Positions 1 through 32,000 of a DNA stretch of 32,000 nt are shown here, in pieces; within the stretch, counting starts at the first letter, position 1, and each line of letters begins with the position of its first letter. A model generated the notes under the pieces. That model was given only the letters and a program-made list of their open reading frames with translations, searched no databases and was not told where the DNA came from. The DNA lies in contig JBILLK010000028.1 in assembly GCA_044376115.1 (NCBI GenBank), positions 102,389 to 134,388 on the forward strand. Reading direction: 5' to 3'. This stretch comes from Polyangiaceae bacterium. Lineage in GTDB: Bacteria; Myxococcota_A; Polyangia; Polyangiales; Polyangiaceae. Both the position numbers and the translations under genes were made by a program.

Positions 1-834
1 GAGGAGGTAGTCCGCCGTGCACTGCAGATCGACCCCGCACAACGCTTCCAGTCAGCCAAAGAAATGGCCTTCGCACTCGCGCTTGCCGTGGTGCCTGCAG
101 CGCCGAGCGAGGTTGCCGCCACGGTCGAACGCTTGGCGAAGCAGCCCCTCGCCGAGCTGCGACAAACGCTGGTCACGCTCGAGTCGAAGTTAGGCCGCGC
201 CCCGGTACCAAGCTTGTCTGGCTCCGGGTCAAACCCGCAGCGGCGCGTATCGACCGAAGCCGCGGCGCCAGCTCCTGCACGCCCCCACGATTCACGCTGG
301 CCGGGCTTTGCGCCCTCCCGCGGTGCGGGCGAAATCACCCTGACGGGCCCCTCCGTTCAGGAACCAGCGCCAATCGTCGTAGCCCCGCCAAAGGCGCGTT
401 CGCGCCTCAACCTGTTGCTCGCGTTGCTGCTCGCTTCGGTCGCGGTGGGCGGGCTGCTTGGCGTCGTGATGGCCTCGCGAAGCAGCAGGGCCACGGCCAA
501 TCCCAGCGCCGCGCAATTCGACGCCGAACCAGCACTGCCCCAACCCAGCATGGAAGCCAGCGCGACCGCTACCAGCAGCGTGCTTGTGCCCTCGGTCGAA
601 GCGAGCGCATCGGGGCTTGCCCCAGTCGAGCCGGCGGTCACAGCAAGTGCCAGCGCGCAGGTTGCCACCCTGCCGAGCGCCCATACGCCAGCAACGTCGC
701 CCCGTGTGCAACCCACCTCCACTGTGCCAACCTCCGCGCCAGTGCCAACCCCGAGCGACTGCGATCCGCCCTATGAAGTCGATCAGAATGGGGTCAAGCG
801 GGTGAAGACGCGTTGCTTTAAAGTTCGCCCATGA
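1..834 (+). CDS. Ser/Thr protein kinase, C-terminal part (5' end lies outside the window), with a TM segment and a Pro/Ser/Thr-rich tail
   Basis: Frame 1 is open from base 1 and reads EEVVRRALQIDPAQRFQSAKEM, the typical end of a Hanks-type kinase domain. A hydrophobic segment LNLLLALLLASVAVGGLLGVVMA and a low-complexity tail follow. The stop overlaps the next start as ATGA at 831-834. Confidence 0.7.
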   Translation, partial: EEVVRRALQIDPAQRFQSAKEMAFALALAVVPAAPSEVAATVERLAKQPLAELRQTLVTLESKLGRAPVPSLSGSGSNPQRRVSTEAAAPAPARPHDSRWPGFAPSRGAGEITLTGPSVQEPAPIVVAPPKARSRLNLLLALLLASVAVGGLLGVVMASRSSRATANPSAAQFDAEPALPQPSMEASATATSSVLVPSVEASASGLAPVEPAVTASASAQVATLPSAHTPATSPRVQPTSTVPTSAPVPTPSDCDPPYEVDQNGVKRVKTRCFKVRP

Positions 835-1631
835 GTCTGGTTTGGCGTTACTCGATTCTCGGCATCGGTTCGCTGTTCGCAGCTGGTGTTGCTGCTCGAG
901 AGGCGCCCGCTCAAGAAGTCACGCAAACCTGTATTCGTTCGTTCGAGCAAGCCGGGGAGCAGCGCAAGATCTTTCAGGATTACGTGCGCGCTCGAGCCGA
1001 AGCGCTGCGTTGCAGTGAGACCTGTCCGGCGCAGTTGGCCTTCGAGTGCAGAACGTGGATGGCGCAAGACGCAACCAAAGTGGCGCACCTCGAGCTGAGC
1101 TCGACGCTGCCGTTTGCTTCGCTCACGGTAAAGCTCGACGGCGTCGTGCTAACCACACCCCTGTCCGAGGTAAATCCCGGCATCCACCGCGTGGAGGCCG
1201 TCGCCGACGGCTATGAGCCGCTGCAGATCGAACTGATGCTCGCAGAAGGTCAACGCGCAAAGCAGCAGCTCGCGTTCGTCGCGGCCACGCCCAAAGTGGT
1301 CCCCGAGAAGGAAGCTCGCGAGCTCTCGGTCCCCGGCATCATCATTGGTTCTATTGGCTTGAGCAGCTTGGCAGCGGCCGGGATCCTTGCCGGGCTCGGG
1401 CACCTCGAGGCGAGCCGTTTACGCGAGGAGTGCGCGCCCAATTGCTTGGCAAGCGACGTGAGCTTGATCGAGCGTGAGTGGATTGCCAGCGGGGTTTTGG
1501 CTGGCGTCGGGCTCGCAGGGATGATCGCCGGCGGCGTCCTTGTCGGGATGAGCTTTGGCGAGGAGTCGACAACAGCGTCGTTGCAGCTAGCGCCAGGCAA
1601 GGCGGAGCTAGTCCTCGCCACTTCCTTCTAG
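831..1631 (+). CDS. Membrane protein with a PEGA-like domain and C-terminal TM segments
   Basis: N-terminal signal-like MSLVWRYSILGIGSLFAAGVAA. The segment LTVKLDGVVLTTPLSEVNPGIHRVEAVADGYEPLQIELMLAEGQ resembles a PEGA fold motif. Two Gly/Ala-rich hydrophobic helices lie near the C-terminus. Translationally coupled to the upstream kinase (ATGA). Confidence 0.6.
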   Translation: MSLVWRYSILGIGSLFAAGVAAREAPAQEVTQTCIRSFEQAGEQRKIFQDYVRARAEALRCSETCPAQLAFECRTWMAQDATKVAHLELSSTLPFASLTVKLDGVVLTTPLSEVNPGIHRVEAVADGYEPLQIELMLAEGQRAKQQLAFVAATPKVVPEKEARELSVPGIIIGSIGLSSLAAAGILAGLGHLEASRLREECAPNCLASDVSLIEREWIASGVLAGVGLAGMIAGGVLVGMSFGEESTTASLQLAPGKAELVLATSF

Positions 1632-1640
1632 AGGTTAGCT

Positions 1641-3461
1641 ATGGCTTCTCCTGGTGTGGTTTGCGATCGTTTGAACCTGCGGCATCTACTGCTTCTTGGC
1701 GCAATTGGAGTTAGCGCTTGCGACCTCTCCGATCTAACGGACGGCAAGAGCGGTGGAGGCGGCACGGGCGGTACGGGCGGTAACCAAGCTGGTGGTGGAA
1801 GCGGTGGTACGGGTGGTGGCGGCAACGGCGCTGGTGGAGCCTCGACGGGTGGCGGCGGCACGGGCGGCACGGGCGGCACGGGCGGCGACCCAACCTGCGA
1901 GTCAGGGTCTCCCTTCGAGTGGATGATTGCGATCGGCAATGAGGAGTCCCAAGCGGTCAGCGTGACCGACGACGCACCGACCAATACGCTCCCTTCGAGC
2001 ATTCGCGTCGCCGAGGTACCAGCAGCGCTCGGAGGCGGCTTCATCACAGTGATGCTCACCACCGGCGTGCTCGACTTGGCAGGGCCGGTCGGCGTAGACG
2101 GTGCTCGCTCAATCTTCGTCGTCCACTTTTCAGCGGCCGGCGAAGTGATCGCTGCCAAAGCGCACACACAGCCGGTCGAACAAGTTGAGCTCCCGGATCA
2201 GGCCCGCTCGATCGATGACATCGTCGTCCACGAGACGGGGCGCGTGTTCGTGGTTGGACGGGCGGGCTTTCTACCCCTCACGTTGAGCAGCCCTGACGCA
2301 CCGATCGAGCTTCTCACGGACGGCATGCACGATGACGCCTTCTTGGCGGCGTTCGACCTAAGCGGCAATGCCCTGGAGGCTGTTCGGCTGGTGAGCACTG
2401 GCGCGCTAGCGGCGAGCGACGAACTCAAGGGCGCTGTGCAAGCACGCGGACTGGTGGCACTCGACGGGGAGATAGGGGTGGTTGGGTACTACCACCGCGG
2501 GCTGAGCTTCATCGACGGGGCTGGCCAAGCGCTGCCCTTGTGTCCCGCGCTCCCGACGGCGAACGGAACGAAGAACGGCTTCATCATGATGTTACCCGCG
2601 CAAGCGCCGCTCTCCGGTTGCTCGCGCGCGCGCGCGTTCGTCGGAACCGGGGACGTGCGCATCTCGCCAACGAGTGTCACGGCGAGCGACTCGCAGCTCC
2701 TCCTTGCCGCTGATTTCGATGTGCGTACGAACAGCAATTCGGTCGAGCAACAGCTGACGCTCAACACCTCTCCAGCGTGGGTACTCGATTCAGCGGTGGA
2801 CGATCACTTCAGCGAGGCGATGGTGATCGCTCTGGAGCAAACGATGCTGACGCCAGAATGGGTCTCCCTGATCGAGACCAGCGGCGGCGTCAACGACCAC
2901 GCTGCTGCCGTTTCGGTCGATGAAGGTGGGACCATTTGGGTGGTGGGCAAGGGCGTATCGATCAACGATGTGAGCAATTCTATCGATGTCTCGCGCAAAT
3001 TTCCGTCAGCAGCTCAGACTTGCACGCGCACAATCAATACGCTCAAGTCACGCGGCGTCATCACAGCGCTGAGTCCCACGGGCGACTGTCAGGCGGTGGT
3101 GGACTACGCCTACGAATCGTCGATCGAGAGTTCACTGGTTCTCAACGGCACACCTTGGTTTGGGGGCTACGCCACGACCAGCGCCTTTCCTCCTGGCCAG
3201 CTGGCGAGCTATGGCGCCGCTGGGCTCGATCCCTACGGCCTGTTGCTGAGCCCCACTCTGGAGCCAGCCAACATCAACGCCGCAGGCCTGCTGGTTGGCG
3301 GGCCCGGCCGAGTTCGCAGCTATGAGCTGAGCGCAGTGGGGGACAAAATCCTTATGGCCGGCATCATGAGCGAAGGCTTCCTCGACTTGCCCTGCCCCAG
3401 CGACGCTGCAGCGCAAGTCGATTTCTTCCTCGCGCTCTACGACCCCGCACAAGGGCCGTGA
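1641..3461 (+). CDS. Lipoprotein with a long Gly-rich linker, function unknown
   Basis: Lipobox-like LLLLGAIGVSAC. Then GGGGTGGTGGNQAGGGSGGTGGGGNGAGGASTGGGGTGGTGGTGG, followed by about 500 aa of beta-rich sequence with no motif I recognise. Confidence 0.7.
   Translation: MASPGVVCDRLNLRHLLLLGAIGVSACDLSDLTDGKSGGGGTGGTGGNQAGGGSGGTGGGGNGAGGASTGGGGTGGTGGTGGDPTCESGSPFEWMIAIGNEESQAVSVTDDAPTNTLPSSIRVAEVPAALGGGFITVMLTTGVLDLAGPVGVDGARSIFVVHFSAAGEVIAAKAHTQPVEQVELPDQARSIDDIVVHETGRVFVVGRAGFLPLTLSSPDAPIELLTDGMHDDAFLAAFDLSGNALEAVRLVSTGALAASDELKGAVQARGLVALDGEIGVVGYYHRGLSFIDGAGQALPLCPALPTANGTKNGFIMMLPAQAPLSGCSRARAFVGTGDVRISPTSVTASDSQLLLAADFDVRTNSNSVEQQLTLNTSPAWVLDSAVDDHFSEAMVIALEQTMLTPEWVSLIETSGGVNDHAAAVSVDEGGTIWVVGKGVSINDVSNSIDVSRKFPSAAQTCTRTINTLKSRGVITALSPTGDCQAVVDYAYESSIESSLVLNGTPWFGGYATTSAFPPGQLASYGAAGLDPYGLLLSPTLEPANINAAGLLVGGPGRVRSYELSAVGDKILMAGIMSEGFLDLPCPSDAAAQVDFFLALYDPAQGP
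1857..1883. repeat. Perfect 9-bp tandem repeat (ggcacgggc x3) inside the Gly-rich linker coding region
   Basis: Three identical head-to-tail units counted directly at 1857-1865, 1866-1874 and 1875-1883. Similar units occur near 1761-1781. Confidence 0.8.
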
Positions 3462-3463
3462 AC

Positions 3464-4537
3464 TCAGATTCGGCTGGCCAAGAGCTCACGAACGAACGCT
3501 GACGCGGCCTTGGTTCCGAGCTCTCCACCAACGTCACGCGTGCACTTGTGCGCGTCGAGCGCCTCGGTGATCGCCGCCTCAATCAGCGGCTCGAACTTGG
3601 CGTGACCGAGATGGGTCATCATCATCCCCACCGTCAAAAACGAGGCGAACGGGTTGGCGACGTCTTTGCCCGCGAGCGGCGGAGCAGAGCCATGCACCGG
3701 CTCGAACAAGGCCACGCGCTGCGTATCCGAACCATGCACGTTGGCGCTCGCGGCCATGCCGAGACCACCCTGCAACGCTGCGCCGAGATCCGTCACGATG
3801 TCGCCGAACAAGTTGTTCGTCACCACCACGTCGAACTGCGTCGGGTCTTGGATCATGAACAGACACAGCGCATCCACGTACACGTGACGAGCCTCGATCG
3901 CCGGGTACTCTTTGGCGACTTCTTGGAACGTCCTCAGCCAAAGCTCGTGCGCAAAGCGCATCGCGTTCGACTTGTCGGCCATGCACACGCGCTTCTTGCC
4001 GTTCTTGGTCGCCCACTCGAACGCCGCGCGAATGATCCGCTCCACGCCTTTGCGCGTGTTGACGTCCTCGTTGATGCCGATCTCGTCGGCGGTGCCCTTC
4101 TTGAACTGGCCACCAAACCCGACGTAGACGCCCTCGGTGTTCTCACGAAAGACCACGATGTCGATGTCCTTCGCCAGGCGCCCTTTGAGCGGCACCAACC
4201 GATCCGAAAGCACGCGAACCGGCCGCACATTGGCGAACAAATCGTAGCCGAAGCGCATGCCAAACAGGATGTCGCGCGCGTGCTCGAGCCCGGGGACGCG
4301 CGGATCTCCGAGCGCGCCGAGCAACACCGCTCGACACTCATTGCGCAGCTGATCGGCGATCGCTTGAGGGAAGGTCGTGCCGTCCCTCAAGTAGCGATCC
4401 GCGCCGAGATCGAGATCGAGAAAATCCAGAGATACGCCACCCTTGTCACGGAGCAGCTCCAGCAAAAGCCTCGCTTCACGAATGACTTCGGGACCGATGC
4501 CGTCTCCGCCGAGGATGGCGATCTTCTGGGTGGTCAT
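3464..4537 (-). CDS. leuB: 3-isopropylmalate dehydrogenase (isocitrate/isopropylmalate dehydrogenase family)
   Basis: MTTQKIAILGGDGIGPEV N-terminus, NLFGDIVTDLGAALQGGLGMAASANV and FEPVHGSAPPLAGKDVANP motifs, 357 aa. The layout is close to actinobacterial-type LeuB as I recall it. Confidence 0.8.
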   Translation of the reverse strand: MTTQKIAILGGDGIGPEVIREARLLLELLRDKGGVSLDFLDLDLGADRYLRDGTTFPQAIADQLRNECRAVLLGALGDPRVPGLEHARDILFGMRFGYDLFANVRPVRVLSDRLVPLKGRLAKDIDIVVFRENTEGVYVGFGGQFKKGTADEIGINEDVNTRKGVERIIRAAFEWATKNGKKRVCMADKSNAMRFAHELWLRTFQEVAKEYPAIEARHVYVDALCLFMIQDPTQFDVVVTNNLFGDIVTDLGAALQGGLGMAASANVHGSDTQRVALFEPVHGSAPPLAGKDVANPFASFLTVGMMMTHLGHAKFEPLIEAAITEALDAHKCTRDVGGELGTKAASAFVRELLASRI

Positions 4538-4540
4538 CGC

Positions 4541-5653
4541 TCAGCCGAGCGCCTTTTCAATCGCCACGTACTCGAGGCCGTGCGCGTCCGCGACGCCCTT
4601 GTAGGTGCAAGCGCCACCGAAGGTGTTGAGCCCGAGGAGGAGCGCTCGGTCGGCCTTGGCAGCCGCCACGACGCCCTGGTTCGCCAACTTGATGGCATAG
4701 GCCATGGTGGTGTTGGTGAGTGCCCACGTGCTGGTGTTGGGGACCGCGCCGGGCATGTTGGCCACGCAGTAGTGAACGACGCCGTCGACCTCGAAGGTCG
4801 GGTTGTCATGAGTGGTCGGTCGGCAGGTCTCGATGCAACCACCCTGATCCACGGCGACGTCCACAACGACGCTGCCCTTTTCCATTCGCGGCAGGAGCGC
4901 GCGCGGCACGAGCGTGGGAGCCTTCGCTCCGGCGACGAGGACGGCGCCGATCACGAGGTCGGCCTGTTCCACGCAGCGCTCGATGTTGTCGGGGTTCGAG
5001 TAGAGCGTCTCGATGGCGCCACCGAACACGTCCTCGAGGTACGCCATCACGTCGGCGCGGACGTCGAGGAGCGTGACCTGCGCGCCCATGCCCACGGCGA
5101 TGGTTGCAGCGTTCTTACCAACGACGCCGCCGCCCAAGATCACCACGCGACCGCGACGCGTACCGGGCACGCCACCGAGCAGCACACCCTTACCGCCGTG
5201 CTCTTTCTCGAGGCAGCTGGCACCGACCTGCACCGCCATGCGCCCTGCAACCTCACTCATCGGCTTGAGCAGCGGCAGCGTGTGATCGGGCAGCTCGATC
5301 GTCTCGTAGGCGACGCCCGCCACGCCCGTTCGCACGAGCTCCTTGGTCAGCTCGGCCTCGGCAGCGAGATGGAGGTACGTGTACAGGATGAGGTCCTTGC
5401 GGAAGAAGCCGTACTCGGCCTTGAGCGGCTCCTTCACCTTGACGACCATCTGTGCGGCCCAGGCATCTGCTGCGCTGCTCACGATGGTTGCGCCGGCCTT
5501 CACGTAGGCCTCGTCGGAGATGCCGCTGCCTTCACCGGCCGACTTCTCGACGACGACTTTGTGGCCGTGCTGCACGAGGGAGCGAACACCGGCCGGGGTC
5601 ATGCCAACGCGGTACTCTCTAGTCTTGATTTCCTTGGGAACTCCGATGAGCAC
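4541..5653 (-). CDS. ald: Alanine dehydrogenase
   Basis: [24 protein letters not shown]-terminus and the Rossmann motif [14 protein letters not shown], 370 aa. GAAGGAG-type RBS a few nt upstream of the start on the minus strand. Confidence 0.9.
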
Positions 5654-5832
5654 GGTGAACTCCTTCGTGGGTGGCCTCGCGAGAAGGCGACACAGATATC
5701 TAATGGCGGTTGAGAAACGTCAGACGCTTTGCCCGACGGCGCGGACCATACCAGAAGTGCACGCGAGCGAGACGCCTGCGTGGGCGCCTTCGTTGCGATC
5801 TACGCCGCAGCGCGTCGCGACCGCGAACCTGG

Positions 5833-6522
5833 CTAGCGGGTTCGGATCCCGCCCAGCAAGATCTCAGAAATCAGCCACTTTCGACGCTCCAACGAGGCCC
5901 CGCCGTGTTCCTCCGGGAGCAGGATCCCGAGCACTGGCGCATCCACGATGGGGTAGAGAATCAACGACAGCCCGGCTCGCACCATTTCACTCGGCTGGAC
6001 ATCGGAGCGCAGCTCACCCGTCCCTTGGAGGTTGGTGGTGATCTCCACCACCGCAGAGAGCAGCGCGTGCGTCCGCTCCTGAATGATGCTCACCAGCGTG
6101 CCCGCCCCCGCGAGCACCTCACTGCGCATGATCGCCAGCAGTTTCTGGTGGGCTGCGGAGAAGTCCACCATCACGTCAACGAAACCACGGACGATCCCTT
6201 CCACGTCGCGCTTGGTCTCGAGCACGTGCCAGGAGGCCGTGGACATCTGATCCACGGCGCGCTTCACCACGGCCTCATAAAGCCCGTGCTTGTCGGCGAA
6301 ATAATGATGAATCAGCGCTGGCTGAACCTGCGCACCCACTGCGATCTCACGCAGCCGGGCACCCGCAAAACCGTGGGCCGCAAACTCGGCCTCGGCTGCG
6401 TCTAGAATCCGCTCTTGGGTGAGCGCCGAGCTTCTCTCGCGCTTAGGCGCTGGACCCCGGGCGCTCTGCTGAGCTTCCAGCGTGCGCTTGTCGTCGTCGT
6501 CGTCGCTTTCAGGCGGTGGCAT
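5833..6522 (-). CDS. TetR/AcrR family transcriptional regulator
   Basis: HTH region ERILDAAEAEFAAHGFAGARLREIAVGAQVQPALIHHYFADKHGLYEAV. Overlaps the stop of the upstream di-iron gene by 14 nt, which implies one operon. Confidence 0.85.
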   Translation of the reverse strand: MPPPESDDDDDKRTLEAQQSARGPAPKRERSSALTQERILDAAEAEFAAHGFAGARLREIAVGAQVQPALIHHYFADKHGLYEAVVKRAVDQMSTASWHVLETKRDVEGIVRGFVDVMVDFSAAHQKLLAIMRSEVLAGAGTLVSIIQERTHALLSAVVEITTNLQGTGELRSDVQPSEMVRAGLSLILYPIVDAPVLGILLPEEHGGASLERRKWLISEILLGGIRTR

Positions 6523-7552
6523 CCCACGTTTCGTACTGAATCACGCGCAACTCTTCAAAGCCCTTCCGCACTTTGGGCGTAAGAAGTCCAAGCCGCTTAA
6601 CATTTGGCACGATTTTGGAGAACAGCAGAGTCTGAAAAGTCTGCATGATCGGGCTATTTCGCACCGCGTCGAGGCAGTCGGCCACCGGCAACCCGAGATT
6701 CTCCCAAACCTCTTGCATGAGAAAGCGATCTCGCATTAGGCGCGAGGCCTCGATGATGAACTCCTCCCGGTCGCGCAGCTCCGACTCGGACATGTCGTCG
6801 TAGACCCCGCGCAAGGAGAGGACGCCAAACGCAACATGGCGCGACTCATCGAGCATGATGCGATGAACGATGTCGCGGATCAGCGGCTCGTTCGAGGTCT
6901 GGGAGATGATGCCAAACGCGGCGAGCGCCAAGCCCTCTACCATGATCTGCATGCCCAAGAACTTCAGGTCCCAGCGGGTTTCACGCAGGATCTCGTCGAG
7001 CAGTTGCTTGAGGTGCGGCGAGACCGGGTACGTCAGCTCGATCTTCTCACGCAAGTAACGCTCATAGGCCTCGACGTGCCGCGCCTCATCCATCACCTGC
7101 GAAGCGGCGTAGAGCTTGGCCTCGGCGTCAGGCACCGAGCACACGATCTGCGACGTGGCGAGCAATGCACCCTGCTCACCGTGCAGGAAGTTCGACAACA
7201 AGTAGGAGGACGCGTGCCGCCGAACTTCGGGCAACTCACGCTTGGAGAGCCGGTTCCACACGTCCGTCCCGAAGATCGGGATGAACTGATCCGGCACATT
7301 CTCCGCCTGAGGATCCACCGGCGTTCCCCACGCAAGCTCGGTCTTGGCGTTCCACTGATGGTCCTTCGCCTTCTCGTAGAGCGCTCGCAGATCAGCGCGG
7401 CCGTCGTAGCCCAGCGTGAAAGCCGTATCCAACTCGGAGCGAAGCCAGTCCACCCCAACAGGCTCCGCATCGTTCTGAGCGCGCAGCGTTCGACGCGGTT
7501 CACTCGGGCGGGGAACGGGAATCGTTGGAACGAACTTCTCGGCTGCGCTCAT
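6509..7552 (-). CDS. Ferritin-like di-iron (AurF / R2-like) oxygenase family protein
   Basis: Two carboxylate-bridged di-iron signatures, DEARHVEAYERY and DESRHVAFG, plus MVEGLALAAF helices. AGGAGG RBS upstream of the ATG. Confidence 0.7.
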   Translation of the reverse strand: MSAAEKFVPTIPVPRPSEPRRTLRAQNDAEPVGVDWLRSELDTAFTLGYDGRADLRALYEKAKDHQWNAKTELAWGTPVDPQAENVPDQFIPIFGTDVWNRLSKRELPEVRRHASSYLLSNFLHGEQGALLATSQIVCSVPDAEAKLYAASQVMDEARHVEAYERYLREKIELTYPVSPHLKQLLDEILRETRWDLKFLGMQIMVEGLALAAFGIISQTSNEPLIRDIVHRIMLDESRHVAFGVLSLRGVYDDMSESELRDREEFIIEASRLMRDRFLMQEVWENLGLPVADCLDAVRNSPIMQTFQTLLFSKIVPNVKRLGLLTPKVRKGFEELRVIQYETWDATA

Positions 7553-7572
7553 GGTGCCTCCTGGTTTTTTAC

Positions 7573-7601
7573 TTTTTAGTTTATCAACTACCCATTGGCA
7601 A
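7573..7601 (-). promoter_or_regulatory. Candidate sigma70-type promoter for the di-iron oxygenase/TetR operon, inside a strongly AT-rich patch
   Basis: Minus strand reads TTGCCA, 17 nt, TAAAAA, about 20 nt upstream of AGGAGG and the ATG. A CAACT-N11-AGTTG inverted repeat (7585-7605) and two direct CTTTTTAGTT copies (7572-7581, 7614-7623) overlap it and could form a TetR operator. Confidence 0.3.
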
Positions 7602-7761
7602 GTTGCTGACTTTCTTTTTAGTTAATTCCATGCGCCAGCTCGCGCCCTCGGGCGTTGGCTTGGACTGGCGCATCGGTGGCGCACCACGGCAATCACCCGC
7701 CCAGCCAAGGCAGCCAGCGGGTCCCAATCGCGAAGATGGGTGGCTATAGCTGCCGCGCGGA

Positions 7762-8580
7762 TTAGCCGAGCTCAGCGACAAATGTGCGCCGCGCTGGGCC
7801 GAGCATCTGAACAGCTCCCTCCGGCGTGCAGCGGATGCTCAGCTCGCCACCGGGCAATTGGACGGTGGTGGGGTGATCGAACGCCAGCCTGCCGTCCAAA
7901 GCAGCAGCAAAGACGGTTGCACAAGCACCCGTCCCACACGCCTGCGTATAGCCAACCCCGCGTTCCCAAACGACCAGATCGATCGTGCTCTCGTCGCGAA
8001 CCGTGGCGAACTCGACGTTGGTGAGCCCTTGCCGACTGTGCTCGAGCAGCACCGCCAACTCGTCACGATTCACTGCGGGAAAAGGCTCAAACAAGATCGC
8101 GTGCGGGTTTCCGATATTGATGTCGCGCAAGCGTACCATTGCACCGAGCAAGGTGAGCTCTCGGACGCCCTCATCGCGAGCAGGCCCCATGCTCACGCTC
8201 ACGTTGAAGGCTTCTTCGCCGCGCTCGACGCGACAAAGCTTGAGGCCCGCTTCCGTCTCGACGCTGAACTCGGCGGGTGCACCGTGCGAAACAAGGAACG
8301 CGGCAACGCACCGCAGGCCGTTACCGCACATCTCAGGACGAGAACCATCAGCGTTGTAGACGAACATTTGCGCGACGCCGTTAGCGGCCGCCTTGACCAG
8401 CAGCACGCCGTCCGCGCCAACGCCGCGATGCCGATCACACCACGCGCGAAAGCGTGACTGACGCTCCGCCTCCGCTTGCGCGTCGACGACCCATTCCGGC
8501 AACGCAGAAGCTTCGCGCGCGTCGAACACGACGAAGTCGTTACCGAGACCTTCCCACTTTTCGATTCGAAGACGACTCAT
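7762..8580 (-). CDS. dapF: Diaminopimelate epimerase
   Basis: GLGNDFVVFD, MCGNGLRC and ACGTGACA catalytic-Cys motifs, 272 aa. Confidence 0.9.
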   Translation of the reverse strand: MSRLRIEKWEGLGNDFVVFDAREASALPEWVVDAQAEAERQSRFRAWCDRHRGVGADGVLLVKAAANGVAQMFVYNADGSRPEMCGNGLRCVAAFLVSHGAPAEFSVETEAGLKLCRVERGEEAFNVSVSMGPARDEGVRELTLLGAMVRLRDINIGNPHAILFEPFPAVNRDELAVLLEHSRQGLTNVEFATVRDESTIDLVVWERGVGYTQACGTGACATVFAAALDGRLAFDHPTTVQLPGGELSIRCTPEGAVQMLGPARRTFVAELG

Positions 8581-8879
8581 GGCTTGCGCTCGATGGCTTT
8601 CATAAACACGGCCTCGCTCAGACCAACGATCTCGATCAGCTTGGTGCGACTGCTGTCGCCCTTCACCAATCGCACAGCGCTCTTCGCTACGGCAAAATGA
8701 AGCGCGAGCCCACGCACCAACTCTTCGTTAGCAGCGCCGTCGACAGGTGGTGCTGCCACCGCAACTTCAAGCGCGCCGTTTTTCTCGCCGAGCACTTTGG
8801 TCTTCGATGCTCGCGGCTTGACGTGAACCGAGAAGCGTCCGCACCCATCCACGCTGCTGAAAAGCGGACGCTCCGTCAC
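8577..8879 (-). CDS. DUF167 (YggU-like) family protein
   Basis: VHVKPRASKTKVLGEKNGALEVAVAAPPVDGAANEEL matches the YggU/DUF167 signature. ATGA overlap with the dapF start. Confidence 0.75.
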   Translation of the reverse strand: MTERPLFSSVDGCGRFSVHVKPRASKTKVLGEKNGALEVAVAAPPVDGAANEELVRGLALHFAVAKSAVRLVKGDSSRTKLIEIVGLSEAVFMKAIERKP

Positions 8880-8998
8880 GGCTTGAATCGATGGCAGGTG
8901 TGACGCTGCGTCAAGCGATTGTCCGAAGTCGATGGTTCTCTGACGCCGGAGCCACTTCGTTCATTAAGGCAACCGGAACTCTGGCCGTCAATCAGGAC

Positions 8999-10642
8999 AT
9001 GCGAATTGTAACAAGTCGTTGGTTGGCCGCGATGATGAGCTCTCTCTCGTTTGCGGCTTCGGGATGCGAGCTGATCGCGAACACAGATCGTACGACCATC
9101 GGCGCGGGTGGCGCGGGCGGCGCGGGCGGCGGCGACCAGGTCGGCGGCTCGGCGGGCAGCGTCGCACAAGGCGCGAGTGATGCCGGAGCTGGTGGCGCTG
9201 GCAGCGCCTCTACCAACGGCGGTGGCGGCGCGGGTGCAGCAGGCGGCGACGGTGGCGCGGGCAGTTCCACTGTCGGTGCAGGCGGTGAAGGCGGCGCAGG
9301 CGGTGAAGGCGGTGCGGGCGGTGAAGGCGGTGCGGGCGGTGAAGGCGGCGCAGGCAGTTCCACCGTCGGTGCAGGCGGCGCAGGCGGTGAAGGCGGTGCG
9401 GGCAGTTCCACCGTCGGCGCGGGCGGCGCAGGCGGTGATGGCGGCTCGGGTGGCGCAGGCGGTGCGGGAAGCTCCACCGTCGGCGCGGGTGGCGCAGGCG
9501 GTGAGACGGGCCCTGGCGGCGCAGGCGGTGACGGCGGCGCGGGCAGTTCCACCGTCGGCGCGGGCGGCGCAGGCGGCGCAGGTGGCGCAGGTGGCGCAGG
9601 TGGCGACGGTGGTGCAGGCGGCTCGGGTGGTGTCCCGCCCGGCGAAACGTGCGCCGACCCGATGCTAGTGGAGGTCGTTCTCGACACAACCTACTTCACC
9701 AACGGGGAGATCTTCACGACCTCCACCAACGAGATTGAGAGCTTCTGCACCGACGCCGATCCCAATGTCCCCGACACTTGGGCTGACGTGGTTTACGCAG
9801 TCCAAATCAGTGATGCGTGCAGCGCTTCGTTCGTCGTGCAGAGTTCGACCGACGCGGAGATCTCCTTGCGGTCCGATTGCGGCGTCGAGGAGTACTGCGT
9901 CAACACGGTCGTTGGCGGCGGTGGGCAGGAAAACCTTTCCGTTCCATTGGAGGCGGGCACCTACTTCCTCAACATTCAGTCGGATCTACCCACTCCGTAC
10001 ACCTTGCATATCTACTGCAACACCCCAGCCTGTGGTGACAGCTTCCTGAACCCCGGCGAAGCGTGTGATGATCACAACACCGACGATGGCGATGGCTGTA
10101 GCTCGCTTTGCACGATTGAGGCGGCAGACCCACTGGTTGAGGACTGCGCCAGCGTAAGCCCTCAAGCAGCGCACCAGCTCGTGGCTGGCGCTCAGTTCCT
10201 CACCCCAGTCGGTGCGGCAGCGACCACGCTTGGTGCCCTCGACAACGAGCACGGTACTTGTCAGCTTGCACCCGCTGACCCGGCGGAGTCGTATGCGCCA
10301 GACCAGGTCTACAAGATGCGGTCGCCAGTTCCCGGTATGGCCACGGTCACGCTCGGGCTCGACCCAGCCGGGATCCCTTATTGCGGTGCTGACGTGAACG
10401 CGGAGCCCTCGTTGCCCTATTCATCTGGTTGCTACGACCGCTCGCTCTTCATTCGCGAGGCCGATTGCACCGCGGGAGCTGAGGTCGCCTGCACAGAGGG
10501 AACCAATTGGTGGGACGTGGAACAAGCCCTCATTCCTATCGCCGCAGACACGGACTACTACGTATTCGCCGACGGCTGGTTGGCCGGCTACGGATATGAT
10601 GTTGGTTCGTACACCATCCAAGTCGAGTTTACGCCCGACTGA
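8999..10642 (+). CDS. Lipoprotein with a Gly-rich repeat region and a Myxococcus-type cysteine-rich repeat
   Basis: I prefer the start at the in-frame ATG at 8999 (MRIVTSRWLAAMMSSLSFAASGC, lipobox) over the ORF-track start at 8891, which would leave only 11 bp to the divergent gene. Five GAGSSTVGAGGAGG repeats. CGDSFLNPGEACDDHNTDDGDGCSSLC resembles the Myxococcus cysteine-rich repeat. Confidence 0.7.
   Translation: MRIVTSRWLAAMMSSLSFAASGCELIANTDRTTIGAGGAGGAGGGDQVGGSAGSVAQGASDAGAGGAGSASTNGGGGAGAAGGDGGAGSSTVGAGGEGGAGGEGGAGGEGGAGGEGGAGSSTVGAGGAGGEGGAGSSTVGAGGAGGDGGSGGAGGAGSSTVGAGGAGGETGPGGAGGDGGAGSSTVGAGGAGGAGGAGGAGGDGGAGGSGGVPPGETCADPMLVEVVLDTTYFTNGEIFTTSTNEIESFCTDADPNVPDTWADVVYAVQISDACSASFVVQSSTDAEISLRSDCGVEEYCVNTVVGGGGQENLSVPLEAGTYFLNIQSDLPTPYTLHIYCNTPACGDSFLNPGEACDDHNTDDGDGCSSLCTIEAADPLVEDCASVSPQAAHQLVAGAQFLTPVGAAATTLGALDNEHGTCQLAPADPAESYAPDQVYKMRSPVPGMATVTLGLDPAGIPYCGADVNAEPSLPYSSGCYDRSLFIREADCTAGAEVACTEGTNWWDVEQALIPIAADTDYYVFADGWLAGYGYDVGSYTIQVEFTPD
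9100..9640. repeat. In-gene GC-rich tandem repeats encoding (GAGSSTVGAGGAGGxGG)n
   Basis: The unit gggcagttccaccgtcggcgcgggcggcgcaggcggtga recurs five times with variable numbers of ggcggtgaaggcggtgcg subunits between copies. Confidence 0.75.
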
Positions 10643-10670
10643 GTCATAGCGAACCGCACGTTTGCAGCAG

Positions 10671-10701
10671 GGCCTCGAGGGTTACGACCTTCGAGGCCTT
10701 T
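10671..10701. terminator. Hairpin between convergent genes, candidate bidirectional terminator
   Basis: ggcctcgagg gttacgac cttcgaggcc followed by ttt. It lies between the stop at 10642 (+) and the stop at 10704 (-). Confidence 0.45.
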
Positions 10702-10703
10702 GC

Positions 10704-11339
10704 TCATAGAAGCTCGTCACTCGTTGCGTTGTCCTCTTCGCTTTGAAGATGACAGGCGTGGCAGCGCATACCGGCCGAGGAATTGAAGGCCGCTTTGACC
10801 GCAACGACCTTTGCGCAGCCGATGCAGGCCACGGTTTTTTCGCGCGCAACTTCTCGTGGGGCGGAGCGATAACCATCTCCGGGCACGACCTCCACCTCAG
10901 TATTTGCCGAGTCTCGCCGACCCAAGTGGCAAGCTTCACACAGCTCCCCGGTCACTCGGCGGTAGCTTTGCGCGCGCAGAACTCGGGCCTTGCAGCTGGT
11001 GCAGGTCACCCACGCGGCCTCTTCTTGCTTGCGCGTCGCAATCTCCTCACGCAGCGCGCGCGAGCGCTCCGCGAAGGCCATCGCGTCGAAGGAGTTGTTG
11101 CGGGCAAGGGCCTCACACAACACCATCACGGTGATCTCCAGATCGCGTACCCGCGCCTCGAGATCGCTCGTCGCTGCAGGCATTGGCGTCGTCGGGATTT
11201 CGGGGACCCCGCTCGCCCAAGGGGTCTCGTCCCTGCGGCTTGGCGTCTGCGACAATAGACCGCGAACCCTGCTCGCCTCGCTTGGCGATAGGTTGGGAGC
11301 AATCAGAGCGCCAAGTAGCTGCAAGAATGGTTCGGCCAT
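10704..11339 (-). CDS. Hypothetical protein with two CxxC...CxxC zinc-ribbon modules
   Basis: CTSCKARV...CEACH and CIGCAKVV...CHACH pairs, preceded by a coiled-coil-like segment. Divergent from the kinase at 11399. Confidence 0.55.
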   Translation of the reverse strand: MAEPFLQLLGALIAPNLSPSEASRVRGLLSQTPSRRDETPWASGVPEIPTTPMPAATSDLEARVRDLEITVMVLCEALARNNSFDAMAFAERSRALREEIATRKQEEAAWVTCTSCKARVLRAQSYRRVTGELCEACHLGRRDSANTEVEVVPGDGYRSAPREVAREKTVACIGCAKVVAVKAAFNSSAGMRCHACHLQSEEDNATSDELL

Positions 11340-11398
11340 GAGGAACTGTCTTTCAGCCTACATTACGTCCTGTTAGGTCAGCGACTCGCAACGAGAGT

Positions 11399-12529
11399 GT
11401 GAATGCTCACGAGACCGTGAGCACCAGGGTCAGGGAAGCTTTGATGCCGGCTCCGCCGACAACTCACCAGGATGACGTCCCCGACTTGGTGGGACACACG
11501 CTCCCCGGCGGGTGGGCTGTGCTGCGCCACATTGCCGAAGGGGGAATGGCGCACGTCTATGAGGGCCATAACGCGGATGGCATTCGCGGAGCGATCAAGG
11601 TCCTGCACACACATCTGTTGAGCAAGCCCGAGCTCGCCTTTCGCTTTCGACGCGAAGGTGAGATCGTCGAGTCGATCAAGAGCCCTCACGTTCCCCAGGT
11701 GCTCGCGCGTGGCAAAGATGAGCGTGGCCGGCCGTTCATGGTGTTCGAGTTCGTTGAAGGGCTCGAGCTGACCAAGATCTTGGACGAGCATGTCCGCTTA
11801 CCGCCGGCGGTAGCGCTCGAGATTACGCTTCAAATGTGTGAAGCGCTGCGGGTCGCTCATCTGGCTGGCATCGTCCACCGCGACATGAAGCCCGACAATG
11901 TCATCATCGTTGGCCCGCTCGACGCACCCCTGGTCAAGGTGCTCGACTTCAGCGTTTCGAAAGATGAGGACTTGGCCCTCACGCAGCAGGGTCATGTGAT
12001 GGGGACGCCCTGCTACATGGCGATCGAGCAGGCGCTGGGTGAGCCCATCACGCCATTGGCAGACATCTATTCGGTGGGCGCCATCCTCTACGACATGTTG
12101 ACTGGCCGACCACCCTATGAGCCGGATGAGCCTGGTCGCGTGTTGTCGGCGCTCTTGTCCAAGGAGCCACCGCGTGCCATCGATCTCAACCCAGCGATAC
12201 CGCCCGCGCTGGCGACCATTGTCGATACTGCGATGGCTCGCTCCCCCAAGAAGCGGTTCCCCTTCATTGAGTCGATGATCGAGGCGTTGCGCGCTGCTTC
12301 CGCCAGCATCACTCAGCGTGACACCTCGGAGACATTGCCTCCACCAGAGCCTACCTTTACGTCGAGCCCGACTGCAGAGGCGCAGCCCGTCGCGTTTGAG
12401 CCCGTGGCCGACTCGGTGAGCCGCCCGCGCCGAGCACCGAGCCCCAACGTGAGCATGGCGATCGTCCTCGTGGCTGCGCTGATCCTGCTGCTAGTGGCTG
12501 CAGCGGTGATCTTCGGCGCGCGTCGGTGA
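11399..12529 (+). CDS. Ser/Thr protein kinase with a C-terminal TM anchor
   Basis: AIKVLH (catalytic Lys), HRDMKPDN, DFSVSK and GTPCYMAIEQ. C-terminal hydrophobic MAIVLVAALILLLVAAAVIFG. GTG start at 11399; an alternative ATG lies at about 11444. Confidence 0.85.
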   Translation: MNAHETVSTRVREALMPAPPTTHQDDVPDLVGHTLPGGWAVLRHIAEGGMAHVYEGHNADGIRGAIKVLHTHLLSKPELAFRFRREGEIVESIKSPHVPQVLARGKDERGRPFMVFEFVEGLELTKILDEHVRLPPAVALEITLQMCEALRVAHLAGIVHRDMKPDNVIIVGPLDAPLVKVLDFSVSKDEDLALTQQGHVMGTPCYMAIEQALGEPITPLADIYSVGAILYDMLTGRPPYEPDEPGRVLSALLSKEPPRAIDLNPAIPPALATIVDTAMARSPKKRFPFIESMIEALRAASASITQRDTSETLPPPEPTFTSSPTAEAQPVAFEPVADSVSRPRRAPSPNVSMAIVLVAALILLLVAAAVIFGARR

Positions 12530-12562
12530 CGAGGGCTCGCCCGGCTACTATGCTCGACCGCC

Positions 12563-13735
12563 ATGTCGCGCTTGAGATGGCTGACCGCCGGCGAATCGCA
12601 CGGACCTGAACTGACGATCTTGATCGAAGGCATCCCCGCGGGGCTCGCTCTTTCGGCGGAGACGATCAACGAAGACCTCCGTCGCAGGCAGCGCGGCTAC
12701 GGACGCGGTGGTCGTATGAAGATCGAGACCGACGCCGTGAAGTTCACCGCGGGCGTGCGTGGTGGCGTAACGCTCGGCTCGCCGATCGTGATGTCGATCA
12801 AGAACCGCGACTTCGCCAACTGGCAAGGTCGGATGGGCGCCGAACCGTTCGAGACCCCGCCCGAGGCGCTCACGCGACCTCGTCCCGGCCACGCCGACCT
12901 CGCTGGCGGCCTCAAGTATGGCCACTCCGATTTACGCAACGTGCTCGAGCGAGCGAGCGCCCGCGAGACAGCTTCCCGGGTCGCTGCAGGCGCGGTCTGT
13001 CGAGCCTTCCTGCGCGAGCTCGAGATCGAGGTCTTCGCGCACGTTCTTTCGATTGGTGCGGAAACGGCACAACCCGCCGGGACGCCCGCGGAGCTGCAGC
13101 AAAAGGCCCGCGCGAGTGAGATGGCCTGCGCCGACGCCGAGGCGGAGGCACGCATGCGCACGGCGATTCATCAGGCATCGCACGCTGGAGATACGCTGGG
13201 TGGCGTGTTCGAGGTGGTCGCCAGCGGTGCACCGGCCGGGCTCGGTAGTCACGTGCAATGGGACCTTCGCCTGGACGGCCGACTTGCGCAGGCGTTGATG
13301 AGCATCCCGGCGATCAAAGGCGTTGAGATCGGTCTCGGTTTCGAGGCGGCGCGCCGCCCCGGATCGCAGGTCCACGATCCGATCGGCTTCGATACGGCGC
13401 TGCAGAGCTTCACCCGCTCGAGCAACGGCGCTGGCGGCCTCGAGGGCGGCATCTCGAATGGCAGCCCCATCGTTTGTCGCGCAGCAATGAAGCCGATCTC
13501 GACGTTGAAGAAGGCGCTTCCTTCGGTGGACATCCATTCGAAGCAAAGCACCGATGCGGCCTTCGAGCGCAGCGACGTTTGCGCGGTCCCCGCAGCCAGT
13601 GTGGTTGGCGAAGCCATGGTGTTGCTCGTGCTCTGCGATGCTGTGCGTGAAAAATTCGGCGGGGACAGCTTGCGCGAGGTCCTGCACAACGTGAACGGCT
13701 ACAAGCTCGGCATGCGCGAGTTTCCGCATGACTGA
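12563..13735 (+). CDS. aroC: Chorismate synthase
   Basis: MSRLRWLTAGESHGPELTILIEGIPAGL and RPRPGHADLAGGLKYG motifs, 390 aa. Confidence 0.92.
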   Translation: MSRLRWLTAGESHGPELTILIEGIPAGLALSAETINEDLRRRQRGYGRGGRMKIETDAVKFTAGVRGGVTLGSPIVMSIKNRDFANWQGRMGAEPFETPPEALTRPRPGHADLAGGLKYGHSDLRNVLERASARETASRVAAGAVCRAFLRELEIEVFAHVLSIGAETAQPAGTPAELQQKARASEMACADAEAEARMRTAIHQASHAGDTLGGVFEVVASGAPAGLGSHVQWDLRLDGRLAQALMSIPAIKGVEIGLGFEAARRPGSQVHDPIGFDTALQSFTRSSNGAGGLEGGISNGSPIVCRAAMKPISTLKKALPSVDIHSKQSTDAAFERSDVCAVPAASVVGEAMVLLVLCDAVREKFGGDSLREVLHNVNGYKLGMREFPHD

Positions 13736-15365
13736 GCACAACGTAAAGAGCGCACGGAACCCGCGGCTGCTGCTGCTTTGGGGTCCTCCCGCCGTTGGCA
13801 AATCGAGCGTTGGGCAGGCTCTGGCGAGCACGTTGGGCGCTGAGTTCATCGATCTCGATGACCGCATCGCGGAGCGCAGCGGCCTGCCACGTACGCAGCT
13901 TTTTGCCCGCGGGGAGCCGTTCTTTCGCGAACAGGAAGGCCTGCTGCTGCGCGGTCTGCTGCACGAGGATCACGGGGATCGCTACCGCGTGGTCGCCTTG
14001 GGTGGAGGCACGCTGGTCGATGAAGATCTGCGCTTTTCCGCGCTGACGCGCGCAACGGTGATCGCACTGACAGCGCCGCGAGGGGAGCTCGTGCAGCGGG
14101 CTGAAGCCGGTGGCCGGCCGCTGCTCGCAGGGGACGTGAAGGGCAAGCTCGCACGCTTGCTCGAGCTGCGGCGCGAGGCGTACAGCGCTGGGCACCTCGT
14201 GTTCGCGAGTGACGCTGCGCCCGAGATCGTGGCGGCATCGATCGAGCAGACGTTGCGACTTGGCTTGCTACCGCTAACCGTCGATCGGCAGACAAGCTAC
14301 TCGGTCGAGCTCTGCAACCGCGCGGTGCTGCGTCAGCGGCTCAAGTCCCTTTGCGACTGGCTCGCTCCCAGCTCGCTGACGGTGATCAGTGATGACGTGG
14401 TGGCGCCCCTCCATCTGAACCCCCTACTTGAGGAGTTACGCGCTGACTTCACCGGCCCTGTTCGTTCGCTCGTTCGGCCCGCGGGTGAGACGCACAAGAC
14501 CTTCGCTTCCCTCGAGCAGCTGCTCACCGAGCTGCATGAAGCCCGCATCGATCGGCGGGCCTTGCTGCTTGGTTTGGGCGGCGGCGTTACCACAGACATG
14601 AGTGGGCTCGCCGCGGCTTTGCTCTCGCGCGGCATCGCTTGGGTCGCCCTTCCAACTTCGCTCATGGGCATGGTGGACGCTGCCACCGGTGGGAAGACAG
14701 CCGTGAATCTCGGTGCTGCCAAGAACGGCGTTGGGATCTTTCACCATCCGCGAAGTGTGCTGGTCTGCACTGAATTCACTGAGACAGAAGAGGATCGCGC
14801 GGTGAAAAGCGGTCTCGCTGAGGTCGTCAAGTCGGCCTGCATTGCTGATGCGGCGCTCTTCGCTTGGCTCGAAACGCACGCGGCAGAGCTACGCGCTCGG
14901 GAGCCCGCGGCTTTGCAATACGCAACGCGAGCGGCCTTACGGGTGAAGGCCGAGCTCGTAGAGAAGGACCCGGCGGAGAGCGGCCCGCGCAGGTTGCTCA
15001 ACTTTGGTCATACCTTTGGTCATGCGTTGGAAGCTGCGACGCGTTACGAGCGCTGGTTGCATGGGGAGGCCGTGGCGCTCGGAATGGCGGTGGCCCTCGG
15101 AGTGGGAGCCGAGCTTGGGACAACGTCTCGAGCGGTGAAAACGCGTGTGCGACAGTTACTCACAGCGCTTGGGCTTCACTGCGGGGAGCCGCTTGCTTTG
15201 CCGCTAATTGACGCTGCTATCGCTGAACTTGGGCGCGACAAGAAGAGCTTGGGCAACGCGGTTCAACTCATTGTGTTGCGTGACATCGGTACAGCCGAGC
15301 AGCGCGTTGTGCCGCTCGAGGAGCTGGCGACGTTGGTCAAAAAGGCAGCGCTGGAGCTCTGTTGA
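13728..15365 (+). CDS. aroKB: Bifunctional shikimate kinase / 3-dehydroquinate synthase fusion
   Basis: N-terminal Walker A GPPAVGKSSVGQALA with FIDLDD (shikimate kinase). The C-terminal part has GGGVTTDMSGLAAA, LPTSLMGMVDAATGGKTAVNL and NFGHTFGHALE (DHQ synthase). Overlaps the aroC stop by 8 nt. Confidence 0.85.
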   Translation: MTEHNVKSARNPRLLLLWGPPAVGKSSVGQALASTLGAEFIDLDDRIAERSGLPRTQLFARGEPFFREQEGLLLRGLLHEDHGDRYRVVALGGGTLVDEDLRFSALTRATVIALTAPRGELVQRAEAGGRPLLAGDVKGKLARLLELRREAYSAGHLVFASDAAPEIVAASIEQTLRLGLLPLTVDRQTSYSVELCNRAVLRQRLKSLCDWLAPSSLTVISDDVVAPLHLNPLLEELRADFTGPVRSLVRPAGETHKTFASLEQLLTELHEARIDRRALLLGLGGGVTTDMSGLAAALLSRGIAWVALPTSLMGMVDAATGGKTAVNLGAAKNGVGIFHHPRSVLVCTEFTETEEDRAVKSGLAEVVKSACIADAALFAWLETHAAELRAREPAALQYATRAALRVKAELVEKDPAESGPRRLLNFGHTFGHALEAATRYERWLHGEAVALGMAVALGVGAELGTTSRAVKTRVRQLLTALGLHCGEPLALPLIDAAIAELGRDKKSLGNAVQLIVLRDIGTAEQRVVPLEELATLVKKAALELC

Positions 15366-15416
15366 CGTTTGGTCAACGGCTTCCTTTCGATGACGCACGG
15401 AGACGTGGTGCGTTTA
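15361..15416 (+). terminator. Two short hairpins after aroKB, weak terminator candidates
   Basis: GTTGAC-gtttg-GTCAAC (15361-15377), then ACGCAC-N9-GTGCGT followed by TT (15393-15415). Stems are short and T-tracts poor. Confidence 0.25.
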
Positions 15417-15526
15417 GCCTCGATCAAAGCTCCTCAAGCTTGGTTTGGAATTGTGTGATCGTTCGACGAACCTCAAAAATTCTGTAAAGTTCGCGCGCTC
15501 GATCCCCGTCGGTTCGGAGGTTCCCC

Positions 15527-16813
15527 ATGCGTATTGTCGTCCTTGCTGGTTCCGCGTTGTTCTCCACTGTGCTGCTCGCCATGACTGGCTGTGAGGTGGA
15601 GGAGTCACGACCTGTCGAGGCCGTCGTGGAGAGCGAAGCGGCGATCGTCGGTGGGACTCCGGACACCACGCACAAAGCGGTGGTTGCGTTGATCGACCAA
15701 GACCAGGGCGCGGGCTGCTCGGGCACGATCATCGCGAAGAGCGGCGGCACCGCGTGGATCCTGACGGCCGGTCACTGCGAGGGCATGGATTTCGCCCTAC
15801 AGGCGGATGACTCGGAGGATTGCTTCGTTGGAAACAACCAGTGTGAGGCGATCTATGAGGTGGTCAATGACACGCCGCACCCGAACTGGAACGGGGATGC
15901 GGGTCAGGGTTACGACTTCCGCGTGCTGCAGATCAGCGGGGCCGCTGGGGCGCCTGTCATTCCTGCCGCGACGAATCCGGACGGCGTCACGGTGGGCACG
16001 TCGATCGAAGCGGTGGGCTACGGCATCACCAGCGCCAACAACAACTCCAATACGCTACGCCGACGTGTTCTTGAGACGGTGGATCAGCTTGATTCGCTTT
16101 TGATCGTCGCTGACCAGACGGACGGAACCGGCTCTTGCAGCGGTGACTCGGGTGGTCCCATTCTCTCCAACGGCAAGGTGGTAGGCGTCACCTCCTTTGG
16201 TGATCAGACCTGTCAGCAATACGGTGCCTACGGTCGCGTGCAGGCTGTATATGCGAGCTTCATCGCGCCGATCATCGGCCAGCAGGTGGAGCTCACCTGC
16301 GATGATTGCTTCCTCGCGGTGCAGTCGGGTGCATGCGAGTCGCAAGCGAGCGCCTGCGGCAACAGCCAACAGTGCAATGACCTGCTCACCTGCTTCGATG
16401 GCTGCTCCACCAACGCCTGTTACAACGACTGCGCCAATCAGTACCCCACCGGCTACGATCAGTACGTTGCTTTCATCAATTGTGGTTGTGACGCCTGTGC
16501 CACCGAATGCGCTGCGGAGTGCGGTGGTTCCAGCTCGTCCTCTTCGTCGAGTTCATCGTCGAGCTCGAGCAGCGCGGCGGGCGGAAGCAGTGCTGGCGGC
16601 GGTGATGCTGGCGGCGCAACGGGTAACGGCGGTGCCACCAACGGCAGCGGCTCTTCCGAAGAGGCCGCGACCACCACGACCGGCGGCGGTGAGGATGATG
16701 GCGGAAGCTCTTGCAATGCCTCGGGTACCTCGAGCTCCACGCCGAGCCTGCTCAGCTTTGGGCTCGTCGGCCTGTTGCTCGGTGCGGTCGGCCGTCGTCG
16801 TCGTCGTGCCTGA
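15527..16813 (+). CDS. Secreted trypsin-like (S1) serine protease with a Cys-rich domain, poly-Ser linker and MYXO-CTERM-like sorting tail
   Basis: IVGGTPD, TAGHC (His), CSGDSGGP (Ser). Cys-rich block CDDCFLAVQSGACESQASACGNSQQCNDLLTCFDGC, a poly-Ser run (14 consecutive Ser), then C-terminal SSCNASG...LLSFGLVGLLLGAVGRRRRRA. Confidence 0.85.
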   Translation: MRIVVLAGSALFSTVLLAMTGCEVEESRPVEAVVESEAAIVGGTPDTTHKAVVALIDQDQGAGCSGTIIAKSGGTAWILTAGHCEGMDFALQADDSEDCFVGNNQCEAIYEVVNDTPHPNWNGDAGQGYDFRVLQISGAAGAPVIPAATNPDGVTVGTSIEAVGYGITSANNNSNTLRRRVLETVDQLDSLLIVADQTDGTGSCSGDSGGPILSNGKVVGVTSFGDQTCQQYGAYGRVQAVYASFIAPIIGQQVELTCDDCFLAVQSGACESQASACGNSQQCNDLLTCFDGCSTNACYNDCANQYPTGYDQYVAFINCGCDACATECAAECGGSSSSSSSSSSSSSSSAAGGSSAGGGDAGGATGNGGATNGSGSSEEAATTTTGGGEDDGGSSCNASGTSSSTPSLLSFGLVGLLLGAVGRRRRRA

Positions 16814-16822
16814 GCGTTCGCG

Positions 16823-17302
16823 GTGAGCCTGCTGACCTGCCCCGAGTGTCTGTGTTCTCCGCCGCAAGCGGGAACAGGGCCGTATCGGGTGCAGGCAGCC
16901 GATCCGCGTGGCAGTCACGGGAAAGACGCCCAGCGCGTGCCGCTCGATGGAGCCAAGCACGCCTCGGGCGTCGAGTGCTTTTGTTGCCCGGCCTGCAAGG
17001 GCGCCTTCCTCAGACACGGTGATCTGGTGCGTGTGGAGGTGGTGGCGCGCGAGTCCGGTCGCACGCTCGACTCGGCTGGCGATCAATTCCGTCGGTCGCG
17101 AGTCCGCGCGATCGTCGCCGGCCAGAGTGAAGAGGAGCGCGCGTCACGCGATTGCCCCGCATGCGATCATCCGATGATCGAACGCGAGTGGGGCTTTGGC
17201 TCGATGGTGTACGTGGACGTTTGTTTGGAATGTCGCGGCACGTGGTTGGATGCCGGCGAACTCGCGACGATTGAGCGCTACTTCGCAGGGCGATCGCGCT
17301 GA
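16823..17302 (+). CDS. Zinc-ribbon protein (zf-TFIIB-like modules)
   Basis: CPECLC...CCPACKGAFL and CPACDHPMIEREWGFGSMVYVDVCLECRGTWLDAGELATIERYF, the typical bacterial TFIIB-type zinc-ribbon signature. GTG start. Confidence 0.6.
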   Translation: MSLLTCPECLCSPPQAGTGPYRVQAADPRGSHGKDAQRVPLDGAKHASGVECFCCPACKGAFLRHGDLVRVEVVARESGRTLDSAGDQFRRSRVRAIVAGQSEEERASRDCPACDHPMIEREWGFGSMVYVDVCLECRGTWLDAGELATIERYFAGRSR

Positions 17303-17324
17303 GTCAGCGGCCGACTGTTTGCGC

Positions 17325-17990
17325 TCAGTCGAGGGGCTTGTTGCCGATGAAGAGAATGTGTGTGCCACGACCGCCGGTGCGCGAGGCGACGCGCAGCACC
17401 TCGGTATGAAAGCCGAAGCGTCCGAGACGCGCTGCGTATTTAGCGTTCGGCCCCGCCGACCACACAGCGAGGACACCGCCCGGGGTGAGGGCTTGGTAGC
17501 AAGCCCGTGTACCGCTGTCGTTGTAGAGACGCTGATTGCTCGCTTGTGAGATGGCCTCGGGCCCGTTGTCGACGTCGAGCAGGATCACATCGTACTGGTT
17601 GCGCGATCGAGCGATCACCTCGTACGCATCACCGACGATCACCGAACAGCGCGGATCGTCGAGCGCGTTGTCATGCAAATGGTTGAGCAGGCGGCGGTTC
17701 CAGTCGACGAGCTCCGGCACCAGTTCAGCCACGGTGACCTGCGCATCTGCTGGCAGTAGGTCGAGCGTAGCGCGCAGCGTGAACCCGAGACCCAGCCCGC
17801 CGACGAGCACGTGCTGGGGTTGGTCTGCTCGATCGATGGCCTCCTCCGCCAGCGATATCTCCGATTGGTGGACGCGGTTCGACATCAGCACGCGCTGATC
17901 GACGCGCACAATCCAATCGTCGCCATGATGCGCGAGAGCGAACTCGCTCTTGCCCACACGTGCGGTCGCTACGGTCTCCCATTTGAGCAT
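17325..17990 (-). CDS. Spermidine synthase-like class I methyltransferase-fold protein
   Basis: VLVGGLGLGFTLRATLDLL (SAM/dcSAM-binding glycine loop), VAELVPELVDWNR and DVILLDVDNGP motifs. Confidence 0.65.
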   Translation of the reverse strand: MLKWETVATARVGKSEFALAHHGDDWIVRVDQRVLMSNRVHQSEISLAEEAIDRADQPQHVLVGGLGLGFTLRATLDLLPADAQVTVAELVPELVDWNRRLLNHLHDNALDDPRCSVIVGDAYEVIARSRNQYDVILLDVDNGPEAISQASNQRLYNDSGTRACYQALTPGGVLAVWSAGPNAKYAARLGRFGFHTEVLRVASRTGGRGTHILFIGNKPLD

Positions 17991-18101
17991 TGAGTTTCTC
18001 GGCTTGTAACGGCCGGTTATCCCGGCGGCTGCACCATAGCAGCGGCCTCCCGAGGTTCGCTGACTCTTGCAGCGCTTTTTGGTGCTCGCGATAGTGGATC
18101 G

Positions 18102-20036
18102 ATGCGGGGAGCGTTGGCGTTCGGGTTGGTGGTCGGGGCGGTGGGCTGTGGGGACGATGCTGGTACCGGGGGCGCGGGCCTTGGCGGCTCCGGGGGCCAG
18201 GCTGCTGTGTGTAGCGCCGATGCAGGTAGCGGTTCACTTGCGTTTGTCGACAACACAGTAGCCTGGAGTCTCGGCGCGATCACCGGCTCGCCGGGGAGTC
18301 AGGCGATCGTAGCGGCGGATATCAATGGTGATGGCTACCCCGACTTGGTGGTGCATGGCTTTGCCGATCGGATGCCGGTCGACCTCGAGGTTCCCTTCAT
18401 CCGCGTGCTACTCAACGTGGAGGCGGCTGGTGGTGGGCGCACCTTCGTCGACTTCACCGCTGAGAGTGGCTATCCCGGCGCCGCCGACGACAGCTCCGCG
18501 GAGTTTCGCGCGGCCCATTTCGCTGCGTTCGGCGATCTCGACGCAGATGGCGACCTCGATGCGGTGAGCGCGACCTACAACTCGCCCAGCGCGCCTCTCG
18601 ACGCGCCCAGCTACGCGATCGATCGTACGCGCGTACTGCTCAACGATGGGCAGGGTCGATTTAGTTATGCGGCAGCTTCGGATATCTCGCCGGAGGCTGC
18701 GGCTGCGGTTGCTTCGGTTTCTCTCGCCGATCTCGATCTTGATGGTCGGCTCGATGTGTTCGAGTCGGTTTGGTACACGCGCAGTGGGAGTGGCTCGAGG
18801 CAGCCGGTCTTGTTCGGCAATGGCGACGGAACATTCGTTGATCGGACCAACGCGTACGGCGTGGATGGCGTTGCCTTTCGTCGCCCGGGCTTCGGTACCG
18901 CCGCATGTGATCTCGATGGCAACGGCTATCCGGAGCTATTGACGCAATCGTACGGGCGCCAGCCGAACATGCTTTGGAAGCTCGAGTCCGAGGGCTTCGT
19001 CGATCTCGGGGCCAGCTCGAATTATGCGTATGACGACAATCAGTCGTACGAGGACGATCAGGTCTTTCGTTGTTGGTGCCAGAGCAACGCTGATGATGCG
19101 CGTTGTGAGGGTGTACCCGGTCCGTCGATCAGCTGTGGAGCGGGCCTTCCAAGTTGGGTCTGGGGCGTCTCTGACCAGCCGGAGAACCTCGGCGGCAATA
19201 CCTTCTCAACGGTCTGTGGCGATGTCGACGGGGACGGGCGGCTCGACCTCTTCACCGGGGAGATCACTCACTGGTGGGCGGGCCAGAGTTCCGACGCGAC
19301 GAACCTACTGCTGAGAGCCCCAAGTGACGTGCTCAGCTTCGATCGGCAGGACCGTGCGCAGCTCGGACTCGAGTGGGTTCACACAAGCAGCTCCTGGGAC
19401 GAGGGCGGCCTCTACACCAACATGGCCGACTTCGATAACGATGGGCGTTTGGATCTGGTGGTGGGCGCCTCGGATTACGTCGATCAGTATTTGATGCTGT
19501 TCCATCAGCGAGCTGACGGCAGCTTCGAGGAAGTCGCCACCGCTGCCGGAATCGATCACCCGTGCGCCTCATCACCCGTTGTGGCCGACTTCGACCGCGA
19601 CGGAGACCTTGATCTCGTGGTGGGAGGAAGTTTGGCTCGAGAGTTCTGCAACCAGGCGTGGGGCGGAACCGCAACCGTGCCGGGCGAGCCGGAGGTGCGC
19701 CTTTATGAGAACCGCAGCAGTGAAGGCGCGCGCGGGTTTGGGGTTCGGCTTCGTGGGGACGGCGTGACGAGCAATCGCGATGGCATCGGCGCGCAAGTCA
19801 CGGTGGTAGCTGGTGGACGCGCCCAGATGCGGGAGCTCAACGCGGGGCATGGCCATTTCTCGATGCAAGACGACACCGTCCTATTCTTCGGCGTCGGCAA
19901 CTGCGAAACGGTCGAGTCGATTGAGGTGCGCTGGCCAACCTCGACGCTCGAGATGCAACGCTTCGAGAACGTTCCGATCGGCGTGTTGGTGGAGATCGTG
20001 CAGGGCGAGCAGAGCGTTGTAGCGATCGCGCCGTAA
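18102..20036 (+). CDS. Lipoprotein with FG-GAP/VCBS repeats and a C-terminal ASPIC/UnbV domain (CRTAC1 family)
   Basis: Lipobox LVVGAVGC. Repeated DxDxDGxxD loops (DINGDGYPDLVV, DLDADGDLD, DVDGDGRLDLF, DFDNDGRLDLVVG, DFDRDGDLDLVVGG). C-terminal NRDGIGAQVTV...GHGHFSMQD...VEIRWP-like block. Confidence 0.85.
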   Translation: MRGALAFGLVVGAVGCGDDAGTGGAGLGGSGGQAAVCSADAGSGSLAFVDNTVAWSLGAITGSPGSQAIVAADINGDGYPDLVVHGFADRMPVDLEVPFIRVLLNVEAAGGGRTFVDFTAESGYPGAADDSSAEFRAAHFAAFGDLDADGDLDAVSATYNSPSAPLDAPSYAIDRTRVLLNDGQGRFSYAAASDISPEAAAAVASVSLADLDLDGRLDVFESVWYTRSGSGSRQPVLFGNGDGTFVDRTNAYGVDGVAFRRPGFGTAACDLDGNGYPELLTQSYGRQPNMLWKLESEGFVDLGASSNYAYDDNQSYEDDQVFRCWCQSNADDARCEGVPGPSISCGAGLPSWVWGVSDQPENLGGNTFSTVCGDVDGDGRLDLFTGEITHWWAGQSSDATNLLLRAPSDVLSFDRQDRAQLGLEWVHTSSSWDEGGLYTNMADFDNDGRLDLVVGASDYVDQYLMLFHQRADGSFEEVATAAGIDHPCASSPVVADFDRDGDLDLVVGGSLAREFCNQAWGGTATVPGEPEVRLYENRSSEGARGFGVRLRGDGVTSNRDGIGAQVTVVAGGRAQMRELNAGHGHFSMQDDTVLFFGVGNCETVESIEVRWPTSTLEMQRFENVPIGVLVEIVQGEQSVVAIAP

Positions 20037-20042
20037 TCGCCA

Positions 20043-20735
20043 CTACTCGGTCGGTGGATCGGTGTTGCGTGCGGTCTCCAGCTTGGCCTTCGGCGTAACC
20101 GGGTCCACTTCGCGAGAGCCACCGTCGATCGCGTCAACGATGTACACGATCGGGCTAGCGAGGAAGGCCGTGTCCACTTGCAGCGCCAGGACGAAGGAGC
20201 TCTGGCGTCGATCGTCCAAGCCCACGCGCGCTTGTGCGACGAGTCCGAAGGACATGACGTAGCCATCGCTGTCGTAGCTGCGGCTTCCGAAGAATAGCGT
20301 GCTGGCTATGCCAGCCTGGGCGTCGAAGTCGTCGTCCGCAACTCGAACGTACGGGCCTACCGAGAGCACCATCGGAAAGGTGTCGAGCACCGGCAGCAGC
20401 AGCGAGACGCCGCCACCGAGCGCAACGTCGTCGAAGGCCTGCGAAAGCGCCTCGAGATACGGCCCGACACCGAAGTCGCGTGTACCAGTACGGCCGAATA
20501 GAACGTCGCCATGGAACCCGACGTGGAAAGCGGGCTCTTCAAATACCTGGGCGTGCTGCCCGCGCGCCGCGACGCCTGCGACCAAGCCAACACTCGCCTG
20601 CGGCTCGGCCTGAGCGAAGGCTGGCCAAAGCAAGCTTACTGCCAGACTCAGGATCGCCCCCACGGGGCATCCCAGCTGGGAACAGGCCCTGGGCGGGGGC
20701 CGTTCCTCGATTTTCCGCTGCTGGGCAAGAGTCAT
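20043..20735 (-). CDS. Hypothetical secreted protein, possibly beta-barrel
   Basis: I prefer the start at the internal Met (MTLAQQRK...), because the longest ORF (to 20786) would abut the zapA start. Signal-like ILSLAVSLLWPAFAQA, then alternating hydrophobic pattern. Confidence 0.5.
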   Translation of the reverse strand: MTLAQQRKIEERPPPRACSQLGCPVGAILSLAVSLLWPAFAQAEPQASVGLVAGVAARGQHAQVFEEPAFHVGFHGDVLFGRTGTRDFGVGPYLEALSQAFDDVALGGGVSLLLPVLDTFPMVLSVGPYVRVADDDFDAQAGIASTLFFGSRSYDSDGYVMSFGLVAQARVGLDDRRQSSFVLALQVDTAFLASPIVYIVDAIDGGSREVDPVTPKAKLETARNTDPPTE

Positions 20736-20784
20736 TCGGTTCACTGCATCCACCGTCGATGGAGATGACGCGCCTCGTGGTAGC

Positions 20785-21102
20785 ATGCCCGAGATGGCAG
20801 CACGCCCTGTTGAGCTACGCGTTGGGGGACAGTCCTATCGTGTCGTCTCATCTGCGAGTGCCGAGGATCTAGAGCGCCTCGCCACGGTGGTGGACGAGAA
20901 GCTTACCTCGCTGGTTCCCCCTGGAAAGCCCCTCAGTCCTCAGAGCCTGCTGTTGGTCGCCATGGCGCTCGCACACGACGTCGAAGTAGAGCGCGCAAAG
21001 GCCGAACGGGTACGTTCTCATTCACGGTCTGCCTTGCGCACGATGCTAGGCGAGGTGGAGGAGACCTTGGCGCTTGCCGATCAGGCCCTTCCACGGACCT
21101 AA
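20785..21102 (+). CDS. zapA: Cell division protein ZapA-like
   Basis: VELRVGGQSYRVVSSASAEDLERLATVVDEKL and LLLVAMALAHDV match the ZapA fold pattern, about 100 aa. Alternative ATG at 20794. Confidence 0.65.
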   Translation: MPEMAARPVELRVGGQSYRVVSSASAEDLERLATVVDEKLTSLVPPGKPLSPQSLLLVAMALAHDVEVERAKAERVRSHSRSALRTMLGEVEETLALADQALPRT

Positions 21103-21104
21103 CG

Positions 21105-22214
21105 TTGAGCGGGATGAAGTTCCTGACGGAGGAGCTCGAGTCGCTACGAGCTCAGAATCTGCTTCGGGAGACGGCTGCTACACCACCGGCCGGTTTGGTG
21201 CTTTGCTCGAATGACTACCTTGGGTTAGCCGAAGTCCCAGCCACTCGAGCCGCGGGGCTACCCGGCGGTTCTGGGGCCGCAGCCTTGGTAACCGGCTATC
21301 ACGAGGCTCATCGGGTCGCCGAAGCTGCGTTGGCGGAGTGGGTCGGGCTACCAGCATCGCTGCTGTTCAGCTCGGGCTACTGCGCCAACGTTGGGGTCGT
21401 CAGCGCGTTGGCCGGCCCGCCCGACCTCGTGCTTTCGGATCGCCTCAACCACGCCTCGATCATTGACGGCTGTCGCCTTTCGCGCGCGACAGTGCAGGTG
21501 TTCGAACATTGCTCGCTGGACGACGCCACCCGTCAGCTCGAACAACAGCGCTCAAAGTTTCGCCGTGCGTTCGTTGTCACTGAAAGCTACTTCGGCATGG
21601 ATGCAACCACCGCCGATCTTCGGTCGCTTCGGGCGTTGTGCGATCGTTACGACGCCGCTTTGATCGTCGATGAGGCTCATTCGCTCGGCGTGTTTGGCTC
21701 AGAGGGCGGGGGGCTTTGTCGGTCGGTGGGAGTCGTTCCCGACGTTCTGATTGGTACGCTGGGCAAGGCAGTAGGCCTTCATGGTGCGTTCGCGGCTGGG
21801 CGCAAAGAGCTCCGGACCTTTCTGTGGAATCGCGCACGCAGCTTTGTGTTTTCGACCGCAACCAGTCCGGCCTCGGCGGCTGAGATTCCTGAGCGGGTCC
21901 AGCTTGTGCGGGCGGCGGACGACCGGCGCAGGGATCTGCTGGATTGGTCAGCCGAGATCCGCACTGTGCTGGCTAGCGGCGGACAAGAGGTTTTTGGAGA
22001 CGGGCCGATCATTCCCTGGATCTTGGGCGAGGCCACGTCAGCCCTCGCTGTTCAGCGGCGACTCCTTGAGCAGGGTGTCGTTGGGCTCGCCATCCGACCT
22101 CCGACGGTCCCGCTTGGGCAGGCCCGGGTTCGGCTTGCAGCTCGTGCAGGGCTCACTCACGAGCAACGTCGGCTCGCCCGTCAGGCGTTGACGATCGTCG
22201 CGCAGACCGGTTGA
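21105..22214 (+). CDS. bioF: 8-amino-7-oxononanoate synthase-like PLP enzyme (alpha-oxoamine synthase family)
   Basis: CSNDYLGLA, DEAHSLGVFG and GTLGKA (PLP Lys) motifs. 369 aa fits BioF better than Kbl or SPT. TTG start at 21105 or ATG at 21114. Confidence 0.7.
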   Translation: MSGMKFLTEELESLRAQNLLRETAATPPAGLVLCSNDYLGLAEVPATRAAGLPGGSGAAALVTGYHEAHRVAEAALAEWVGLPASLLFSSGYCANVGVVSALAGPPDLVLSDRLNHASIIDGCRLSRATVQVFEHCSLDDATRQLEQQRSKFRRAFVVTESYFGMDATTADLRSLRALCDRYDAALIVDEAHSLGVFGSEGGGLCRSVGVVPDVLIGTLGKAVGLHGAFAAGRKELRTFLWNRARSFVFSTATSPASAAEIPERVQLVRAADDRRRDLLDWSAEIRTVLASGGQEVFGDGPIIPWILGEATSALAVQRRLLEQGVVGLAIRPPTVPLGQARVRLAARAGLTHEQRRLARQALTIVAQTG

Positions 22215-22290
22215 CGGCGCTACAGCACCCGCAACGGTTATCGGCTCGTCGTGCCTGTGAGGCTGCACGTCGGTGCCGGTGTACAACTGA

Positions 22291-22320
22291 CGCTGGTTCG
22301 ATGACCAGCGTTATTTGCGC
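22291..22320 (+). terminator. Rho-independent terminator candidate after bioF
   Basis: CGCTGGT-tcgatg-ACCAGCG, a 7-bp stem, followed by TTATTTGCGCTTT. Confidence 0.5.
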
Positions 22321-22491
22321 TTTGGCTGTTGTCGTTTTGAGGCCGACGATGTCGTGGCCACGTTACGGCTGCGGCTTTCCACGTGGCTCGCGCGTTGGTT
22401 CACGTGGTGGGAGGGAGGGTTTTGAGGTGCTGCGGGAGACGGCACGCGAAAAGGCTGGGCCTCGGTACTCGCGCGGGCGCGATCCGGCGGT

Positions 22492-22990
22492 GTTGCCGTT
22501 CCCGAGCCCTCCCAAAATCACTGCCAGGGTCTCAATAATTGACGCGACCGACCCGGCTCCGGCCTGAGGGCCCGCCCCGCTGCCTCGATCCTGCGTTCCA
22601 AAATCACTGCCAGGGTCTTAACAATCCGGCTCCGGCCCTCAGGGCCACTCCCACTGCCTCGATCGGGCGTTGGCCCCGTTCCCAAGCCCTCCCAAAATCA
22701 CTGCCAGGGTCTTAACAATCACCCCGGACATCCGGCTCTAGCCCTCAGGGCCACTCCCACTGCCTCGATCGGGCGTTGGCCCCGTTCCCAAGCCCTCCCA
22801 AAATCACTGCCCGGGCCTTAACAATTGAGCGGCTGACCCGGCCCCGGCCCTCGAGGCCCCGCCCGCTGCGTCGGTCGGGCGTTGGCCTCGTTCCCCTGTC
22901 CCCGAGATCGTAGCCAAGGGTCTTAACAATTGAGCCTCGAGGGCTGGGGCCGCCCCGCCCGCTGCGTCGATCGGGCGTTGGCCTCGTTCA
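22492..22990. repeat. Tandem repeat array A: five units plus a partial sixth, 74-106 bp each, non-coding
   Basis: Units start at about 22492, 22595, 22669, 22775, 22881 and 22977 (partial). Conserved blocks are GTTGGCCCCGTTCCCAAGCCCTCCCAAAATCACTGCCAGGGTCTTAACAAT, a GC palindrome (GGCCCTCAGGGCC or CCTCGAGG variant), and CTGCCTCGATCGGGC. Confidence 0.85.
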
Positions 22991-23007
22991 GTCCGGCTTG
23001 GGCTAAC

Positions 23008-23023
23008 TGTTTCACGTGAAACT
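23008..23023. promoter_or_regulatory. parS: parS site 1 (ParB-binding centromere-like palindrome)
   Basis: TGTTTCACGTGAAACT matches 15 of 16 positions of the canonical TGTTNCACGTGAAACA. The 14-bp core GTTTCACGTGAAAC is a perfect palindrome. Confidence 0.8.
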
Positions 23024-23771
23024 GATCGTTGGTCTTCTCCTGGCAGCTCGCCTCATCGCCCGACACTTTTCTACGTCGCGGTCGAACCGGATGCATCGCG
23101 AGCGCGGCAACTCTAGAACGCGCGTAGCCACAACCGTGACCCTATTAGCCCGGTTCGCGACTCAGCACCGACTTCGCTCACCCCAGGACGCAACGCCAAC
23201 CACGAGCCGCCGCCCCGGACCTAGCCATCAATCAACCGCACAACCATGATGTCGACACCGCGTCCCGTTGACACGTTCAACGGATTCTCACGGGAGGTCG
23301 ATCTGACACGGGGCCGGGGACTCCTCGGAACGAAGCGCGTAACCGTTTTTAGCTGGAGGCGGTTCGGAGCCTCTTCGCGGTAGAGCGACAACGGCACCAC
23401 CTCGAAACTAGTGAGCTAGAACCGTTCGACAACCGGGCAAGGCGATAGCTTTGTTGGCCCGTAAGGCACACCCCGCGTCGGAATCCCATCCGTGGCCCAC
23501 CCCACTGCGCAAAGGTGCGCTCGACCAACTAACCCTATTGCTGGTCGAACGGTGTGCGCGCCAATCCCAGGGCACCAGCATTCCGCGCTCAAACCAGCTT
23601 GAACGTATTCACAAGAATCTCGCTGAAGCTTGCCTGTACGTCGCTCTATCAGTCGTCGTGCTTCCACCAATACGAAGCTGCTGAACCGTTCTGCTCAAGC
23701 CCAAGCCACGACATGAGCGGTCTGCTGAATCGCCAGCCTCCGGCAACCAACGGTATCCGATTATCACCCAA

Positions 23772-24100
23772 GGTGGATGCAGTTGGCAGAATGACTCGAA
23801 GTCCCTGCGCGGGAGCCGGTCTGAGGTCCCAAAGGCCATCGACTTGGACGAGATATCAGATCGAATGTCGACGCAATGACGCGAGCTCGAGTGGAAGACT
23901 CCGCGGAGGTCTCCGGAGCGCCGAAGGCACGAACTAATGACTCGAGCCTTCTTCCGAAGAACCGGTCGATGGCCCCTTTGAAACTTCTAGTTTGGCACGA
24001 GTGATTCCGCTGAAGGCGGATGCAGTGGACAGAATGACTCAGGCCTTCTTCCGAAGAACCGGCCGATGGCCCTTTGAAACTTCTAGTTTGGCACGAGTGA
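23772..24100. repeat. Repeat family B: two near-identical 68-69 bp units 97 bp apart, plus a diverged upstream copy
   Basis: AATGACTC..GCCTTCTTCCGAAGAACCGG.CGATGGCCC(C)TTTGAAACTTCTAGTTTGGCACGAGTGA at 23936-24004 and 24033-24100. The leader GG(T/C)GGATGCAGT..CAGAATGACTC occurs at 23772-23797 and 24015-24040. Confidence 0.8.
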
Positions 24101-24256
24101 ATACTCTGCCTCGGTACTACTCTCGTTCGGGATACGTGCGACCGAAACGGTCGGATTCTTGTTGCCCCCATACGACTTCTAGCTGCCGCGAATTGCACCA
24201 CCGCTCCGACGCCCTCCTAACGAAAACCCCGTACGACTTGCCTTCCACAGTGACGC

Positions 24257-24272
24257 TGTTTCACGTGCAACA
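24257..24272. promoter_or_regulatory. parS: parS site 2, one core mismatch
   Basis: TGTTTCACGTGCAACA matches 15 of 16 positions of the consensus (A to C at position 12). Confidence 0.65.
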
Positions 24273-24563
24273 GCCCCGTATAGTTCCCAGCCACCCCCCG
24301 TCCAACAACGTCCACGACGTGCCGTGAGTGGTTTAACGAGCTGCAGCCGGCGGCTCGGTCCAATGAGTACCGGCCCGTGGCCCACCCCATCGCCTTATCC
24401 TCACCGTCGACTACCTATCGGCGCCGACCTCGCTAACCACGACCCGTTGCTCCCGTTCGACGTTCTCCAGAGCGCCAAGAACCCAGGCTCAAGCTAAGTC
24501 CGGAGACCAAACTGCGCCCACACCGACGCCAATACGCCAGTCCCGACAGTGACGGCCAAGCTG

Positions 24564-24608
24564 GCGGGCTAGTCCAGTCGCTGACCAGCGGGCTAGTCCA
24601 GTCGCTGA
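24564..24608. repeat. 21-bp exact tandem duplication with a 3-nt spacer
   Basis: GCGGGCTAGTCCAGTCGCTGA at 24564-24584 and again at 24588-24608. Confidence 0.85.
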
Positions 24609-25130
24609 GCATAGGGATTGACCCTCGCGCCGCGAATCCTCTTCGGCCCGGGCGTTCCTGCGTTAAACGTTCGGTTCCGAAAGCGCGGTTTGACTTAGAT
24701 GTCGACGGTCGATGCTGCCGTTCACCTCCAACCGGTAAGTCGCGGGCGGCTTAGGGCAAGCCGAAGGCACCTGGCGATGGTATGCCGGGTCGAGCGGTCG
24801 ACGCCCGCAGCGTCGAAGCTCGGTGCCCTTGGTACGGCAACCAACGATGCACTGACCGCCCACTAGTGAGATGGCAAACCACTCGGTTCCCTCTACGCCG
24901 CTATTGCGCCCAGCCGGTGCAGCCTCCCGATTGTGGCCACTGCCACCTAGCATGTCTCCAGTTGCAGTGTCGCTGCCAGAAACCGATGCGCGGGACTCGC
25001 GAAGCTAAGTCCAACACCCCCGCGACGGCCAGACCACGGCGGGGCCCGAAAGCGGCCAACCAACCTAGGCTCTGCCTGCAGAAAATACCTACTCCACGTG
25101 CGAACTGGGCCAGGTCCGAAACCTCGACAC

Positions 25131-25146
25131 TGTTTCACGTGAAACC
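25131..25146. promoter_or_regulatory. parS: parS site 3
   Basis: TGTTTCACGTGAAACC matches 15 of 16. It shares the 17-mer ACTGTTTCACGTGAAAC with site 1. Confidence 0.8.
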
Positions 25147-25187
25147 GCCCTCGGGACCCTAAACGACACCACCAGCGCCGAGATGAA

Positions 25188-25835
25188 TCAGCGAACCTGC
25201 CGAAGGGTGCCTCGATCCATCTCCCAGGTCGTCGGATTCAACGCCTCAAACCGGGCCGGATCATGGGCGACGACCACCACTACGGCATCGGCAATTACCC
25301 CGCGCACCGCGCCCAACAAAAGCTCAAGTCCGGCCGAATCCAAACCTGTCGTCGGCTCATCCAAAAGCACCAAACTCGGCCGGTGCATCAACGCTCTGGC
25401 GAGCGCGACTCGTTGCTTCTGACCCCTCGAATTGGTCCTTAAAGGTCGCTCCGCAAACGCCCGAAGCTGAAACCGCTCGCGTAACTCCACCCAAGCCGCC
25501 TCTGGATCCAGCCCATAGAACTCCGCTGCCAAGCGAAGGTTCTGCTGCCCACTGAGGTCCGGGTAAACCAACGCTTCGTGCGACAGCCAACCGATCTCGG
25601 CCCGCACCTCCGAATCATCGGCCTCGAACGGCTCAAACCTAACCTGCCCCGAGGTGGCCTTGACAGTAGTTCCGAGTACCCCGAGCAACGTGCTCTTACC
25701 CGACCCATTGGCCCCAACGACGACGGAAAGCTGGCCGGACTCAAACACCGCCGACGCTTCACGGAGCGCAACCGTCGCGCCAAACCGCTTGGTCACTCGC
25801 TCTAAAACCACCCGCGTTACACGCCGCTCGGTCAT
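25188..25835 (-). CDS. ABC transporter ATP-binding protein (CcmA-like small ATPase), no permease gene adjacent
   Basis: Walker A GANGSGKST, signature-like NSRGQKQRVALARAL, Walker B LVLLDEPTTGLD. I prefer the ATG at 25835, which overlaps the kinase stop as ATGA. Confidence 0.85.
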   Translation of the reverse strand: MTERRVTRVVLERVTKRFGATVALREASAVFESGQLSVVVGANGSGKSTLLGVLGTTVKATSGQVRFEPFEADDSEVRAEIGWLSHEALVYPDLSGQQNLRLAAEFYGLDPEAAWVELRERFQLRAFAERPLRTNSRGQKQRVALARALMHRPSLVLLDEPTTGLDSAGLELLLGAVRGVIADAVVVVVAHDPARFEALNPTTWEMDRGTLRQVR

Positions 25836-27568
25836 CGCGACCGTCGCTCCCATTCCTCAATCAGGAACGGAGCATCCACCACCGTCAGGTCGTTCTCTTC
25901 CACCGTAGGTGTGTCGTCACCGACCGACCCAGCGTCTATCAACTGCGTCGGTTCCTCGTCCGAGGCCGAAGCCGAAAACGTTGAATCGGCAGTCTCAAAC
26001 GCCATCATCGATTGCGGGAGCGGAGGCGGAGGCGGCTCCGTCCTCCGCCTCGCCGTCACGCCCCCCGCCAACCGGCTGGGAACCCTGGGAACCGTAGACG
26101 GCGCAACCAAACTCCCTCGCGCCGGATCAACAACCGCCTCCGCAGGCCGACCCACAGCGCGCTCAACTACCTTGCCACCCTCTGCACCTTCGGTCGACTT
26201 GAGCCGCTCCGTCCCACGTCCCGGACGCCCTTCGCGGAGATCGGGACGAGGCACCTCCGACTCCACCGCTCGCGGCTGAACCGTTCTCCGTGACGCAGGC
26301 GAAGGCGTCGGCGGGTGCGCCACCGCTTCCACCCCGACAACGACCTGAACTGGCTTGACGTCATGCGGAACCGCCTGCCGAGCCCGCGTTTGCCGATCGC
26401 CATCGTCCGTCTGCACCATCCGCTCAGTAGCCCGAGGCGCCGCTATTGGAGCCCTGCGGGAACCGACGGACTCTCCGGACCCTCGCTCACTTGCTCGCGA
26501 AACGACTCGCTGCGCCTGCCTGAACGGTACCAACGCTTTCGCAAACTCTCGTGCCGTGGCGAACCGCTCGTCGCGTTTCTTCGCTAGAGCTCGATGGATC
26601 GCATTGCTCAACCCAACTGGTATCCGCGGATTCACGACAGCCGCAGGCTCGGGATTCCCCGTAAGTATCTGAACGAGCAGGGCGTTGTAATTCTTCGCGA
26701 TGAACGGCCTGGTTCCCGTGAGCGCCTCATAGAGCAACACACCAAGCCCCCATACATCAACACGACCATCTAGCTGGCGCTCACCCATCGCCTGCTCGGG
26801 TGCCATATAATAAGGTGTACCCATCACCATGCCTGTCCGAGTGAGATGATGTGGTTGATCATCCCCAATGGTGGCCTTCGATATGCCAAAATCCAGCACC
26901 TTCGCGAGCACCCCTCCCTCGGCCCCAAGGAAGATATTGTCTGGCTTCATGTCACGGTGAATGACACCGATGGCATGCGCCGCATCCAACGCGGCAAGCG
27001 CCTGCAGCGCGACCTCAACCCCCAGCTCCACCGCGATGCGCCCCTCGCGCTCCAGCCGATTGGCCAACGTTTCGCCACTAAGCCTCTCCATCACCAGGTA
27101 GGGCTGACCACCGGAGACAACCTCGCCAAACTCGAGCACGTTGCAGATATTGGGATGCGTGATTCGGGACACTACGGTCGCCTCGTGCCGCATCCGAGCA
27201 ACCGAGTCCTTCTTCTCCGCGTGCTCGGGTTTGAGCACCTTCAGCGCGACTCGAACCCCCGTGCGCTCCGAAAGCGCCTCGTAGACCGTTCCCATCCCGC
27301 CTTGCCCCAACACCCCAAGCAAACGAAAACGCCCACGCAGCGCTTGCTTGAGGTCATCCTCCGATGATGACTGCGGGCTTACCTTCTTCGCTATGGGTGC
27401 GGGTCGCGTTTGACGCGCGATCGCACGACGCTCTGCAGGCCGCTCACGCTCTGCGGGTCGCTCACGCTCTGCGGACCGATCGCGCTCCGCACCAATTGCA
27501 AGGCCTGTCGTCGGGCATACCGCCCTCGACGCCACATGCAACAGCCCGCAGTGGGGACACCGAATCAT
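25832..27568 (-). CDS. Ser/Thr protein kinase with an N-terminal zinc ribbon and a Pro/Arg-rich C-terminal tail
   Basis: MIRCPHCGLLHVASRAVCPTTG, then GQGGMGTVYEA, VALKVLK, HRDMKPDN, DFGISK and GTPYYMAPEQ. No TM segment seen. Confidence 0.85.
   Translation of the reverse strand: MIRCPHCGLLHVASRAVCPTTGLAIGAERDRSAERERPAERERPAERRAIARQTRPAPIAKKVSPQSSSEDDLKQALRGRFRLLGVLGQGGMGTVYEALSERTGVRVALKVLKPEHAEKKDSVARMRHEATVVSRITHPNICNVLEFGEVVSGGQPYLVMERLSGETLANRLEREGRIAVELGVEVALQALAALDAAHAIGVIHRDMKPDNIFLGAEGGVLAKVLDFGISKATIGDDQPHHLTRTGMVMGTPYYMAPEQAMGERQLDGRVDVWGLGVLLYEALTGTRPFIAKNYNALLVQILTGNPEPAAVVNPRIPVGLSNAIHRALAKKRDERFATAREFAKALVPFRQAQRVVSRASERGSGESVGSRRAPIAAPRATERMVQTDDGDRQTRARQAVPHDVKPVQVVVGVEAVAHPPTPSPASRRTVQPRAVESEVPRPDLREGRPGRGTERLKSTEGAEGGKVVERAVGRPAEAVVDPARGSLVAPSTVPRVPSRLAGGVTARRRTEPPPPPLPQSMMAFETADSTFSASASDEEPTQLIDAGSVGDDTPTVEENDLTVVDAPFLIEEWERRSR
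27441..27476. repeat. 18-bp tandem repeat within the kinase 5' region, encoding (ERERPA)n
   Basis: cgctcacgctctgcgggt followed by cgctcacgctctgcggac, with more diverged flanking copies on both sides. Confidence 0.75.
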
Positions 27569-27569
27569 C

Positions 27570-27994
27570 TCTTCCTGCGCACCTTCGCGACCTTGAGCCT
27601 ACAGGGAGCAAACCCATTCGCGAAGAACCGTTTCCAACTGACCACGTCGCATCCAACCCGCACGACGGTTAACTACCTGTGGGAAGCCTCCGGACCAGGC
27701 CTGGTGAAAACCCCCTCTACCCGGCCAACGACAAACTGTTCACACCTTCTCAACGCCCAGTCCCAATTTGAGACCCCAACAAGCCCGCTCCTCCAACACC
27801 CTTATCCAATTGTATTTAATAGTCTTTTCCCCTTATCCCCAGAATCCACAGGACCTACTACTACGACTTCTAGATATCTCATTGATCTCACTTTGAGACG
27901 AAGAGCACCTGTTGGTCTCAGTCGTAGCGTGAATGTCCAACACGCTCCTTTTCTCTAGAACAACCTGCTAAAGCCATTCCCAGGAGTTCAACGG
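27570..27994. promoter_or_regulatory. Divergent promoter region upstream of dnaN with an AT-rich patch and DnaA-box-like 9-mers (possible oriC or DnaA-regulated dnaN promoter)
   Basis: TTATCCAAT (27802-27810), TTATCCCCA (27833-27841) and GAATCCACA (27842-27850) against the consensus TTATCCACA. AT-rich ATTGTATTTAATAGTCTTTT (27809-27828). AGGAG RBS before the ATG at 27995. Confidence 0.4.
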
Positions 27995-29137
27995 ATGCAG
28001 CTGGTCGTGCCCAAAAAAGATCTTCTGCGCCTGGTCAGCAGGTGTCAGGGAGTCGCTGACAAAAAGAGTGCCATGCCCGCACTCTCCAACATCCTGCTCA
28101 CGGCCGAAGGAACGCACCTTCACGTCAGCGCAACGGACACGTTTCTCTCCATCACTGGAACCGTTTCAGCCGACGTGGAAACCGCTGGCTCCGCCGCTGT
28201 CCCAGCACGCGAACTTTTCGATCGTGTGAAGGCCATGCCCGACGGCCCCGTGCAACTGTCGACCTCAGGCAGCGGCCAGACAACTATCAAAGCAGCCGGC
28301 TCGCCGCGGCGTTTCACCATGCACGGCATCCCCGCCGCGGACTTCCCGCCCCTACCCAAACCCGATCCTGCGCAGCCCGTCGTGTCCATGCCGGTCGAGG
28401 TGTTGTCCAAGCTGATGGCACGCACCCACTACTCGATCGCACAAGACGAGACGCGGGCACACGTCAACAGCGCGAAGTTCGAGTGGACCGGCAACCGCGC
28501 GCGCATGGTGACCACCGACGGTCACCGCCTCTCAAAAATGGAAGCCGTGATCGAGGGAGCGGATGCGAACCTCGACATGCTCATCCCGGCGAAGGCCATC
28601 GGGGAACTCCGTCGGCTCACCGACGACGCCAAGGCCGAGCGCTCCGACGCGAAGGAAGCACCCACCGTCAGCATCACGCGAGTTGGACCCACCGCGTTCT
28701 TCGAACTCGCCTCAATGCGTTTTGGCGTGAAGCTGGTCGACGCACAATTCCCGGCCTACAACCAGGTGGTCCCATCCACGACCTCGCGCTCTGTGCGCAC
28801 CCCGCGCAAGGGATTTGCAGAGGCACTCGACGCAGTTCGTATCGCCGCAAGCGACCGCACCGGTGGCGTCAAAATCACGACCCTTACCGGCCTTTTGCGT
28901 GTGACCAGTGAAAGCCCGGAAAGCGGCAACGGCTTTGACGAGGTGCCCGTGGACTTCACGGGCCCCGAGCTGACCATCGGCTTCAATGCCAAATACTTCC
29001 TCGACGTTCTCAACTCGATGGACGACGAGGAGGTCGTGTTGGGTCTTTCGGGCGAGCTTGACCCGGCCGTCATCCGCCCCGCAGCAGAGTCGGACAAGGA
29101 GTCCTTCGTCGGCGTGATCATGCCGATGCGAATTTGA
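27995..29137 (+). CDS. dnaN: DNA polymerase III beta sliding clamp
   Basis: MQLVVPKKDLLRLVSRCQGVADKKSAMPALSNILLTA...ATDTFLS, 380 aa, followed by recF and gyrB in the conserved order. Confidence 0.95.
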   Translation: MQLVVPKKDLLRLVSRCQGVADKKSAMPALSNILLTAEGTHLHVSATDTFLSITGTVSADVETAGSAAVPARELFDRVKAMPDGPVQLSTSGSGQTTIKAAGSPRRFTMHGIPAADFPPLPKPDPAQPVVSMPVEVLSKLMARTHYSIAQDETRAHVNSAKFEWTGNRARMVTTDGHRLSKMEAVIEGADANLDMLIPAKAIGELRRLTDDAKAERSDAKEAPTVSITRVGPTAFFELASMRFGVKLVDAQFPAYNQVVPSTTSRSVRTPRKGFAEALDAVRIAASDRTGGVKITTLTGLLRVTSESPESGNGFDEVPVDFTGPELTIGFNAKYFLDVLNSMDDEEVVLGLSGELDPAVIRPAAESDKESFVGVIMPMRI

Positions 29138-29150
29138 TTCGAGCGGCCCG

Positions 29151-32000
<2,850 letters not shown>

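Follow-up and report, generated by a model that had tools for sequence, protein, structure and literature searches.

A non-coding, parS-bearing interval near the predicted replication origin of a freshwater Polyangiaceae bacterium is a probable centromere region

Within a 32,000-nucleotide stretch of DNA from an uncultured freshwater Polyangiaceae bacterium (the window), positions 22215–25187 form a non-coding region (no strand assigned) between the convergent genes of a bioF-like protein (+ strand) and an ABC ATPase (− strand). This interval carries three parS sites and is probably an origin-proximal centromere region with fast-evolving filler DNA, where ParB is predicted to load. The assignment follows from the conserved gene order across the family, from the presence of a parS core in 38 of 39 corresponding gaps, and from a distance of about 2.4 kb to the predicted oriC. 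A dedicated centromere or ParB-loading platform had been among the options of a first, sequence-only reading of this DNA, and it is the one supported here, as parS is the only family-wide element at the syntenic position and the locus lies near the predicted oriC.

The description of the interval as a gene desert of about 3 kb, with short open reading frames of at most 145 aa that lack the G/C third-position bias of real genes, was borne out. The longest ORF within 22215–25187 indeed comprises 145 aa, the gene caller placed zero genes there, and the GC content by codon phase is flat, with differences between maximum and minimum of mostly ≤0.12 compared to 0.2–0.39 in the flanking genes. A Pfam scan of all six frames, run on X-masked frames, gave no match at E ≤ 1, and none of the ORFs of the interval is conserved in the sister species. 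A crude and noisy test for the longest non-periodic run placed this run in the gap at only 15 of 38 loci. CTAG tetranucleotides, which had been noted as frequent, are enriched with 13 occurrences (4.4 per kb) compared to 0.65 per kb in the rest of the window, but the cause is a depletion in coding DNA (19 observed, 34 expected from a Markov model). In the interval itself the count is near what the Markov model predicts for it (13 observed, 9.8 expected), so that the contrast marks non-coding DNA and not foreign composition. The claim of a distinct composition does not hold for the overall GC content, which is 0.62 in the interval and 0.63 in the window. Nor are the other intergenic gaps limited to about 210 bp, since the gap between the kinase gene and dnaN measures 426 bp (700 bp with the start chosen by the gene caller).

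Parts of the interval were recovered at 99.6–100% identity in independent assemblies from other samples, and the sister species contains a 3047-bp counterpart on one single contig. The interval is therefore real and not an assembly artefact. Close to its left edge, a hairpin at 22290–22325 (+ strand), read from the sequence as ACGCTGGT-TCGATG-ACCAGCGT followed by a T-rich tail, is the probable terminator of bioF. A simple terminator scan did not call it. A hairpin is also kept at the bioF-terminator position of the sister species, and the block containing it (22262–22342, aligned to positions 40–120 of the sister gap g175 with 72% identity) is the sole unique sequence that can be aligned between the two species.

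The three predicted ParB-binding parS sites (no strand assigned) are spread over about 2.1 kb, and each deviates from the consensus by one mismatch. parS1 (TGTTTCACGTGAAACT) is located at 23008–23023 and parS2 (TGTTTCACGTGCAACA) at 24257–24272, whose mismatch affects the right arm, 1 nt beyond the central CACGTG; parS3 (TGTTTCACGTGAAACC) is found at 25131–25146, 42 nt from the stop codon of the ABC ATPase gene. From shuffled sequences 0.07 sites would be expected, and the window contains no other match at up to three mismatches. A further 14 kb of the contig contain none either, leaving these sites as the only ones in 46 kb; parAB genes were not found in the available 46 kb. parS2 and parS3 share 25-nt flanks with 88% identity (repeat family D6), which suggests a duplication. 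Two weak, degenerate parS-like half sites centred on CACGTG can be made out at 22380–22408 (no strand assigned). At an equal offset from the bioF stop codon (about 189), CACGTG also occurs in the sister species, and the half sites are possibly a relic of the parS that other genera carry in the 5′ part of bioD. The repeats of the interval further include a 24-nt direct repeat in two copies (family D9, 24564–24611, + strand). The three parS sites and two tandem-repeat families noticed in the sequence-only reading were thus all found again.

The gene order hyp-zapA-bioF-(bioD)-gap-ABC-kinase-dnaN-recF is kept in Sorangium, Minicystis, Chondromyces, Polyangium, Byssovorax and many MAGs, and the gap is a family-wide feature with a length of 129 bp to 5.7 kb among relatives. 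Across the compared Polyangiaceae loci it is this syntenic gap, between bioF or bioD and the ABC gene, that holds parS; the parS core is the sole k-mer common to 38 of the 39 gaps and is rare in the flanks of about 18 kb. In most relatives bioD occupies the gap position, but it is missing in the present clade, and tblastn with BioD against the interval returned noise only, without a remnant. A 212-aa ORF called in the L177 lineage was rejected as bioD, being Arg/Pro-rich junk. Non-coding gaps of 1.8–3 kb that lack bioD and carry three parS sites occur in at least three species belonging to two ABC-identity groups (86% and 68%); of a fourth species (L172) only 154 nt of the gap are visible, and this part is free of parS. 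A metagenome scan with the ABC ATPase was dominated by hits to generic Walker and signature motifs, and close relatives were not among its results.

Comparison with syntenic relatives, as proposed in the sequence-only reading, separates conserved from variable parts. Despite 81% identity in coding DNA, the interval cannot be aligned with that of the sister species except for the parS sites, two repeat families and the terminator block. Apart from these elements most of its sequence appears to be unconstrained. Growth of the gap by duplication is indicated by the shared flanks of parS2 and parS3, by a segmental duplication of roughly 460 nt, parS included, in the L177 lineage, and by one 106-nt unit of the first array that appears to be missing in another sample (L011). 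Tandem arrays are present in only 5 of 38 gaps and were dropped as a family-wide property.

The first array (array 1, 22444–22990, + strand) lies just upstream of parS1 and consists of about five tandem units of 86–106 nt, each with the motif CCCAAAATCACTGCCAG. Motif copies are located at 22511–22527, 22597–22613, 22691–22707 and, with one mismatch, 22797–22813 (all + strand). Six copies were counted in each of L175 and L012, compared to four in the window; L175 and L012 are both assemblies of the same sister species (their gaps are about 91% identical overall and 97–100% outside the repeat arrays), so that the three sequences are not three independent observations. Between the two species 21 of 21 nt of the motif are identical, and the copies keep the same strand and the same place relative to parS1. 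Their spacings lie near multiples of 10.5 bp (mean deviation 1.17 compared to 2.59 for random spacings, P about 0.002), in a post hoc statistic on a small sample of 9 distinct spacings. With same-strand direct repeats, a conserved motif and helical phasing, array 1 resembles an iteron-type array. It is likely more than filler and, judged from these features, may bind a protein.

Plasmids employ arrays of this type as centromeres and origins, such as parC of R1 and the Rep iterons. Array 1 resembles them in that a motif of about 17 nt is repeated 4–6 times on the same strand, in the near-helical spacing and in its position in a segregation or origin region. In contrast, it belongs to a chromosome, occurs in a single genus-level clade and has long and variable spacings (22–106 bp), where those of the plasmids are fixed at 11 or 22 bp; a gene for a cognate ParR, ParG or Rep protein was not found. 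A translated array 1 query had no match among 5.8 billion proteins, in a search that did not recover the query itself either. The 93-nt array of L015 was rejected as a homologue, its alignment score being no better than that of shuffled sequences. Inspection also rejected the motif as a minus-strand sigma-54 promoter, as the −12 GC is absent and is not conserved in L012.

The second array (array 2, 23745–24103, − strand) is built from two to three copies of a hairpin-rich unit of about 96 nt: a full copy at 23944–24040, a partial one at 24042–24103 and degenerate copies down to 23745. The unit is retained in three species, and the sister species has five to six copies in opposite orientation. 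With regard to a dispersed, REP- or MITE-like repeat, one partial copy was detected outside the gap in 46 kb of this genome, upstream of zapA; this conserved segment (20731–20775, + strand), outside the interval proper, is a homologue of nt 1–45 of the unit and identical to a sister-species unit at 39 of 45 positions. Neither the array 1 nor the array 2 motif was found in 1.5 Mb of other Polyangiaceae loci. A CRISPR array was rejected on architecture, since whole units of 106 and 96 nt repeat without unique spacers. The retention of both arrays between species shows the "filler" to be in part non-neutral.

For the centromere region we propose the following mode of action, which draws on established ParABS biology. 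Loaded at each of the parS sites as CTP-dependent clamps, ParB dimers would slide along the interval and the flanking DNA and build a partition complex that would be moved by ParA and would load SMC. The extra DNA would be filler, formed once bioD was gone from the locus and later enlarged via local tandem and segmental duplication; its role would be at most that of a neutral spacing for ParB spreading. In the relative L016 three parS sites are packed in about 130 bp, hence the centromere reading alone does not explain a length of 3 kb.

Another explanation is that the interval is inert junk left by lost genes (bioD and others) or by foreign DNA, with parS alone functional and the arrays as neutral satellites. 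The loss of bioD from a position it holds in most relatives, the wide range of gap lengths, the lack of constraint on most of the sequence and the variation of the arrays in copy number and orientation all fit such an origin. However, no remnant of BioD or of another Pfam domain is detectable, similarity to plasmid or phage DNA was not found, and the GC content of the interval equals that of the genome. Accordingly, neither the decayed foreign DNA nor the simple pseudogene considered in the sequence-only reading found support. In addition, bioD-less gaps with three parS sites persist in the at least three species mentioned above, and neutral evolution would hardly yield an array 1 motif so exactly conserved and phased. 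We regard inert junk as unlikely. A further view takes the 3 kb as functional DNA linking segregation, origin region and division, that is, as a composite cis-acting organising region in which array 1 would be an iteron-type binding array of a lineage-specific DNA-binding protein and array 2 a set of operator copies shared with the zapA promoter. It is favoured by an array 1 motif conserved without exception amid unalignable DNA, with strand, position and phased spacing retained, by the occurrence of the array 2 unit in three species and by the match of its 5′ 45 nt to the zapA segment. On the other hand, both motifs are limited to one genus-level clade and absent from the 1.5 Mb of other Polyangiaceae loci that do bear parS gaps, and few gaps hold tandem arrays at all. 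From one species to another, array 2 changes its orientation and its place in the gap, and in the window its copy has decayed hairpins. Moreover, concerted evolution of satellites can mimic conservation, and there is no candidate binding protein for either motif. Such a composite region is unlikely. Bolder, and distinctly improbable in our view, is a small "regional centromere", with ParB sites flanked by functional species-specific satellites, array 1 as landing pad of a lineage-specific organiser protein of the centromere or origin region, and array 2 multiplying an operator shared with the zapA promoter. If it were true, segregation of the chromosome and regulation of the Z-ring could be linked by a single factor.

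Non-coding RNAs, for instance structured RNAs made in tandem from the minus strand of array 2, are very unlikely as the content of the interval. The array 2 unit does form hairpins, and in the sister species some of these have cUUCGg loops on one strand; 90% of cells in the unit are paired, one pair shows a compensatory GC↔AU change, and the array 2 dimer folds at z = −3.4. Yet the opposite strand is nearly equal (z = −2.9), covariation is limited to 1 of 16–21 pairs, and many changes break pairs among the nine closely related copies. Over the whole interval the mean folding z-score is −0.16 (144 windows), promoter and terminator scans remained at shuffle level, and conservation between species does not extend to the unique parts. 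The Rfam search suggested in the sequence-only reading was run on the interval and matched no family at gathering score, E-value mode giving one chance-level match (E = 0.5). The structured or small RNAs raised there are therefore not supported. That the interval could be a replication origin, part of one or a DnaA-titrating locus is hardly conceivable. Its length, its repeats, the lack of genes and the proximity of dnaN would suit an origin, as would a GC skew that changes sign near its left edge; this local switch at about 22.5 kb counts against the main reading, since a simple origin at 27.8 kb would not predict it. As an oriC the interval was nevertheless rejected on architecture. It offers isolated one-mismatch DnaA-box-like 9-mers at 23761 and 24395 instead of a DnaA-box cluster, and with a lowest GC content of 0.57 it has no AT-rich unwinding element. 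The conserved, box-bearing and AT-rich region is instead that between the kinase gene and dnaN.

This region (27569–27994, no strand assigned), outside the interval, is the predicted oriC of the window. In Sorangium cellulosum So ce56 an oriC was predicted by Ori-Finder between the kinase gene sce8163 and dnaN (Gao & Zhang 2008, PMC2650636). Positions 27569–27994 are homologous to it, so that the oriC given here is a homology-based prediction which itself starts from a predicted oriC. They contain the DnaA-box-like motifs TTATCCCCA and GAATCCACA together with an AT-rich stretch, and the kinase–dnaN region is conserved over four species with a mean column identity of 79%. The interval shares this neighbourhood but is distinct from the predicted oriC, lying 2.4 kb further left and lacking a DnaA-box cluster, and the parS sites are about 2.4–4.6 kb away from the predicted oriC.

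Compared to chromosomal ParABS centromeres with origin-proximal parS sites (Livny et al. 2007, as cited in PMC3899335), the interval is similar in the canonical 16-bp palindrome TGTTTCACGTGAAACA, in the low number of sites, in the proximity to the predicted origin and dnaN and in the synteny among relatives. Many bacteria have parS inside genes, as is the case for bioD of Sorangium and Polyangium, whereas the sites of the present clade lie in a gene-free gap of 1.8–3 kb between convergent genes, and parAB is not nearby within the available 46 kb. In Myxococcus xanthus, 22–24 parS sites are found in about 3 kb, about 4 kb upstream of parA and 30–35 kb from ori (PMC3899335, PMC3778016). Both members of the phylum thus have a repeat-built, parS-bearing stretch of about 3 kb in which the number of sites was apparently raised by local duplication. 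The interval, however, is not a dense tandem cluster of the M. xanthus type: it holds only three sites, not one per repeat unit, and the 106-nt and 96-nt units are without parS. Its consensus is TGTTTCACGTGAAACA and not TGTTCCACGTGGAACG, and it is situated 2–5 kb from the predicted oriC, not about 30 kb, and not beside parAB. With the exception of array 1, the interval belongs to a known kind of element, the ordinary parS regions, and does not form a new class.

As a predicted centromere region, the interval would place the centromere in one defined gap beside the predicted oriC, and by synteny this would apply to the whole family including Sorangium. To our knowledge, chromosome segregation has so far not been studied in Polyangiaceae. 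The locus also shows how a centromere region can evolve: parS is kept, bioD is lost from the locus, and the remaining DNA turns over fast by tandem and segmental duplication. Finally, the phased and conserved 17-nt array beside parS1 provides a concrete bait for a new binding protein of the centromere or origin region.

The 141-kb lake-metagenome contig of an uncultured Polyangiaceae member from which the window derives carries a non-coding gap at 22215-25187, toward which a bioF-like aminotransferase gene (+ strand, end at 22214) and an ABC ATPase gene (- strand, stop at 25188) converge. As the sequence-only reading had claimed, it holds no real genes: the longest ORF comprises 145 aa, codon-phase GC is flat compared to differences of 0.2-0.39 in the neighbouring genes, and translated comparison with the sister species (ABC 86% identical; L175, L174, L012) revealed no ORF conserved at the protein level. 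The sole matches were repeats, in several frames and on both strands. The description as compositionally distinct applies only in part, as the gap does not differ from the remaining window in overall GC (0.62 vs 0.63), whereas codon-phase bias is absent and CTAG is denser. The latter was correctly described as frequent, with 13 occurrences or 4.4/kb vs 0.65/kb in the rest of the window; this count is as expected from the gap's own Markov model (9.8), and avoidance of the tetranucleotide is a property of the coding DNA (19 observed vs 34 expected). Since parts of the gap were recovered at 99.6-100% identity on contigs from other samples, and the 3047-bp counterpart in the sister species lies on a single contig, the gap is not an assembly artefact. 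Elsewhere in the window, long coding tandem repeats with periods of 9 nt and 48-66 nt (9239-9630, GC 0.74) lie within ORF 8891-10642, which shows a weak DUF4215 match and probably encodes a Gly/Ala-rich repetitive protein.

The only parS matches in the window are the three already noticed in the gap, parS1 at 23008, parS2 at 24257 and parS3 at 25131, each with one mismatch (0.07 expected). Synteny is conserved, with the order hyp-zapA-bioF-(bioD)-gap-ABC(-)-Ser/Thr kinase(-)-dnaN-recF-gyrB recurring in Sorangium, Minicystis, Chondromyces, Polyangium, Byssovorax and many MAGs, and in each lineage compared parS falls between bioF and ABC. When 39 bioF-ABC gaps were compared by k-mers without prior bias, the parS core emerged as the sole motif in common; it was found in 38 of them and is rare in their ~18-kb flanks. 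In most genera bioF is followed by bioD (PF13500; for example L020 3903-4589 and L018 6522-7181), with parS inside the 5' part of bioD (relatives L018-L049) and a second parS directly before the ABC stop. The Sorangium site lies about 10 nt beyond the bioF stop and about 8 nt inside the reading frame of bioD, those of Polyangium, Minicystis and Byssovorax about 170-210 nt beyond the bioF stop. Neither bioD nor a detectable remnant of it was found at the window's locus. The same bioD-less arrangement occurs in two related lineages, namely the sister species with a 3.05-kb gap and three parS sites, and the more distant, widespread freshwater lineage L177-L182 (ABC 68%), whose 1.8-kb non-coding gap (L177 10640-12459, also L178-L182) contains three parS sites and (CGTGCC)n microsatellites. 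A 212-aa ORF called in the L177 gap was rejected as Arg/Pro-rich junk. L172, a third species and nearer to the window (ABC 88%), has a contig that ends 154 nt beyond the ABC stop. Across the family the gap measures between 129 bp and 5.7 kb, and several further lineages have more than 1.2 kb without coding signal at this position.

Coding DNA of the sister species is 81% identical to that of the window. Alignment of the gap, in contrast, returned four kinds of local match only: the parS sites, the motif of array 1, the unit of array 2 and an 81-nt block directly after bioF, which includes a hairpin with a T-rich tail and is probably the bioF terminator. Of the natures proposed for the interval, a structured or small RNA finds no support, as Rfam gave no match at the gathering score over 22215-25187, the folding scan had a mean z of -0.16 over 144 windows, and promoter and terminator consensus matches stayed at shuffle level. 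A remnant of foreign DNA is likewise not supported, as no plasmid or phage similarity was found. The few local matches together with these negative searches indicate that most of the 3 kb is unconstrained in sequence. Growth of the gap by duplication is directly evidenced. parS2 and parS3 share 25 nt of flanking sequence, a segment of ~460 nt including parS was duplicated in the L177 lineage, and the same species from another sample (L011) is identical to the window minus exactly one 106-nt unit (22635-22740), which may reflect true copy-number variation or assembly collapse at the contig end. Both tandem-repeat families reported previously were recovered, and a 24-nt repeat with two copies within the gap raises their number to three. 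The gap of another Polyangiaceae MAG (L015, about 6230-7180) has its own array of about 10 ~93-nt units, which was rejected as a homologue of the window's arrays.

The kinase-dnaN intergenic region (27569-27994) is homologous to the oriC that Ori-Finder predicted in Sorangium So ce56 (PMC2650636) and is the predicted origin here. It is GC-poor (0.54) with an AT-rich stretch and contains the DnaA-box-like 9-mers TTATCCCCA and GAATCCACA; no DnaA-box cluster was found in the gap. With a mean column identity of 79% over four species, L177 among them, it serves as internal control: constrained non-coding DNA stays alignable here, whereas the gap does not. The parS sites lie 2.4-4.6 kb from it. Depending on the ambiguous start of the Ser/Thr kinase gene (25832-27568; 578 aa as longest ORF vs 487 aa by the gene caller), the putative oriC gap measures 426 bp or 700 bp, so that the 210 bp previously given as maximum for the other intergenic gaps does not hold. 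Across the window, cumulative GC skew reaches its maximum at about 22500 (+ to -), which does not fit an origin of simple signature at 27.8 kb; gene orientation may account for most of this pattern. The gap is C-rich on the + strand.

Array 1 (22444-22990) consists of about five copies of a 106-nt unit. Its 17-nt motif CCCAAAATCACTGCCAG occurs four times in the window, six times in L175 and at least six times in L012, the latter two being assemblies of one species. All copies share one strand and occupy the stretch from the bioF terminator to parS1; the last ends 70-190 nt short of the latter. Between the species 21 nt are identical, the remaining unit sequence is entirely different, and unit length is 86-106 nt vs 22-54 nt. 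The nine distinct spacings fall near multiples of 10.5 bp, the deviation minimum among the periods tried (mean deviation 1.17 vs 2.59 random, P about 0.002; post hoc, small sample). Such phasing would be expected of protein-binding sites on one helix face. No copy of the motif was found in 1.5 Mb covering other Polyangiaceae loci.

Array 2 (23745-24103, - strand) comprises 2-3 copies of a unit of roughly 96 nt, one of them full and the rest partial. The sister species has an array of 5-6 copies in reversed orientation, and in a third species the unit adjoins the ABC stop. The unit holds hairpins, and in the sister species some of these are capped by cUUCGg loops; compensatory change was seen at one pair only, and folding is about equal on both strands. 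A covariance model of the unit matched window 20729-20826, directly upstream of zapA (E=0.003), and weakly the corresponding region of the sister species. In the window, segment 20731-20775 (GAGTCATTCGGTTCACTGCATCCACCGTCGATGGAGATGAC...) upstream of zapA shares 39/45 positions with the 5' end of the unit (nt 1-45) and is conserved at the corresponding place in the sister species.

The remaining proposal, a centromere or ParB-loading platform, is supported by the near-universal parS core next to the predicted oriC. Judged from sequence, the gap is quite likely the origin-proximal parS region of this chromosome and thus belongs to a known kind of element. It resembles the M. xanthus cluster of 22-24 parS sites within 3 kb (PMC3899335, PMC3778016), but here parS sites are far less numerous and the repeat units contain none. 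The one unusual feature is array 1, with array 2 standing out less. The position of the parS region is conserved throughout the family, and in this clade bioD would have been lost, followed by padding with fast-evolving, duplication-prone non-coding DNA.

Follow-up and report, generated by a model that had tools for sequence, protein, structure and literature searches.

The window analysed here, a stretch of 32 kb of DNA from an uncultured Polyangiaceae bacterium of lake origin, contains a gene-free gap between the genes of a BioF-like aminotransferase and an ABC ATPase, and this gap comprises, besides a tandem array, three parS sites (0.07 being expected) and another repeat family (Table 1). 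The dnaN-recF-gyrB genes lie 2.8 kb beyond the gap, and Pfam searches of the major ORFs revealed no dnaA, parA or parB within the 32-kb window. This gene order is kept in ~45 Polyangiaceae loci (hypothetical-ZapA-aminotransferase, gap, ABC-(kinase)-dnaN-recF), the gap ranging from 0.2 to 5 kb with 1-4 parS sites. By its DnaN, the organism belongs to the Polyangiaceae (Myxococcota), and the nearest named genomes are those of lake and soil MAGs, Sorangium, Minicystis and Polyangium. In Sorangium cellulosum So ce56, oriC has been predicted in the kinase-dnaN spacer, with the box TTATCCCCC (Gao & Zhang 2008, PMC2650636), and the spacer of the window is the positional homologue of this predicted origin. 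The likely origin upstream of dnaN is thus ~4.6 kb away from the array, which borders the parS cluster on its outer side, towards the aminotransferase. A local GC-skew peak at ~22.5 kb is uninformative: relatives have the same negative skew over dnaN-recF and a positive skew ~5 kb further. The second repeat family, with a unit of ~96 nt, is likely a structured RNA repeat.

Table 1. Features of the window in and around the gene-free gap, in order of position.
Feature	Position	Strand	Remarks
BioF-like aminotransferase	21105-22214	+	left flank of the gap
Gene-free gap	22215-25187		~3 kb; ORF lists, Pfam and source-contig gene calls; array at its start
Tandem array	22484-22989	+	head-to-tail units
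Unit U1	22484-22597	+	114 nt; unit alignment
Core copy 1	22507-22527	+	exact CCCTCCCAAAATCACTGCCAG; 100% identical to L104 1920-1940
Core copy 2	22593-22613	+	GCGTTCCAAAATCACTGCCAG; first 5 nt (5' end) differ, owing to truncation of U2
Unit U2	22598-22675	+	78 nt; 16 nt missing at the start, 13 nt inside; unit alignment
Unit U3	22676-22781	+	106 nt; unit alignment
Core copy 3	22687-22707	+	exact CCCTCCCAAAATCACTGCCAG; logo, 21-mer scan, gap-gap blastn
Unit U4	22782-22887	+	106 nt; unit alignment
Core copy 4	22793-22813	+	1 mismatch, CCCG for CCAG; logo, 21-mer scan
Unit U5	22888-22983	+	96 nt; unit alignment
Degenerate core 5 (in U5)	22898-22919	+	CCCCGAGATCGTAGCCAAGG; 62% copy in repeat family D4; unit alignment
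Stub of a sixth unit	22984-22989	+	6 nt, TCGTTC
parS1	23008-23023		TGTTTCACGTGAAACT; 15/16 to consensus
Second tandem family	23762-24144	-	~96-nt structured unit; full copy at 23951-24047 plus partial copies
parS2	24257-24272		TGTTTCACGTGCAACA; parS scan
parS3	25131-25146		TGTTTCACGTGAAACC; parS scan
ABC ATPase	25188-25853	-	right flank of the gap, convergent with the aminotransferase
Kinase-dnaN intergenic region	27569-27994		likely oriC; AT-richest stretch, GC 0.538; TTATCCAAT, TTATCCCCA, GAATCCACA

An earlier note, made from the letters of this DNA, had described five or more non-coding tandem units ending just before parS1, the second and third almost identical and the outer ones more diverged. 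This description holds: the array consists of five head-to-tail units and a short stub, 18 nt separate its last base from the start of parS1, and U2 and U3 are 97% identical over their shared columns whereas the remaining pairs share 70-88%, U5 being the most diverged. TRF reports a period-106 array at 22624-22895 (score 397, 86% matches), and a repeat search recovers in register all the blocks that had been named, that is CCAAAATCACTGCCAGGGTCTTAACAAT (four good copies and one degenerate copy), a GC palindrome and CTGCCTCGATCGGGCGTTGGCC; the 28-mer of the earlier note occurs four times at up to 2 mismatches, against 0.00 expected from 100 shuffles. The GC content across the array is 0.66, and no ORF of at least 100 aa in the ORF lists of the window spans it. 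A CRISPR array can be dismissed, as had been claimed, because the units are contiguous and wholly repeated, leaving no unique spacers, and Pfam detects no cas domains in the window ORFs. Being head-to-tail, non-coding and of a period above 10 bp, the array falls by definition among VNTRs or minisatellites.

The array is no assembly artefact. The window is identical to the JGI metagenome contig Ga0453196_0000020, and five independent contigs from other samples or assemblers (L087, L088, L089, L091 and L093), recognised by the same ZapA gene, match it at 99.98-100% identity, with zero differences in the part of the array that they cover. Between them, they thus confirm independently the succession U1-U2-U3-U4, with the short U2 in it, and reveal no array variation over U1-U4 within the window's own species. 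All five contigs end within the array (at window positions 22532, 22664, 22724, 22741 and 22825); U5 and the junction to parS1 are covered by the source contig alone, so that the total count of five units could be collapsed or expanded.

A sister lineage carries a tandem array at the equivalent place. It is represented by three contigs: L006, a contig end of a Lake Erken MAG; L104, which crosses the whole gap; and L105, whose flanks are 99% identical to those of L104 (L104 and L006 are 92.7% identical). Relative to the window, the flanking aminotransferase protein is 81% identical and the genes are ~81% identical in nucleotides. The arrays of all three contigs end 70-75 bp before their parS1 (70 nt in L104, ~75 nt in L006, versus 18 nt in the window), so the claim that the array adjoins parS1 extends to two lineages. 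The architecture is nevertheless different: the period is 86-106 bp in the window versus 22-54 bp in the sister lineage, L006 having periods of 74 nt (each such unit with two cores) and 52 nt, and L104 proceeding in steps of 42, 24, 52 and 43 nt. When the gaps of the window and L104 are compared by sensitive blastn, the 21-mer CCCTCCCAAAATCACTGCCAG, hereafter the core, aligns at 100% identity while its neighbouring DNA is unalignable; apart from it, only 120 nt past the aminotransferase stop (66%), the parS sites and the 96-nt repeat (70-77%) align, and tblastx between the window and sister gaps finds no conserved ORF. A window unit aligned to an L006 unit scores 37, against a mean of 16.2 and a maximum of 32 in 1000 shuffles. 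The core is the sole array sequence conserved between the two lineages; since only these two lineages carry it, its conservation amounts to essentially one interspecies comparison.

The layout of the array is far from stable. It differs between L104 and L105 despite their 99% identical flanks, and the unit architectures of L104 and L006 also differ, while the core persists throughout these three contigs. The array thus evolves fast by duplication and deletion, with retention of the core, and the expansion and homogenisation in place that the earlier note had read from the similarity of U2 and U3 is borne out by these shifting sister layouts. The GC palindrome and the CTGCCTCGATCGGGCGTTGGCC block, also pointed out in that note, are present in the window units, but they have not survived as conserved candidates: sister units have no GC palindrome, no CTGCCTCGATCGGGCGTTGGCC and no GGTCTTAACAAT half of the 28-nt block. 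The palindrome and CTGCCTCGATCGGGCGTTGGCC therefore appear to be lineage-specific filler of the ~100-bp window unit, which was presumably amplified together with the core, through slippage or unequal recombination.

Beyond the sister lineage, the array is quickly lost from view. Neither the remainder of the available sequence of this genome (43.6 kb) nor the 16.7-kb rest of L006 has a core outside the array, and 1.57 Mb of Polyangiaceae loci gave one match only, inside a dnaN gene. An exact-pattern scan of genome and metagenome contig collections, which evidently do not include the source contig, for the window-type block AAAATCACTGCCNGGGNCTNAANAAT returned 0 matches; nine loci (L095-L103) came up when metagenomes were scanned for a core doublet, but they were rejected as relatives because they are tandem satellites of unrelated unit sequence on contigs of 41-60% GC, one of which (L096) is eukaryotic, given its Myb, EF-hand and IQ genes. 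We judge these nine to be chance 13-mer matches among a vast number of tandem repeats. An nhmmer profile of the five units, run against 80 Polyangiaceae loci, gave weak matches to the L006 core only, and searches of the literature with the motif string returned unrelated primers only and found no paper on Polyangiaceae parS. This scarcity bears directly on the possibility that a dispersed REP/MITE-type repeat happens to be clustered here. The array is short, GC-rich, partly palindromic and intergenic, the palindromes of the window units resemble REP stems, and assemblies break at it. But REP/MITE elements are dispersed where the array is not in the available sequence, its conserved part is the non-palindromic core and its palindromes are not conserved in the sister lineage, and the contigs run variable distances into the array instead of stopping at its first unit, all of which makes this origin highly improbable.

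Syntenic relatives with 55-65% aminotransferase identity have parS in the gap but no core. In six of them (L007, L008, L011, L012, L013 and L020, the latter being So ce56) the gap is free of any substantive tandem array; in L106, L114 and L115, (CGTGCC)3-5 blocks flank parS instead; and in L009 two parS sites enclose a separate array, with ~12 copies of a 92-nt unit. Homology of this L009 array to the window unit was rejected, as the alignments are not significant against shuffles (p = 0.33 and 0.035), and the idea of an ancient array was dropped with it. Tandem repeats of some kind nevertheless recur in the parS gap of Polyangiaceae. The earlier note had considered that absence from syntenic close relatives would speak against the array being meaningful: absence is what we observe at 55-65% aminotransferase identity, but the sister lineage, at 81%, keeps the array. 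The core array is therefore genus-specific and does not serve a general need of parS function, and any function that it may have must be accessory, since syntenic Polyangiaceae keep parS without it.

Patchiness and turnover of this kind are what a functionless minisatellite would produce, and this is the main rival to the reading that we prefer. A permissive 3-kb gap would gather duplications, by slippage and unequal recombination, and the core would simply be the remnant of an ancestral unit. Several observations fit: (i), the layout varies between L104 and the near-identical L105 as well as between L104 and L006; (ii), the central units U2 and U3 are homogenised; (iii), the array is missing from other syntenic Polyangiaceae, where the equivalent gap may contain unrelated repeats (the 92-nt array of L009, the (CGTGCC)n blocks of L106 and L115); (iv), short-read assemblies break at the array. 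Descriptively, the array is a bacterial VNTR, being head-to-tail, non-coding, homogenised at its centre and strain-variable in layout. As an explanation, however, we consider a functionless minisatellite rather unlikely, because it accounts for the variability and the patchy distribution but leaves two properties unexplained, the conservation of the core and its helical phasing.

Considering conservation, a neutral remnant should have diverged like its unalignable surroundings, yet the 21-mer is 100% identical between the lineages amid the turnover and recurs in 4 + 6 + 6 copies. All copies (4-5 in the window, 6 in L006 and 6 in L104) are on the + strand, so that every one of them faces parS1, and in a logo of 16 copies the information content is 1.7-2.0 bits over the core and drops to little beyond it. 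The core is asymmetric, with only a small CTG-C-CAG symmetry within, and has TCAC alone in common with the parS half-site. It comprises the first 17 nt of the block described in the earlier note and 4 nt upstream of it, while the second half of that block (GGTCTTAACAAT) is paired in the alignment with a second, degenerate copy of the core. The ancestral module was probably a core doublet with copies 22 bp apart, as suggested by the unit alignment, in which CTTAACAATCAC of the window matches the second core of L006, CCTAAAATCAC. The functional candidate is thus the 21-nt core, and neither the ~100-bp unit nor the 28-nt block that the earlier note had put forward. Readings of the core as a half-parS, IHF, CtrA or dif site were set aside because it misfits, by eye, the consensus of each, and a DnaA-box reading (TTATCCACA, TTATCCCCC) because scanned counts are at chance level.

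As for phasing, the core-to-core spacings are 86, 94, 106 and ~105 bp in the window (the last derived from family D4), 22, 52 and 54 bp in L006, and 42, 24, 52 and 43 bp in L104; spacings of 22-24 bp are thus confined to the sister lineage. None of them departs by more than 0.3 turn from a multiple of 10.5 bp. For the ten distinct spacings (22, 24, 42, 43, 52, 54, 86, 94, 105 and 106) the mean deviation is 0.10 turn, against 0.256 turn in a null with +/-5 bp jitter, which corresponds to p about 1e-4, in a statistic that takes spacings sharing ancestry as independent; collapsing related spacings to six still leaves p about 5e-4. No such signal was found at 10.0 or 11.0 bp. The spacings being partly non-independent, the phasing is supportive rather than conclusive, but neutral arrays have no reason to keep to 10.5-bp multiples across six different periods, and a typical VNTR would have neither this phasing nor a core identical across lineages.

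An asymmetric 21-bp motif kept in a single orientation, with whole-turn spacing and at a fixed place beside parS1, suggests docking sites for a protein. Our preferred reading, which we hold tentatively and with a confidence slightly short of even, is that the array is a set of same-oriented, helically phased, iteron-like sites for a sequence-specific DNA-binding protein at the edge of the centromere. The protein would occupy the cores on one face of the helix, perhaps cooperatively, and could build a higher-order nucleoprotein complex. Among the observations that weigh against these docking sites, no lineage-specific gene adjoins the array, its neighbours being common to array-less relatives, and the array resembles a variable minisatellite in both look and behaviour. 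A small conserved ORF that might encode the binding protein was sought in and beside the array and none was found: tblastx matched nothing but the repeats, in more than one frame, and the translated ORFs bear no relation to each other.

The same motif can be read as an element of transcription, each unit carrying a promoter (sigma-54-like, on the minus strand, CTGGCAGTGATTTTGG) or a short RNA. The sigma-54 promoter consensus is TGGCAC-N5-TTGC, with GG at -24 and GC at -12, 10 nt apart, and sigma-54 activators abound in myxobacteria. Inspected by eye, the opposite strand of the core presents TGGCA with TTG 10 nt later; a sigma-54 activator gene lies ~5.5 kb to the left of the window start, and the gap is shared with a likely structured RNA repeat. 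However, the near-invariant GC at -12 reads GG in the window and AG in half of the L006 copies, which departs from the consensus, and transcription from such promoters would run antisense into the aminotransferase gene at its 3' end. Moreover, the sister periods of 22-54 bp are too short to accommodate a promoter and an RNA per unit, neither strand of the units folds better than shuffled sequence (z -1.2 to +0.35), and the orientation of the array relative to the 96-nt repeats is not conserved. The array also has no sigma-70 promoter or terminator pattern, no tRNA and no Rfam family at gathering score (best sub-threshold E = 0.44). A role in transcription is therefore improbable.

The docking-site reading inevitably invites comparison with known arrays of protein-binding repeats. 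Plasmid iterons, such as those of F ori2/incC and P1 incC/incA, are asymmetric direct repeats of ~17-22 bp that are bound by Rep initiators. The cores are likewise asymmetric direct repeats of ~21 bp, in several copies and one orientation, clustered by a partition site; their spacings lie near multiples of the helical turn, but the classic iteron value of 22 bp is found in L006 and not in the window. Taken literally, this likeness would make them true replication iterons, either of the chromosomal origin or of an additional one that derives from a plasmid and uses a Rep-type initiator. The array lies ~4.6 kb from the predicted oriC, and dnaA is not beside dnaN in the 32-kb window; the oriC of So ce56 has in fact been placed beside dnaN rather than dnaA (Gao & Zhang 2008, PMC2650636). 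Unlike plasmid iterons, however, the array has no rep-like gene (Pfam, all major ORFs of the window) and no AT-rich unwinding element or DnaA boxes adjoining it, and it lies on a primary chromosome beside a canonical parS, with spacings of 86-106 bp in the window. In addition, the kinase-dnaN spacer is a better oriC candidate, relatives with identical synteny are without the array, and similarity to plasmids or viruses is lacking: blastn of both array types against PLSDB gave chance matches only (E at least 0.2), and a scan of viral contigs gave 0 matches. We consider true iterons very improbable.

The sopC locus of plasmid F provides the other obvious precedent, with twelve 43-bp tandem repeats that each contain a 16-bp inverted repeat bound by SopB. 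Here too, longer tandem units at a partition locus each contain one short conserved motif, a putative binding site. But the core is asymmetric and no inverted repeat, the parS sites are distinct elements beyond the units, the period varies, and there is no adjacent parA/parB (sopA/sopB) operon, nor a parA, parB or rep gene in the 32-kb window; the sopC-like reading raised in the earlier note is thus not supported. Its broader proposal of iteron-like protein-binding modules fares better: the conserved core and the phasing make this the best reading, in which binding is putative, even though the features of true iterons are missing. Since the array fits neither true iterons nor sopC-type sites, we suggest that it may work like an iteron array without calling it one. 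Direct-repeat arrays upstream of parAB have also been described on Deinococcus secondary replicons (PMC7671480). These arrays and the type Ib/II direct-repeat centromeres are cis-acting sites of partition or maintenance, as the present array may be, but they lie immediately upstream of their own parAB and double as operator, while no par operon is found here within 32 kb.

What a docked complex would do at this place is more speculative. It might mark the boundary of the ParB-parS partition complex, perhaps limiting the spread of ParB, a role that we regard as doubtful; alternatively, and just as speculatively, it might tether the centromere region to another cell structure. To our knowledge, a limit to ParB spread set by bound arrays is so far known on plasmids only. 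A boundary function would have a precedent there: initiator-iteron complexes on plasmids F and P1 block ParB propagation (bioRxiv 10.1101/345066).

The locus joins three or four parS sites in a 3-kb gene-free region by the predicted origin with two genus-specific repeat families; the usual picture of chromosomal parS sites is one of solitary 16-bp palindromes that often fall within genes. Should the array be a mere minisatellite, it would explain the assembly breaks at this locus and give a strain-typing marker. Should the 21-mer have a protein partner, that protein would add an accessory component to those known from chromosomal partition or origin regions, and the 21-mer would be a defined bait sequence for finding it, although early testing is limited by the organism being uncultured. 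More generally, the 21-bp core arrays, the (CGTGCC)n blocks in a sister clade and the 92-nt array in another genus are all lineage-specific arrays at parS. It is conceivable, if quite unlikely, that the origin-proximal centromeres of Polyangiaceae are flanked by fast-evolving, lineage-specific arrays that recruit proteins to delimit or anchor ParB-parS. Bacteria would then have, in such arrays, a counterpart of centromeric satellite DNA, and the 21-mer would be the mark of a new centromere-associated factor.

A second tandem family, with a unit of ~96 nt, shares the parS gap (the gene-free stretch between the BioF-like aminotransferase and ABC ATPase genes) with the array of tandem repeats that precedes parS1; its copies in the window and in the sister-lineage contigs are listed in the table. 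The unit has an outer stem of 13 bp (GGCACGAGTCATT...AATGACTCGTGCC) around a CC(G/A)CC-TTCG-GG(C/T)GG hairpin, and a GGCC-TTCG-GGCC hairpin comes next. One pair is compensatory, being GC in six copies and AU in four. The C(UUCG)G loops suggest that the element is a structured RNA; a comparison with Rfam gave no match. Matches to a covariance model of the element are confined to the parS gap of the window genus with a single exception, a weak match at window 20722-20795.

Coordinates of the repeats and other features in the window and in the compared contigs
Feature	Location	Remark
parS gap	window 22215-25187	
96-nt repeat family	window 23762-24144	minus-strand sense
96-nt repeat family, sister lineage	L006 899-1282; L104 2673-3236	
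Stretch 3' of aminotransferase stop	window 22235-22354; L104 1638-1757	
Kinase-dnaN spacer	window 27569-27994	AT-richest part of window
583-aa ORF	window 8891-10642	repeats 9239-9630
(CGTGCC)3-5 blocks	L106 9226-10899; L115 1460-1800; L114	
92-95-nt units	L009 5980-7180	~12 copies
22-nt units AATCATTCCTATCG...	L040 1527-1680	seven copies
23-nt tandem repeats CCTCCCATACAAATCACTGCCAG	L096 1995-2119 and 10189-10809; L103 1393-1560	

Compared with the sister lineage, the DNA running from parS1 to parS2 seems to lie the other way round (window 23008-24272 against 2178-3236 of L104, the contig that spans the whole gap). This orientation is proposed because the 96-nt repeats of the window match those of L104 on the opposite strand, and because the window parS2 flank is a reverse match to the L104 parS1 flank; the arrangement suggests an inversion whose breakpoints were the palindromic parS sites. 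Of the unique non-coding DNA in the gap, just one stretch can still be aligned with L104: the ~120 nt directly 3' of the aminotransferase stop, at 66% conservation.

The 96-nt family is also where independent short-read assemblies break: contigs L002 and L003, which come from the dnaN side, begin within it, at window 24071 and 23767. Five contigs from other samples or assemblers, coming from the aminotransferase side, end inside the array. Assemblies are thus trapped by the gap as a whole, whichever side they come from.

Repeats of other kinds occur in other Polyangiaceae. The clade with 65% aminotransferase identity has its parS sites flanked by hexamer blocks of (CGTGCC)3-5, and in L115 an inverted pair of these blocks brackets two parS sites lying 27 bp apart. 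Another Polyangiaceae MAG (L009) carries its non-coding 92-95-nt units between two parS sites of the corresponding gap, with no significant similarity to the unit of the window array. In a further MAG (L040), 22-nt repeats adjoin the ABC ATPase gene at its 3' end; the left-hand synteny of this contig differs and it has no parS.

Outside the Polyangiaceae, 23-nt tandem repeats in two eukaryote-like metagenome contigs (L096 and L103), located upstream of Myb and EF-hand genes, match the 21-nt core of the array across 20 positions, interrupted by a single 3-nt gap; an additional CCTCCCA match exceeds what the search required. This likeness is probably a coincidence. Elsewhere in the window, a period of 9 nt marks a long, Gly/Ala-rich region of the 583-aa ORF, which also gives a weak match to DUF4215, a cysteine-rich repeat.

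The cumulative GC skew reaches its maximum exactly on the array (window ~22500), skew being positive from 13.5 to 22.5 kb and negative from 22.5 to 32 kb. Relatives have the same negative skew across dnaN-recF and turn positive ~5 kb further; we read the peak at the array as a local effect.

A literature search found no published description of this Polyangiaceae parS gap. The parS-bearing gap is kept across ~45 Polyangiaceae genomes (L007-L048 among the loci compared), including Sorangium, Minicystis, Chondromyces and Polyangium, and lies 2.5-6 kb upstream of dnaN. The kinase-dnaN spacer holds three DnaA-box-like 9-mers inside 50 bp and corresponds in position to the oriC predicted for Sorangium cellulosum So ce56.

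Follow-up and report, generated by a model that had tools for sequence, protein, structure and literature searches.

Three putative parS sites in a long non-coding spacer near the predicted replication origin of a Polyangiaceae chromosome

Chromosomal parS sites, the ParB-binding elements of ParABS systems such as Spo0J/parS of Bacillus subtilis, are 16-bp palindromes matching tGTTNCACGTGAAACa that are present in a few copies clustered near the origin and are rare elsewhere; they were surveyed by Livny, Yamaichi and Waldor (2007), as cited in PMC3899335. Closer to the DNA studied here, and from the same phylum, is the system of Myxococcus xanthus, whose ParB binds the sister consensus TGTTCCACGTGGAACG in vitro (Iniesta 2014, PMC3899335). 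In this bacterium, 22 to 26 parS sites of that consensus are located within repeats, ~80 to 160 bp apart, ~4 kb upstream of parA and ~35 kb from oriC (PMC3899335; Harms et al. 2013, PMC3778016). In a Myxococcus genome that we inspected (L162), a stretch of ~9 kb ahead of parA lacks coding signal and contains ~26 parS sites at 80- to 160-bp spacing. With regard to the origin, Schneiker et al. reportedly found none from GC skew, and the prediction by Gao and Zhang came later. The latter work, which concerns the origin and not parS, gives a predicted oriC for Sorangium cellulosum So ce56 (Gao and Zhang 2008, PMC2650636). In the literature searched, we found no description of parS in Sorangium or Polyangiaceae.

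The window, as we refer here to the whole stretch of DNA that was analyzed, is 32 kb of a metagenome contig from a member of the Polyangiaceae (Myxococcota). It contains three candidate parS sites:

parS-1, positions 23008 to 23023, unstranded: TGTTTCACGTGAAACT, with a perfect 14-bp palindromic core and a single mismatch at the outermost base
parS-2, positions 24257 to 24272, unstranded: TGTTTCACGTGCAACA, reading TGTTGCACGTGAAACA on the minus strand, which is a perfect TGTTNCACGTGAAACA
parS-3, positions 25131 to 25146, unstranded: TGTTTCACGTGAAACC, with a perfect 14-bp core, located 42 bp downstream of an ABC-ATPase stop codon

All three 16-mers have 0 or 1 mismatch to the inverted-repeat consensus TGTTNCACGTGAAACA. 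A preliminary description of this DNA had reported parS-like palindromes at 23008, 24257 and 25131, each matching 15 of 16 positions, with a perfect 14-bp palindrome within sites 1 and 3, and had placed them 3 to 5 kb from dnaN-recF-gyrB. The same sites were recovered by our pattern search as six strand matches, where 0.04 was expected, and none of 100 dinucleotide shuffles gave six. Both 14-bp palindromes were seen, and all three genes were confirmed, with parS-1, parS-2 and parS-3 lying 4,987, 3,738 and 2,864 bp, respectively, upstream of the dnaN start. The count of 15 is too low for parS-2, since its minus-strand reading matches the consensus without mismatch. No further site with up to 3 mismatches was found in the window or in the 8.4 kb beyond its left end. 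The sites are spaced 1,249 and 874 bp apart, all outside repeat units, and parS-2 and parS-3 have 22 of 25 nt of flanking sequence in common (repeat family D6).

The genes and borders around the sites are as follows:

positions 21105 to 22214, plus strand: bioF-like gene for a pyridoxal phosphate (PLP)-dependent acyltransferase (Pfam Aminotran_1_2), syntenic in relatives, bordering the spacer on the left
positions 22215 to 25187, unstranded: non-coding spacer of 2,973 bp, with the bioF-like and ABC-ATPase genes converging on it and all three parS sites inside
positions 25188 to 25853, minus strand: ABC-transporter ATPase gene, syntenic in relatives, bordering the spacer on the right
positions 25832 to 27568, minus strand: Ser/Thr protein kinase gene, counterpart of sce8163 of S. 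cellulosum So ce56 (PMC2650636)
positions 27569 to 27994, unstranded: predicted oriC, the intergenic region between the kinase gene and dnaN, corresponding in position to that predicted by Ori-Finder in So ce56 (PMC2650636)
positions 27995 to 29137, plus strand: dnaN
positions 29151 to 30269, plus strand: recF
positions 30298 (approximate start) to 32000, plus strand: gyrB, truncated at the window end

The best NCBIfam match of the bioF-like gene is TIGR00858 (bioF), at 357 bits and under the cut-off of that model. The kinase-dnaN intergenic region contains the only DnaA-box cluster of the window, with the DnaA-box-like 9-mers TTATCCAAT (27802), TTATCCCCA (27833) and GAATCCACA (27842) on one strand, beside the 100 bp with the highest AT content in the window. 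Because this region also has a published counterpart, the parS sites can be placed 2.4 to 5 kb from the likely origin. The kinase-oriC-dnaN context is the same in So ce56, and the window region resembles it in its TTATCCCC-type DnaA boxes and in having an AT-rich stretch; unlike in the published description, the parS sites of the window come into view to the left of the predicted oriC, past two genes. In So ce56 itself (L015), we found a single perfect parS site ~3 kb from the predicted oriC.

Comparison with 80 dnaN loci (1.4 Mb of related sequence) revealed 76 copies of the exact core GTTTCACGTGAAAC in 39 of these loci, where ~0.005 would be expected by chance. All 76 are located 2 to 10 kb upstream of dnaN, almost all of them in the syntenic interval between bioF/bioD and the ABC-ATPase gene, and there is no copy in the 744 kb downstream of dnaN. 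This distribution differs from the similar 16-mers scattered everywhere that the preliminary description had named as evidence against its proposal. The ~39 genomes with such cores belong to Sorangium, Polyangium, Chondromyces, Byssovorax, Minicystis and metagenome-assembled genomes, and every well-flanked locus of the clade formed by the five genera has parS within the fixed order orf20043-zapA-bioF-(bioD)-parS...parS-ABC-kinase-oriC-dnaN-recF. The putative site parS-1 is the counterpart of the bioF/bioD-proximal site of the relatives, which in Sorangium lies exactly on the bioF-bioD junction. At the position of parS-3, an ABC-proximal site is also found in L001, L004, L005, L007, L022 and L043, and in L003 with one mismatch in the core. 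In the relatives, the outermost sites are as close as 29 bp or as far apart as 4.7 kb. As shown by this comparison, two putative parS sites are ancestral in the clade, one right after bioF/bioD and one right after the ABC-ATPase gene. A metagenome scan for closer relatives with the ABC ATPase (generic Walker-motif patterns) returned only matches of at most 41% identity.

Taken together, the match to the consensus, the clustering beyond chance, the conservation of the core in ~39 genomes amid DNA that is otherwise unalignable and the proximity to the predicted oriC (PMC2650636) support the parS interpretation that had been proposed from the window. Judged by sequence, the three palindromes are almost certainly ParB-binding parS sites beside the predicted origin, an ordinary kind of element. 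We consider it probable that they are chromosomal parS sites and together make up the origin-proximal centromere in this member of the Polyangiaceae, with the spacer most likely being filler. Like described chromosomal parS sites, they are 16-bp palindromes that match the general consensus and are clustered in few copies near the predicted origin; no other site was seen in 40 kb of the source contig, and in the 1.4 Mb of related loci all 76 cores are upstream of dnaN. Unlike those sites, they are known from their sequence, lie without exception in intergenic DNA inside a 3-kb non-coding spacer and have no parAB within 10 kb. With the M. xanthus cluster they have in common the phylum, an extent of ~2 to 3 kb, non-coding DNA with tandem repeats and a location near, not at, oriC. 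However, the window has three GTTTCACGTGAAAC-type sites outside repeat units, 2.4 to 5 kb from the predicted oriC and not adjoining parAB; of the features of a Myxococcus-type array, it has the multi-kilobase gene-free stretch but neither the ~20 or more copies nor the proximity to parAB.

By extension from established ParABS biology, each 16-bp palindrome would be recognized by ParB dimers, which would bind CTP, form closed clamps and move outward onto the flanking DNA. The partition complex so formed would span several kilobases and include the predicted oriC. ParA, possibly with a bactofilin/PadC scaffold in Myxococcota, would segregate and position this complex, which would also load SMC. 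In the comparison of relatives, the candidate parS sites stand as conserved anchors within a convergent intergenic region that tolerates insertion, loss and repeat expansion. Neither parA nor parB was found in the window, in the adjoining 8.4 kb to its left or within 10 kb on either side of dnaN in the 80 loci, in a search that used tblastn with Spo0J and Soj against all loci; around the sites, the region from -36 kb to +4 kb has no parAB. For this reason, the presence of ParB in this genome is presumed from the phylum, by analogy. A search with M. xanthus ParB (sequence from PDB 7BNK) gave only Cystobacterineae among the matches listed, and searching the 50% representatives and looking up the cluster led to unnamed proteins. 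A larger parS cluster may be located elsewhere in the genome, e.g., beside parAB, as in Myxococcus.

The Sorangium/Polyangium clade includes the largest bacterial genomes. If the parS reading is correct, the likely centromere of this clade is placed a few kilobases from the only published oriC prediction, which would thereby gain independent comparative support, and the candidate sites are concrete targets for ParB chromatin immunoprecipitation sequencing and fluorescent origin tagging. The parS cluster of the clade would be uncoupled from parAB, unlike that of Myxococcus. The understanding of ParABS itself is unchanged.

The parS sites are located in an unusually long, fast-evolving non-coding stretch. 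Their position in gene-free DNA, already described, is confirmed and extends more widely than claimed, over the whole of 22215 to 25187: the codon-phase GC amplitude is mostly below 0.1 in the spacer versus 0.2 to 0.35 in the flanking genes, an independent gene caller (JGI) placed no gene there, and neither the six open reading frames nor any of the 21 stop-free frames of at least 70 amino acids had a Pfam match. tblastn with three BioD proteins detected no bioD remnant in the window, although relatives do have bioD; hidden genes in the spacer were therefore rejected. Likewise, an origin of the spacer from mobile DNA was rejected, as the spacer matched neither plasmids nor phages in blastn searches. 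No tRNA or tmRNA gene was found, and Rfam searches of the window, its spacer and the L001 spacer at gathering and permissive thresholds yielded nothing credible, the sole match being an L31 leader at 21.9 bits (E = 0.5). The remark that a gene-free setting is unusual for such sites is weaker than it sounds, because the same sites adjoin or overlap genes (bioD, the ABC ATPase) in relatives and the Myxococcus parS cluster is gene free as well.

The spacer contains two repeat families:

positions 22444 to 22990, plus strand: tandem array of about five units of 86 to 106 nt, each with CCAAAATCACTGCCAGGGTCTTAACAAT, ending 18 nt before parS-1
positions 23770 to 24136, minus strand: ~96-nt repeat, ~2.5 copies, with the internal inverted repeat GAGTCATTC...GAATGACTC

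Sites 1 and 3 had been said to bracket the repeat-rich segment almost exactly. This is apt for parS-3, which lies 42 bp from the stop codon of the ABC-ATPase gene, but not for parS-1, which is 794 bp inside the gene-free interval and has the largest tandem array to its left, outside the bracket. The AAAATCACTGCCAG core of this array is present in five copies in an array of L001 just ahead of the first parS, and the ~96-nt repeat belongs to the same family as five tandem copies in L001. The order is the same in both loci (array, parS, 96-nt repeats, parS, parS, parS and ABC in L001); the neighboring genes are 77 to 84% identical, whereas the spacers are unalignable apart from the repeats and parS. 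At the place of these repeats, L004 has an unrelated 185-nt array. The 96-nt repeat was also considered as a structured small RNA, since hairpins of GAGTCATTC/GAATGACTC and an inner CCGCC/GGCGG are suggestive by eye; RNAalifold (covariation term, +2.46) and shuffling (folding z-scores, -0.8 to +0.1) were unsupportive.

It is conceivable, but unlikely, that the sites are parS and that the gene-free, repeat-rich DNA is itself a functional part of the centromere. Myxococcota would then have small regional centromeres, in which parS anchors sit in multi-kilobase gene-free repeat DNA and both the non-coding DNA and the lineage-specific arrays are under selection. In loose analogy to eukaryotic centromeres, the architecture would persist despite turnover of the sequence, and this DNA with its arrays, e.g., the AAAATCACTGCCAG array abutting parS-1, would provide either a platform, free of roadblocks and transcription, on which ParB is loaded, slides and condenses or a set of binding sites for an accessory, scaffold or anchoring factor. 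Long non-coding DNA around parS is indeed recurrent: 3 kb in the window, at least 2.8 kb with four cores in L001, 2.3 kb in L004 with its own ~92-nt array between two parS sites, 2 to 4 kb in several Sorangium strains and ~9 kb with ~26 parS sites in Myxococcus. In addition, the retention of two repeat families between the window and the otherwise unalignable L001 counts against mere filler. However, the parS sites span only 29 to 46 bp in L002, L005 and L071, and So ce56 has a single site in ~300 bp of non-coding DNA. The spacers are unrelated between genera and, mostly lacking coding signal, even between Sorangium strains, where they contain fragments of a recombinase and an IS110 transposase; the same interval in relatives is nearly empty or is occupied by bioD, unrelated repeats or debris of mobile elements. 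Nor does the 96-nt unit have a structure signal, and family-wide the density of tandem arrays is no higher near parS (0.96 versus 1.63 per 10 kb), so that they were rejected as a general hallmark of parS zones. As the comparison also shows, bioD has been lost from this position in the lineage of the window, and the putative parS sites are now embedded in ~3 kb of non-coding DNA with repeats. Because it is specific to this lineage, the spacer most likely represents filler that is tolerated around the conserved parS anchors and not a required part of the centromere. In Myxococcota, parS is repeatedly associated with long, hypervariable non-coding DNA, an association that may merit a dedicated survey.

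It seems very improbable that the palindromes are operators of another dimeric DNA-binding protein, such as a regulator of the biotin genes or of the ABC/kinase operon. The Sorangium site exactly at the bioF-bioD junction and the failure to find parAB nearby would fit such a role, but the sequence is that which we take to be the universal chromosomal parS consensus, and we know of no biotin-regulator operator with this sequence. Moreover, the sites persist in the window although bioD is gone, they adjoin the predicted oriC, and the second conserved site is found where a convergent gene has its 3' end, a location without any promoter that an operator might control.

There is also very little to suggest that the gene-free interval is the replication origin or part of it, with the palindromes as origin architecture. 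A long non-coding repeat region a few kilobases from dnaN and a local sign change of the GC skew at ~22 to 23 kb might point in this direction; however, the change is from positive to negative, the opposite of an origin. The window has no origin-type switch, the skew being uninformative at this scale, and the family average shows a weak negative-to-positive change ~2 to 3 kb into dnaN-recF. The spacer is not conserved among relatives and has neither a DnaA-box cluster nor an AT-rich maximum, both of which are found instead at 27800 to 27900, in the kinase-dnaN region of the published prediction (PMC2650636). With four DnaA-box-like 9-mers over 3 kb, compared with 1.0 per kb for the whole window, the spacer is at background density, and it was rejected as oriC on this ground.

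Finally, a repeat-induced misjoin of the metagenome contig is hardly credible as even a partial source of the arrangement: other short-read assemblies of the same organism end within the flanking repeat arrays, including the 96-nt repeats, at 22664/22741 and ~23890/24071, which leaves 22742 to 23889, with parS-1, covered by one contig only (a 141-kb JGI contig matching the window, L164), but both flanks are syntenic with ~40 genomes, L001 has the same order of array, parS, 96-nt repeat and ABC, and parS-2 and parS-3 are confirmed with 100% identity in an independent Logan assembly (L081).

A pattern search of the window for TGTTNCACGTGAAACA, allowing up to two mismatches, returned exactly three matches, at 23008-23023 (parS-1), 24257-24272 (parS-2) and 25131-25146 (parS-3), compared with an average of 0.04 in shuffled sequences, none of which reached the observed count. 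On the minus strand, parS-2 reads TGTTGCACGTGAAACA, with no mismatches to the consensus, and parS-1 and parS-3, each with the perfect palindrome GTTTCACGTGAAAC, deviate from it solely in the outermost base. At three mismatches, no further parS site was found in the window or in the 8.4 kb leftward on the source contig. The sites are located 2.9 to 5.0 kb upstream of dnaN. The preliminary description had placed three clustered parS-like palindromes near dnaN-recF-gyrB, and the cluster was recovered here, as were the stated positions of dnaN, recF and the beginning of gyrB; its reading of the palindromes as parS sites is supported by their match to the consensus, their clustering, their conservation at the orthologous position and their closeness to the predicted oriC. 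A Logan assembly made independently matches window positions 24071-31896 at 100% identity, and parS-2 and parS-3 are therefore real. Other assemblies of the same organism stop within the repeat arrays (at 22664, 22741, ~23890 and 24071), so that the central part, including parS-1, is covered by one contig only.

A DnaN-based scan with one genome per species yielded 80 loci (1.4 Mb), all of them from Myxococcota, Polyangiaceae included. Exact copies of the 14-bp core number 76, spread over 39 of these loci, and all 76 are located 2 to 10 kb upstream of dnaN, with none in the 744 kb downstream of dnaN or in the immediate 2 kb upstream across the 80 loci. A scattering of similar 16-mers everywhere, which the preliminary description had named as an observation that would speak against parS, was thus not seen within the limits of the data. 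Among the loci, variants of the GTTNCACGTGNAAC form were limited to one copy of GTTTCACGTGGAAC. Gene order is kept, with orf20043 (minus strand), zapA (plus), a bioF-like gene (plus), usually bioD (plus), the parS sites, an ABC ATPase gene (minus), a Ser/Thr kinase gene (minus), an intergenic region, dnaN (plus) and recF (plus), and the sites recur at two orthologous positions, directly after bioF or bioD and at the 3' end of the ABC ATPase gene. In Sorangium, the first site (6406-6419 in L015, the So ce56 locus, and 3912-3925 in the related locus L009) is located exactly at the bioF-bioD junction and reads V-S-R-E-T in the longest BioD ORF; these junction sites may therefore coincide with the start region of bioD or with part of its coding sequence. 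The closest locus is L001, from a Lake Erken MAG, whose neighbouring genes are 77 to 84% identical to those of the window at the DNA level. Across the loci, the core is retained and its surroundings are not: even between the window and L001, sensitive blastn aligned nothing but the cores and two families of repeats. This pattern of conservation is the strongest available indication that the palindromes are functional. Loci with DnaN identities of ≤62% mostly lack sites near dnaN, which makes the arrangement clade-specific. The orf20043 gene (20043-20786, minus strand) encodes a conserved 247-aa protein without a Pfam or NCBIfam match and is divergent from the adjacent zapA in every case; in Polyangium (L024, L029 and L034, ~720-1550), it is flanked by two extra parS cores.

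In the 426-bp region between the kinase gene and dnaN, TTATCCAAT, TTATCCCCA and GAATCCACA fall inside 50 bp of a single strand (27800-27900). This is the only 500-bp bin of the window with at least three DnaA-box-like 9-mers, the cluster adjoins the 100 bp with the highest AT content in the window, and the kinase-dnaN context matches the published Ori-Finder prediction of oriC for Sorangium cellulosum So ce56 (PMC2650636). With oriC predicted here, 2.4 to 5 kb separate the likely origin from the parS sites. DnaA boxes occur only at background density in the gene-free interval, which was therefore rejected as the origin. GC skew changes from positive to negative near 22 kb in the window, which is of little help at this scale. 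On the dnaN coding strand of the window, negative skew extends from about -6 kb to +2 kb relative to the start of dnaN (minimum, -0.24). The average of 50 related loci stays below zero between -4 and +2 kb and becomes weakly positive past +3 kb, a local and unusual trough around the predicted origin. The dnaA gene is not adjacent to dnaN in the window, and an 18-nt tandem repeat (27428-27491; 3.6 copies) is present within the 5' portion of the kinase gene, immediately ahead of the predicted oriC.

Based on ParABS biology and work on Myxococcus xanthus (PMC3899335), ParB would bind the palindromes, form CTP-dependent clamps and spread over the neighbouring kilobases, including the predicted origin, and the ParB complex would be moved and positioned by ParA and would load SMC. 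M. xanthus is the one studied myxobacterial example of parS. It has 22 to 26 copies, as opposed to 3 here, with the half-site GTTCCAC rather than GTTTCAC, and its sites are ~35 kb from oriC and dnaN, whereas those described here are beside the predicted oriC and dnaN and appear to be uncoupled from parAB. Homologues of ParA and ParB were found neither in the window and the extension to its left nor in the 10 kb on each side of dnaN in the 80 loci. We found no paper on parS in Sorangium or Polyangiaceae, and we therefore regard the cluster as a new instance of a known and ordinary kind of chromosomal parS cluster.

The preliminary description considered it unusual that all three sites sit in a gene-free interval. 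The gene-free setting is real. The 2,973 bp that separate the ends of the convergent bioF-like (stop at 22214) and ABC ATPase (stop at 25188) genes show no codon-phase GC periodicity, with phase amplitudes mostly below 0.1 compared with 0.2 to 0.35 in the adjoining genes, and the signal is flat in the listed ORF at 22211-22567. Within the interval, neither six ORFs nor any of the 21 stop-free frames with at least 70 aa gave a Pfam match, nor were Rfam families, tRNAs or similarity to plasmids or phages detected, and the JGI gene caller placed no gene there on an identical 141-kb contig. The setting is, however, lineage-specific and most likely incidental to the sites. In most relatives, the dethiobiotin synthase gene bioD follows bioF in this interval (PF13500; TIGR00347 above cut-off; e.g., the related loci L002, L004 and L015), and no bioD remnant or pseudogene was detected at 22215-23000 of the window; in this genome, bioD must be elsewhere or lost. 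Among relatives, the outermost cores are between 29 bp and 4.7 kb apart. Only one site, with ~300 bp of noncoding DNA, is present in So ce56, and L004 has two sites 2.3 kb apart with an unrelated 185-nt tandem array between them. Sorangium strains contain mutually nonhomologous stretches of 2 to 4 kb without a convincing coding signal, and the hypervariable spacers between their parS sites include fragments of a serine-recombinase zinc ribbon and an IS110 transposase (L009, 5832-6497; L021, another related locus, 4355-4660), which suggests that insertions are tolerated in the parS zone. Most simply, the interval can be read as a convergent intergenic region in which insertion, decay and repeat expansion are tolerated and only the parS sites are under constraint.

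Two repeat families are present in the interval:

22444-22990, the largest tandem array, with about five units 86 to 106 nt long, to the left of parS-1 with an 18-nt gap
23770-24136, minus strand, ~96-nt repeat with an internal inverted repeat, at which short-read assemblies break, 2.5 copies compared with 5 in L001 (817-1290)

The bracketing of a repeat-rich segment by parS-1 and parS-3, as given in the preliminary description, is only approximate: parS-3 is 42 bp from the ABC ATPase stop codon, but parS-1 is 794 bp inside the interval, with the largest array to its left. The core of that array, AAAATCACTGCCAG, has three exact copies and one near-exact copy in the window (0.13 expected) and is repeated five times in L001 (1-240), in an array that directly precedes the first parS. 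It may be a protein-binding array. Copies of the 96-nt repeat in L001 contain a GGGGCCTTCGGCCCC hairpin and, after it, TTTTCT, an arrangement that resembles a terminator. As an RNA, this repeat has no Rfam match, no support from covariation or stability and no evidence of conserved structure. Both families are shared by the window and L001 in the same order, with the AAAATCACTGCCAG array before the first parS and the 96-nt repeat between sites, and multi-kb noncoding DNA surrounds parS in Myxococcus as well. One could therefore speculate that the spacer DNA is itself functional around parS, as a regional centromere. We consider this improbable, and as a general rule it is at odds with the finding that, family-wide, DNA close to parS shows no enrichment in tandem arrays; the structural results for the 96-nt unit also speak against it. 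In the Myxococcus locus (L162), ~9 kb upstream of parA (1-9183) lack a codon-phase signal and called genes, and ~26 parS-like sites are located at 1182-4985, many of them spaced regularly by ~80 to 82 or ~162 bp; bacP-like bactofilin genes follow parB. In the window, a 24-nt tandem duplication in perfect register (GCGGGCTAGTCCAGTCGCTGA...; 24564-24611) is located between parS-2 and parS-3.
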